Below are positions 1-64,000 of a stretch of 64,000 nucleotides of DNA, piece after piece. Made by a program: the position numbers and the translations under genes. The DNA is taken from assembly GCA_937875295.1 (NCBI GenBank), contig CALLXS010000101.1, positions 16,231-80,230 of the forward strand. The letters run 5' to 3'. Source of the stretch: an uncultured bacterium. Lineage in GTDB: Bacteria > Bacteroidota > Ignavibacteria > Kapaibacteriales > UBA2268. The notes beneath the pieces were generated by a model. The model was not told the origin of the DNA. It saw only the letters and a list, made by a program, of their open reading frames with translations, and did not search any database. Within the stretch, counting starts at the first letter, position 1. The number at the start of each line of letters is the position of its first letter.

Positions 1-36
1 TTTTTCCCAGATAAAGTTTTTATAAATTCTCATCTG

Positions 37-561
37 ATGGCAAAAGAAAAAGGTAATTCAGGAAAATATAAAGCAAAATATCATTGGAAACACATGAATT
101 CAAATTATTTTGAATGGAGAGTAATTGGCTTCCATCATAATAATTATGAAATCAGAATCCCAACTCCTGATAGCTTAAGAATCAACACTATTAAATATTT
201 AGATACTCTAAGTATTGTAGATGATGTTGATGACGATTATGATAATGAAATTGAATTTGGTTATGCTTTTAGACATTTATCAAGCCCAAATATCGAAGTA
301 GAATTATTTGCAAATGGTCTTGCTAATTTAGAGCTTTTAAATATTGCTGATTTAGAAGGTAAATATAAGTACACTTTCAAAACAAATAACACTGGTAAAA
401 TTGTTTTATCAAAATATTCACTTAAAAATATTATACTTCCTAATTTATTTTATAAATTACGTATAACTGTAAATTCTGAAGTAAAAAGCGATATCAAAGG
501 TATGAAAGCATTGAAGAAAACAAAAAGCTCTTATACTACTACTGTATTCATCAAAGGATAA
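37..561 (+). CDS. hypothetical protein; frame is open back to window start, so it may be 5'-partial
   Basis: Long ORF with no recognisable motif. In-frame codons 1-36 contain no stop. Confidence 0.4.
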   Translation: MAKEKGNSGKYKAKYHWKHMNSNYFEWRVIGFHHNNYEIRIPTPDSLRINTIKYLDTLSIVDDVDDDYDNEIEFGYAFRHLSSPNIEVELFANGLANLELLNIADLEGKYKYTFKTNNTGKIVLSKYSLKNIILPNLFYKLRITVNSEVKSDIKGMKALKKTKSSYTTTVFIKG

Positions 562-595
562 ATTAAGTAAATTAAATAATATTTAATATACATTT

Positions 596-633
596 TAAAA
601 AAGCCCTTTGAATTTATTTCAAAGGGCTTTTCA
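596..633. terminator. bidirectional rho-independent terminator between convergent genes
   Basis: aagccctttgaa / tttatt / tcaaagggctt hairpin flanked by A-run on one side and T-run on the other. Confidence 0.75.
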
Positions 634-657
634 TATATTTTGTAAAAAATCGAAATA

Positions 658-1164
658 TTATAAGTAAGTTACTATCTCGTCTAATGCTTTTCGAGCAAAA
701 TGCTTTTCTGATGGTACATAATCATCTGATGGATATCCCAACGGCATAAGAGCCATAGGCACGAAGGTCGATGGTAACTTTAATTCATATAAAAGTCCAT
801 CAAAATCACAACTCCTCACCCATACTGAACCAACCCCCATTTCTGTAGCTTGAAGCATTATATGAGTTAAAGCAATAGCTGGATCAGTTATTAATAAATA
901 ATCTTCAGTATCCGGTGTGATTAATTCTTTATCATAACCAACTATTAAAATACAAGGAGCATCATAATGACTGATAGTAAACCTCTTCACTACATTAAGT
1001 GCTTCTTCAGACTGAGCTACAAATATCTTTTGAGATTGCAAATTCATTGCTGATGGAGCAAATCTATTAGCTTCTAGAATGGAATTTAATACTTCTTTTT
1101 CAATTGGTTGATTTTTAAATTTTCTTACAGAAAATCTTTTTTCAGCTAATTCAAGAAATTTCAT
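658..1164 (-). CDS. nitroreductase family protein
   Basis: N-terminal ...RFSVRKF... motif and 168-aa size are typical of NfnB/NfsA-type nitroreductase fold. Confidence 0.75.
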   Translation of the reverse strand: MKFLELAEKRFSVRKFKNQPIEKEVLNSILEANRFAPSAMNLQSQKIFVAQSEEALNVVKRFTISHYDAPCILIVGYDKELITPDTEDYLLITDPAIALTHIMLQATEMGVGSVWVRSCDFDGLLYELKLPSTFVPMALMPLGYPSDDYVPSEKHFARKALDEIVTYL

Positions 1165-1285
1165 ATTATTTTAAAATTTAGTAAATACATATTATATAAA
1201 GATTCACGAATACGATTAAAAATTATTATACAATATTAAAGCAGCTTTTTCATCTAAAACTTAATAATTCAATAAATTTTTTTAT

Positions 1286-2254
1286 ATGCCTAAAGTTTTC
1301 GACAAAATTATGTTCTATGATGTGTTGCAACTAAGCTCATATAGCGGAGGTTGGTATAAAATCCCAAATATCCATAAAGCAGAAGAATTTTGTAAAAATA
1401 TGGCAACATCTCATTACGAAAATTTTCCAGTTGGCTCAATACTTATCCCCAAAAAAAATAGACAAGATATATATAATATTTATTCATTTGCTCGCACTGC
1501 AGACGATATTGCCGACACTTTACTTGAATTTAATACAAATGAACGGTTATCTATTTTAGAAAATTATCTAAATAATTTAAGAATTTATGTCAGAGATTTT
1601 GATAAACCTAAGCATAATAAACCACTTTTTAACCCTACATTGCTCGCAAGTGCTAGAACAATAAGGGAATTAAATTTGCCTATCTCTCTGAATGAGAGGT
1701 TAATTCACGCTTTTGCAATGGATGCTAATTTTAAATCTCCTGATACTTTTGAAGATTTATTGAACTATTGTTCCTTTTCTGCGAACCCCATCGGAGAAAT
1801 AATTTTAAGAATATTTGATTTATATAATGAAAGTACAATTAAATATTCTAATGATATTTGCACAGCTCTTCAATTAGCTAATTTCTGGCAAGATTTTTCT
1901 GTCGATTTACCTAATGGACGTTGCTATATTCCAGCTGAAATATTAGAAAAATATGATTTAAATGTTAATAATAAAATTGATTGGCATAAACACCCAAATT
2001 TTATTTTAGTTTTGCAAGAACTTTATAATTATACTGATAATCTATTTAATAGCGGAATTAATTTATTAAAGTATTTAAAACCATATAGACTAAAACTTGA
2101 AATTGAAACTACTGTGCGTGGAGGAAAATTAATACTTGAAAAATCTAAAGAATTAAAAGAAGATATTCTTATTAGACGTCCAATAATTAATAAAATAAAT
2201 TTTATTCCTTTGCTGATTAAATCATTACTGTTTATTAAAATGAAACCAATTTAA
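1286..2254 (+). CDS. squalene/phytoene synthase family protein, HpnC-like (divergent second Asp-rich motif)
   Basis: YSFARTADDIADT (DDxxD) is present. The second motif reads ALQLANFWQDFSVDLPNGRCYIP, with Q in place of the usual R. Confidence 0.7.
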   Translation: MPKVFDKIMFYDVLQLSSYSGGWYKIPNIHKAEEFCKNMATSHYENFPVGSILIPKKNRQDIYNIYSFARTADDIADTLLEFNTNERLSILENYLNNLRIYVRDFDKPKHNKPLFNPTLLASARTIRELNLPISLNERLIHAFAMDANFKSPDTFEDLLNYCSFSANPIGEIILRIFDLYNESTIKYSNDICTALQLANFWQDFSVDLPNGRCYIPAEILEKYDLNVNNKIDWHKHPNFILVLQELYNYTDNLFNSGINLLKYLKPYRLKLEIETTVRGGKLILEKSKELKEDILIRRPIINKINFIPLLIKSLLFIKMKPI

Positions 2255-2262
2255 TATTATTA

Positions 2263-3147
2263 ATGGAATATACCACAAAATATGATTTTGCTAAATACGA
2301 AGGTACAACTACATTGATAGATGAACCCTCTAATTTCTCTTTATCTTTTAATTTCCTACCAAAGAGAAAAAGCAACGCCATAAAATCAATTTATTCATTT
2401 TGCTCCTATATTGATGATATTGTTGATGAATTAGAAAACACAGATGAAAACATTAATATAAAGAAAAATAGATTATCCTTCTGGAAGCAAACTTTACATT
2501 TAATATATTCACAACCTTTGAATAAAATTAATCATATTTCAAAATTTGCTGAAGTCGTTAGAAATTTTAATATACCGCAAGAATACTTAAGCTGCCTTAT
2601 AACAACTTGCGAAAGAGATTTAAATAAAAATAGATATGCTACTTATAGTGAATTGACTGATTATATTTATGGAGTCGCAGTAGTTGTGGGACTAATGTGC
2701 ATTAATATTTTTGGAAACAATAATGAATACACACGAAACTATGCCCTAAATATAGCTACTGCATTACAATTAACTAATATCATTAGAGATATTAAACCCG
2801 ATAAAGATAGAAATTTCATATATCTACCGCAGGAAGAATTAAATAATTATAATTATAATGTGGCTGATTTAATTAATGAAAAATATAATGATAATTTCAT
2901 TAATTTAATGAAGTTTCAGACTCAAAGAGCTAAAGATTATTTCAAAAAAGCTGAAGAGTCTTTAGTTCCTCCAAATGATAGAGTTAATATGCTTCCTGCA
3001 AGAATAATGGGAGCAATTTATTATGATATATTAAAAAAAATCGAAAAGAATAAGTATAAAGTATTCGATAAAAAGATAAGAATATCTAATTTTAGAAAAA
3101 TAATAATTACTCTTAAAGTACTTATTAAGAATTTATTTAATCGCTAA
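2263..3147 (+). CDS. squalene/phytoene synthase family protein, HpnD/CrtB-like (canonical motifs)
   Basis: YSFCSYIDDIVDE plus ALQLTNIIRDIKPDKDRNFIYLP, i.e. both canonical Asp-rich motifs. Confidence 0.75.
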   Translation: MEYTTKYDFAKYEGTTTLIDEPSNFSLSFNFLPKRKSNAIKSIYSFCSYIDDIVDELENTDENINIKKNRLSFWKQTLHLIYSQPLNKINHISKFAEVVRNFNIPQEYLSCLITTCERDLNKNRYATYSELTDYIYGVAVVVGLMCINIFGNNNEYTRNYALNIATALQLTNIIRDIKPDKDRNFIYLPQEELNNYNYNVADLINEKYNDNFINLMKFQTQRAKDYFKKAEESLVPPNDRVNMLPARIMGAIYYDILKKIEKNKYKVFDKKIRISNFRKIIITLKVLIKNLFNR

Positions 3148-3224
3148 AAATAATATTAATATTTTCTTATTTACTTTAGATTAATTATTTTTGCTTTCTC
3201 ATATAAATACATTTTTATTATATA

Positions 3225-3701
3225 ATGAACAAAATATTAAATTCTGATATATTAAAAATCATTGCAAGAATAATGGTTGGATTAGTATTTTTAATCTTTG
3301 GATTAGAAAAAATACCAGTTCCTAATGTTTTTGCTGGTGAAATTATGAATTACGGATTCTTCCCTCTTTTTTCTGTAAATCTAATTGCAATATTTTTACC
3401 TTGGGTAGAAGTTTTAGTAGGAATATTTGTATTATTGGGAATTAGATTGCAGTCTGCTGCTACCTTTAGTGGAATATTAATGATTCTATTTATTATTTCT
3501 GTAGGAATAGCTATGGCAAAAGGACTTGATATTTCATGTGGCTGTTCTTCCTCACATAATATAAAGGTAGGTTGGCAGAAAATATTCGAAAATCTTGGGT
3601 ATTTAATTTTATGTATCTATATTTTTATATTTCCAAATTCTAAATTTAGTTTAGATTATATTTATGGGAAATTCACCGAAAATCGGAAAGCAAATAATTA
3701 A
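3225..3701 (+). CDS. DoxX/MauE-family integral membrane protein
   Basis: Four predicted TM helices and a DISCGC motif as in MauE/DoxX-like proteins. Confidence 0.5.
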   Translation: MNKILNSDILKIIARIMVGLVFLIFGLEKIPVPNVFAGEIMNYGFFPLFSVNLIAIFLPWVEVLVGIFVLLGIRLQSAATFSGILMILFIISVGIAMAKGLDISCGCSSSHNIKVGWQKIFENLGYLILCIYIFIFPNSKFSLDYIYGKFTENRKANN

Positions 3702-4398
3702 TTCTTTGACTCAATTTATTTCTCCTAATATTTGCGTTGTATGCAATGAATTAATTCAAAGTGAAAATTATAAATTTGATTTTTTATGTAATGTTTGCTT
3801 TAAGAAAATTCCATTTTTTAATCAAAATGAAGATTTGACTACTCGTCAAATTTTGGGAACAGATAGTACTAAAATTTCAATTAATTTATCAATTTCATTA
3901 ATCAGTACTCATAGCGATTCAAATTATTTCCATCTAATTCATCAGTTAAAATACCAAAATCATAGAATAATTGGATTAAAATTAGGGGAAGAGCTTGCTA
4001 AATTTATGATAAAAAATCAATTCCCAGAATTCGATTTAATTTTACCTATTCCTCTTCATCCCGCTAAAAAGCGAGAACGCGGTTATAATCAATCTGACTT
4101 TATTGCAAAAGGAATCTCAAATATTTATAATATTCCTTTTAGCACAAAAGCTGTTACGAGATTTGTATATACAGAATCTCAGACTTTATCTAAAAGTGAT
4201 ATAGAACGTTATAACAATATTAAAAATGCATTTAAAGTGGTTAACGGTGGGTTAATCCAAAATAAAAATATTTTAATATGTGATGATGTTTTCACTACTG
4301 GTTCTACACTTAATTCCTTAGCTACAGAATTAAAAGAATCAGGAGCAAAGCAAATTTATACAGCTACCATAATTGCAACAAAATCATATATTGATTGA
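3664..4398 (+). CDS. comF: ComF family protein (phosphoribosyltransferase domain)
   Basis: N-terminal CxxC...CxxC zinc finger and C-terminal PRTase motif ILICDDVFTTGSTL. Overlaps the upstream gene by 38 nt; ends in TGA. Confidence 0.75.
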   Translation: MGNSPKIGKQIINSLTQFISPNICVVCNELIQSENYKFDFLCNVCFKKIPFFNQNEDLTTRQILGTDSTKISINLSISLISTHSDSNYFHLIHQLKYQNHRIIGLKLGEELAKFMIKNQFPEFDLILPIPLHPAKKRERGYNQSDFIAKGISNIYNIPFSTKAVTRFVYTESQTLSKSDIERYNNIKNAFKVVNGGLIQNKNILICDDVFTTGSTLNSLATELKESGAKQIYTATIIATKSYID

Positions 4399-4407
4399 AA
4401 ATTACAC

Positions 4408-7400
4408 TTATTTAGAATGTGGAATAACGACGTTAAACGTAGTTCCTACATTTTCTTCGCTTGTGAAATTTATATCGCCATTGAATTTCTTCACTGTATC
4501 ATATACAATTGATAGACCTAAACCTGTGCCAGCAATTGTTCCGACATTAGAGAAGCGATGGAAAGGTTTAAACATCTGCTGTTGCTCGCTCTTAGGTATT
4601 CCGATACCCTGATCTTTTACAGAGATTAAAGTTTTTTCATCATTTATTTTAGCTTCAATTGTAACTGTTGTATTTGGTTTAGAATATTTAATTGCATTAT
4701 TAATAATATTATTTAGTACTAACTTTACAAGTGACTCATCTATCATCACTTCAGCTTTATCTTTGTCGATAATTAATTCCAGTTGGACATTATTTTTTAG
4801 GAGGAATTTCAAATTATTAGTTAAATCTTTTATTAACTTTGCAATATCAATTAGCGATGGATTAAATTGGATTGTTCCTCTTTCGGATTTATTTATTAAA
4901 AGCACGTCTTCCATCAGCATATTTAACGATGAAATTGATTTTTTAATCCTATCGTATTGAATTTTCTTATCAGCCGCATCCATTTTATGAGAATATTCTT
5001 GCAATAATTCTACAGATAATAAAATCGATTGAAGAGGAGTTCTAAATTCGTGGCTTACAATGGAAATAAATTTATTTTTGAGTTCGTTTAACTGTTTTTC
5101 TTTATCTAGAGACTCTTCAATTGCTTTAGTAGCTTTCTTTTGCTCTGAGATATCGACAATTACTCCAATAATACCTTCCATTGCATTTTCAGAATTATAG
5201 AAACAATTTTTTAAGTTAAGTAATTGTTTTTCTACTCCATCTATTATTATTGTTTCTTCATATACCTGAGAATCACCTTTCATAATTAGCTCTTCATCAA
5301 AATCATTATTAGTCTCATATTTAATATTTTCTTTTATTTTTTCTTCTATTTCGTAGAAAGTTTTCCCAATAATTTCTTTTTTTTCTAATTTTAATAGTTT
5401 AGCGTATGCTTCATTTGTAAGTTTATATTTTAAAGAATTAATTTCTTTATAATACAATGGATAAGGGATATTATCTACTAATCTACTAATAAAATCTAAT
5501 TGAGTATCTAAGTTAATTTGGGAATTTTTCCTTTCGATAGCTAATGCAATTTGGTCAGAAATAGCTTGAAGGAATTTCTCATGAGACTCATCGAATTGGT
5601 TGATATTACTATAACTTTGCACAACGATAGCGCCAATTACTTCACCTCTTAATTTTAGTGGCACCCCCATCCAAGATAGAGCAATTGAACCTATTGCTTT
5701 GTCTAATAATTCCTTATCTGATGGATCAAATTGATATACAAGAGGCTTTTTTGATTTAATAAGATCTACAGTTTTGGAATGCTTAATGTCAAGAGAAATT
5801 GTACCTTCAAATTTTTCATCAATTTCATCGACAAAATAAGGGAAATAAATGCAATTTAATTCTTTATTAACAAGTGCAATATAAAAATTATTTGAAAAAA
5901 TTACTTTTCCAATTGTTTGATGAATATATTTATATAATTCATCTAAGCTCACAGTTTCATTTACTGCATTAGCAATATCAAATAGTGCAGATACTTTATT
6001 AGAATGTTCTATATCTTTAGTAATATCTCTTGCTAATCCTTCGTAACCAACTATATTTCCTTCTAAATCGTAATCAGTTTGTAAATTTAATGAATAAAAA
6101 TTTTGTTCACTATTTATAAAGTTTTTAAAAGAAATTGTATAAACATAACTTGAAGTAATCTTTTTGAAAGAAGTTAGGAATTCGTGATTTTTAATATTAT
6201 CATTGAGAGTCATACTGATATGTTTGTTTATCATATTTTTAACATTAAATCCTGTAGCTTGCTCAAACGAAGGAGAAATATTTTGAATATTTCCATCTAT
6301 ATCAATATAAATATAAATATCTACTAAATTTTCAAAAAGTTTTCTATATTTTAATTCACTTTTATATATATTCTCATTAGCAAGTTTCTCTGAAGTAATA
6401 TCGAAAATTACTCCGTCTATCATTTCTTCGCCTTTTTCATCAACGGATTTTGTATAGACATTATTTAACCATAAACTTGTGCCATCTTTTCTAATATATT
6501 TAATTTCTGTATGATAGCTGTGTTTATTGTCCATTTTATTTGGATCAAAATCAATACTATCTCTAATGTATTTTTTATTAGATGAAAGATTTACATCTTC
6601 TAAGCTATCATAACCAGTTATATCAAATAATGCGGGATTGCACTCTAAGTAATTCCCATTCATATCAATTCTATAAACACCTACCGGTAGGTGCTCAAGC
6701 AAAGAAGAATATTTTTCTATTGAGAATTCGAGTTTCTTCTCAGAATTTTCGCGATAAGAAATTTGCTGATTTAAAGAATTATTTACTTCTATTAATTCAC
6801 TTTTTTGCTTCGAGACTTTATTTTCTAATTCATTTAATAATTTAGTTCTTTCTTGCTCGCTAATTACTTTGCTTGTAATATCAACCAAATATACAATTAA
6901 ATACTTCTTATTATTATAATTTATAATTGATGCTGAGAGTTCGCAAAATACATCTTTATTATCTTTGCTCTTTACTTCAGTGCTTAAATTTAATATTTCT
7001 TTATGGTTGTATAATAATTCTAAAAAGTTATATTTTTCATTTTCATTTGACCATAATTGAAAGTTTTCAATTGATATCCCCTGTAATTCATCTGAGGTAT
7101 AACCAGTTAAATTAGTAAAAGCTTTGTTACAACTATAAATATTACTAGTATCATAATCAATCACTAATACAGCAATTGGAGATAGAGATAATATTTTGAC
7201 AAAACTTTCTTCTGTGTTTATTATAGTTTCATTAGATTCCCTTTTCTCTGTATCATTGATTATCATAACAAAACCGAAACCATTATTTTCTTTGATTGGA
7301 AGCATCATGCTTTGTACAATACGTACTTTTCCAGTTGGAGTAGTAATTTTATTAAAAGCTTTGATATTACTATATCTATTGGAACCAGTTGTAAGTACTT

Positions 7401-7770
7401 TTTCCATATCATAAACAGGTTCACTATTAGTGTACATATCACGGACGTTCATCTGCCCATATACAGAAAGTAGATCTAATCCTATAATATCAATGTCTCC
7501 AAATTCGCCTAATCTTCTTATTTCTTTATTAAAATATTTAATAAGTCCCTGAGAATCAACAACTATTACTCCTATATTTAGATCATCTAAATCTTCATAA
7601 TTAAATGCTAACACTACATTATTGCTACTTGAATTTAAATTAGCACTATCTTGTTCTTGTGTCGATTCAAATAATGTATCAAAAATGTTTACATCATCTT
7701 GATTATTTTCCATAACTTCTTTCTCATGATTTTCAATATTATTATCAGAACTAAATGAACTTTTTTCCAT
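4408..7770 (-). CDS. multi-PAS/GAF sensor histidine kinase (cytoplasmic, no receiver domain)
   Basis: Repeated PAS-like segments and a GAF-like region. HisKA H-box SHEFRTPLQSI, then HATPase_c motifs (NNAIKYS, DQGIGIP, GTGLGLSI). No TM segments. Confidence 0.9.
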   Translation of the reverse strand: MEKSSFSSDNNIENHEKEVMENNQDDVNIFDTLFESTQEQDSANLNSSSNNVVLAFNYEDLDDLNIGVIVVDSQGLIKYFNKEIRRLGEFGDIDIIGLDLLSVYGQMNVRDMYTNSEPVYDMEKVLTTGSNRYSNIKAFNKITTPTGKVRIVQSMMLPIKENNGFGFVMIINDTEKRESNETIINTEESFVKILSLSPIAVLVIDYDTSNIYSCNKAFTNLTGYTSDELQGISIENFQLWSNENEKYNFLELLYNHKEILNLSTEVKSKDNKDVFCELSASIINYNNKKYLIVYLVDITSKVISEQERTKLLNELENKVSKQKSELIEVNNSLNQQISYRENSEKKLEFSIEKYSSLLEHLPVGVYRIDMNGNYLECNPALFDITGYDSLEDVNLSSNKKYIRDSIDFDPNKMDNKHSYHTEIKYIRKDGTSLWLNNVYTKSVDEKGEEMIDGVIFDITSEKLANENIYKSELKYRKLFENLVDIYIYIDIDGNIQNISPSFEQATGFNVKNMINKHISMTLNDNIKNHEFLTSFKKITSSYVYTISFKNFINSEQNFYSLNLQTDYDLEGNIVGYEGLARDITKDIEHSNKVSALFDIANAVNETVSLDELYKYIHQTIGKVIFSNNFYIALVNKELNCIYFPYFVDEIDEKFEGTISLDIKHSKTVDLIKSKKPLVYQFDPSDKELLDKAIGSIALSWMGVPLKLRGEVIGAIVVQSYSNINQFDESHEKFLQAISDQIALAIERKNSQINLDTQLDFISRLVDNIPYPLYYKEINSLKYKLTNEAYAKLLKLEKKEIIGKTFYEIEEKIKENIKYETNNDFDEELIMKGDSQVYEETIIIDGVEKQLLNLKNCFYNSENAMEGIIGVIVDISEQKKATKAIEESLDKEKQLNELKNKFISIVSHEFRTPLQSILLSVELLQEYSHKMDAADKKIQYDRIKKSISSLNMLMEDVLLINKSERGTIQFNPSLIDIAKLIKDLTNNLKFLLKNNVQLELIIDKDKAEVMIDESLVKLVLNNIINNAIKYSKPNTTVTIEAKINDEKTLISVKDQGIGIPKSEQQQMFKPFHRFSNVGTIAGTGLGLSIVYDTVKKFNGDINFTSEENVGTTFNVVIPHSK

Positions 7771-8080
7771 ATCTTGTTTTAATAGATCTCAAAAATAAAA
7801 TATTTTTAAAAATAGCTATAATAAAATGCTAACTACTTAAATATAGTTGATTATAAAAAGAATTTATTAATTTTATAATTACTAAATTAATAAAAATTAA
7901 ATCATTATTTATTAAAATAAAAATTATTTAAATAACATTTATTTAATTTCTATTTTATTTATAATTTTTAAATATAAGTATCGTCTTTAAAATAGGTAAA
8001 CTATAACAAATATTTTACCAAAAAATAGAAATCAATTAAAATTTTTAAATATTTATATAAAAAAAAAAGAAAATCAAGTT

Positions 8081-8833
8081 ATGGATGAAAATTTAAATGA
8101 TGAAAAACAAAGTCATGGAAATAAGCCTTTGCGTCCAGCTTTTAATAAAACCATTGACTTGGCTAAAACATACTTTAATAATGAAGGAAAAAAGAATATG
8201 GCCCATAAAGAAAATTCTAAAAAACATAAAGATCTAAACGAAAAACAAAATAATGAAATTAATGTAGAAATAGAAACCCCTTCAAACTCTGATAATCATA
8301 GCGATAAAACTCAACGTGAGCAAACTCAAGCAGAAAATACATTTTCTGAAAACGAAGTAGCAGAAATGCTCGCTAAAATAGAAAATTTAACAAAAGAAAG
8401 AGATGAAGCAAAAGAAATAATGATTCGTAATGCTGCTGAACTTGAAAACTTCCGCAGGCGTACCATGAAGGAAAAAGAAGATATTGTAGTTTATGCAAAT
8501 GAAAAACTTTTAAAAAAATTTAGCGAAATACTAGACACATTAGATTCAGCTGTAGAAACTGGTAAAAATTCCACCGATTATACTGCATTGCTAAATGGAG
8601 CAATTTTTATAAGAGAAAAAACTTTAAAATTATTTGAAGAGGCTGGTGCAAAACAAATCCCAATAGCTGTAGGTGATGAATTTGATGTAGATACAATGGA
8701 CGCAATTTTAGCAATGCCTTCAGATGAAATTCCTGATGGACACGTTATGCAAATCGTATCAACTGGTTATTCTTTCCATGATAAAATATTAAAGCATACA
8801 AAAGTAATTACTTCTTCCGGTAAAGCAAATTGA
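8081..8833 (+). CDS. grpE: nucleotide exchange factor GrpE (N-terminal low-complexity extension)
   Basis: LENFRRRTMKEKEDIVVYANEKLLKKF... core with a C-terminal beta domain. Start codon is uncertain because of the long K/E/N-rich N-terminus. Confidence 0.85.
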   Translation: MDENLNDEKQSHGNKPLRPAFNKTIDLAKTYFNNEGKKNMAHKENSKKHKDLNEKQNNEINVEIETPSNSDNHSDKTQREQTQAENTFSENEVAEMLAKIENLTKERDEAKEIMIRNAAELENFRRRTMKEKEDIVVYANEKLLKKFSEILDTLDSAVETGKNSTDYTALLNGAIFIREKTLKLFEEAGAKQIPIAVGDEFDVDTMDAILAMPSDEIPDGHVMQIVSTGYSFHDKILKHTKVITSSGKAN

Positions 8834-8860
8834 AATAGTAATTAATATAAAATAAATAAT

Positions 8861-8895
8861 AAAAGGTTTGTAATTTAAATTACAAACCTTTTTTC
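8861..8895. terminator. bidirectional terminator between grpE and pheS
   Basis: 15-bp perfect palindrome aaaggtttgtaattt/aaattacaaaccttt followed by a T-run. Confidence 0.75.
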
Positions 8896-8921
8896 ATATA
8901 ATATTTTACTTAATCAAATTT

Positions 8922-9959
8922 TTATAATTGATTAAGTACCCGCAAATCATTTTCATATAAATACCTTATATCGCTAATCCCTGTCCTAAGCATTGTAACC
9001 CTTTCTATTCCAAATCCGAAAGCATAACCTGAATAAATTTCAGGATCAATACCTCCTGATTTTAGCACATTTGGATGCACCATTCCACACCCTGCTATCT
9101 CTAACCAGCCAGTATTTTTACAAATCCTACACCCCTTACCCCCACAAATATAGCAAGAAATATCGAGTTCAGCGCTTGGCTCAGTAAATGGGAAAAAAGA
9201 TGGTCTAAAGCGGAACTTTGAATTTTCTCCATACATCCTTTTAGCAAATGTCATTAAAGTGCTTTTAAGTTCTGCAAGCGAAACATTTTTATCAATGTAT
9301 AATCCCTCAATTTGATAAAATTCAGCAAGAGATCTAGCGCTAATAGCTTCATTTCTATATACTCTTCCCGGCATTATTGCCCTGATTGGTAATTCTGAAG
9401 ATTGCATTACTCTAATTTGAACAGGAGAAGTATGAGTGCGAAGGACATATTCTTTATCACTTTTCACAAAGAAAGTATCTTGCATATCACGAGCAGGATG
9501 GTCTGGAGGAAAATTTAAAGCATCGAAATTGTGCCATCCATCTTCAATATCGGGACCTTCCGCTACGGCAAATCCCATACTTCCGAAAATATCAATCATC
9601 TCGTTCATAGTTTGCATTACAGGATGAGAAGATCCTCTGAAATTTCTTCTTCCGGGTAAGGTCAAATCTAAATCAGTATTTTCTTCTGCTTGGTTTTGCA
9701 ATTTTTCCCTTAATTCATTAAAAATACGTTCCGCATTGCTTTTGAAAATATTAAGCTCTTTACCAATTACTGGTTTTTGGTCTTTTGGAACATCTTTTAA
9801 TTTATCTACAAGTGATTGAATTTTACCTTTTTTCACAAAATATTCTAATCTAATTTCTTCAAGTGAATTTAAATCTTTTACATTAGAAATTTTGTTCTTA
9901 ATTTCTTCGTTTAATATATTTATTTCGTTTAGCATTATTTTAAAATTAATTATTTGCAT
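8922..9959 (-). CDS. pheS: phenylalanine--tRNA ligase alpha subunit
   Basis: Class II aaRS motifs FRPSFFPFTEPSAE and GWLEIAGCGMVHPNVL. Confidence 0.95.
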   Translation of the reverse strand: MQIINFKIMLNEINILNEEIKNKISNVKDLNSLEEIRLEYFVKKGKIQSLVDKLKDVPKDQKPVIGKELNIFKSNAERIFNELREKLQNQAEENTDLDLTLPGRRNFRGSSHPVMQTMNEMIDIFGSMGFAVAEGPDIEDGWHNFDALNFPPDHPARDMQDTFFVKSDKEYVLRTHTSPVQIRVMQSSELPIRAIMPGRVYRNEAISARSLAEFYQIEGLYIDKNVSLAELKSTLMTFAKRMYGENSKFRFRPSFFPFTEPSAELDISCYICGGKGCRICKNTGWLEIAGCGMVHPNVLKSGGIDPEIYSGYAFGFGIERVTMLRTGISDIRYLYENDLRVLNQL

Positions 9960-10106
9960 TATTTAAAGTAATACAAATTTACAAAAATTAACACATTTTT
10001 TAAGTTTAATTTACAAATTATATATTTTAAGAATTAATACTATCCTATTTTAAACGTCTATAAATGATTAGAAAAATTTTATTTATTAATTTAATCATTA
10101 TTTATT

Positions 10107-11351
10107 ATGCTAAAAGTCTCAATTTTGTCAATCGGTGATGAAATTTTAATAGGACAAATTTTAAATTCCAATTCTAAATGGCTTGCTGAAAAAATCACAC
10201 AAATTGGTTGTAGCATCGCGAAAATAAATACAATTGGTGATTCTAGCAATGAAATTATCTCTGAATTAAATATTTTATTGCCTATTTCTGATATTATCGT
10301 TATTACTGGAGGTCTTGGTCCTACTCATGATGATATTACAAAAGATGTACTATGCAATTACTTTAATGATAAATTAATTGAAAATAATACTTGGACGAAA
10401 AAACTAATAGATCAATTTAATCAAAGAGGAATGGACCTAAGCGAGAGAAACAAAACTCAAGCTTTTATCCCAAGCAGATCCACATTATTATGGAATGATT
10501 TCGGAACTGCACCCGGTATGCTATTTAATGAAAATGGAAAATTAATCTTTTCTTTACCCGGTGTTCCTCAAGAAATGGTTAACATAATGGAAAACGTAGG
10601 GTTCCAGAAAATAATTGATTTACTAAACTCTTCAAATACTGAATCAATAATCTATAAAAATATTCAAACTAATAATATACCAGAAAGTTCATTAGCAGAC
10701 TTAATAGACATAAAAGAAGATTTCCTAGGCAATAGTTCATTAGCTTTTTTGCCATCATATCGCGGAGTAAAATTAAGAATTGGTGCCTATGGGGAAAGCA
10801 AATCCCAAGCTGAAAAAGAGTTAAGTAGAATTGAAAATTATTTAATCCCAAGGATAGATAATTATATTATAAGCTTTGATGAGAGACCATTTGCGCAAAT
10901 TATTTCAGAGAAGTTAATAATTAAAAATAAGACATTAGCAATTGCTGAATCATGTACTGCAGGCTTATTATCGGCAACACTTACAGATATTCCAGGTTCA
11001 TCTAAATACTTCAAAGGCTCAATTGTAGCTTATTCCAATGATATAAAAAATAAACTATTAAATATAAATAATGAGCAACTTGAAAAATATGGAGCTGTAA
11101 GCAAAGAAATTGCTGAAGAAATGAGCAATAATATTAGAAAAATCTTTAATTCTGATTACGGTATCTCTATTACCGGTATTGCTGGTCCTAGTGGCGGAAC
11201 CAAAGAAAAGCCGGTTGGAACAGTATGGATTAGTATTTCTTCAGCTGATATTACATTCTCTAAACTACTTAATTTTAGAGGTTCTCGAGATATGATAAGA
11301 GAAAGAACAGTACAATCTACTATGGTAGAATTTATAAAATTCCTAAAATAG
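10107..11351 (+). CDS. cinA: competence/damage-inducible protein CinA (MoCF-binding + PncC-like C-terminal domain)
   Basis: N-terminal MLKVSILSIGDEIL...; C-terminal CinA domain AIAESCTAGLLSATLTDIPGSS. Confidence 0.85.
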   Translation: MLKVSILSIGDEILIGQILNSNSKWLAEKITQIGCSIAKINTIGDSSNEIISELNILLPISDIIVITGGLGPTHDDITKDVLCNYFNDKLIENNTWTKKLIDQFNQRGMDLSERNKTQAFIPSRSTLLWNDFGTAPGMLFNENGKLIFSLPGVPQEMVNIMENVGFQKIIDLLNSSNTESIIYKNIQTNNIPESSLADLIDIKEDFLGNSSLAFLPSYRGVKLRIGAYGESKSQAEKELSRIENYLIPRIDNYIISFDERPFAQIISEKLIIKNKTLAIAESCTAGLLSATLTDIPGSSKYFKGSIVAYSNDIKNKLLNINNEQLEKYGAVSKEIAEEMSNNIRKIFNSDYGISITGIAGPSGGTKEKPVGTVWISISSADITFSKLLNFRGSRDMIRERTVQSTMVEFIKFLK

Positions 11352-11449
11352 TATTAATAAAAGAAATTCATTTTTAATTATTCAAAAATAATAATTAATT
11401 TTGTAAATTATTAAAATGTTTCAATAAATTTAAAAATAATTAAAAACAA

Positions 11450-12817
11450 ATGAAAACAATAGCAGCTTTAGCTACACCTCCTGGTGTCTCTGGTATAGCC
11501 GTGATAAGAGTATCCGGACCAGAGGTATTTTCTGCTATTGATAAAATATTCCAAGGGAAACAAAAGCCCTCAGAAATGAAATCCCATACTATTCACTATG
11601 GCGACATTATTGACATTTATAATAATAATATTATTGTTGATAAAGCAATAATCTCAATTTTCAAAGCACCTAATTCTTTTACTGGCGATGATGTAATTGA
11701 AATTTCTTGTCATGGAGGAAAAATCACACCTTCTTTAATTTTAGATCTATTATATAAAATGGGAATTTCGCCAGCAGAACCTGGAGAATTTACTAAAATG
11801 GCATTTCTTAATGGAAAAATGGATTTAGTGCAAGCAGAAGCAGTGGCAGATTTAATTCATTCTATTTCTGTAAATTCATCTCAAACAGCTGCTCGGCAGC
11901 TAAATGGCAATTTCTCTAAGTCAATTTCTGATTTACGGCAACAGTTAATTAAAATTTGCTCACTCCTCGAAATTGATTTAGACTTCATCAATGATGATGT
12001 TGAATTTTCTGATTATGATAGAATGAATGCATTAATTAATGATACTATTCTATTTTGCGAAAATTTAATTAACCAATACAAAGCTGATAATATTCTTCGT
12101 TCTGGATTTCATATTGCTATAATTGGATATCCAAATTCTGGAAAATCTTCCCTTTTTAATGCTCTATTAAATAAAAATAGAGCAATAGTAAGTAATATCC
12201 CTGGTACTACCCGGGACTATATCGAAGATTATATTTATGTTAACAACATCCCTGTGAAACTTATTGATACTGCCGGATTGCGAGATACAATAGATATAAT
12301 CGAACTTGATGGAATTAAATTAGCAGAAAATATGGTCTCGCAAGCAGATTTAATCCTATTGATAAATGATTTGACTTTAGGCGAAAATCACAGTAATAAA
12401 TTATTTGAATATATTTCGAATAAATTTAAAGAAATACCAATTGTAATACTCCAGAATAAAATAGACATTGCTACTACTAACGATAACAACGACTTAGAAC
12501 AATATACAGATAATAATATATACATATCAGCAAAGAAATCTATAGGTTTACATGATATTAGCAATATAATTGTTAAATACTATAATTTATCTATTAATCC
12601 TTCTCAAAATATTTTGGTAAATGAAAGACATAAAGCACTTTTAATTAATGTTATTGAAGAATTATCATTAGCTAAAAATGCTTTAAAAACTCATTCAAAT
12701 GAATTAGCAGCTATTAATATTCGCAATGCAGCTAATTATTTTGGTGAGATAAGTGGCGAAAGCTTTAATAACGATGTGTTAAATTCAATATTTAGTAAAT
12801 TTTGTATAGGGAAATAA
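11450..12817 (+). CDS. mnmE: tRNA modification GTPase MnmE
   Basis: N-terminal [22 protein letters not shown]-domain [15 protein letters not shown]-terminal CIGK. Confidence 0.95.
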
Positions 12818-12820
12818 TAA

Positions 12821-12836
12821 TGTTCCATGTGGAACA
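12821..12836. promoter_or_regulatory. perfect 16-bp palindrome TGTTCCATGTGGAACA immediately 3' of the mnmE stop
   Basis: Read directly from the sequence. A second, near-identical copy follows the mnmG stop. Confidence 0.5.
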
Positions 12837-12847
12837 TTTTGAACAAT

Positions 12848-14695
12848 ATGACTAACAAAAAATATGAAATAATAGTTATAGGTGCTGGGCATGCCGGAAT
12901 AGAAGCAGCACTCGCAGCTGCGAGATTAAATTGCAATGTGCTTATACTTACTATGGATATTTCAAAAATTGGAGTTCCCTCTTGCAATCCATCAATTGGT
13001 GGTACTGCTAAAGGTCATATTGTAAAAGAAATTGATGCTCTTGGTGGTGCAATGGGATTTTTAGCGGATAAAGCTGGTATTCATTTCAAAATGCTAAATA
13101 AATCAAAAGGGCCTGCTGTTTGGTCTCCTCGTTGCCAAATAGATAAATACACTTATCCTATTTACGCTAAACAATACATTGACTTTTATCATAATATTGA
13201 TATAATAGAAGATACCGCAGTTGAAATCATTATTAAGAATAATAAAGTTTCCGGCGTGCGAACAAAAGCTGACTCTATCATCGACTCACAAGCAATAATA
13301 TTTTGTCCCGGTACTTTCTTAAATGGCAAAATGTTTACTGGAAATACCATTTCTTATGGTGGTAGGGTAGGAGAATCACCTTCTGAATTAATTTCTAATA
13401 AGTTAGTAGAATATGGATTTGAATATGGAAGATTAAAAACTGGTACTCCTCCTAGAATAGATAAAAATAGCATAGATTATAGCAAGGTAGTAGCTGAATC
13501 CGGTGATGATAATTTTAAACCATTCTCCCATAAAAGCAAATCAATTAGCAATATCATTAATTGTTACTTAACAAGCACTAATTTTAATACTCATGAAATA
13601 TTAAGGACTGGATTCAAAGATTCTCCAATGTTTAAAGGAGTAATTGAAGGAATAGGACCAAGATATTGTCCTTCTATTGAGGATAAAATAGCACGCTTTT
13701 CGGAAAGAGATTCTCATAAAATTGTTTTAGAACCTGAAGGAATTAATTCTAATTCAATTTATGTAAATGGATTTTCTACAAGTCTTCCTCTAAATATACA
13801 AATCAAAGGTCTAAAATCAATTCCCGGATTAGAAAATTCAATTGTTACTCAAGCTGGATATGCTATAGAATATGATTATTTCCCTTCATTTCAATTACAT
13901 TATACTTTAGAAACAAAATTAGTAGAAGGACTTTATTTCGCTGGTCAAATAAATGGTAGTTCTGGATATGAAGAAGCGGCTGGTCAAGGCTTAATCGCAG
14001 GAGCTAATGCAGCTCTTAAAATTTTAAATAAAGAACCATTTTCCTTAAATAGAAGCCAAGCTTATATAGGTGTAATGATTGATGATCTAGTAAATAAATA
14101 TAGCGATGAACCTTATAGATTATTTACTTCACTAGCGGAATATAGATTATTATTAAGACAAGATAATGCAGAATACAGATTATTTAATAAAGCTTTTTCA
14201 GTAGGATTAATTGATGAAGAATATTATCATGCAATTTTACAGAATAATGAAGATGTAAATCGATTAGAAAATGATATAAAACAAATAAAAATAAATTATA
14301 ACATTTTAAATAAATACTTTGAAGAGATAAATGAATCTCCAACTACTGGGACAATGTCTATATATGATGCATTGAAAAGAAGTAATACTAATCTAAACGA
14401 ATTAATTAAATTAGCTGATAGCGATTACGATTTAGATGAGGAAATTATTGAGCAAGTGCAAATTAATACAAAATACGAAGGGTATATAAAAAGACAACTT
14501 AATGAAGTTAAATATTTTTCGGAAAATGAAAATAAAAGAATTCCTGACAATTTTAATTATGATAAAATTAAATCACTCTCAGAAGAAGCTAGAGTAAAGT
14601 TGCAGAAGATTCGTCCAATATCTTTCGGTCAAGCATCAAGAATTCCGGGAGTATCTGCGACAGATTTATCAATAATTGCAGTATACTTAAAATAA
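12848..14695 (+). CDS. mnmG: tRNA uridine 5-carboxymethylaminomethyl modification enzyme MnmG (GidA)
   Basis: MTNKKYEIIVIGAGHAGIEAALAAARL FAD-binding N-terminus. Start is moved from the track's 12827 (an ATG inside the palindrome) to 12848, which matches the canonical MnmG N-terminus. Confidence 0.93.
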   Translation: MTNKKYEIIVIGAGHAGIEAALAAARLNCNVLILTMDISKIGVPSCNPSIGGTAKGHIVKEIDALGGAMGFLADKAGIHFKMLNKSKGPAVWSPRCQIDKYTYPIYAKQYIDFYHNIDIIEDTAVEIIIKNNKVSGVRTKADSIIDSQAIIFCPGTFLNGKMFTGNTISYGGRVGESPSELISNKLVEYGFEYGRLKTGTPPRIDKNSIDYSKVVAESGDDNFKPFSHKSKSISNIINCYLTSTNFNTHEILRTGFKDSPMFKGVIEGIGPRYCPSIEDKIARFSERDSHKIVLEPEGINSNSIYVNGFSTSLPLNIQIKGLKSIPGLENSIVTQAGYAIEYDYFPSFQLHYTLETKLVEGLYFAGQINGSSGYEEAAGQGLIAGANAALKILNKEPFSLNRSQAYIGVMIDDLVNKYSDEPYRLFTSLAEYRLLLRQDNAEYRLFNKAFSVGLIDEEYYHAILQNNEDVNRLENDIKQIKINYNILNKYFEEINESPTTGTMSIYDALKRSNTNLNELIKLADSDYDLDEEIIEQVQINTKYEGYIKRQLNEVKYFSENENKRIPDNFNYDKIKSLSEEARVKLQKIRPISFGQASRIPGVSATDLSIIAVYLK

Positions 14696-14711
14696 TGTTC
14701 CACGTGGAACG
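14696..14711. promoter_or_regulatory. second copy of the palindrome, TGTTCCACGTGGAACG (15/16 symmetric), immediately 3' of the mnmG stop
   Basis: Read directly. It shares the extended context ATAATGTTCCAYGTGGAAC with the first copy. Confidence 0.5.
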
Positions 14712-14751
14712 AACTAATTAAATAATTTACAAAGTTATTTCTTTTAAAGAT

Positions 14752-15681
14752 ATGAATATATTAATTACAGGCGCAACCTCAAAGACGGCAGAAGCTATTA
14801 CACGCATATTATATGCTGAAACAGATTGGACTATTTATCTACTTAGTTCGCATTTTACTTTTAAGCAAACAAGCCATAGAATTAAGTCATATACTGTGAA
14901 TTATTTGAATTTAGTTGAATTAAAAAAGATTATTTACGAGCTAAAACCTGATGTTATAATAAATTGTGCTGCTCTTACTAACGTAGATGAATGCGAAACA
15001 AATAGAAAATTATGTATGGATTTAAATGCTACCTTAGTAGAGAATTTAGCAAGCATTAGCCGAGTAATTGATTGCCATTTAATTACAATTTCAACTGATT
15101 TTATTTTTAATGGGAAAAAAGGACCTTATGTCGAAGATGCTATACCTGAACCTCTTAACTATTATGGTAAATGCAAACATATAGCTGAAAATTCTTGTAG
15201 AGTCGGTTTGACAAAATATACAATTATTCGTACAAGCGTAGTATTTGGAGTGTCATCTCATAATAAGGGTAATTTCATATCAACCCTTTTAGAAAAATTC
15301 AATGCTGAAAAAGAATTTAAAATAATTACTGGACAATGGGGTACTCCTACAATTACTGATGATATTGCACAATGTATTCTGAAAGTACTATTATATAAAA
15401 AATATGGTATTTATAATGCTGCTGGTACAACATTTTTAAATAGATATGAATTAGCTGTAAAAGTAGCAAAATGTTTTGGCTTTGATTCATCATTAGTGAT
15501 ACCAATTTATCCTTCAGAAATAAATCAAAGAGCTATTCGCCCTGAAAAAGCTGGTCTTGTTACATTAAAAGCTAAAACAGATTTAAAATGCGAATATGCA
15601 GACATCGATAGTGCATTATTTTCATATAGACTGCAACTCAATGAAGGACAGCAATTTTATTCAAATTTTTTATATAATTAA
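14752..15681 (+). CDS. NAD(P)-dependent sugar epimerase/reductase, RmlD-like (dTDP-4-dehydrorhamnose reductase family)
   Basis: N-terminal ILITGATS Rossmann motif plus the RmlD-like region STDFIFNGKKGPYVEDAIPEPLNYYGKCK. Confidence 0.5.
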   Translation: MNILITGATSKTAEAITRILYAETDWTIYLLSSHFTFKQTSHRIKSYTVNYLNLVELKKIIYELKPDVIINCAALTNVDECETNRKLCMDLNATLVENLASISRVIDCHLITISTDFIFNGKKGPYVEDAIPEPLNYYGKCKHIAENSCRVGLTKYTIIRTSVVFGVSSHNKGNFISTLLEKFNAEKEFKIITGQWGTPTITDDIAQCILKVLLYKKYGIYNAAGTTFLNRYELAVKVAKCFGFDSSLVIPIYPSEINQRAIRPEKAGLVTLKAKTDLKCEYADIDSALFSYRLQLNEGQQFYSNFLYN

Positions 15682-15710
15682 ATATTCATAATATTCCTTA
15701 ATAAATTAAT

Positions 15711-16706
15711 ATGGAAATTTTATCTGACTTTATAAATAAAACAAGAGCTACTGAAATAATTAATAATATGAAGGGCAAAAAAATAGTAGTGATTGGAGAT
15801 GTAATGCTCGACATTTATTATTGGGGAAATGTGTCGCGTATTTCTCCTGAAGCTCCTGTCCCGGTGATAGATGTAGAAAATATTTCAGCACATTTAGGAG
15901 GCGCTGCAAATGTAGCTTCTAATTTAAAATCTCTTGGAATTAAATCATATTTATGTGGTGTAATTGGTAATGATAATGATGGTGCTACATTTTCGGATCT
16001 TACAAATAAGATGAATATTGATATTTTAGCAATATACAAAGATAAAAATAGACCTACGACTGTAAAGACTCGAGTAATGGGAAATAATCAGCATATTGCT
16101 AGAATAGACCGCGAAAAAAGAAATCCATTAATTAAAGAAGGATATGAATATTTAATAGAGAATATTGAAAATATCGATAATTTAGAAGGAATTATAATTG
16201 AAGATTATAATAAAGGCGTAATTACTCTCGAGTTAATAAAGGAAGTTATTCGATTTGCAAAAAATAATAATATACCTGTATATGTCGACCCTAAATTTGA
16301 TAACTTCTTTGAATATCAAGGTGTTACGCTATTTAAACCAAACTTAAAAGAAGCAAGTGCTGCTCTAGGAATGAATATAAGTTCGAATGAGGATTTGATT
16401 AAGGCCGGTAATTTATTATTAGATAAATTGCAAGCTGAAAATATCTTATTGACTTTAGGAGCTGGAGGAATGATACTTTTCGAAAAAAATGGTAATTTCT
16501 GCAGAATACCAACAATTGCAAGAAATGTATCAGACGTTTCTGGTGCTGGAGATACTGCAATTGCTACTCTTTCAGCTGCTGTAGCAGCAGGAGCTACGAT
16601 GCCAGAAGCAGCTGCTTTGGCTAATTTTGCATCAGGAATCGTTTGTGGATATCCCGGGATTGTATCAATTGAACCTGAAGAATTAATCAAAATCGTCTCA
16701 AAATAA
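15711..16706 (+). CDS. D-glycero-beta-D-manno-heptose-7-phosphate kinase (RfaE domain I / HldA-type, PfkB family)
   Basis: KIVVIGDVMLDIYYWGNVSRISPEAPVPVIDV... and a C-terminal PfkB motif GAGDTAIATL. Confidence 0.75.
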   Translation: MEILSDFINKTRATEIINNMKGKKIVVIGDVMLDIYYWGNVSRISPEAPVPVIDVENISAHLGGAANVASNLKSLGIKSYLCGVIGNDNDGATFSDLTNKMNIDILAIYKDKNRPTTVKTRVMGNNQHIARIDREKRNPLIKEGYEYLIENIENIDNLEGIIIEDYNKGVITLELIKEVIRFAKNNNIPVYVDPKFDNFFEYQGVTLFKPNLKEASAALGMNISSNEDLIKAGNLLLDKLQAENILLTLGAGGMILFEKNGNFCRIPTIARNVSDVSGAGDTAIATLSAAVAAGATMPEAAALANFASGIVCGYPGIVSIEPEELIKIVSK

Positions 16707-16807
16707 ACAAAAATCGCGATGATAATTATAATGATAATTGTCACAACATTATTATTTATTTTTCGTTTAGTAAATTGTTTACTTTTATAATATTTTAAAG
16801 GATTTTT

Positions 16808-17062
16808 ATGGCAATATTAAGTTTACTTATAGGTATTTTTGCCTGTTTATTTTTAATCCCTGGTTTAATTCCATTTTTGGGATTTATTAATTATATTAAT
16901 GTGCCAATAGCAATTATTGGTTTAATTTTCGGTATGATTGCAAGAAAGAGAACTGCAGCGGCAGGTGATACAAATTATTTAGCTTGGATAGGTATTATTC
17001 TTAACTTGATAGCAATTGTGGTTGGCATTATAAGAGTGCTATTAGGTCAAGCTTTGATGTAA
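16808..17062 (+). CDS. small two-TM membrane protein (DUF4190-like)
   Basis: Two hydrophobic helices. No other motif. Confidence 0.4.
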   Translation: MAILSLLIGIFACLFLIPGLIPFLGFINYINVPIAIIGLIFGMIARKRTAAAGDTNYLAWIGIILNLIAIVVGIIRVLLGQALM

Positions 17063-17084
17063 AATAATAATAATAACTATATTG

Positions 17085-17687
17085 TTAAGAGAAATACCCT
17101 ACAATACTATTAATTGATTCAGGCACTAAAATAATAGTCAAGATAATTCCGGTCAAAGCTCCCCAAAAATGGGCACTATGATTAATATTATCTTGGCTAT
17201 TTTTTGATAAATAAACACAATATACCAAGTATAATATTGCAAATATTGGAGCAGGAATTGGAAATGGAATAGGGAAAATGAGTAATTTTGCTGACGGATT
17301 AAGAATAATACTGCTAAACAAAGCTCCCGAAATTGCACCTGATGCTCCAAGCGACCCATAATTTATATTGTTCTTATTTTTTATTATTGATGGAATATCA
17401 GCAATTATCATCGATAAGAAATAAATAATTAAAAATTTACTACCTCCTATCCATCTCTCCAAATCAAAACAAAAGAAATAGAATGTAAGCATATTAAAAA
17501 TTAAATGTCCCCAATCTGAGTGAATAAATCCACTTGTTATAATAGTATGCCACCTATTTTGCCTTATTACAAAATATGGACGCAGTATCAATTTGTTAAT
17601 AAATTGTTGGCGAGAGAAAGCAATAATACTTATTGCAATAGTTGTAATAAAGATTAATAAAGAGATAGGAGTATCTATAATATTCAT
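17085..17687 (-). CDS. rhomboid family intramembrane serine protease
   Basis: GFIHSDWGHLIFNM and GASGAISG (GxSG) catalytic motifs, with a downstream His in a TM helix. Confidence 0.8.
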   Translation of the reverse strand: MNIIDTPISLLIFITTIAISIIAFSRQQFINKLILRPYFVIRQNRWHTIITSGFIHSDWGHLIFNMLTFYFFCFDLERWIGGSKFLIIYFLSMIIADIPSIIKNKNNINYGSLGASGAISGALFSSIILNPSAKLLIFPIPFPIPAPIFAILYLVYCVYLSKNSQDNINHSAHFWGALTGIILTIILVPESINSIVGYFS

Positions 17688-17706
17688 TTATTCTATAATA
17701 AAATAA

Positions 17707-18314
17707 TTAATTGCAATTTGCGATTTTTATATATTTCGAATCTGGATATTCTCGTCTTAACCTATCAAAGGCTTCATTAGCTTTTTTGTTTTGATTTATA
17801 TCACAATAGCATTGTCCTAAAAGAACTAAAGTAGGCTGAACAACATCAGCAGGCACACTTTTATCATTAATAAATCTATTGATAATTTCAATTGCTCCTG
17901 CTGTTGAATTGTCTTGACGTGTTGATTCTGCATAATAAAACATTGCTTGATAATACTTTGCAGTTTTCGTTTTTATAGCATCTGTATAAGTTTTAAATTC
18001 TTCTGCTGCAATAGCATAGTCATTATTATTGAATTTATTTAGAGCATTTTGGTATATATCGTCTAATTTTTATCAGCAATTGGTGAAGAATTATTTGATA
18101 TAGGACTTTTTGAAAGATATATAAAAGTTGTATCTTTTATTATAGTACTTTTAGAATTATTTTTATTTGTAGCTTTATTTTGATTGTTTATCGGGGATAA
18201 TAAATCATTTGTTTTTGAATTATTTTTATTATTATTGCTTCTTACTGATTGAGTACAAGAGTAACAAGAAATAATAAGACTAATAAATATTAGATATATA
18301 ATTTTTAATTTCAT
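17707..18314 (-). pseudogene. TPR-repeat lipoprotein interrupted by a +1 frameshift in a T5/A5 homopolymer (18067-18071)
   Basis: ORF 18063..18314 has a signal peptide plus an N/K-rich linker. TPR-like sequence continues in another frame from 18063 down to 17707. Inserting one A into GATAAAAATTAG restores a single ~200-aa ORF. Confidence 0.5.
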
Positions 18315-18384
18315 TTTTATTCTAAATTTTTATTTTTAATAAATTTATATCTAAATATATGCCAAGATTATTATCATTTTAAGA

Positions 18385-20043
18385 CTATATAGATTCTTTT
18401 TCCTTCTGTATTTTCAATATAGTTTTAACGAAATCAATAAACAAAGGATGACCGCTTACAGCTCTTGATTTTAATTCAGGGTGAAATTGACAACCTAAGA
18501 ACCAAGGATGTGATGGCAACTCCATCATTTCAACGAGAAGTCCATCTGGAGAAAGCCCACTAAGTACTAAACCATTTTTCTCTAATATTTCGCGGTATTC
18601 ATTATTAACTTCGTATCTATGTCTATGTCGTTCATCGATAGATTCGCTATTATATATTTTATTTGCAAGTGATTTTGGTTTTAATTGGCATGGATACGAA
18701 CCTAATCTCATTGTACCACCTTTGTTTTTAATGGTTTTCTGTTCTTCCATTAAGTCTATTACAGGATAAGGTGTATCTTTGTTAAATTCACTTGAATTTG
18801 CATCTTTCATATTGCATACATTCCTTGCAAATTCAATAATACCGCATTGCATTCCAAGACATATTCCAAAATAAGGGATATTATTTTCTCGCGCATATTT
18901 AATAGTTTCTATTTTACCTTCGATACCTCTATCGCCAAATCCAGGACCTATTAAAATTCCTTCATAATCTTTCATGATAGAATTAATAGTATTTGGATTT
19001 ATATCTTCAGAATTTACTAAATCTACATTTACTTTACAATTATTTATAGAGCCAGAATGAACAAATGCCTCTAAAATAGATTTATATGAATCTCTATTTC
19101 TTGTATATTTGCCAACGAGAGCAATTTTTACTTGATATTTTGGTGACTTTATTCTCTGAACGTAATTCTTCCAAGTGTTAATTTCTAATTTATTAAGAGG
19201 CATATTAAGTTTATTTAAAACTATTTCGTCTAATCGTGATTTAGCATAATGTAGAGGCACTTCATATATAGTATCATCTACATCAAGTCCATCTATAACA
19301 GCTTCTTCCTCTACATTGCAGAATAAAGCTATTTTTGCTTTTTCTTCTTTTGGAATTTTTTTATCTGTACGACAAATTAGAACTTCAGGTTTGATGCCAT
19401 ATTCCATTAGTGTTTTTACAGAATGCTGGGTTGGTTTTGTTTTTAATTCTCCAGCTGCTTTTAAATATGGGACATAAGTAAGTAAAATGTTTAGCACATT
19501 TTTACTTCCTAGAGAATAAGTAAGTTGTCTTGCTGCTTCGAGAAACGGAAGGGATTCAATATCACCGACAGTACCGCCGACTTCAATAATCATAAAATCT
19601 GTTTGACCACTGAAGTATGTCATTCTTCTTTTAATTTCATCAGTAATGTGTGGAATTACTTGTACAGTTTTGCCTAGATAGTGTCCTTTTCTTTCTTTTT
19701 CTATTACGGTTTCATAGACTTGCCCTGTTGTAGTATTATTTTTTTTGGAAAGAGATTTATCGATAAATCTTTCATAATGTCCAAGGTCTAAATCGGCTTC
19801 AGTGCCATCATCAGTTACATAAACTTCACCATGCTGAAGTGGACTCATTGTCCCTGGATCTACATTTATATATGGATCGAACTTCATCATCGTAACGCTG
19901 TAGCCACGCTGTTTAATAAGGAGAGCTAGAGAAGATGCTGTGATTCCTTTACCAAGAGAAGATAGCACTCCGCCTGTGATTATTATATATTTTGTTTCAA
20001 TATTATTACTTTCATCAGTATTTTGCTTATCTTTTGCGCTCAT
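18385..20043 (-). CDS. pyrG: CTP synthase
   Basis: N-terminal [15 protein letters not shown] and a C-terminal GATase domain GICLGMQ. Confidence 0.95.
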
Positions 20044-20447
20044 GATTTTTTATAATTATTTGTGAAGTTTGTAATTTTGACGGTATTCAAAATTATTGAA
20101 ATTTCTTTAGAATAAAAAGAATTACTGAAATATAATTTAAAAACTTATTAACAATTTTATAAAATTATCAAATAATCATTAATTGGTACAATTTTTTATA
20201 TTAACTTTATTTAAATAAGAACGTTATAAGGATTACAAGAAATAATTGAACTTTTATTTTAGTATTTTTAGTTTAATTAATAATAAATGTTACAAGATTT
20301 TTTTATAAAATAGTAATTTTTGATAAGAATTTACTTATTTTTGTATATATTTTTACATATACCATTTAATAAGTAAGTAGATTGTAAAATATATTAAATT
20401 AAATATTAACATTGAAAATAATCATTAATTAATAATTTAGGTGCTTT

Positions 20448-31130: not shown

Positions 31131-31982
31131 ATGACATTTCCTGATTTAAATATAGCCTCGATATTTTGGAATATGGACCCAGCAATAATTAATTCACCAA
31201 TTGCAATTCGCTGGTATGGATTATTATTTGCTTTGGGTTTAATAGCTGCATATCAAATATTAACTAAAGAATTTAAGAAATTACATATCCCACAATATAA
31301 GCTCGATTCTTTAATTTTTTACTTAATTATTGCTGTTGTAGTTGGTGCTCGACTTGGACATTGCTTTTTCTATGAACCAGAAATATATTTAAAAGACCCA
31401 ATTAGAATATTTAATATTCGCGAAGGTGGTTTAGCAAGTCATGGTGCAGCAATTGGAATTATAATTGCGATGATATTATACAATTGGCGTCGAAAAGAAT
31501 TTACTTTTATTAGCTTAGCTGATGTGCTTAGCGTCTCAATCCCTGTAGCAGCTATGGCTGTGCGAATTGGAAATTTTATGAATTCCGAGATTGTAGGAAA
31601 AGCAGCTGATGTGCCATGGGCAGTGATTTTTGCTCGAAATGATTTGATTCCGCGACATCCCGGACAATTGTACGAAGCAATTGCATATTTTTTTATGATG
31701 TTATTGATGCTATATCTTTTCTTTAAAAAAGAAAAGTATAACAAATCGGGATTTTTGAGCGGAGTATTTTTAATTGGTCTATTTACTGCAAGATTTTTAA
31801 TTGAGTTTGTGAAAGAAGTACAAGTAGATTTTGAAACCACAATGTTCCTCCATATGGGACAATGGCTTAGCTTACCATTTATTATTTTGGGTATTTTACT
31901 AATATTATACTCAAGAAATCATTTTAATGATTTCTCTAAATGTACTATAGATACAAAATCAAAGGAAAATAAAAATAAATAA
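31131..31982 (+). CDS. lgt: prolipoprotein diacylglyceryl transferase
   Basis: IRWYGLLFALG, HCFFYEP and ASHGAAIGI motifs. Confidence 0.9.
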   Translation: MTFPDLNIASIFWNMDPAIINSPIAIRWYGLLFALGLIAAYQILTKEFKKLHIPQYKLDSLIFYLIIAVVVGARLGHCFFYEPEIYLKDPIRIFNIREGGLASHGAAIGIIIAMILYNWRRKEFTFISLADVLSVSIPVAAMAVRIGNFMNSEIVGKAADVPWAVIFARNDLIPRHPGQLYEAIAYFFMMLLMLYLFFKKEKYNKSGFLSGVFLIGLFTARFLIEFVKEVQVDFETTMFLHMGQWLSLPFIILGILLILYSRNHFNDFSKCTIDTKSKENKNK

Positions 31983-32674
31983 TGAGAGACGAAAAATCAA
32001 CTGCAATTGTACTATTAAGTGGGGGAATGGATTCTGCTCTTTGCTTAGCTTTAGCCGTCAAAGATAATTATATTCCAGCTACATTACACTTAAATTATGG
32101 GCAACGTACTCAAAAAAAAGAACTCCAAGCTTTTGAAAAATTATCGAATTATTATAATGTAAAAGAAAGATTAGTTGTAGATGTAAATCATCTATCGCAA
32201 ATTGGAGGCTCTAGTCTTACCGATTCTAAAATAAATGTTGCAGAAAATGCTATAGAAGAATCTACAATTAATAATGTTCCAAATTCTTACGTACCATTTC
32301 GAAATGCAAATATTTTAGCTATAGCTGTAAGCTGGGCTGAAGTAATTAATGCTAAGGCAATATATATAGGTGCTTCGCAGGTTGATTTTAGTGGATATCC
32401 GGATTGCAAAGCTGAATTTTTCGATGCCTTTCAAAATGTAATTAATACAGGTACAAAACCTGAAACTAATATAAATATTATAACTCCATTAATAAATTTG
32501 ACTAAAACCGATATAGTCAGAGATTCCTTAAAATTAAATGTTCCAATAGAATATACTTGGAGTTGTTACCAAAATGATGATGAAGCCTGTGGAGTGTGCG
32601 ATTCGTGCTTATTGAGATTAAAAGGTTTTAAAGAAGCAGAATTTCAAGATAAAATTAAATATAAGAGCTCTTAA
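31982..32674 (+). CDS. queC: 7-cyano-7-deazaguanine synthase
   Basis: AIVLLSGGMDSA PP-loop and a C-terminal zinc motif CGVCDSCLLR. Confidence 0.9.
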   Translation: MRDEKSTAIVLLSGGMDSALCLALAVKDNYIPATLHLNYGQRTQKKELQAFEKLSNYYNVKERLVVDVNHLSQIGGSSLTDSKINVAENAIEESTINNVPNSYVPFRNANILAIAVSWAEVINAKAIYIGASQVDFSGYPDCKAEFFDAFQNVINTGTKPETNINIITPLINLTKTDIVRDSLKLNVPIEYTWSCYQNDDEACGVCDSCLLRLKGFKEAEFQDKIKYKSS

Positions 32675-32687
32675 ATAAATATTATTT

Positions 32688-32709
32688 TTATGATTTTATA
32701 AAATCATAA
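32688..32709. terminator. possible weak AT-only hairpin between convergent queC and hrcA
   Basis: ttatgatttta/taaaatcataa perfect palindrome, but with no GC pairs. Confidence 0.3.
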
Positions 32710-32743
32710 TGTGTTAATTTAAATTTATCATTATTGAAATTTA

Positions 32744-33805
32744 TTATTTTGAAGAGATAGTATCTGATACATATTTTACTAAAGAAATCACTTTAGAATA
32801 ATTCATTCTACGAGGTCCAATTAATCCAATTGATCCAGTAGCTTTTCCTAATTTATATGAAGATACTATCATACTAAAATCATCTAAAGCATTATTATTC
32901 ATTTCAGAACCAATTAGAATTTTTACATCAGGATTATATTTACCTGAATTATCAATTACGCTGATTAAGACATCTTCATTTTCTGTGAGTTCCATCAAAG
33001 AACGGATTTTGTAGATATTTTCAAATTCAGGTAAATTTAATAAATTTTGAGTTCCTACAATATGCAATTTATCATTAGTATTATTATTAGAAATAATTTT
33101 ATCAATAGAATCAACGAATAGACCAATAATTGGAGATGAACTATCAATCCCTAGTTCACCGGCAATATATTTATAATGTTGATTGATATAATTATAATCC
33201 TTACCAGCTAATTTTTCATTAATAAATGAATTTAATATGTTAATAGCTTTTTCAGAGACTACGTATGAGATTTCCATAGTAATGGTTTTGACAAAATTAG
33301 AATCAAAAGCTACAACAATTAAAATATGATTACTACTTAATTTAAGTAACTCAATTTTTTTAATAATAATATTTGTCAATTCCGGTACTCTTACAATAGC
33401 TAAATAATGAGAAATTAAGCCCAAAAGCTTGCCTGCATCTTTTAAAATCGATTCATTTGAGCTTTGTTCTAATTCATCAGCTATAGATTTAAATTCATTA
33501 GTAAGCGAAATATCTTTATCAATTAAATTATCTACATAATAGCGATATCCTTTATCTGTCGGAACTCTGCCAGCAGATGTATGTGGATGCGAAATATAAT
33601 CCATTTGTTCTAAATCTGCCATTATATTTCTAATTGTCGCAGGGCTTAGTTTAATATTATTTTCAAGGAATTTTGATAAGTTTCTTGAGCCTATTGGTGT
33701 GGCATTAATAATATATAAATTAATAATAGTACGCAGAATAGATTGTTCGCGTTCATTTAAATCTCTACTAATAGAGCTATCAATATTTAAATCAAATAAT
33801 GGCAA
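32744..33805 (-). CDS. hrcA: heat-inducible transcription repressor HrcA
   Basis: N-terminal winged-helix region LNEREQSILRTIINLYI...ATPIGSRNLSK and HPHTSAGRVPTDKGYRYYVD. Confidence 0.9.
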   Translation of the reverse strand: MPLFDLNIDSSISRDLNEREQSILRTIINLYIINATPIGSRNLSKFLENNIKLSPATIRNIMADLEQMDYISHPHTSAGRVPTDKGYRYYVDNLIDKDISLTNEFKSIADELEQSSNESILKDAGKLLGLISHYLAIVRVPELTNIIIKKIELLKLSSNHILIVVAFDSNFVKTITMEISYVVSEKAINILNSFINEKLAGKDYNYINQHYKYIAGELGIDSSSPIIGLFVDSIDKIISNNNTNDKLHIVGTQNLLNLPEFENIYKIRSLMELTENEDVLISVIDNSGKYNPDVKILIGSEMNNNALDDFSMIVSSYKLGKATGSIGLIGPRRMNYSKVISLVKYVSDTISSK

Positions 33806-33809
33806 TTTA

Positions 33810-34091
33810 TTATTTTAATACGTCTTTATATTTTGGTTCTATTTCAAAAACTCTAGCTGCAAAAGTGCATACTGGAACTATTTTATAATTATTATCTCTT
33901 GCATATTCTACAGATTTAGAGAGCAATAATTTTCCAAGTCCTTTACCTTCGTGTGTAGGATTAACACCTGTATGGAATATAACCATAGTATTTTTATCTT
34001 CGAAATCATAATCTAATTCTGCTATTTGATTTCCATTTTCTTCTAGATAAAATTTACCATTTTTATCATTATATTTATGCTTAATATCCAT
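33810..34091 (-). CDS. small GNAT-like N-acetyltransferase (~90 aa, YjdJ-like)
   Basis: HTGVNPTHEGKGLGKLLLSKSVEYARDNNYKIVPVC, the motif-A region of mini-GNATs. Only a 4-bp gap to hrcA. Confidence 0.65.
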   Translation of the reverse strand: MDIKHKYNDKNGKFYLEENGNQIAELDYDFEDKNTMVIFHTGVNPTHEGKGLGKLLLSKSVEYARDNNYKIVPVCTFAARVFEIEPKYKDVLK

Positions 34092-34180
34092 AATAATTTA
34101 CTTTAAATTCAACATATATTATCTATTTTAATTATTAACGAATGAAGGTTAAAATTATTAATTATATAAAAAAACATCTA

Positions 34181-36949
34181 TTATACATATTTGTAAAAGT
34201 CTCTCAAGGCTTTTCCTGTATATGAATTTTCTACTTTTGCTATTTCTTTTGGGTATCCTTTTGCTACAACTAAGCCACCACCGAATCCACCTTCAGGACC
34301 TAGATCTATTATCCAATCAGAATTAGCAATTACATATAAATTATGTTCAATTACCAAAACGCTATGCCCAGCATTCACTAATTTCCTGAATGCAAGCATT
34401 AATTTATTAATGTCGTCAATATGAAGTCCTGTAGTAGGTTCATCAAAAATAAATAAATTATGTCCGGGAGTGAGAGCTTCAGTATAATTTGCTAATTTAA
34501 TTCTTTGAGCTTCACCGCCAGAAAGAGTAGAGCCGGGTTGTCCTAATTTTAAATAGCCAAGACCAATATTTTTAAGAGGTTCTAATTTTCTTACAATTTT
34601 TTCTTCATTTTTAAAGAATTCAATTGCTTCATCTACAGTCATTTCGAGGACATCTACAATTGATTTATCTTTATATAATATATTTCGAGTTTCTTTTTTA
34701 TAGCGTGTACCTTTGCAGGCTTCGCATTCGAGACGAATATCGGGCAAGAATTGCATATCAATATTTACTGTTCCTTCGCCTTGACATTCTTCGCATCTAC
34801 CACCTGGGATATTAAAAGAGAAATGTCCTGATTTAAAGCCTAATTGCTTTGCAAGCTGAGTATCAGCAAATACATCTCTTATGGAATCAAAAGCTTTTGT
34901 ATATGATACAGGAGTAGAGCGAGAGCTACGACCTATTGGAGTCTGGTCAATCATTTCTAAATTGCTAATATGTTCGTAGCCGGTAATTCCATATATTTCG
35001 CCATTATTAGTTACATAATTTGGAACTAATTTCCTTAATCTTTCATAAAGAAAATCATTAATTAATGTACTTTTTCCGGAACCGCTTACTCCGGTGATAG
35101 TACATAAGCAACCGAGTGGAATTTCTACTTTATCCATTCGTAGATTATTCATTCTAGGTTTATTAATTGTAATAATTTTTTCATTCGAGACTTTATGACT
35201 CGTTATTTCAATTTTCTTTTTTCCTGATAAATAATCAGCAGTAAGAGTTTTAGATTTTAGTAAGCCTTTGAAATCTCCGCTATATTGGATTTCCCCACCA
35301 TTTACTCCTGCTTTAGGACCCATATCAATAATATAATCAGCAGATTTCATTATTTCTGGGTCGTGCTCAATGACTATTACAGTGTTTCCTAAATCTCTCA
35401 ATTCTTTTAAAATTTTAACTAATCTTTCTGTATCGCACTGATGTAACCCTATACTTGGTTCATCAAGTACATAAAGAGTAGTTGTAAGAGCTGATCCGAT
35501 AGCAGAGGAAAGGCTAATTCTTTGTGCTTCTCCACCAGATAATGAATGAGTCAATCTATCGAGGGAGAGATATTCTAAACCAATATCGTTTAATAATTTT
35601 ATTCTATGTACAATTTCTTCTAAAATTTGTCCTGCTACTTCCGATTCATATTTGTTTAATTTTAATTCTGCGAAAAATTCATATAATTTATTTATTGGAT
35701 ATTGAATTATTTCTGGAATATTTTTGCCATTAATGAATACTTGACGAGCAGAAGTCCGTAATCTCGAGCCACCACAGACCCTACAATTTGTATATCCGCG
35801 ATAACGTGCTACTAATATTCTATTACTTATTTTATAATATTGGTCTTCTAATTCTTTAAAAAATCCATTCATTCCTTTATAGCTTTTATCGCCCATCCAA
35901 ATGAAATCTTTTTGTTCGGTGGTAAGTTCATTATATGGTACATTTAGTGGTATATTTGCTTTGCTACATTGGTAAATGAATTTCTGATAATATTGTTTAT
36001 AAGCCGGAGTGCGCCACGGTGCAAATGGATTTGCAGAAAGTGGTTTAGTTTTATCCGGAATTACTTTATCTTCATCGATGCTTATATCTCGCCCGAAACC
36101 CTGACATTTTGGACATGCTCCAAAAGGATTATTAAAAGAAAATAATCTCGGTTCAGGTTGAATATAAACTATTTGGCAATCTGCACATTCAAATTTATTA
36201 CTGAAATGTAAAGTTTTATCCAGATCTAAAAATTTAATTGAAATATTACCATCGCCATTATGAAATGCTGCTTCGATTGATTCATAAAATCTTGATTTTG
36301 AATCGGAATCATCAGAATGAATTACCATTCTATCAACTAGGACATATATATTCTTAGATTTTTTTATGTTACTAATATCATCTTCATTTATATCATAGAG
36401 CTTATCTTTCTTAGCGTCATATATACGAAAAAAGCCAGCTGAGCGAGCGTAAGAAATCTCATCGTTGATTTTCATACTTTCACGGCAAGGATAAAGCACA
36501 TATATTTTTTCGGAATAATATTTCTTAAAAATATCATCTGTTATTGACTGAGGAGTATCATGATGAACCGGTTTTCCACATTCTTTACAGATTGTATGTC
36601 CTATTCTGCCATAAAGTAATCGAATATAATCGTAAATTTCAGTTACAGTCCCTACAGTAGAACGTCCATTTTTGGAAGGTGCTTTTTGGTCAATTGCTAT
36701 AGCTGGAAGAATTCCGGAGATCTTAGTTACATCTGGCTTATTCATTCTATCCAAAAATTGACGAGCATAGGACGAAAGAGATTCTACGAATCTCCTCTGC
36801 CCTTCAGCAAAAACTGTATCGAGAGCTAATGATGTTTTTCCGGAACCGCTCACACCTGTAATTACAGTAAGTTTGCGATGAGGTATTTCTACGTTTATAT
36901 TTTTTAAATTATGGACTGAAGCGCCTTCAATCGATATTTTATTTTGCAT
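34181..36949 (-). CDS. uvrA: excinuclease ABC subunit A
   Basis: Two ABC ATPase modules (GVSGSGKTSLALD / GVSGSGKSTLIND), zinc-finger cysteines, and LSGGEAQR signature twice. Confidence 0.97.
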   Translation of the reverse strand: MQNKISIEGASVHNLKNINVEIPHRKLTVITGVSGSGKTSLALDTVFAEGQRRFVESLSSYARQFLDRMNKPDVTKISGILPAIAIDQKAPSKNGRSTVGTVTEIYDYIRLLYGRIGHTICKECGKPVHHDTPQSITDDIFKKYYSEKIYVLYPCRESMKINDEISYARSAGFFRIYDAKKDKLYDINEDDISNIKKSKNIYVLVDRMVIHSDDSDSKSRFYESIEAAFHNGDGNISIKFLDLDKTLHFSNKFECADCQIVYIQPEPRLFSFNNPFGACPKCQGFGRDISIDEDKVIPDKTKPLSANPFAPWRTPAYKQYYQKFIYQCSKANIPLNVPYNELTTEQKDFIWMGDKSYKGMNGFFKELEDQYYKISNRILVARYRGYTNCRVCGGSRLRTSARQVFINGKNIPEIIQYPINKLYEFFAELKLNKYESEVAGQILEEIVHRIKLLNDIGLEYLSLDRLTHSLSGGEAQRISLSSAIGSALTTTLYVLDEPSIGLHQCDTERLVKILKELRDLGNTVIVIEHDPEIMKSADYIIDMGPKAGVNGGEIQYSGDFKGLLKSKTLTADYLSGKKKIEITSHKVSNEKIITINKPRMNNLRMDKVEIPLGCLCTITGVSGSGKSTLINDFLYERLRKLVPNYVTNNGEIYGITGYEHISNLEMIDQTPIGRSSRSTPVSYTKAFDSIRDVFADTQLAKQLGFKSGHFSFNIPGGRCEECQGEGTVNIDMQFLPDIRLECEACKGTRYKKETRNILYKDKSIVDVLEMTVDEAIEFFKNEEKIVRKLEPLKNIGLGYLKLGQPGSTLSGGEAQRIKLANYTEALTPGHNLFIFDEPTTGLHIDDINKLMLAFRKLVNAGHSVLVIEHNLYVIANSDWIIDLGPEGGFGGGLVVAKGYPKEIAKVENSYTGKALRDFYKYV

Positions 36950-37139
36950 TAATTAACTTGGAAAATATTTAATATATCAAAAAAGAGTAATAAGATTACT
37001 CGATTTAGACATAATTTTATTTTTTGAAAAAATTAAAAATTATTTTGTTCTTAAAATATTATTTAATTCCTTATTTATATTAGAAATTAATTATAGCAAT
37101 TAAAGCATAAATACAAATAAGAAAAAAATAAATGTTTTA

Positions 37140-39545
37140 TTATTGAACAATAATATTATATTTTATTTTTTGTTCGCCGACTGAAATAATTAAGTTATAA
37201 AATCCACGATTTAATGTATTAATTTGAATTTTATAATTACCGGTCTCTGTTAAATTATTTTTATTTAATATTGATTTATTAATTTGAAAATTTGCATTTG
37301 GTACTTTTTTCCCCAATAAATCAATTAATTCAAAACTAATTTCAGGGATTTCTAAATTAGCACTATTACCTTTGTCTATTCCACCAAGTGCGTCAGATTC
37401 CTCAAAAGTGTAGTCAATATTTATTGTAGATTTTGTGGGATTTGGATATGGATAACTTGTAGAAAATATTGTTTTATTTCCGAAATCACGAGTTGCAATT
37501 GTAATTGATAGTCCGCATTTGGTGTCAACAGAGTTACTCCATATTTTGCCATAACCTTCAAGAAAAATTATTTTTTCGCTACAAAGATCGATTAATCTTA
37601 GAGTGTCATTCTGTTTCCCAAAATCTGTCGGCGAATAACAAATAGAAATAGGTTTAATTTCATTAGGTGCAAACTGTAAAGGCAACTGGCTCTGAGGGAT
37701 AGAAAAGGCAAAATTACCATTTAAAGACAATTTGCTTAAAGTAACTTGTTTAGAACTATTATTCTTAATATAAACATCTAAGCAAGATATATCTTTTGTA
37801 TATAAACTATCAAAATAAGCTGTATCAAGATTATTAAAACTAACTAATTCAAAATAGTCATTTTCGAAATCAATATTATAGCTATAAATTTGGCTAGTAT
37901 CAGCACAACCAAGAATATTTTTTGCAATCACATAAATATTTGCTGATTTATCTAATTCAATGCTATTTGCACCAGATGCAATTAATTGATTATTATCTGC
38001 ATCGTACCAATCTACTTCTTGAGGTGTACTATTCGATATAACAGTATGCTTTTTGCCAGTGCAAAGTGTAATATTGAAACTATCTTGAAGTGCTGCGATA
38101 GGCATGGCAATTATATTTACATTTACAGAATCATAATAAATGCATCCAGTAGTATCAGTCCACGCAAAACTTTTCCATCCATTTGTATTAAAATATCGTG
38201 ACGTATTATTATCACCATCGAACCAAGTAATATTATTAATTGGAGAATTAATTGAAACTAATACTGAGTCGCCATCGCAGGCTTCATAAAGAGCATTATT
38301 ATTAAATGTCAAATTAGATTTTGGCATAAGAGTAATTTCAATTGAATTAGAAGTACCGCTATCGCATTCATTTGTAGATGATTTTAAGTAATAAACTCCC
38401 GGTTTATTTACTACAATTTGCTGAGTAGTTTCTCCGGTGTTCCAGATTAAATTCTGATAATTGAGATTTGCTTTAATAATAGCATAATCGCCAGCACAAA
38501 GTTGTACTTTATCAGCTGAAATCTTAGGATTAATTGTATCTGTAATAGGTTTATATTTATATACTCCATTGCCAACTACCCATCCAGTAGTATCATCAAG
38601 AAAATATAAATCATCTAAATGAGCTCCGGGAGAAATTCCACAAAATTTTGGTGTCCAAGTTTTACCATAATCTTTTGTAAAATAAATTGATCTATCGAGA
38701 CCACACACCCAACCAGTACTATCATTTAAAAGAAATGAGCCATAGCAAGCAGTAGGGAAGTCTCTTTGAATCCAATTTTTACCGAAATCAGAAGAAAAAA
38801 CAGCACCACCTCTTGCTTGAGATCCAGCACAACTATAATCATATGGTACTAAGATTGAATTTTTAAGTATTGATAATTCTTCGTGCCAATTATTAGCTTT
38901 GATTTTAGTTATCATACTCCAAGAAGTTCCGTAATTTAAGGTCTGCCACAACATTCCGCTTGATACAGCATATCCAGTACCATTATCGTAAAGAACAATA
39001 TCAGAAAGTTTTGAATCATTAATTGAAAAATTATCATAGTGAACTTGATAAGTCCAAGAATTTCCACCATCAGTAGTTTTAAAGAAATATCTATCAGTGC
39101 AAAATCCCCCCACTAGTACGCCTTGATTTTCATTTATAAAATAAGTACCCCAGAAAGATACATCAGTCCTAGGAGACACATCTCTCCAGCTTACTCCACC
39201 ATTATCGGTTCTATATAAGCGAGAATATCTTACATCTCCTCCTGAAGAACCGACACTTACTACATATCCTACTCTTTCATTTAAAAAAATTATTGATTCT
39301 AATTGTCCAGCATAAGGGATTTGAGAACCCGACCAAGTATTTCCTCTATCTGTGCTACGCAAAAGCATTCCATTAAAACCGCATATCCACGCATAATTTG
39401 GATTCTGCGGCAAAAAGAACACTTCTAACCAATAATTATTAATAAACTGCTGTGGAATTGTTTGTACTTCTTCCCATTGAGAAAATACACTAATTGGAAA
39501 AAGTAAGCAAGCAATATAAAGTATAAATCTATTTGATAATTTCAT
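37140..39545 (-). CDS. BNR/Asp-box repeat beta-propeller protein with C-terminal T9SS sorting domain
   Basis: Signal peptide. Six or more SxDxGxTW repeats (STDRGNTW, TDNGGVSW, TTDGGNSW, NYGTSW, SDFGKNW, TKDYGKTW). C-terminus GNYKIQINTLNRGFYNLIISVGEQKIKYNIIVQ. Confidence 0.75.
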   Translation of the reverse strand: MKLSNRFILYIACLLFPISVFSQWEEVQTIPQQFINNYWLEVFFLPQNPNYAWICGFNGMLLRSTDRGNTWSGSQIPYAGQLESIIFLNERVGYVVSVGSSGGDVRYSRLYRTDNGGVSWRDVSPRTDVSFWGTYFINENQGVLVGGFCTDRYFFKTTDGGNSWTYQVHYDNFSINDSKLSDIVLYDNGTGYAVSSGMLWQTLNYGTSWSMITKIKANNWHEELSILKNSILVPYDYSCAGSQARGGAVFSSDFGKNWIQRDFPTACYGSFLLNDSTGWVCGLDRSIYFTKDYGKTWTPKFCGISPGAHLDDLYFLDDTTGWVVGNGVYKYKPITDTINPKISADKVQLCAGDYAIIKANLNYQNLIWNTGETTQQIVVNKPGVYYLKSSTNECDSGTSNSIEITLMPKSNLTFNNNALYEACDGDSVLVSINSPINNITWFDGDNNTSRYFNTNGWKSFAWTDTTGCIYYDSVNVNIIAMPIAALQDSFNITLCTGKKHTVISNSTPQEVDWYDADNNQLIASGANSIELDKSANIYVIAKNILGCADTSQIYSYNIDFENDYFELVSFNNLDTAYFDSLYTKDISCLDVYIKNNSSKQVTLSKLSLNGNFAFSIPQSQLPLQFAPNEIKPISICYSPTDFGKQNDTLRLIDLCSEKIIFLEGYGKIWSNSVDTKCGLSITIATRDFGNKTIFSTSYPYPNPTKSTINIDYTFEESDALGGIDKGNSANLEIPEISFELIDLLGKKVPNANFQINKSILNKNNLTETGNYKIQINTLNRGFYNLIISVGEQKIKYNIIVQ

Positions 39546-39662
39546 AAAATATTTTTATATGTTATTTAATTAATAACGAATAACCTCTTGAAAAGTTTTT
39601 TTTATAAGGGCAATTCATTAAAATTTAAATGATTGCTTGCAATAATTTATTTAAGTTTTAAA

Positions 39663-40517
39663 TTAATCCTCAACTAATTTAATTGCTTCGTACTTTTCGC
39701 AAGATTCTACACATTTCCCGCAATCTACACATAGAGTAGAATCTATTTTGGCAACATGATTATTATATTTAATGGCATCGTACTTTTCGCAAAATACTTT
39801 GCAGTCACCGCAAGAAGTACAAATATCTTGATTAATGGTAGGTTTTGCATAATCTAATGGATATAGCTTTGAAATTGCATTAAATTCATTACATTCTGCT
39901 AAACAAAGTCCGCAGTGATTACACAGCTCTTCATTTTTTGTAACTTTTGCTGGATTAATGGCTTCAAATGGGCATTTCCCCACACATTTTCCACATTTTG
40001 TACATTTAGATAAATCAATAATACATTTATCTTTTATCGTAATTGCACCAAATTCACAAGCTAATTGGCACTGATGATGGCAGTTAGTAGGTTTGCACTT
40101 ATTACGTATGGAATAAGTTTCTTTGGAATATGATATGCAATTCCCTTCGTTTATACATTTTTCTATACATTTACCACAACCTATACATTTATCCTCTAAA
40201 ATATTATAAGTGGGAGTGGAGATAAATATTGCTTTATCTTTGCATTGGGGTTCGCAAGTGCCACATTCAATGCATAGGTCTTGATTTATAAAATATTGTG
40301 TTTTTTGAGGCAAAAGGATTGCTTTATAATAGCAACTTTCTACACAATCACCGCACCCAGTGCATTTATCTTCGATAATAGCATATTTAGTTCTAAATGG
40401 ACTTAATACATTTTTTGTACAAGAACTCATAAATAAACTACCTGAGCATATTCCTATACCTAAAATTCCACAATCTTTTAGGAATTTTCTTCTGTTATTA
40501 ATTGATTTATTTTCCAT
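39663..40517 (-). CDS. Tat-signal polyferredoxin with about 7-8 [4Fe-4S] cluster motifs
   Basis: N-terminal NNRRKFLKDCGILGIGI twin-arginine motif. Seven canonical CxxCxxCxxxC(P/E) motifs plus one degenerate Cys cluster. Confidence 0.8.
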   Translation of the reverse strand: MENKSINNRRKFLKDCGILGIGICSGSLFMSSCTKNVLSPFRTKYAIIEDKCTGCGDCVESCYYKAILLPQKTQYFINQDLCIECGTCEPQCKDKAIFISTPTYNILEDKCIGCGKCIEKCINEGNCISYSKETYSIRNKCKPTNCHHQCQLACEFGAITIKDKCIIDLSKCTKCGKCVGKCPFEAINPAKVTKNEELCNHCGLCLAECNEFNAISKLYPLDYAKPTINQDICTSCGDCKVFCEKYDAIKYNNHVAKIDSTLCVDCGKCVESCEKYEAIKLVED

Positions 40518-40529
40518 TTTGTTTTATTA

Positions 40530-41858
40530 TTAAATTGCAAATCTAAATTCAACTCTTCCGAAATAAGTGTCTTTTATTAATTTTGTGGAAGTAATATGCC
40601 CCCCAATTAAAGTTGTTTTTAGATGATTAAAAAATCTAGCGCTTAATTCTAAATCTAATTCTTTAGTGTGGCTACCATTTGTTTGGCCAGAATATTGTAC
40701 TTTAAAATACATATTGTTTAACCAAGGAAAATCAAATTTTGTAAATAATTGAAAAACTGGCAAATCTAATGCATCCATTTTCATTACTTCACCAATAAAT
40801 AAATTAGTATATGAAGGATAAAACATTGTATTTTTATCTAATTCAATTTTGCCCACCATTGCTGCCCCAATCAAAGAGTTATACCCTTCTCCGAGTTTAA
40901 ATAATTTACTTAATTCAAGGAAATATCCAAAAGCTCTCTCTTTATATACATACTGATAAAGTAATTCAGTTTTTAAATTAATACTTAGTGGTAAATTAAA
41001 TTTGGAAAACAGCCCACCATAGTATTTGTAATCAGGAAATACTTCACCAAATTCTCCGTAGAAAATACTTCCTACTTCGCTGACAAATGGGATATTTTCT
41101 GTATCAGTAGCAAATTCAGAAAATTCATCTTCATCGCCTTCAGATTCTGAATTAGTAACTGCTTTAGTTTCTTGACTACTATTATTTACCCATTTTACTG
41201 AAGCAGCATAGAAATTTGATTCTCCAAAATTCTGTCCTAAGAAATCTACTCTGCCACCTCTTGTAAGGTTATAGACATGGCGAGTACCACAAAAATCTCC
41301 GTATCTAGCAAATTGCGCCAGTACAGTAGCAATATTTACTGCGTAAACCAAATTACCAGAACGATAGGAAGCACCTGCACCTACTACTCTTTCATCTACT
41401 AAGAAATAATCTTGTAATTTTGTAGTTTGTAGTCCTAATGAAAGCTTGATATTTTCTGAATTGAAATTGTAATAAAATTCTCTAAACCCCCAATGCTTTT
41501 TATCAACGGCAGAAAATTGTTCATAACCCGGATAATTAATAGTATCGTTCCCTTGCTTACCGGGACCGCCCTTAGAGTTATAAAAATTTTTATATCCACC
41601 TTCTACATAAAACTGATGCTTAGACTCCTTCAAATTTAAGCCTAAACCAGCTATTGCAAGACCATTTTTTACATTTCTATCAGTCATTCCAGCCATTGCT
41701 CCAGTTAATTCAATACCCCCTACAAAATACTTAGAACCAAATAATGGCTTAATTTGAGTATTTAGAATGCTTCTGCAGTCCATCGAAGAATAGCTATTAA
41801 TAGAATTCATAATTAAAAAACATATTATCGAGATTGCTCTAAAATGCTTTGAATTCAT
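40530..41858 (-). CDS. putative outer-membrane beta-barrel protein (signal peptide; co-oriented with the polyferredoxin, 12-bp gap)
   Basis: Signal peptide. Alternating-hydrophobic beta-strand pattern with an aromatic-rich C-terminus (...RVEFRFAI). No family could be assigned. Confidence 0.4.
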   Translation of the reverse strand: MNSKHFRAISIICFLIMNSINSYSSMDCRSILNTQIKPLFGSKYFVGGIELTGAMAGMTDRNVKNGLAIAGLGLNLKESKHQFYVEGGYKNFYNSKGGPGKQGNDTINYPGYEQFSAVDKKHWGFREFYYNFNSENIKLSLGLQTTKLQDYFLVDERVVGAGASYRSGNLVYAVNIATVLAQFARYGDFCGTRHVYNLTRGGRVDFLGQNFGESNFYAASVKWVNNSSQETKAVTNSESEGDEDEFSEFATDTENIPFVSEVGSIFYGEFGEVFPDYKYYGGLFSKFNLPLSINLKTELLYQYVYKERAFGYFLELSKLFKLGEGYNSLIGAAMVGKIELDKNTMFYPSYTNLFIGEVMKMDALDLPVFQLFTKFDFPWLNNMYFKVQYSGQTNGSHTKELDLELSARFFNHLKTTLIGGHITSTKLIKDTYFGRVEFRFAI

Positions 41859-42122
41859 TGGTATTTATTAGTTCATTTATTAATTGAAATATTGTTTAAT
41901 TACATTATTCACTTAGTAATTAAAAACACAAATTTATATAAATGCAAAAATATATAAATTAAATTTTAAAAAACTAATTCAATTAGAAAAAAAAATTTTA
42001 GACATTAAAAAACTAAAAAAGTTTAAATTATGTGCTAAGAAAATCGTAATTTTATGTTTTGTATATTAAATCTTAAATAAAGTAATAAATTTAAATTATA
42101 AACAAATATAGGAATTATAATA

Positions 42123-43640
42123 ATGAAAAAATTAGTTTTATTAATCCTCGTAAGTACGTTAGCTATTGCATTTATGAGTTGCAATAAACAAGAAGGAAAT
42201 GTAATGAATACTGAACCGAAAGAAGTGCAAGAACTTAAAGACAAATTATCAGCATTTACTGAATATGAAATAACTACTGATTTGTCTGCGCTTACAGAAA
42301 ATGAGAAAAAAGTCGTGCAGAAATTAGTTGAAGCTGCTAAATTAGCTGATGTAATTTTCTGGAAGCAATCAAATGCTGATGGCATTGCTATCCGTGATTC
42401 TCTCGCTAAATTAAATACTCCATTTGCCAAAGATTTATTAAAATTTGTAAATATTAACTATGGTCCTTATGACGTAATCTTTAGTCAAACTCGTTTCGTT
42501 GGTGATGGTCCGAGCAAAAAACCAGCCGGAGCTAATTTATATCCAGCTGATTTAACTAAAGAAGATTTCGAAAAATATGTGAAAGATCATCCAGAGCAAA
42601 AAGCAGAACTCGAAAGCCAATATACTATAGTTAAGCGTGATGGCGATAAATTAATCGCTGTTCCATATTATAAAGAATATCCGGAAATTGAGCAAATCGC
42701 AAAATTGATTGATGAAGCAAGTGAATTTGCTGATGATCCATCATTAAAAAGATATTTAAAAATTAGAGCTAAAGCTTTTAGAACAGATGATTATTTTGAA
42801 AGCGATATGGCTTGGATGGATATGACTAAATCGAACATTGAGACTGTAATTGGACCTATTGAAAATTATTTAGATAATTTATTTAATTATAAAACAGCTT
42901 GGGAATGCGGTGTATTTGTAAAAGATGAAGAAGCAACAAAAGAATTACAAGTACTTAAATCAAAAATTGATAATTTAGAACAGAATTTACCTTACGACAA
43001 AAAATATATTCGACCAAGTGCTGGCGGATTAGGTAATGTCTTAAATATTGTGAATGTAGTATATTTCGCTGGCGACTTCCAAGAAGCTGTGAAAACTATT
43101 GCTACTTCTCTGCCTAATGACCCAAAAGTCCATGAAATCAAAGGATCGAAAAAACTTATGTTCAAAAATATGATGGAAGCGAAATTCGAGAAAATAGTGA
43201 TGCCGATTGCTCAAGAATTAATGAGTGAAGAAGATGTAAAATTCGTTGATAAAAAAGCTTTTACAAGTTTCGTAACTCTTCACGAAATTTCTCATACTTT
43301 AGGTAGAGGCTTCGTATTTGGAAATGATAAATTATCGGTTCGCGCTGGAATGAAAGATTTATATTCTACTATCGAAGAAGCAAAAGCAGACATATTAAGT
43401 ATGTATAATCATCAATATTTAATTGAACAAAGCGTATATCCGCAAGATTATTTACGTAAAGCTACTGCTACTTATTTAGCAGGTCTTTTCCGCTCAATGA
43501 GATTTGGTAAAGAAGAAGCTCACGGTGGTGCTAATTTCATTCAATTCAATTTCTTACGTTCTAACGGTGCGATTGAACTAGTAGATGGAAAATTTAAAAT
43601 AAATAATGAAATATTTATGCAAAAATATGTATATATATGA
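42123..43640 (+). CDS. HExxH zinc metallopeptidase lipoprotein (gluzincin-like: HEISH ... EEAKAD); reading frame continues after an in-frame TGA to 43811
   Basis: Lipobox AFMSC. HEISHTLG and a downstream ExxxD motif. The next 56 in-frame codons (43641-43808) are stop-free and protein-like. Confidence 0.7.
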   Translation: MKKLVLLILVSTLAIAFMSCNKQEGNVMNTEPKEVQELKDKLSAFTEYEITTDLSALTENEKKVVQKLVEAAKLADVIFWKQSNADGIAIRDSLAKLNTPFAKDLLKFVNINYGPYDVIFSQTRFVGDGPSKKPAGANLYPADLTKEDFEKYVKDHPEQKAELESQYTIVKRDGDKLIAVPYYKEYPEIEQIAKLIDEASEFADDPSLKRYLKIRAKAFRTDDYFESDMAWMDMTKSNIETVIGPIENYLDNLFNYKTAWECGVFVKDEEATKELQVLKSKIDNLEQNLPYDKKYIRPSAGGLGNVLNIVNVVYFAGDFQEAVKTIATSLPNDPKVHEIKGSKKLMFKNMMEAKFEKIVMPIAQELMSEEDVKFVDKKAFTSFVTLHEISHTLGRGFVFGNDKLSVRAGMKDLYSTIEEAKADILSMYNHQYLIEQSVYPQDYLRKATATYLAGLFRSMRFGKEEAHGGANFIQFNFLRSNGAIELVDGKFKINNEIFMQKYVYI

Positions 43641-43957
43641 ATTGAAAAAAAATCTAAAATTGTTCTTACATTAGAAGCAGAAGGCGACTATGTCGGAGCC
43701 ACAGATCTTATTGCTAAATATGGTCACGAAAATAAAGAAATCGAAGATGCAATTGCAAAATTGTCTAAAATACCAAGAGATTTAGATACAAAATATAATA
43801 TTAAGTACTAATGAATTTGAGAACAGAAAAAATATTTTAAGAAATAGAATTATATTTTATTAATTCTTTTATAATATTTTTTTAATTAATCTTGAATTAA
43901 ATAATTCTTGTAAAAATAAAGTTTAGTTATTATAATAAATAAATCAGTTAAAAAATT

Positions 43958-45097
43958 ATGTCTCAAAAAAGAACAAAAAAAGATAGCTATAAAATAGCTT
44001 GGTTACCCGGCGACGGTGTAGGAGTGGAAGTACTCGAAGCAACTAAAATTGTATTAGATAAGCTAAATTTCAAAGCTGAATATATCAATGGTGATATTGG
44101 CTGGGAATTCTGGTGCAAAGAAGGTGATGCCTTCCCAGAAAGAACAATAGAACTACTTAAAAATGTAGATGCTGCAATGTTTGGTGCTATTACTTCAAAG
44201 CCAGTAAAAGCTGCTGAAGCAGAATTAGTACCAGAATTACGTGGGAAAGGATTAGTATATCGCTCTCCAATTGTGAGAATGAGACAGACTTTCGATTTAT
44301 ATAATTGCCTAAGACCTTGCAAAGCATATCCGGGCAATCCACTAAATTATAAAGACAGTATAGACATAGTAGTATTTAGAGAAAATACTGAAGATATGTA
44401 TTGCGGTGTGGAATTTAATCCAGTACCAAATGAACTAATTGATACATTAAATAAAATTTCTAAACCATTTGCGAAATTCGCTTCTCTTAAAGGAGATGAA
44501 TATGCAATATCTTGCAAAATAAATACTCGCAAAGGGTCAGAAAGAATTATTCGAGCTGCTTTTGAATTTGCTAAAGAGCATAATCGCAAAAAAGTAACAT
44601 TAGTACATAAAGCAAATGTAGTACGTGCTACTGATGGCTTATTCTTCGAAATAGCAAAAGAAGTTGCAAAGGAATATCCTGAAATTTATATGGATGATGC
44701 TAACATCGACGCAATGACTATGTGGTTACTAAAAAATCCAGATAATTATGATGTATTAGTTGCTCCTAATTTATATGGTGATATTATAAGCGATTTGGCT
44801 GCTCAAATGGTAGGAGGTCTAGGCTTTGGTTGCTCAGGAAATATAGGAGAAAATTTGGGTGTATTCGAGCCTTCTCATGGTTCGGCTCCTAAATATACTG
44901 GTTTATATAAAGTAAATCCTATTGCTACAATTCTTGCTGCAAAAATGATGTTGGATTGGTTAGGCGAAATCGAAATGGCAAATAAAATTGAAAAAGCAGT
45001 AGAAGATGTAATTAAAGAAGGCAAAGTAAGAACTTATGATATGGGAGGAGCAAATACAACTCTCGAAATGGGTCAAGCTATAGCCGACAAAATATAG
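43958..45097 (+). CDS. isocitrate/isopropylmalate dehydrogenase family protein (likely NAD-dependent isocitrate dehydrogenase)
   Basis: IAWLPGDGVGVEV N-terminus and NLYGDIISDLAAQMVGGLG signature. Confidence 0.85.
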   Translation: MSQKRTKKDSYKIAWLPGDGVGVEVLEATKIVLDKLNFKAEYINGDIGWEFWCKEGDAFPERTIELLKNVDAAMFGAITSKPVKAAEAELVPELRGKGLVYRSPIVRMRQTFDLYNCLRPCKAYPGNPLNYKDSIDIVVFRENTEDMYCGVEFNPVPNELIDTLNKISKPFAKFASLKGDEYAISCKINTRKGSERIIRAAFEFAKEHNRKKVTLVHKANVVRATDGLFFEIAKEVAKEYPEIYMDDANIDAMTMWLLKNPDNYDVLVAPNLYGDIISDLAAQMVGGLGFGCSGNIGENLGVFEPSHGSAPKYTGLYKVNPIATILAAKMMLDWLGEIEMANKIEKAVEDVIKEGKVRTYDMGGANTTLEMGQAIADKI

Positions 45098-45112
45098 TTG
45101 TTCTATAAAAAT

Positions 45113-45156
45113 AATTCCACCTCTAATAATAATCAGAGGTGGAATTTTTTATTTAC
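45113..45156. terminator. bidirectional terminator between the dehydrogenase and glyQS
   Basis: aattccacctct / aataataatc / agaggtggaatt followed by tttttattt. Confidence 0.8.
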
Positions 45157-45194
45157 TTCCATTTTCATTCAGCATGAAAATACAAAATTGTCAT

Positions 45195-46616
45195 TTACCT
45201 AATCAATTTATCACTGATATAATTACTAATTTTATCCGCATTAATTCTCACTTGTTGCATTGAGTCTCTCTCGCGTATAGTAACTGTATTATCATTTAAA
45301 GTATCACCATCGATAGTAATGCAGAATGGCGTACCAATTTCATCTTGTCTACGGTATCGTCTTCCAATAGCACCGCTTGTGTCATATTGAGCTTTAAAGT
45401 TTTTCTGCACATCGTCAAATACTTTTTCAGCATATTCTGGCATTCCATCTTTATTAACTAATGGGAATACTGCAGCTTTAATTGGTGATAATTGAGGTAC
45501 AAATTTCATTACATTTCGAGTATCTTCTTTACCTGAATCATCAGTTAATTTTTCTTCAGTATAAGCATTACAAAGAAATGCCATTAATCCTCTAGTTGTC
45601 CCACCGGAAGTTTCAATCACATAAGGCACATATCTATCTTTATTAACTGTATCGACATATTCTAATTTTTTGCCTGAAAATTCTTGATGAGCTTTTAGGT
45701 CAAAGTCAGTACGAGAATGAATACCTTCAATTTCTCCCCATCCGAATGGGAATAAATATTCTATATCACAGGCTTTATTTGCATAATGAGCTAATTTTTC
45801 ATGATCTTTGAAGCGAATTACTTCTGGTGCCATTCCATTCTCAATGTACCAGTGCCATCTTTTTTCTTTCCAATATTCATACCACTCGAGTTCTGTACCG
45901 GGCTTAACAAAATATTGCATTTCCATTTGTTCAAATTCGCGAGTGCGGAATAGGAAATTCTTAGTGTTTATTTCGTTTCGAAATGCTTTACCTATTTGAG
46001 CAATTCCAAAAGGTGGTTTCATTCTAGCACTATCCATAATATTTTTGAAATTCACGAAAATACCTTGTGCAGACTCTGGTCTTAAGTAAATTGTACTTGC
46101 TGAATCATCAACCGGTCCTAGGAAAGTCTTAAACATTAGATTAAAATTTCTAACTTCTGTCCAATCTGTACCACCAGATACAGGGTCAGGAATACTGAAA
46201 TTCATAATTATATTATAATAATCATTAGGTTCTTTAGCTTTTGAGAGTTCAATTTCTAATTTATCAGCAATTTCATTTTTATTTTTTTTGCGTAATTTTT
46301 CAATATATTCTTCAATTAAATTATCAGCTCTGTAGCGACCTTTGCTAGCTTTGTTGTCTATCATTGGGTCAGAGAATTGAGTAATATGTCCGCTTGCTTC
46401 CCAAGTGCGAGGGTGCATTAAAATTGATGCGTCCACTCCTACAATATCTTGGCGATATGTCATAGCTTTCCACCAAGATTCTTTAATATTTTTTAGCAAT
46501 TCTACTCCTAATGGTCCGAAATCCCAACAACCATTTAATCCACCATAAATTTCTGACGATTGAAATACAAAACCTCTTTGTTTTGCTAATGAAATGATAG
46601 TTTCTAATTTTATCAT
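45195..46616 (-). CDS. glyQS: glycine--tRNA ligase (dimeric class II GlyQS type)
   Basis: MIKLETIISLAKQRGFVFQSSEIYGGLNGCWDFGPLGVELL N-terminus and a C-terminal anticodon-binding domain. Confidence 0.93.
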   Translation of the reverse strand: MIKLETIISLAKQRGFVFQSSEIYGGLNGCWDFGPLGVELLKNIKESWWKAMTYRQDIVGVDASILMHPRTWEASGHITQFSDPMIDNKASKGRYRADNLIEEYIEKLRKKNKNEIADKLEIELSKAKEPNDYYNIIMNFSIPDPVSGGTDWTEVRNFNLMFKTFLGPVDDSASTIYLRPESAQGIFVNFKNIMDSARMKPPFGIAQIGKAFRNEINTKNFLFRTREFEQMEMQYFVKPGTELEWYEYWKEKRWHWYIENGMAPEVIRFKDHEKLAHYANKACDIEYLFPFGWGEIEGIHSRTDFDLKAHQEFSGKKLEYVDTVNKDRYVPYVIETSGGTTRGLMAFLCNAYTEEKLTDDSGKEDTRNVMKFVPQLSPIKAAVFPLVNKDGMPEYAEKVFDDVQKNFKAQYDTSGAIGRRYRRQDEIGTPFCITIDGDTLNDNTVTIRERDSMQQVRINADKISNYISDKLIR

Positions 46617-46771
46617 AATAAATTTTTTAAATATTAAATTTGTTAAATTTTAGACTTCAAAATTACGAAATAAAAGGAGAATTTACATTAAGTTTTTATT
46701 ATTTAACTATTAAAATAAAAAACAATTATATCGTTTAATATTTTTTAATACTTTCTATTTTATAATATTTA

Positions 46772-47440
46772 GTGATAAATAAAATGAATATAATTTTAAT
46801 AGGACCTCCCGGTTCTGGCAAAGGTACTCAAGCAAAGATGATTTCTTCTAAGTATAATTTAGTTCATTTATCTACTGGAGATATTATTCGAGAACAGATT
46901 AAAGCTAATACTGAATTAGGTAATATTGCCAAAACTTACATTGAACAAGGTAAACTATTGCCTGATGAATATTTAATTTCAATGATTAAATCATTTTTAT
47001 CGAAAAAAGATGGTTCAAATGGATTCATTTTTGACGGTTTCCCGCGCACAATATCACAAGCTGAAACATTAGAAAAGATATTAGCTGAAAATGATTCGGA
47101 GTTAAATTCAGTTATAATATTAAATGTTAGCGATAAATTAATTATGGAAAGGTTAAGTGATCGCAGGATTTGTCCAGTGTGCAATGCTATTTACCATAAT
47201 GTTTATAACCCACCAAAAAGTCCAGATGTCTGCGATTTAGATAATGCTTCTCTATTCCAAAGAGATGATGACAAAGAAGAAACGATTGCTTATAGATTAA
47301 ATGTATATCATAATATCACTAAACCATTGATAGAATTTTATCAAAAGAAAAATTTAATAGAGTTGATTGATGGTTCATTACTTTTTGATGATGTATTTTC
47401 AGCAATTACTAATAAATTAGATATTATAGAAAATAAATAG
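46772..47440 (+). CDS. adk: adenylate kinase (zinc-lid type)
   Basis: IILIGPPGSGKGTQA P-loop. LID cysteines CPVC...C..D. Confidence 0.95.
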   Translation: MINKMNIILIGPPGSGKGTQAKMISSKYNLVHLSTGDIIREQIKANTELGNIAKTYIEQGKLLPDEYLISMIKSFLSKKDGSNGFIFDGFPRTISQAETLEKILAENDSELNSVIILNVSDKLIMERLSDRRICPVCNAIYHNVYNPPKSPDVCDLDNASLFQRDDDKEETIAYRLNVYHNITKPLIEFYQKKNLIELIDGSLLFDDVFSAITNKLDIIENK

Positions 47441-47463
47441 AAAAGAAAATGCATTAATTAATA

Positions 47464-48777
47464 TTATTTTTGCCAAATAATTAGTATTGAATCTTTGCCA
47501 TAATTATTAGCAATCAATTTTCTTATTTGGTTAATTTTATTATTATTTATTTTGTTTTTCGAATTATAGATTAAAATTGGTTTAAGATATGAACTAGTGT
47601 CGTTGTAATAAATATTCATATCCTGAAAACCAATTTCAGTAATTTCCGGTGCTATAATTTGTAAATTTGAAAGCAATTTATCTGTTTCGTAATTTTTCAA
47701 ACTTCTATAATTAAAGATTGAATCAAGTCTATTTGTGTTATAACTGATTAGTCTTTGGCTTTTTGATACTTCATTCATCAAATCATTTCTCATATTCATC
47801 AAATCTTTTGAATTGTTCGATTTAATTTCGAGTTTTGTATTAAAGATGTTATATCTACTTAGCGTTTTACTTAATGAATCTTCTTGCTTTTCGGTAAAAT
47901 CATCAGATAAAAATGCCAATTCGATAATATTGGAGCTTGACGGATTATAATGAACTTTTTGATAAACTAGAGTAAATCCATTTTCAATAAATTCAGATTC
48001 TATAAATTGTTTTGATGAAATGATGAATTTTTGCTTTTCGTAAAGCATTATAGCAAAGTATATGCTTGGAAGCAGTACTATAATTGTTATTATTCCTAAT
48101 GAATATTTAATAATTTTTTTTCTTTGTGGTGCTATAAATACTTTACTCTTAAAATTTAAAAATTTTACTATTATAATAGTTGCTACAAAAATAAAGGTAC
48201 AATTTATTATATAAAGATACATTGCTCCAAAGAATATTTGAGCATTTTGTAATGCTAACCCATATCCAGCAGTGCATAATGGTGGCATTAAAGCTGTAGC
48301 AATCGCTACTCCGGGGATTGGATTCCCTTTATCCTTGCGTGTGATAGCCACTGCTCCAGTAAGCCCTCCGAAAAATGCGATTATTACATCATAAATAGTA
48401 GGAGAAGTTCTCGATAGTAATTCAGATTGTAGTTCTTTAAATGGACTTAACCAGAAATATATCCCTGATGCAATTAAAGATATTAATGTAGCAATTAATA
48501 AATTTCTACCCGATTTCTTAAGCAAATCTAAATCATATATGGCTATTCCGAATCCCGCTGCGACTATTGGCCCCATCAAAGGAGATATTAACATTGCACC
48601 GATTATTACAGGAATAGAATTTAAATTTAATCCCACTGAAGCAATAATAATTGCAAATACTAATGTCCATGCTGAAGCACCCATAAAATATGAATTTTCT
48701 TCTACATATTTTAAGACTGCATCAGGATTATCTATACCTTTATTAAGAGAAAATAACCTTTTTATATATTCTTTCAT
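47464..48777 (-). CDS. DUF389 (TIGR00341) family membrane protein
   Basis: VIIGAMLISPLMGPIVAAGFGIAIYD core and multiple TM helices. Confidence 0.6.
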   Translation of the reverse strand: MKEYIKRLFSLNKGIDNPDAVLKYVEENSYFMGASAWTLVFAIIIASVGLNLNSIPVIIGAMLISPLMGPIVAAGFGIAIYDLDLLKKSGRNLLIATLISLIASGIYFWLSPFKELQSELLSRTSPTIYDVIIAFFGGLTGAVAITRKDKGNPIPGVAIATALMPPLCTAGYGLALQNAQIFFGAMYLYIINCTFIFVATIIIVKFLNFKSKVFIAPQRKKIIKYSLGIITIIVLLPSIYFAIMLYEKQKFIISSKQFIESEFIENGFTLVYQKVHYNPSSSNIIELAFLSDDFTEKQEDSLSKTLSRYNIFNTKLEIKSNNSKDLMNMRNDLMNEVSKSQRLISYNTNRLDSIFNYRSLKNYETDKLLSNLQIIAPEITEIGFQDMNIYYNDTSSYLKPILIYNSKNKINNNKINQIRKLIANNYGKDSILIIWQK

Positions 48778-48910
48778 AATGAAAAATAATTAGAAAAAAA
48801 GAAATATATAATATACTAAATATAATTGTGATAAAAAAGTATATTAAAATATTAATATTATTTAGACGTTCCATTTTATATAGACTATTTATTCACTAAG
48901 AAAAAATAAT

Positions 48911-50272
48911 ATGATGGGAACAAAAGAAAAACAAAAAATATTTTCAAATTACAGAAAAAAAATTGCTAATATTTTAGACGAAAACGCTACATATTCAAAT
49001 TGGATTGATTGGAAATGGCAAATTAAACATTCAATTACTACAATAGAGCAATTTCAAAAATTAATGGAAATTGAATTTTCCGAAGAAGAAATAAAAAAAT
49101 TTGAGCATACAATAGAAAAATTTCCATTATCCATCACACCTTACTATCTATCACTAATCAACAAAGATAATTTATTCAATGACCCTGTATTTAAGCAATC
49201 TTTTTTAGATGAGCGAGAATTAATTATTACAAATAGAGATATTGCTGACCCTTTGTCAGAAGACAAAGATTCACCGGTATCGTGCATCACTCATAGGTAT
49301 CCTGATAGAGTATTGTTTCTAGTAAGCAATGTATGTTCTATGTATTGCAGGCATTGTACTAGGAAAAGAAAAGTTGGTGATAAGGATTCCATTCCAAATA
49401 AAGAGAACATATTAAAAGGAATAGAATATATAAAAGAGCATCCAGAAGTGCGAGATGTATTGCTATCAGGAGGTGATCCGTTAATGCTATCTGATAAATA
49501 TTTAGAGTGGATATTAGACGAAATATCTAAAATCCCCACTGTAGAAGTTATCAGAATAGGAACAAGAATGCCTGTAGTACTTCCGTATAGGATTACAGAC
49601 AAACTCATTAATATTCTTAAAAAATATAAAAATTTGTGGATTAATACTCATTTTAATCATCCACAAGAAATAACAAAATCCGCCAAAATTGCTCTAAATA
49701 AATTATCTGAAATAGGAATTCCCTTAGGAAACCAAACAGTTTTATTAGCAGAAGTCAATGATTGCCCAAGAATAATTAAATCATTAGTACATAAATTAGT
49801 AGCAAATAGAGTCAGACCGTATTATTTATATCAATGTGATTTATCAGAAGGTCTAACACATTTCCGCACTCCAATTGGAAAAGGGATAGAAATAATGGAG
49901 AGCTTAATTGGTCACACAAGCGGCTTTTCGGTACCAACTTATGTCGTTGATGCTCCAGGTGGTGGTGGGAAAATTCCAATTACACCTAATTATATAGTTT
50001 CGTGGAATACAAATAAAGTTGTCTTGAGAAATTATGAAGGAGTACTATCAATATACCAAGAACCTCTAAATTATGCACATAATTTCTGTGATAGGAATTG
50101 TATTGATTGTAAACTTGAATTGCATTTAGCTGATGGAGAAGAATCTCACTTAATCGGAATTGAAAAATTATTGTCGGACTCAGATAAATCAATTTCATTG
50201 ATACCAGAAAATAATGAAAGAATAAAGAAAAGAAGGATATTAAGAAACAATAAAAAGTTAATAAATGATTAA
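48911..50272 (+). CDS. ablA: lysine 2,3-aminomutase (radical SAM, KamA/AblA)
   Basis: [15 protein letters not shown] radical-SAM CxxxCxxC with KamA-family context. Overlaps the next gene by 8 nt. Confidence 0.85.
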
Positions 50273-51080
50273 ATCAAAAATATTTGACGATGTTAGTAAC
50301 AATAGAGTTTATCTTTATGAATTATATCCTCAAGATTATCCAAGAATTATTGAATATTTAAATAATTTAGCATTAAAAAATAATTATACAAAAATATTTT
50401 CTAAAATACCTTCAAAATTTCTACCAGGCTTTATTTCTGACGGATATAGAATAGAAGCATATATCCCAAAGCTATATATTAATGATGATGCTGTGTTTGT
50501 CTGTAAATATTTTAATGATGAAAGACAAAAAATTAATAAATCCGAAATAGAGATATTTCAAAATATAATTTTAAATAATCATTATGCGAATTATACTATT
50601 CCTAAACAAGAAAGATATATCATAAGAAGACTTGGATTAGACAATGCTAAAGATATTAAAATAATTTTTAAAAATGTATTCGAGAGCTATCCATTTCCTA
50701 TATTTGATGAGTCATATATTAAGGAAACAATAGCAAATAAGAGTAATATTTATTTTGGAGCAATATACAATGATAATTTAATTGCTGTATCTTCTGCTGA
50801 AATAAATGATATTTATAAGTATGCAGAAATGACTGATTTTGCAGTATTAGAGGAGCATAGAGGAAACAACTTAGCTATATTGCTATTAAATTATATGGAA
50901 GATGAGCTAATTAATGAGAAATATAAGATGTTCTATACTATAGCTAGGTTAAATTCACCTTCTATGAATATTATTTTCCTTAAGAATAAATATAAGTATT
51001 CAGGCACTTTGATCAATAATACACATATCGGTGGCAAAATTGAAAGTATGAACGTATTATATAAATATGCGAGGAAATAA
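50265..51080 (+). CDS. ablB: GNAT acetyltransferase, putative beta-lysine N6-acetyltransferase (AblB-like)
   Basis: GNAT motif [24 protein letters not shown]. Translationally coupled to the aminomutase. Confidence 0.6.
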
Positions 51081-51107
51081 AAAACATTTTAATATAATAA
51101 AATAAAA

Positions 51108-51145
51108 ATAAGCACATTAATGTGAATTAATGTGCTTACTTATTT
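51108..51145. terminator. bidirectional terminator between ablB and rpsP
   Basis: aagcacattaa / tgtgaa / ttaatgtgctt followed by T-rich sequence. Confidence 0.75.
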
Positions 51146-51165
51146 ATCAAAAATTGAGATTTTAA

Positions 51166-51675
51166 TTATTCGGCAGCTGGAGTTTCAGCTTGTGCTTCAG
51201 CTGGAGTTTCAGCTTGTGCTTCGGCAGCTGCTTTAGCTTCTTCTTCAGCTTTAGCTTTAGCCTCTGCAGCAGCAGCTTCTTTTTCAGCTTGTAATTTTCT
51301 TTCTTCGCGAGCTGCTTCGCGTTTTTTGCGTTGTTCTTTTAATCTAAAGTAATTTTTAGCTGTTTTTTCTTTATGTTCAGCAACTTTAGCAGCTATTTCT
51401 TCATCTGAAATGCCTTTAAATTGTAAAGCTCTTTGGAGGTAAGCACCTTCGTATTTCATAATATTGCGGACCATATCTGTAGGCTGAGCGCCGACATTTA
51501 TCCAATAGATTGCTCTATCGTTATCAATTTTAAAGCTTGAAGGCTGAGTGTGTGGGTTGTAATAACCTAATCTTTCGATATAGTCAGCGCCTCTTTTTTT
51601 TCTTGAATCTACAACTACGATGTCATACGCAGGATAATGAGTTCTACCTTTGCGACGTAATCTTAATTTTACCAT
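51166..51675 (-). CDS. rpsP: 30S ribosomal protein S16 with Ala/Glu/Lys-rich C-terminal extension
   Basis: MVKLRLRRKGRTHYPAYDIVVVDSRKKRGADYIERLGYYNP core. The C-terminal ~70 aa are low-complexity EAAAKA-type. Confidence 0.9.
   Translation of the reverse strand: MVKLRLRRKGRTHYPAYDIVVVDSRKKRGADYIERLGYYNPHTQPSSFKIDNDRAIYWINVGAQPTDMVRNIMKYEGAYLQRALQFKGISDEEIAAKVAEHKEKTAKNYFRLKEQRKKREAAREERKLQAEKEAAAAEAKAKAEEEAKAAAEAQAETPAEAQAETPAAE
51177..51224. repeat. 24-nt tandem direct repeat x2 inside the rpsP 3' end (encodes AEAQAETP x2); locally GC-rich
   Basis: ctggagtttcagcttgtgcttcag / ctggagtttcagcttgtgcttcgg, read directly. Confidence 0.8.
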
Positions 51676-51759
51676 TTTCGGAAATTTCCTATTTTATTTT
51701 TTAAATTATTTACTAAAATATTAAATTAAAAAAGTGTTTATCTTAAAAAAGATTTATTT

Positions 51760-53097
51760 TTATCTTCCAAACCCCATTGGCATTTTTAATCCTTGCATAA
51801 AGCGAGATCGCTTGCCGGTAGAAATATTTTTCATAATTTTGCTCATATCTTCGAATTGTTTTAATAATTTATTTACATCTTGGATAGTAGAGCCGCTACC
51901 ATTTGCTATTCTCTTTCTGCGTGAGCCATTTATAATTTTTGGATTTTTTCTTTCTTCTTTAGTCATAGATAAAATGATTGATTCGACTTTATTAAAAGCT
52001 TTGTCATCAATTTGTACATTTTTCATTTGTTTATCCATGCCTGGAAGCAAGCCAATTAAATCTCTTAAAGAACCCATTTTTTTAATTGTCTTTAATTGAG
52101 TCAAAAAGTCTTCGAAGGTGAATTGATTCTTTCGAATTTTTTCTTCTAATTCTTTTGCCTCTTTTTCGTCGAATTCTTGTTCAGTTTTTTCTACTAAAGT
52201 GAGAATATCACCCATACCTAAAATACGGCTTGCAATTCTCTCGGGGTGAAACGGTTCAAGAGCTTCGGTTTTTTCGCCAGTACCTACGTATTTAATAGGT
52301 TTACCGACTACTGATAGTACCGATAGAGCAGCACCACCTCTAGTGTCGCCATCTAATTTAGTTAGGACGACTCCAGTAAGTGCAAGCTGGTCGTGAAAAG
52401 CTTTTGCAGTAGTAACGGCATCTTGCCCAATCATTGCATCGCAAACGAATAGGGTCTCTGTTGGTTTTATCGCATCAGAGATGTTTTTTACTTCCTGCAT
52501 CATTTCTTCATCTACAGTTAATCTACCAGCTGTATCGACGATTACAATATCTCTACCAAACTTTTTAGCATAAGCTAAAGCATTTGAAGCAATTTTTACT
52601 GCATCTTTTACTTCTTCAGAGTAGACAGGGATATTCACTGATTCTCCCAACTGTTTAAGTTGGTCAATCGCAGCCGGTCTATGAATATCACATGCTACGA
52701 GCAATGGCTGACGACCTTTTTTACGTAAATTTTTAGATAATTTTGCGCAAAAAGTAGTCTTTCCCGAACCTTGCAATCCAGCTACCAAAATAACGGTAGG
52801 GGCTTGTGGAGAAAACATAAGTTCGCTTTGCTTGCTTCCGAGTAGTTCAATTAGTTCGTCGTGTACAATTTTTACAATAAGCTGTTCGGGCAATAATTTT
52901 CCTTTTACTTCTTGCCCAATTGCTTTTTCTTTTACTTTTTCAGTAAAATTTTTAGCTACATTGAAATTTACGTCTGCATCGAGTAATGCGCGGCGTACTT
53001 CCTTCATAGCTTCTTGTATATTTTCTTCGGAAATAGTGGCTTGGCCTCTAAATTTCTTAAGGGCTACCTCTAATTTCTCGGTCAAATTTTCAAACAT
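51760..53097 (-). CDS. ffh: signal recognition particle protein Ffh
   Basis: N domain, G domain VAGLQGSGKTTFCAKL, and a Met-rich M domain at the C-terminus. Confidence 0.95.
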   Translation of the reverse strand: MFENLTEKLEVALKKFRGQATISEENIQEAMKEVRRALLDADVNFNVAKNFTEKVKEKAIGQEVKGKLLPEQLIVKIVHDELIELLGSKQSELMFSPQAPTVILVAGLQGSGKTTFCAKLSKNLRKKGRQPLLVACDIHRPAAIDQLKQLGESVNIPVYSEEVKDAVKIASNALAYAKKFGRDIVIVDTAGRLTVDEEMMQEVKNISDAIKPTETLFVCDAMIGQDAVTTAKAFHDQLALTGVVLTKLDGDTRGGAALSVLSVVGKPIKYVGTGEKTEALEPFHPERIASRILGMGDILTLVEKTEQEFDEKEAKELEEKIRKNQFTFEDFLTQLKTIKKMGSLRDLIGLLPGMDKQMKNVQIDDKAFNKVESIILSMTKEERKNPKIINGSRRKRIANGSGSTIQDVNKLLKQFEDMSKIMKNISTGKRSRFMQGLKMPMGFGR

Positions 53098-53237
53098 ATT
53101 TTATTTTTATATCTACATTTCTTTAATATGCAATACTAATTTCAATTAGTATGCAAAATACAGGACTACAAAAATACTATTAATCAATATAATTACCAAA
53201 TATTTATAGAAAATATTTTAATATAATATATTTTTTT

Positions 53238-54365
53238 CTAAATCTCTTTTTTCCTTGTCTTAAAAGTTTGGTTCTTCCATTTTACATTTTTTTTCAGTGT
53301 CATAAATGGTGCTAAAAGTTCCATAAAATTAATAAACAAGAAACTTGGAATTAAATAAGGGATTAAGTTTCGTCTATTCAGTCTATTTAATGTAGGTAAA
53401 ATTAGTACAATATCGCAAATTGCTCTTGTCAGTATAGCAATTAAAGATAAAATATAATCGCCAGTAAAAATTGGTAATATTATAGCTAACCATATTGCAA
53501 TTGTAGTAAGAACATAAAGTACAGCTTTTGCGCCTAAACCTAATCCACCTATTACCCATCTATGATGTTGATTAAAATACTCTTTAAATGTCTTATTTGG
53601 TTGAGTATTGACGGTAGAATCAAAGTTAGATAAGAATCTAATATCATAGCCATTGTTAAAAATATGCATCATCATTGCTAAATCTTCCGTAACGGAAAAA
53701 TTTACTGCGGAATATGCTCCAATTTTATCTAATACAGCTTTTGAAAAAGAAATATTGTTTCCAAAGCAGCTCAATGGAGCATTTAGCCCTATTCCTGCAA
53801 CAGCCATTGTGTGCAAGTATATCCATTCTACGGATTGCAAACTGCTAAAGAAATTGTTATTTAGTACATTTGTGCAAGCGGCAGTCATTCCGAGATTTGG
53901 ATTATTATAACATATTGAATTTAAATAAATCCATTTCTTACCCACTATGCAATCTGCATCGGTCATCATTATGATTTCGCCATTTGCTGAATTAATTCCT
54001 AATTGAAGAGCTCCGGGTTTTCCTTGTAAATTTTTAATTGCTTTTTCATTATCATTGTGAATTACTTGTAAATTAGGAATTTGTTCTTTTAGAGAATCTA
54101 AAATTTCACCGGTACTATCAGTAGAACGGTCATTAATTGCAATAATTTCATATTTATTAATCGGATAATCATTTTCAGATATTGATTTTATGCAATTTGC
54201 AATATGCTTTTCTTCGTTTCGTGCTGGAACAATTGCGGACACAAATGGGAGATTATTCGGTTTAATTATTTTTTTATCTTTGGATAATTCCATTGCTACT
54301 CCAACAATAAATATCAAAGTGCGGAGTACAAAAATTCCAATTAAAATATATATTAACAGTGTCAT
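53238..54365 (-). CDS. family 2 glycosyltransferase (membrane-embedded, processive-type motifs)
   Basis: N-terminal TM. PARNEE..., TDADC (DxD) and QHHRWVIG (QxxRW). C-terminal TM helices. Confidence 0.8.
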   Translation of the reverse strand: MTLLIYILIGIFVLRTLIFIVGVAMELSKDKKIIKPNNLPFVSAIVPARNEEKHIANCIKSISENDYPINKYEIIAINDRSTDSTGEILDSLKEQIPNLQVIHNDNEKAIKNLQGKPGALQLGINSANGEIIMMTDADCIVGKKWIYLNSICYNNPNLGMTAACTNVLNNNFFSSLQSVEWIYLHTMAVAGIGLNAPLSCFGNNISFSKAVLDKIGAYSAVNFSVTEDLAMMMHIFNNGYDIRFLSNFDSTVNTQPNKTFKEYFNQHHRWVIGGLGLGAKAVLYVLTTIAIWLAIILPIFTGDYILSLIAILTRAICDIVLILPTLNRLNRRNLIPYLIPSFLFINFMELLAPFMTLKKNVKWKNQTFKTRKKEI

Positions 54366-54624
54366 TATTTTTCAGGATATTAATAATTTTATTTGCGGTA
54401 TATATAAAATTATCAAATAATAATTAATGCAAATATAAGAAATTTGCCGTTATTTATTTATATATTTAAAGTAAGCTAATGATTTAGAGAATCTTTAAAA
54501 TATTTACAAAATTATAATTCTTCAGTAATATTTTTGTAATTTTGCAAGTAGTTTAATCAAACATTAATTAATTTTTATTTTAAATTAACAATTAATAAAA
54601 CAATTAATTATAAAAAATATTCAA

Positions 54625-55887
54625 ATGGATAAATTAGTTATTGAAGGAGGGCATAGATTAAAAGGAACTATCCCAATTTCAGGTTCAAAAAATGGATCGC
54701 TTGCTATTATGCCAGCTACATTACTAGCTAGTGGAGTTTATACTTTGCATAACACACCAAATTTAAGAGATGTGTGGACTATGAGCCGATTACTTGGTTC
54801 TATGGGAGTGCATTGCGACCTAAATGGTGATGATTTATTTATAGATTCTTCAAATATTACTTCACAAGAAGCACCTTATGAACTTGTCAAAAAAATGAGA
54901 GCTTCATTCTATGTCCTTGGACCACTTCTTTCTCGCTACGGTTATGCAAAAGTATCATTGCCTGGTGGTTGTGCTTGGGGACCGCGCCCAGTAGATTTGC
55001 ACTTAAAGGGTCTTGAAAAGCTCGGTGCAAAAATCGAACTAGATAATGGATATGTTATTGCAAAGGCAGATAGATTACACGGAGCACGTTTTCATTTTGA
55101 TGTCTCTAGCGTAGGTGCTACTGGTAATTTACTAATGGCTGCAGTTCTTGCTAAAGGAAATACAATCTTAACAAATGCTGCAACTGAACCGGAAATTACT
55201 GCTTTAGCTAGGATGTTAGTGAAAATGGGCGCTAAGATAGAGAATATTGGAACAAATCAATTAGAAATAGAAGGGGTAGACGAATTAAAACCTGTAGACG
55301 AAACTACTATTCCTGATAGAATTGAAGCCGCTACTTATTTAATTGCTGGAGCAATGACTAAGGGCAAAATCGAACTAACTAATACAAATCCATATCATTT
55401 GTCTGCTATCATTGCTAAATTAGAAGAAACAGGTTGCCAAATAGATGTAAATAGTTCAAATATTAGTCTTGAAATGGACCAAGCTCCTATTCCAGTAGAT
55501 ATTACTACAAATATTTATCCCGGTATTCCTACTGATATTCAGGCTCAATGGATGTCTTATATGTTATGTAGCGAAAACGGAAGTTCTAAAATTACAGAAA
55601 CAATTTATACTGATAGATTTAAGCACGTTCCAGAATTGGCTCGATTAGGTGCTCAAATTGAAATACTTGATTCTACAGCTATAATTAATGGAAGCAGTTT
55701 AAAAGGTGCTACAGTAATGAGCTCCGACTTAAGAGCAAGTGCTTCTTTAGTATTGAGTGCTTTAGTTGCAAGCGGAAAAACTGAAGTGCTTAGAGTATAT
55801 CATTTAGATAGAGGATATCAAGGCATAGAAATGAAATTAAATGCAGTAGGAGCTAATATTAAAAGAGTGAAAACTGATACTATTTAA
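54625..55887 (+). CDS. murA: UDP-N-acetylglucosamine 1-carboxyvinyltransferase
   Basis: MDKLVIEGGHRLKGTIPISGSKNGSLAIMPATLLA N-terminus and full EPSP-synthase fold length. Confidence 0.95.
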   Translation: MDKLVIEGGHRLKGTIPISGSKNGSLAIMPATLLASGVYTLHNTPNLRDVWTMSRLLGSMGVHCDLNGDDLFIDSSNITSQEAPYELVKKMRASFYVLGPLLSRYGYAKVSLPGGCAWGPRPVDLHLKGLEKLGAKIELDNGYVIAKADRLHGARFHFDVSSVGATGNLLMAAVLAKGNTILTNAATEPEITALARMLVKMGAKIENIGTNQLEIEGVDELKPVDETTIPDRIEAATYLIAGAMTKGKIELTNTNPYHLSAIIAKLEETGCQIDVNSSNISLEMDQAPIPVDITTNIYPGIPTDIQAQWMSYMLCSENGSSKITETIYTDRFKHVPELARLGAQIEILDSTAIINGSSLKGATVMSSDLRASASLVLSALVASGKTEVLRVYHLDRGYQGIEMKLNAVGANIKRVKTDTI

Positions 55888-55912
55888 TTGAAATATACGT
55901 AAAAATTATAAA

Positions 55913-55950
55913 AACAACTCATAGGTAAATATGAGTTGTATTTTTTTATT
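55913..55950. terminator. terminator after murA, overlapping the stop of the convergent gene
   Basis: caactcat / aggtaaat / atgagttg followed by tatttttttatt. Confidence 0.7.
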
Positions 55951-58048
55951 CCAACTCTTCAGCTTCTAATTTTGAATTTTTAGCTACATACATTTCAGCA
56001 AGCAAGAATATTAAAGCAAGAATAACGAAAATTTGCCATAATTCAGTGCCAATTCTTGCTGCATTTAATTGCTTTTTTAGTTGCGAAAGATTATTAACTA
56101 GTTGAATATTAATTTTTTCATTACTAACTAATTTTAGATAATTTTCTAACGCTTCCTCGTTAAATCTCTTTATTTCAGATTCTGATTTTAAGCTATTTAC
56201 AGAAATTATTGAAACTGGTTCATTATTTAGAGAAAATATTTGATAATTTCCTTTAAATCTCAAATTATCTAATGTTAAAATATTACCTGAGTTAGCAGGA
56301 GTAACTTGCACAAATGACTCGTTTCCGTTTGGATCTAACATTTTGAAATTACTATAATTTGCATATTTTTTAGGTATTACAAAACTTATCGAATTACCAG
56401 CTATAGTAGTTTTGCCGGATTCCTGTTTTGTTGCCATATAGGAAACTGTACGATGAATAATCGTCGGGAATATACCTGTAAATGGGAAATTGCTCCATTC
56501 TGTATTTGGCGGAACTGCTATATATAGTACTTTTCCATCACCTACCCTTGCTTCATTCATAAAAGCCCCACCTGGCATTTGAATAATTTTTATCCCTCCG
56601 CTTGCAGTAATTGCTTTTGTAATTGTAGGGCTTTCAACTATTTCATCATTGCCAGCTCCAGCTTTAAAAACATTTTGAAATATAGGATGATCTTTATCTA
56701 CCATTGTAAATTGAGCAGGTTGATCTTTTGAAAATAATTTCTCTGTGCTTGTACCTAATCCTAATTCGTTTAAACCTCTATTAAAAATATCTCGTGGTGT
56801 AGAATTATCAGCAAACAGAACTAAAGAACCACCACCAGAAATATAATTTTTTAACCTTGCATAATCCTCTATTCTCAGGGGTCCACCGGAAACAAATACA
56901 ATATCATACTTGCTCATATCAATTGAAGATATTGAATTTGAAGGAAATTCAAATAAATTTACTAAATTTTTATTATATAATTTTGTACCAAGAGCAAGCT
57001 TTAGATATGTATCGTTATTTGAAATTAAAGCTACGTTAGGAATATCCGGTAATATGAAACCGAAAAACGCAGAATTATCTTCATCGAGTGCATCGCTCTC
57101 TATTTCAATTTTGCCGGCATTTATGCCAGATGATTGAGGAATCGCTGATACTAGAACAGTTTTAGTCTCATTTGCTTGAAAATCGATTAATTTTTGAGAA
57201 ACTTTTATATTGTTAAAATACATTGTAGCAGCTAATGCTTTTGCTTCATTATTTGCTCTATTTGTGATAGTAACTTCTACTTCTACGGGTTTATCTTTTT
57301 GGAAAATACCAGAAACTAATTTTACTGAATCAATTGAAATATTTTGAATATCAGATTTTGAATTACTACCAATCGGAAATACAAAATAATTAGAAAAATC
57401 ATTAGCAAATTTACTTGAATCATTTATTGATTTTTCTAAAATATTATTTTGAAAATCACTTATTAAATAAATGTCTTTAGTAAAATTATGAGAATTTTGA
57501 AGTATATCAGCTGCTGTGCGAAGGCTTTTTTCTAAATTTCCTGCAGAAGAAGATATCGAAATTTTATCTAATTCTTTGTTGACAAATTCATTATTTCGCG
57601 ATAGAATTTTTTCTTCTTCATAATAGTTATTTGCCATAGGAATAATTGCACTTTCGTCTCCTTCTTTCATCGTAGCAATAATTGCTCGTGCAGTATTTTT
57701 TGCTTGGTTAAATCTATTTCCAAATTCGTCAGAAATATTCATACTCGGAGAATTATCCAATATAATTACTGAGCCAGAATTAGAATAATTCCCTAGTAAT
57801 GGTAAATGGCTATTAATTGCAGGGCGAGCGAATGCTATTACAATACAAATAATAGCGAAAGTCCTAAGTAATAATAAAATCAAACGTTTTAATTTTAATC
57901 TCTTAATTTTTGTCTTTTGTAACTCTTTTAGGAATTTAAGTGAAGAAAATTCTATTTTCTTTAATTTCCTTAAGTTGAGCAAATGTAGTATTAATGGTAT
58001 AGCTGCTGCTATTAGCCCAAATAATACAGATGGATTAAAAAATGTCAT
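55946..58048 (-). CDS. BatA_N-domain membrane protein with VWA-like region (aerotolerance-operon-related family), C-terminal TM anchor
   Basis: N-terminus PSVLFGLIAAAIPLILHLLNLRK followed by a second TM. VIILDNSPSMN... VWA-like MIDAS region. C-terminal TM. Confidence 0.5.
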   Translation of the reverse strand: MTFFNPSVLFGLIAAAIPLILHLLNLRKLKKIEFSSLKFLKELQKTKIKRLKLKRLILLLLRTFAIICIVIAFARPAINSHLPLLGNYSNSGSVIILDNSPSMNISDEFGNRFNQAKNTARAIIATMKEGDESAIIPMANNYYEEEKILSRNNEFVNKELDKISISSSAGNLEKSLRTAADILQNSHNFTKDIYLISDFQNNILEKSINDSSKFANDFSNYFVFPIGSNSKSDIQNISIDSVKLVSGIFQKDKPVEVEVTITNRANNEAKALAATMYFNNIKVSQKLIDFQANETKTVLVSAIPQSSGINAGKIEIESDALDEDNSAFFGFILPDIPNVALISNNDTYLKLALGTKLYNKNLVNLFEFPSNSISSIDMSKYDIVFVSGGPLRIEDYARLKNYISGGGSLVLFADNSTPRDIFNRGLNELGLGTSTEKLFSKDQPAQFTMVDKDHPIFQNVFKAGAGNDEIVESPTITKAITASGGIKIIQMPGGAFMNEARVGDGKVLYIAVPPNTEWSNFPFTGIFPTIIHRTVSYMATKQESGKTTIAGNSISFVIPKKYANYSNFKMLDPNGNESFVQVTPANSGNILTLDNLRFKGNYQIFSLNNEPVSIISVNSLKSESEIKRFNEEALENYLKLVSNEKINIQLVNNLSQLKKQLNAARIGTELWQIFVILALIFLLAEMYVAKNSKLEAEELE

Positions 58049-58243
58049 TTATATATAATTAATCAATTAGTTCAGTGTAATATTTTAAGGACGAATTGGA
58101 ATAATAAGAATTTTTAATGAAACTCAAAAGATTGATTTGTTGAAATTAAAATCTATAATTGAGAAAGCAAGGGGAGGCTATAATACAACAGCAGCAGGAA
58201 TAAACCTGCTGCTGAAAGTTAAGTTATATTGTATTATATTTCT

Positions 58244-59230
58244 TTATTCCTCGATGAGAGGTTTAAATCCGTTTCCAAGAATTTCTTTTGAATCTAATAC
58301 ATTTATAAATGCTTTTGGGTCTACTTTTGCTATTTTAAAACGCAAAATCATCATTTCTCTTCGTGTTAGTACTGTATAAATAATATCAGAATTTGTCGAA
58401 TTATACATTCCAACAGCAGTGATTAAAGTAGCTCCGCGATTTAAATCATTTAGGATGATTTCTTTTATTTCATCGATTTTTCCGCTTACAATCATTACTG
58501 TTTTATAAACAGAAGCACCTTCTATAATTAAATCAATTACTTTGCCTTCAATAAACACAATTATCCATGAATACATTGGTAATCTCCAATCTCCAAATGC
58601 TAATACTGTAGAAAGAGTAATTGTACAATCTACAATAATAACTAAAGTACCCAAAGAAATATGAGTATATTTATTTAAAATCATTGCTATTATGTCTGAT
58701 CCTCCAGATGTAGCTCGTGATTTAAAAATCATTCCGATACCAATACCATACACTATACCACCAAAAACTGATGATAAGAATTGTTCTTGTAGCATAGGTC
58801 GCATTAGACTTGCAAATTCTTCCATTTGCACAGCCGAATTTAAATCATATTGAGATTGAAGTCCGCGAAGTTGATTTAATACTTCTGTTGATTCTAATAA
58901 TGGTAAATACCCATAAATACTATGAATTAATCCCATAAATATAGGAATAGCAAAAGTGCAAACTATTGTCTTTATACCAAATTTTGGTCCCAATACGACA
59001 ATACCAATTATAAGGAGTGGAATGTCCATACATAGAGCGGCTAATTCAGTACGCCAACCCCATAAATTGTGAAAAACCATTGATAAACCATAAGTGCCAC
59101 CAGGAGCAAATCCATACGGTTCAGCAAACATTACCGCGCCGATTGAGAATACAAAGCAACCGCAAATCAGCCAAGCATAGGTAATGAAGAAATCTTTTGA
59201 GAATAATTTCTCTTTTGTAACGAAAGTCAT
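58244..59230 (-). CDS. YitT family membrane protein (DUF161 + DUF2179)
   Basis: FAEPYGFAPGGTYGLSMVF motif, 5-6 TM helices, and a C-terminal soluble DUF2179-like domain. Confidence 0.65.
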   Translation of the reverse strand: MTFVTKEKLFSKDFFITYAWLICGCFVFSIGAVMFAEPYGFAPGGTYGLSMVFHNLWGWRTELAALCMDIPLLIIGIVVLGPKFGIKTIVCTFAIPIFMGLIHSIYGYLPLLESTEVLNQLRGLQSQYDLNSAVQMEEFASLMRPMLQEQFLSSVFGGIVYGIGIGMIFKSRATSGGSDIIAMILNKYTHISLGTLVIIVDCTITLSTVLAFGDWRLPMYSWIIVFIEGKVIDLIIEGASVYKTVMIVSGKIDEIKEIILNDLNRGATLITAVGMYNSTNSDIIYTVLTRREMMILRFKIAKVDPKAFINVLDSKEILGNGFKPLIEE

Positions 59231-59461
59231 ATTAACTAAAAATTGTATGTTTTATTAAAATATTGATTGCAATTATCTAAAAATTATAATAATTATTTTA
59301 TTAAAAATTTCTTAAATGAAAAAATGGGTTAATTAAGTACAAAAGCACTAAATACAATAAATTAAATAGTATACAAAATTACGACTTATTTCGATAATCT
59401 TCAAATTTATAATAATTACTTCGCAGAAAATAATTAAATTTGTAATTCTTTTATTTTAATT

Positions 59462-60106
59462 TTGATAAATTGGAGCAATTCAAAGATGATAAAAAGCAAA
59501 GCAATTTTTAGAATAATAATAATATCATTTTTTATAATTATTTTAAATTCATGTAGTAACGAAGAAAATCATAAAATAACATGGAATATATGGATTAATT
59601 CTAATCAAACTAAATTGCTTAAATTCACTCCAGATGGAAAATTCTATGATTTATATAACTTTTCTAATACACAATTTAACAAGTACGAAGTAGGAGAAAA
59701 AAATCTTAATATTAAAAACTATACTTTTGAACCAAAGGACAGCATACAAGCTGAAATTCTATATTTAGACGAAGAAAAATTAGTCATTAAATATAAAGAT
59801 AATAGCATAGATTCTCTAAAAAAAGCAAGCGATAAAGATTATATAATAGGCTCTTGGGCGCCAATAGATATAACCGTACCTCAGGATACTTTTATTTTAG
59901 GGTTTGAATCTTACGATTGTACTTTTAAATCTGCAGATTCCTCTAAAAAAAGATATTTTCGATATAAATTAATAAATGATACTAAAGCAGTATTTGATTT
60001 TTATATGGAAAATCGAAAAGATTCAGTAACATATTCTATTAGTAAAGATGGTTTAATGCTCATGCTAAATTATGGGGATTATATGACTACATTAAAACGC
60101 TATTAA
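59462..60106 (+). CDS. hypothetical lipoprotein (probable start at 59486, MIKSKAIF...; lipobox LNSC)
   Basis: Signal peptide plus Cys. No family recognised. Confidence 0.4.
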   Translation: MINWSNSKMIKSKAIFRIIIISFFIIILNSCSNEENHKITWNIWINSNQTKLLKFTPDGKFYDLYNFSNTQFNKYEVGEKNLNIKNYTFEPKDSIQAEILYLDEEKLVIKYKDNSIDSLKKASDKDYIIGSWAPIDITVPQDTFILGFESYDCTFKSADSSKKRYFRYKLINDTKAVFDFYMENRKDSVTYSISKDGLMLMLNYGDYMTTLKRY

Positions 60107-60165
60107 TTTCAACTTTTATCAATTAATTAAAATAAACTAAATCAACGAAAATCAGATTATAATAT

Positions 60166-62013
60166 ATGAAAAGAACATTAATTACCTCTGCCTTGCCTTA
60201 TGCAAATGGTTATTTGCATTTAGGACACTGCGCCGGAGCATATCTACCTGCAGATATTTATGCTAGATATTTAAGATTGCGTGGCGAAGATGTGCTGTAT
60301 GTCTGTGGTTCTGATGAACATGGAGTGGCAATTACTATTGCAGCAGAAAAAGAAAAAGTAACACCAAGAGATATTATTGATAAATATCACTATGCAAATA
60401 AAGAGGCTTTCGAGAAATTTGGAATGAGCTTTGATATTTATAGTAGGACTTCTAACAAATCACACCATGAAACTGCAAGAGAATTTTTCGCTGATTTCTT
60501 TAAAAAAGGTTTACTCCTCGAAAAGGATGAAGAGCAGTTCTATGACCCTAAAGCCGAAATGTTCCTACCTGATAGATATGTCGAAGGTACTTGCCCAAAT
60601 TGCGGTAGTGATAATGCAAGAGGCGACCAATGCGATAGCTGTGGAGCGTATTATAATCAATTAGAATTAAAAAACCCAAAAAGTCTTATTACAGGTGATG
60701 TACCAATTGTAAAAAATACAACTCATTGGTATATGCAATTTAATAGATTTCAAGAATTTCTAGAAAATTATATCGAAAGCAATGCTAACGAATGGAAAGA
60801 CAATGTTTTGCAGCAAAGCAGAAGCTGGCTCAAACAAGGTTTTTCTGAAAGAGCTATTACACGTGATTTAAATTGGGGTGTTAGTATTAATAATATAGAA
60901 GGAATACCGGCAGAAAAAGCTGAAGGAAAAGTACTTTATGTATGGTTCGATGCTGTATTAGGATATATTACTGCCACTAAAGAAATTATCAGACAATTTA
61001 ATGAAAATGGAAAAGCTGAACTTATAGATTGGGAAAAATGGTGGAAATCAGAAGATACTGATTATTTTGCTTTCATAGGAAAAGATAATATAGTGTTTCA
61101 TACTTTAATATTTCCGTCTATGCTTCATGCCAAAGGTGATGGTTATATTTTACCAAAAAATGTCCCAGCAAATGAATTTCTAAATTTAGAGGGCGAAAAA
61201 TTTTCTAAATCGCGTAATTGGAGCATTGATTTAAAGGATTTTGAAGAAGCTCATCCTCAAGATAATATGATATCAACTCTCCGATATACTTTAGCAATGA
61301 ATTTCCCAGAAACTAAAGATGCAGATTTCACTTGGAAAGATTTTCAAGCACGAAACAACAATGAATTATCTGCAATTTTAGGAAATTATATTAATAGGTC
61401 ATTGCAATTCTTGCATAAAAATTTCGATGGGAAAGTACCAGAATTAGAAGGAAAATATTCTAATTTAAAAGTAGAAAGTATTGATTTAATTAATAAATTA
61501 ATTAGCGGAGATGCTTCATTTGATAAGAATACTTTAAATTATTCATCTTTAGAACAAAATGAAATAGATTTCATTATTTCTGCTACAGAATCTAAAAAGT
61601 TAATTGATAAAAATTACCAGCAATTTAGATTTAGAGATGCTATAACTGAATCAATGAACATTGCTCGATATGCAAATAAGTATTTTAATGATGAAGAGCC
61701 TTGGAAAACCATTAAAACTGATAAAACAAAAGCTGCAAAAACAGTGTATTTCTGTACTCAAATTACAAAAGCTCTTGCAATTATTTTTGCTCCAATCGTT
61801 CCAAATTCAGCAAAGGAAATATTTGAATTTATAAATGAAAAGATAACTACTGGAGAAGCAAATGCTTGCGATACAATTAAAACAAATCATTGGGATAGTG
61901 CCTTTGATTTCTCTATAGAATCTGGACGTACTATTGAATTGCCCAAATTACTCTTTAGTAAAGTGGAGCAGGACTTCATCGATGCTGAAATTGCTAAATT
62001 AGGCAATAAATAA
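60166..62013 (+). CDS. metG: methionine--tRNA ligase (short form with zinc knuckle)
   Basis: ITSALPYANGYLHLGH (HIGH region), CPNCGSDNARGDQCDSCG, and KFSKS (KMSKS). Confidence 0.95.
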   Translation: MKRTLITSALPYANGYLHLGHCAGAYLPADIYARYLRLRGEDVLYVCGSDEHGVAITIAAEKEKVTPRDIIDKYHYANKEAFEKFGMSFDIYSRTSNKSHHETAREFFADFFKKGLLLEKDEEQFYDPKAEMFLPDRYVEGTCPNCGSDNARGDQCDSCGAYYNQLELKNPKSLITGDVPIVKNTTHWYMQFNRFQEFLENYIESNANEWKDNVLQQSRSWLKQGFSERAITRDLNWGVSINNIEGIPAEKAEGKVLYVWFDAVLGYITATKEIIRQFNENGKAELIDWEKWWKSEDTDYFAFIGKDNIVFHTLIFPSMLHAKGDGYILPKNVPANEFLNLEGEKFSKSRNWSIDLKDFEEAHPQDNMISTLRYTLAMNFPETKDADFTWKDFQARNNNELSAILGNYINRSLQFLHKNFDGKVPELEGKYSNLKVESIDLINKLISGDASFDKNTLNYSSLEQNEIDFIISATESKKLIDKNYQQFRFRDAITESMNIARYANKYFNDEEPWKTIKTDKTKAAKTVYFCTQITKALAIIFAPIVPNSAKEIFEFINEKITTGEANACDTIKTNHWDSAFDFSIESGRTIELPKLLFSKVEQDFIDAEIAKLGNK

Positions 62014-62053
62014 TTAAAAAATATTCACTCTTTTAATTTAAAGGGTGAAAAAT

Positions 62054-62128
62054 GGACTCTTAGCTCAGCAGGTATAGAGCGCTTCCTTGACAGGGAAGAG
62101 GTCATCAGTTCGAATCTGTTAGAGTCCA
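62054..62128 (+). tRNA. tRNA-Val (anticodon GAC); CCA not encoded
   Basis: Folded by hand: 7-bp acceptor GGACTCT/AGAGTCC, D-stem GCTC/GAGC, anticodon stem CTTCC/GGAAG with loop TTGACAG, T-loop TTCGAAT. One T-T mismatch in the T-stem. Confidence 0.8.

Positions 62129-64000: not shown

Follow-up and report, generated by a model that had tools for sequence, protein, structure and literature searches.

How might a periplasmic protein packed with iron-sulfur clusters work together with an outer-membrane barrel, as a wire through its pore or as a redox partner beside it? The question is raised by two adjacent genes in the 64-kb window (the whole stretch of DNA that was analysed), of which one encodes a predicted barrel, here called B, and the other a polyferredoxin, P. 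A sequence-only reading had likened the pair to the porin-cytochrome conduits, with an FeS wire in place of a multihaem cytochrome. To our knowledge, the well-described respiratory electron routes to or across the outer membrane all use c-type cytochromes. A published pangenome of the Gallionellaceae covers cytochrome conduits only, and the literature searched gave no description of the pairing, which the earlier reading had also thought new, or of the larger S-F-B-P cassette to which we assign it. We give an even chance to the proposal that B and P belong, as the outer half, to an envelope redox system of four proteins, S-F-B-P, whose genes are divided here between two loci.

The gene pair and its conservation

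The B and P genes share the minus strand and are separated by the short gap that had been reported for them (Table 1); their counterparts in L047 share 4 nt. The TAnnTTTG motifs upstream of B are weak candidates for promoter elements since the motif is common in the AT-rich DNA of the window (2.1 per kb). Scans for sigma-70 promoters and terminators returned fewer hits than shuffled sequence.

Table 1. Positions of the two genes and their features in the window
Feature	Positions	Strand	Remark
B, 442-aa outer-membrane protein, predicted 18-strand beta-barrel channel	40530..41858	-	
P, 284-aa polyferredoxin, predicted Tat-exported lipoprotein, four tandem clostridial-type 2x[4Fe-4S] domains	39663..40517	-	
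B/P spacer, 12 nt	40518..40529	-	without terminator-like site
Two TAnnTTTG motifs, possible Bacteroidota-type -7 elements	41929..41952	-	70 and 86 nt 5' of the B start; weak
B signal peptide, about aa 1-25, Sec type, without RR	41784..41858	-	from sequence; mature start of homologues (A)Q-M-D-C-R-S
B Cys28, near the mature N-terminus	41775..41777	-	invariant in 16 sequences, 91% conserved in 96
B F-C-G-T-R-H (aa 189-194), long conserved loop between strands 7 and 8	41277..41294	-	C190 92% conserved in 96
B acidic disordered loop, aa 225-258, with DEFxxF motif	41085..41186	-	pLDDT below 50
B C-terminal beta-signal-like strand ..GRVEFRFAI	40533..40559	-	
P twin-arginine motif N-R-R-K-F-L-K (aa 8-14)	40476..40496	-	R9 and R10 invariant in 22 homologues
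P lipobox M-S-S-C (aa 30-33)	40419..40430	-	C33 invariant, preceded by L/F/I-x-[S/A/G] in 22/22 homologues
P FeS region, aa 45-284: seven canonical CxxCxxCxxxC motifs and C141x4C146x3C150x3C154	39666..40385	-	

Conservation of the pair depends on the side from which it is viewed. P is the next gene 3' of B in 5/5 look-ups anchored on P and in all other P-bearing loci, which bears out the expectation that the two are kept as neighbours. From the side of B the expectation fails, as one clade keeps B together with S and F and has no P, and the adjacency is thus not reciprocal. The arrangement of the window recurs in several independent assemblies, and a second, unrelated lineage (L047/L048; B 36% identical) likewise has the B-P pair only. 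These two lineages are the only ones in which B is not preceded by S and F; the S and F genes lie 5' of B in every other relative with upstream sequence (about 35 related lineages). At no locus examined was a molybdopterin or other catalytic subunit seen, in agreement with the earlier statement that the polyferredoxin has no catalytic subunit beside it, and no NapAB or NosZ genes were seen across the roughly 35 lineages. Gene neighbourhoods of the cassette are otherwise heterogeneous among relatives, and a NosD-like neighbour occurs a single time (L049). An 801-aa BNR/T9SS gene downstream was considered as a member of the system and rejected, being found in 0 relatives.

The barrel protein

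The assignment of B to the outer-membrane beta-barrels, as first proposed, is supported by a predicted structure of 18 long antiparallel strands (pLDDT 70, pTM 0.69; moderate confidence). The protein has a Sec-type signal. The aromatic C-terminus that had been ascribed to it is a trait of the relatives, with a terminal Phe in 61/96 and Ile in 11/96; the window protein ends in Ile. No Pfam or NCBIfam family, OprD/Occ and AlgE among them, matches B at E<0.1, and a B profile found nothing below E=0.16 among PDB sequences. The B family itself comprises 172 clusters at 50% identity.

Cofactor sites are not apparent in B. CxxCH occurs in 0/96 full-length family members, by which a haem site is rejected, and only two Cys residues are conserved, Cys28 and Cys190, which we infer to form a disulfide. 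His194 was rejected as a family-wide ligand, as it falls outside the set conserved in >=85% of the 96 members, and a Met-rich Cu(I) site in the loop at 340-367 was rejected on the variability of its Met residues. Many of the conserved residues have acidic side chains. Two long loops rank among the best-conserved parts of B; the one that links strands 7 and 8 covers aa 180-214 of the predicted model, and strand parity together with conservation suggests that loops fold inward. By the same parity, the acidic loop would be the single long periplasmic turn of the protein. As modelled, B looks like a narrow solute channel and not like the sheath of an electron wire.

The polyferredoxin

P carries the twin-arginine signal that had been read from its sequence, and the invariance of C33 within an L-x-[SAG]-C lipobox makes it, on sequence criteria, a Tat-exported lipoprotein. 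The seven canonical motifs and one degenerate cluster of the earlier description were also confirmed, the canonical ones beginning at C52, C82, C111, C172, C199, C233, and C263. Across 22 family members the RR pair, the 28 canonical Cys, and C146, C150, and C154 are all invariant, and C141 is at least 90% conserved; an eighth cluster is plausible because the Cys of the variant motif are conserved in these members. Between 8 and 12 clusters are found per P across the family.

P consists of little but FeS motifs, as first observed, and is of the type of the archaeal MvhB/FwdF polyferredoxins and not of that of NapG, NrfC, or DmsB. P matches Pfam Fer4 at E=1e-30, its nearest solved sequence is MvhB (3.6e-34), followed by FwdF (4e-22), and its single domains superpose on clostridial ferredoxins at 1.5–1.9 A. 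Scores against the specific family models lie far below their cut-offs (VhuB, 45 bits against 600; FwdF, 41 against 375; NapG model NF007012, 35 against 269, with only the signal and the first motif aligned), and no hydrogenase or Fwd genes lie near P. CxxCH is absent from P as well as from every ORF in the 64-kb window.

S and F in relatives and in the window organism

S is a small, basic, secreted protein of roughly 100 aa that has a Sec signal and belongs to no Pfam or NCBIfam family. It contains three Cys, and a structural disulfide may join two of them. F matches NapH/MauN (7.8e-22), NapH (2.4e-21), and NosR (1.8e-20), and for the L006 protein the TIGR02163 model gives 78 bits, where 213 would be required, and NF007013 gives 76 bits, where 234 would be required. 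Judged by these scores, F is a relative of the NapH family that lies below the cut-offs for membership. Its predicted topology places a ferredoxin domain in the cytoplasm and an acidic, Cys-rich tail in the periplasm, with five helices that follow the positive-inside rule and, in addition, a signal peptide; its motifs are two cytoplasmic [4Fe-4S] sites, CX3C(H/P), and a CPC at the periplasmic end of a helix.

The CPC motif follows the presence of P. When P is in the locus, F has GGCPC and CHLG (13/13), and when it is not, F has GG-PG and CYLG (17/18). P is found in deep lineages and is gone from one derived clade, whose F lost the periplasm-facing CPC; since this clade is monophyletic, the covariation amounts to essentially one evolutionary event. 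As the clade retains the other three proteins, S, F, and B, a periplasmic FeS chain may be unnecessary for the core function. F is also tied to B, as the two genes overlap in family loci and in-frame F-B fusions form three database clusters (42–45% mutual identity) in which the signal peptide of B is kept internally. DEF-type motifs recur in the acidic loop of B and in the periplasmic tail of F of the same genomes.

In the 64-kb window, tblastn found no match to S or F, which agrees with the earlier statement that the pair has no membrane dehydrogenase partner. At the level of the family this does not hold, and very probably not in the organism either. P0285, an F gene of the CPC type, is paired with an S gene; a hairpin and then a convergent gene come next, and B is missing there. 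It is present in SRR28678186 and SRR28678183, samples that also contain the B-P pair of the window. A 100%-identical copy of this F gene lies on the L056 contig, whose GC is 0.299 and whose tetranucleotide composition correlates with that of the window at r=0.995; 13-kb pieces of the window itself give 0.992–0.997 and the closest other lineage 0.949. Judged from composition and co-occurrence across separate contigs, the window organism very probably carries S and F at this second locus.

Proposed function and alternatives

We propose the following course for the four-part system. P would fold and gain its eight [4Fe-4S] clusters in the cytoplasm before Tat export, as its motifs imply, and would then be tethered to a membrane through the lipidated Cys33. 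F would take electrons from menaquinol or a cytoplasmic donor and pass them to P in the periplasm. [quoted passage not shown] Recurrent neighbours weakly suggest that the solute is a metal or metalloid species.

A specific version of this explanation is a module for the reductive acquisition or detoxification of a metal, most likely iron, in which B admits the metal or chelate, S binds it via Cys/His, and P and F reduce it before uptake or efflux. We regard this version as rather unlikely, although several neighbourhoods speak for it. One cluster (L057/L058) reads ECF sigma-FecR-S-F-B-P-TonB receptor-DUF2202 (ferritin-like), a TonB-dependent receptor and DUF2202 also lie near L002/L003, and L026 has a TonB-dependent receptor after B. 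Five lineages have an ArsP_1 permease with Cys pairs immediately 3' of P, and one of these permeases includes an HMA domain; other neighbours include Metal_resist, an ECF sigma factor with zf-HC2, and an Rrf2 regulator. The acidic side chains abundant among the conserved residues of B would suit a metal, and NapH-like proteins take part in metal redox reactions elsewhere, as in the cupric reductase CcoG and in FtrD. However, none of these neighbours occurs throughout, and housekeeping genes surround both the window locus and that of L056. S, a protein with a Sec signal, offers only three Cys, of which two may be structural, and no metal-binding motif emerged.

More doubtful is a cytochrome-free conduit, to which the porin-conduit logic of the sequence-only reading leads. 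Electrons from F would reach P, whose 8–12 clusters would span the periplasm to B, and would then cross the outer membrane either inside B or at it, with partial insertion or docking of P or S. The acceptor, for instance Fe(III) or a humic compound, would be outside the cell or bound in the pore, and the flow could also run in reverse. The haem-free pathway as a whole seems to us improbable. What stood of the original logic is the adjacent, co-oriented genes. The strict synteny and the absence of a catalytic subunit from all loci also favour a conduit, the F-B fusions and gene overlaps suggest a complex from inner to outer membrane, P could cover much of the periplasm, the hosts come from anoxic digesters and sediments, and the window is without a CxxCH ORF. 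In Cyc2, moreover, a small barrel can support redox chemistry at the outer membrane once the substrate enters its pore.

The geometry of B argues otherwise. Standard barrel geometry gives 18 strands a C-alpha diameter of about 33 A and leaves, without any infolding of loops, about 20 A of open width, whereas a clostridial ferredoxin domain measures about 25–30 A. An MtrAB-like FeS wire threaded through B is thus sterically unlikely, and the two highly conserved long loops, which resemble the constriction loops of OprD, point the same way. MtrB is structurally a poor match to B, B has no cofactor motif, its constant partners are S and F, and one clade keeps B without P. No surface-export motif of the Bacteroidota type follows the lipidated Cys of P.

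A third alternative makes B a redox-gated or stress channel, with P and F acting on Cys28-Cys190 (or on S) as a regulatory thiol switch. The placement of the two conserved Cys, at the mature N-terminus and in a conserved loop, would fit, and ECF sigma/anti-sigma and TetR regulators adjoin many cassettes. Nevertheless, eight to twelve FeS clusters would be excessive for this purpose, the Cys pair is retained in the clade without P, and no thioredoxin-like component was seen, which together leave the switch highly improbable. Finally, that the window pair is a decaying remnant of the four-gene cassette, functionless alone, is suggested by the absence of S and F from its locus and is barely credible given the intact invariant residues of both families, the same arrangement in several independent assemblies, the pair-only state of the unrelated L047/L048 lineage, and the existence of a matching S-F locus.

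Significance

Cassette hosts are found among anaerobic Bacteroidota, Ignavibacteriota, Gemmatimonadota, and related phyla. The cassette itself encodes no haem protein and no catalytic subunit, and couples F and P to a dedicated channel, B. Even on a conservative reading it would be a new periplasmic FeS electron module, one whose substrate may be of consequence for the cycling of metals or metalloids in sediments and digesters. If the conduit were real, it would be a non-cytochrome counterpart of Mtr and Cyc2 in Bacteroidota, Ignavibacteriota, and their relatives. Experimental handles are offered by the tracking of CPC with P, the natural F-B fusions, the shared DEF repeats, and a cultured host, Labilibacter sediminis CG51, in which S-F-B-P adjoins genes for an ECF sigma factor and a putative zf-HC2 anti-sigma protein.

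Comparison with known systems

The predicted fold of B is the 18-strand monomeric barrel of OprD/Occ, ChiP, Campylobacter MOMP, and AlgE, with identities of only 8–13%. Unlike these proteins, B is marked by a conserved pair of Cys and by a long acidic loop on the predicted periplasmic side, and its gene is translationally coupled to that of a redox membrane protein. MtrAB and PioAB resemble B-P in that a barrel of the outer membrane and a periplasmic redox protein with multiple centres are encoded by adjacent, co-oriented genes, and in PioABC a periplasmic FeS protein (the HiPIP PioC) takes part. In contrast, neither P nor B has a haem motif, the barrel has 18 strands against about 26, P is too wide for the lumen by estimated geometry, and B persists without P in one clade. 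Cyc2 shares with B a small barrel (about 440 aa) and a conserved, Cys-containing N-terminal segment, and possibly the principle that a substrate reaches a redox centre by way of the pore; the B family differs in being free of CxxCH and in having its redox protein separate and lipid-anchored.

MvhB and FwdF, which are closest to P in sequence and fold, are tandem clostridial 2x[4Fe-4S] electron wires and serve as cytoplasmic subunits of hydrogenase/heterodisulfide reductase and formylmethanofuran dehydrogenase. P departs from them in its Tat signal and lipobox, its diderm bacterial hosts, and its global domain arrangement (TM 0.13–0.20). The cassette resembles NapGH and NosGH in that a Tat-exported periplasmic FeS protein is the partner of a polytopic membrane protein, which bears Fer4_5 segments and CX3C motifs as well as a 2x[4Fe-4S] domain in the cytoplasm. 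F differs by its signal peptide, acidic Cys-rich periplasmic tail, extra helix, and CPC, and P, which has a lipid anchor, carries eight clusters of the clostridial type against the four of NapG. Found without NapAB or NosZ, the cassette extends this scheme by B, its dedicated barrel in the outer membrane, and by the small Cys protein S.

Gene pair and its relatives

Loci of relatives were fetched via the predicted outer-membrane barrel protein B and, independently, via the polyferredoxin P, and were then scored with profile HMMs. Three architectures were found among them: S-F-B-P, which includes a small secreted cysteine protein (S) and a NapH/NosR-like membrane FeS protein (F); S-F-B without P; and B-P alone. 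The last occurs in the window lineage, on which several independent assemblies concur, and in the unrelated L047/L048 lineage. In a neighbour-joining tree of B, P-less loci form one derived clade, P-bearing loci are deep and paraphyletic, and the lineages that have only B-P arise independently of each other (36% identity).

The sequence-only reading had located B and P correctly, 12 nt apart on the minus strand, and their adjacency is kept in relatives that have P, with P directly 3' of B in five of five P-anchored look-ups. The absence of a catalytic partner was likewise borne out, as none of the loci fetched showed a catalytic subunit, molybdopterin-dependent or otherwise. The claim that a membrane partner is also absent holds for the 64-kb window, which contains no S or F gene, but fails for the family and very probably for the organism, where S-F would lie at another locus.

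Genes surrounding the candidate pair (window positions)
Feature	Position	Strand	Description
Secreted protein, 801 aa	37140-39545	-	BNR/Ycf48-like and Sortilin-Vps10 repeats, Ig-like domains, T9SS C-terminal sorting domain
P	39663-40517	-	Polyferredoxin, 284 aa
B	40530-41858	-	Predicted barrel, 442 aa
M49-family lipoprotein peptidase gene	42123-43800	+	Divergent from B

The T9SS gene lies 117 nt downstream of P and is probably unrelated to the cassette, because no relative has it there. Relative to assembly L043, which is 99.7% identical in other respects, the M49 gene has a 15-nt insertion that brings in a stop codon; its product has 505 rather than 557 aa and has lost the C-terminal 56 residues. 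No ORF of at least 80 aa in window 1-64000 encodes a CxxCH haem-binding motif.

Probable S-F locus of the window organism

A search with the F protein of the closest relative identified P0285, which shares 66% identity with it and has the CPC/CHLG signature. On the contigs of P0285, S-F is followed by a hairpin bearing a T-run and by an M20 peptidase gene in convergent orientation; B is lacking. The window's B-P contigs are also present in two of the three P0285 samples (SRR28678186 and SRR28678183). A 100%-identical P0285 copy lies on L056, a 16.8-kb fermentation-metagenome contig (GC 0.299) whose tetranucleotide correlation with the window is 0.995, against 0.992-0.997 for the window's own 13-kb pieces and 0.949 for the closest other lineage. 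Given this co-occurrence, identity and composition, the window organism very probably holds all four parts at two loci, a conclusion resting on composition and co-occurrence rather than a joined assembly. Upstream of the S gene, L056 1-3200 has no listed ORF of at least 100 aa and no Rfam match; a long ORF running past the locus end is the likeliest explanation.

Properties of the four parts

P begins with MENKSINNRRKFLKD and contains seven CxxCxxCxxxC motifs and one variant (C141-x4-C146-x3-C150-x3-C154); Pfam Fer4 matches six to seven stretches (E=1e-30). Eight clusters in four clostridial-type domains are a sound reading of these motifs. The family is sharply bounded, with approximately 25 proteins at E<=1e-46 in the homologue search, below which scores drop to generic RnfB/Eha ferredoxin matches. 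Across 22 aligned members, both arginines of the Tat motif, every canonical cysteine and C146/C150/C154 are invariant, in keeping with Tat export; Cys33 is also invariant and always lies within an L/F/I-x-[S/A/G]-C lipobox, so that P is a predicted Tat-exported lipoprotein, a trait previously missed. The AF2 model of P has a pLDDT of 79, and among solved proteins two polyferredoxins of archaea, MvhB and FwdF, lie closest to P. The NapG model scores only 35 bits on P against a cut-off of 269.

B has a Sec-type signal peptide and matched nothing in Pfam or NCBIfam, nor did its sequence profile match the PDB. With 16 homologues, AF2 gave 18 long antiparallel strands (pLDDT 70, pTM 0.69). The aromatic C-terminus once ascribed to B fails in the window protein, which ends in Ile; of 96 relatives, 61 end in Phe. 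The most conserved segments of B include two long loops (aa 180-214 and 340-367). Only two cysteines, C28 and C190, are conserved across 96 members and would most simply form a disulfide.

S is secreted, approximately 125 aa long, with three conserved cysteines, and matched no known family. F is a membrane protein of 290-490 aa with Pfam Fer4_5; in NCBIfam it comes closest to NapH/MauN, NapH and NosR (E 1e-20 to 1e-22), with scores well below the cut-offs in each case. All 13 F proteins of P-bearing loci have GGCPC and WCGWxCHLG, and 17 of 18 from P-less loci have GG-PG and FCGWxCYLG, the remaining one being intermediate. Since P-less loci form one clade, this covariation represents one evolutionary event, not many. 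Hydropathy and the positive-inside rule predict the CPC motif at a periplasmic helix end and the 2x[4Fe-4S] domain in the cytoplasm.

F and B genes overlap in most loci, and in-frame F-B fusions form three database clusters (P0203, P0204 and P0206; 856-904 aa, 42-45% mutual identity), known as proteins without a locus. In the fusions the B signal peptide persists as a hydrophobic stretch inside the protein, with an AxA-Q site, implying that they are cleaved internally or that their biogenesis is unusual. Acidic-aromatic DEF repeats, in up to ten copies, occur in the periplasmic N-terminal tail of F and a disordered loop of B (window aa 225-258), which strand parity suggests is B's only long periplasmic turn. 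Within each genome (L001-L058), the F and B repeats have similar local sequence. S is mostly basic (pI 8.4-9.6), P is mostly acidic, and S may bind the repeats.

Neighbouring genes

Cassette neighbours vary between loci, and the window and L056 loci lie among housekeeping genes. In five lineages P is directly followed by an ArsP_1 permease with Cys pairs, which in one case has an HMA domain; three of these lineages also have an S-like paralogue. In L033, L036 and L037, a second S-like secreted protein (123-132 aa, without the N-terminal Cys) stands between P and the permease. The order ECF sigma-FecR-S-F-B-P-TonB-dependent receptor-DUF2202 (ferritin-like) in L057/L058 resembles, in style, iron-uptake loci governed by cell-surface signalling. 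L002/L003 likewise have a TonB-dependent receptor and DUF2202 nearby, Labilibacter sediminis has an ECF sigma with zf-HC2 and Metal_resist near the cassette, and an Rrf2 regulator is among the recurrent neighbours. These neighbours are a weak hint of a role in handling metals or metalloids. In the P-less clade (L014, L018, L025, L028, L030-L032, L034, L040 and others), the flanking genes are TetR at 13 loci and MMPL, DUF1302 and LolA-like/DUF1329 at 6-9 loci; these flanks are a known, uncharacterised envelope gene set.

Proposed mechanism and comparison with known systems

Domain content, export signals, barrel size and fold class, synteny, CPC/P covariation and fusions are directly supported. 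F would take electrons from quinol or from a donor in the cytoplasm and hand them to P, which would act as a periplasmic wire, and B would offer passage to a small solute. It is possible, by analogy with Cyc2, that substrate entering the B pore encounters a docked redox centre. The MtrAB-like conduit proposed earlier is unlikely in a form where B sheathes P as an FeS wire. By standard barrel geometry, an 18-strand barrel with a shear number of approximately 20 has a C-alpha diameter of approximately 33 A and approximately 20 A of free lumen before loops fold in, and a clostridial ferredoxin domain is approximately 25-30 A across. The narrow lumen, this width, the conserved long loops, the two conserved cysteines and the lack of CxxCH in all 96 B members make such a sheath unlikely. 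We see a small chance that the cassette is a haem-free trans-envelope conduit of a genuinely new type.

Functionally, the cassette comes closest to NapGH/NosGH; structurally, B comes closest to OprD/Occ/AlgE, its conserved long loops recalling OprD constriction loops, and P to FwdF/MvhB. The cassette failed membership tests for each of these groups and for the porin-cytochromes, and no description of it was found in the searchable literature. We rate it as belonging with the quinol-to-periplasm FeS modules, as a variant new to the literature searched.

Follow-up and report, generated by a model that had tools for sequence, protein, structure and literature searches.

The peptidase gene and its surroundings

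Examination of the window, that is, the whole 64-kb stretch of DNA analysed here, identified on the plus strand an ORF of 505 codons that, in the window sequence and the accompanying ORF list, starts at ATG 42123 and ends at TGA 43638–43640 (Table 1). Past this stop codon, the same frame stays open for another 56 codons (IEKKSKIVLTLEAEGDYVGATDLIAKYGHENKEIEDAIAKLSKIPRDLDTKYNIKY) until a TAA at 43809–43811. The preliminary description of the locus, made from the sequence alone, had reported the ORF, its TGA and the open frame beyond it, and these coordinates were confirmed.

Table 1. Features of the interrupted peptidase gene (window positions).
Feature	Position	Strand	Remarks
Truncated ORF	42123–43640	+	505 aa and TGA; native residues 1–501, then foreign YVYI
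Signal/lipoprotein-like leader ending in Cys20 (…AFMSC)	42123–42182	+	From alignment columns
First zinc-binding motif, HEISH	43281–43295	+	Residues 387–391; read from sequence
Second zinc-binding motif, EEAKAD	43374–43391	+	Residues 418–423; read from sequence
Record-private 30-nt block, TATGTATATATATGAATTGAAAAAAAATCT	43626–43655	+	Encodes YVYI, stop, IEKKS; from DNA alignments
TGA stop codon	43638–43640	+	Inside the private block
Orphaned native C-terminus	43656–43811	+	51 codons, native residues 507–557, KIVLTLEAEGDY…DTKYNIKY, and native TAA

The gene is predicted to be an ordinary short bacterial dipeptidyl-peptidase III (DPP III) of family M49, HEXXH subtype, of the secreted or lipoprotein type. 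The Pfam profile PF03571 (Peptidase_M49) matches the ORF with 58.2 bits (gathering cut-off, 21), and the intact protein from a sister assembly matches the DPP III of Caldithrix abyssi (PDB 6EOM, the closest solved structure; E=4e-127) and that of Corallococcus (PDB 5ZUM; E=4e-95). In an alignment of 43 homologues, H387, E388 and H391 of the first zinc-binding motif are invariant, as are E418, E419, K421, A422 and D423 of the second one. The N-terminus probably represents a signal or lipoprotein leader: Cys20 is nearly invariant across the family alignment, and a lipoprotein leader model matches this region weakly, under its cut-off. The relatives that encode this protein are metagenome-assembled genomes (MAGs) labelled Ignavibacteriota, Kapaibacteria or Chlorobiota, the best match among species-representative genomes being 83% identical.

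The HEISH pentapeptide, an atypical zinc motif, and the second zinc motif have been described for the C. abyssi DPP III, in the solved structure of which the zinc-bearing upper domain continues until residue 541 and residues 542–555 return to the lower domain (PMC5805324). The window gene is about 40% identical to this enzyme over the full length (query residues 3–554 against chain residues 2–549) and shares with it the HEISH and EEXKAD motifs and, probably, the N-terminal signal peptide; the solved C-terminus of the Caldithrix protein corresponds to the codons that in the window follow the TGA. Unlike the Caldithrix enzyme, the window copy is interrupted at residue 502 and, as written, is devoid of most of helix 498–515, helices 518–528 and 533–540, and the terminal strand. 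The intact allele (protein P0121) was modelled with AlphaFold (pLDDT 90.4, pTM 0.86), and the model superposes on 6EOM with TM scores of 0.90/0.95 and an rmsd of 1.6 Å. The complete two-lobe fold is present in this model, in which the tail region comprises the end of helix 498–515, helices 518–528 and 533–540, and a strand at 548–556; from the ORF as written, residues 502–557 are missing.

Several other features of the window were recorded. At 39663–41858, on the minus strand, a 284-aa poly-ferredoxin with a twin-arginine-like leader (NRRKFLKDCG…) is adjoined by a 442-aa protein without a Pfam match, whose syntenic position upstream of the peptidase gene is conserved. Three large secreted proteins (20448–23138, 23242–25323 and 37140–39545) carry type-IX-secretion sorting domains (Por_Secre_tail), which fits an organism of the Ignavibacteriota/Bacteroidota group. 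The largest stretches without an ORF of at least 90 aa are 17688–18384 (697 nt) and 30211–30690 (480 nt), and neither contained an Rfam family at gathering thresholds.

The block around the stop codon and the codons beyond it

With a GC content of 28.9% in the window, the frequency of stops among random codons is about 0.082, so that the chance of 56 stop-free codons is p ~0.009. The earlier argument that such a run is unlikely by chance is borne out by this arithmetic but is weakened by the 55 open codons that also lie 3′ of another long ORF in the same window, 60166–62013, a likely gene. Open-frame length by itself is only suggestive of a coding tail; it is homology that is decisive. Among the best 120 of the 3528 significant homologues, most are 545–570 aa long and cover 93–100% of the read-through translation, and the orthologues are about 557 aa long, tail included. 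Intact 557-aa proteins from this population end in the same residues as those encoded by the final 51 of the 56 codons, with the tail being the same in P0121 and in two sister contigs (L003 and L004). All 17 relatives examined can be aligned with the tail, which contains invariant residues and shows no decay; compared with the 83%-identical orthologue, dN/dS is 0.09 in the last 57 codons and 0.08 elsewhere in the gene, values that point to purifying selection on the tail. Thus, the suspicion voiced in the preliminary description that the tail is real coding sequence proved justified: the orthologues extend through it, and it is conserved. Its characterization of all 56 codons as protein-like has to be narrowed to the last 51, which are the native C-terminus, whereas the first five (IEKKS) are foreign.

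These five residues and the last four of the ORF (YVYI) are encoded not by native sequence but by a private block of 30 nt, which replaces the 15 nt GTTGCTGAATTAGCT that encode the conserved VAELA (native residues 502–506). The block is AT-rich (13% GC) and of low complexity, and the only part that it has in common with the 15-nt form is the hexamer TGAATT, around which G/C bases have been lost and A/T runs have grown longer. The frame survives across the block owing to the net gain of 15 nt. In the protein alignment, 17 of 17 relatives are gapped opposite YVYI and the stop and have VAELA-like residues opposite IEKKS; the comparison of orthologues that had been proposed earlier accordingly finds a gap, not a residue, opposite the TGA, which replaces no conserved residue. 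The alignments show that the 15-nt form is ancestral and that no other record has the lesion.

Searches for a source of the block within the window, allowing up to 3 mismatches, found no second copy; a k-mer search of the window for a donor yielded low-complexity matches at chance level only (26, where the mean was 13 and the 95th percentile 42), and there is no tandem duplication at the block. Template switching or gene conversion from a donor in the window was therefore rejected for lack of a donor copy. The block allele had no matches in viral contigs, and none in JGI metagenome contigs either as flank-gap-flank or as the bare 30-mer, but these nulls are weak, given that the JGI contig from this population stops at 43862, just short of the gene. 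The block was also considered as a new promoter or terminator, a candidate that was dropped because no promoter-like or terminator-like site overlaps it; promoter-like sites are no more common than in shuffled sequence.

Sister assemblies and the origin of the block

The window was compared with a contig from run SRR1561989, the ENA contigs from ERZ922853 and ERZ27283042, a JGI contig (3300029825), and Logan contigs from SRR28678185, SRR28678186 and SRR24204752. Jointly, these sister contigs cover 62.5 of the 64 kb with zero single-base differences, and no change other than the block is confined to the window; over the 17,674 nt that the ENA MEGAHIT contig of the fermentation metagenome SRR1561989 shares with the window, the two sequences match exactly outside the block. 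Judging from these comparisons, the population, which is Ignavibacteriota/Kapaibacteria-like, is near-clonal. The 15-nt form is found in five contigs from five runs, namely, SRR1561989, SRR28678186, SRR24204752, SRR24204668 and that of the 83%-identical species. P0121 is the exact protein haplotype of the window (including the nearby V in DYVGAT) minus the block. The truncated 505-aa product (P0123) is on public record from a single 81-kb NCBI/ENA contig; given that it is public, the block was already in the sequence as deposited and did not arise by local corruption of the window.

Other variation was seen in the same assemblies. The Logan contig from SRR24204752 (L001; window 36123–49812) is identical to the window until 43692, about 0.9% divergent over 43693–48916 and identical again to 49812, a mosaic that might be either a strain recombination tract or a strain-mosaic contig; all single-nucleotide indels between the window and this contig are intergenic. 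A Logan contig from SRR24204668 (L067:~887), which carries the L001-type haplotype, has A7 instead of A6 at window position 42998, and this +1 A frameshift splits the DPP III gene into pieces of 307 and 248 aa; either this gene has been hit independently a second time, or the extra A is a low-coverage homopolymer error. In the JGI contig Ga0134835_1002532 (L068), 5 nt of pheS (window 9147–9151) and 22 nt of a cinA-like gene (10148–10169, flanked by AAATTTTAA direct repeats) are missing, so that both genes are broken in that contig and intact in the window; private small lesions thus do occur in assemblies of this population. At about 53016–53097 of the window (L074:6229–6683), three short-read contigs end or diverge: the JGI contig tracks the window up to ATGTTTGA, at the start of an ffh-like gene, and then continues into unrelated AT-rich DNA with a small lipoprotein-like ORF, due to either structural variation or a chimeric contig.

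Two explanations offered in the preliminary description, a nonsense mutation and a sequencing error, both survive, albeit in an altered form because the lesion is a replacement of 15 nt by 30 nt that contain a TGA rather than a single nonsense substitution. We lean towards a local assembly or consensus error, with the organism itself having the intact 557-aa gene seen in the sister assemblies, and infer an in silico rather than an in vivo origin of the block. Under this scenario, an intact 557-aa DPP III gene would be present in the organism, and during contig assembly, gap-filling or polishing, 15 nt in the conserved C-terminal helix would have been turned into the AT-rich, TGA-containing block of 30 nt; the ORF as written ends at codon 505, and the native C-terminus of 51 codons follows the block untouched, in the same frame. 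Several lines of evidence argue for such an error. The change is private to one record from a population without a SNP over 62.5 kb, and it belongs to no simple mutation class, being neither a tandem duplication nor derived from a donor copy; the loss of G/C and the expansion of A/T runs around the retained TGAATT look like a corrupted consensus, not a replication error. Small private lesions in conserved genes (pheS and the cinA-like gene) are present in the JGI contig from the same population. Furthermore, the block lies 38 nt from position 43693, where the co-occurring haplotype diverges, and about 200 nt from the end of the JGI contig at 43862. Short-read contigs break at 9160, 17797/18068, 43862 and about 53016–53090, and the 81-kb source contig spans every one of these points, which suggests a different, more aggressive joining or polishing. 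In being private, low-complexity and AT-rich, in its location near break and haplotype-switch sites, and in breaking a conserved gene, the block resembles errors of metagenome assembly, gap-filling or polishing.

Some observations are at odds with an assembly or consensus error. The block adds novel sequence, being neither a deletion nor a change in homopolymer length, and short-read assemblers based on De Bruijn graphs do not normally create 30 nt that are absent from the reads. The record is otherwise flawless over 62.5 kb with many homopolymers, which makes an assembly that is error-prone throughout, such as a nanopore-only one, less likely. The independent +1 A at 42998 (an A6 run, SRR24204668) hints that the gene may be dispensable and truly decaying, and the truncated product P0123 has been publicly deposited.

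Some of the same observations speak for the alternative that the block is a real, very recent complex insertion-substitution, with its premature TGA, in the source strain or a sub-population, a possibility that we take seriously while holding it somewhat less likely than not to be the case. The consequence would be a nascent pseudogene or a truncated, likely unstable enzyme, caught before further decay. The lack of other errors over 62.5 kb fits this alternative, as does the fact that graph assemblers output only k-mers found in reads; enrichment and reactor populations that are this clonal can fix private mutations, and the DPP III gene carries a separate frameshift in another sample. In addition, the intergenic location of all single-base indels relative to L001 implies that this region of the record behaves as real, selected DNA. 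However, with zero SNPs in 62.5 kb, very few mutations are expected per gene; a real lesion would have to belong to a rare, non-templated complex class, and the block is found in one record only. The frameshift in L067 is subject to ascertainment bias, having been found because the protein is split, and might itself be a low-coverage homopolymer error. Similarly to a fresh pseudogene, the gene has an in-frame stop, is intact in all relatives and is followed by a remnant that is still protein-like; in contrast to the usual fresh pseudogene, the change is a complex 30-for-15-nt replacement, not a point nonsense mutation or a frameshift, and is confined to a single record that otherwise has not diverged from the sister assemblies. 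If the block is real and the frameshift at 42998 is taken together with it, the secreted DPP III would be undergoing recurrent, ongoing inactivation in this near-clonal, Kapaibacteria-like population of fermentation or reactor communities; we consider this extension doubtful, but if it is true, gene loss would have been caught at time zero and would possibly be adaptive.

Decoding of the TGA codon and annotation of the gene

The interruption is not programmed: recoding signals and a restart codon are absent, and the stop is not conserved. All readings that invoke programmed decoding or recoding are, even when taken jointly, very improbable. Among these, read-through of the UGA or insertion of selenocysteine, either of which would produce a full-length peptidase of 561 residues, is highly improbable, notwithstanding that UGA is the leakiest bacterial stop codon, that the frame is kept (+15 nt) and that the tail is intact. 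In this gene, it is the extension that is conserved among the relatives, and the stop is unique to this record; the TGA lies in sequence that is missing from every relative, even from contigs with 100% identity elsewhere, and the suggestion of programmed TGA read-through in the preliminary description is abandoned on these grounds. The product of read-through would also be predicted to have ten foreign residues in place of VAELA inside the conserved helix 498–515.

The selenocysteine option, which already had been deemed unlikely, gained nothing from the search for a SECIS element 3′ of the TGA, which found no fold beyond chance and no Rfam match. The region 43630–43710 folds with –10.9 kcal/mol (z = –0.58), and 55 of 200 shuffled sequences fold at least as well; an Rfam scan of 43300–44000 returned only noise, with nothing near a gathering score. 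A search of the whole window for Rfam families and tRNAs detected tRNA-Val only, with no tRNA-Sec in the 64 kb, and 17 of the 17 aligned relatives are gapped opposite the stop, so that no Cys, Sec or Trp column corresponds to it. The resemblance to known selenocysteine recoding (such as in fdhF, with a SECIS directly 3′ of the UGA) is limited to the in-frame UGA and the open frame; unlike in such genes, the UGA lacks conservation, a SECIS-like hairpin and a Cys/Sec column among the homologues, and the window is devoid of a tRNA-Sec. As a second potential case of read-through, we considered the ORF pair 27580–28695 and 28720–29718, which share a frame, with one TAA and eight codons between them, and which turned out to be separate genes for a YkuD L,D-transpeptidase and a SIS-CBS (KpsF-like) protein, respectively.

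Genome-wide reassignment of TGA (code 4 or 25), which would make the ORF 561 codons long, is even more remote. The genome is AT-rich (28.9% GC), like many recoded lineages, but Ignavibacteriota and Kapaibacteria use the standard code, and TGA is shown to be a true stop in this organism. Of the 46 ORFs in the window, 37 end in TAA, 6 in TAG and 3 in TGA; the other 45 long ORFs, of up to 1120 aa, are uninterrupted with TGA as a stop. In the GrpE gene (8081–8833), TGA occurs at the natural end, five residues past a complete Pfam domain (profile positions 4–164 of 165), and the ComF-like phosphoribosyltransferase gene (3664–4398) also terminates in TGA; the Trp codon in the peptidase gene is TGG. 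Global recoding of TGA had been excluded from the start on similar grounds, and the present data concur. A split gene, with the 56-codon tail translated separately and reassembling with the body, can be dismissed at the same negligible level of probability: the open frame is all that favours it, neither an in-frame ATG, GTG or TTG nor a listed ORF is present in the tail, the only nearby ATG (43637–43639) is out of frame and reads M-N-stop, and no relative is split at this site.

The finding bears mainly on annotation quality: the locus is best described as a DPP III gene with an interruption, which may be an assembly error or mark a pseudogene, and neither 505-aa peptidase nor recoding candidate is a suitable label. 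No new mechanism is implied; the features taken together are those that typically mark a fresh pseudogene or an error in the local sequence. For scans of this kind, sister assemblies from one population provide a useful control, because comparing a window with them immediately tells private lesions and conserved recoding apart. A real lesion would be a minor instance of a gene that was inactivated very recently in a clonal population from the environment.
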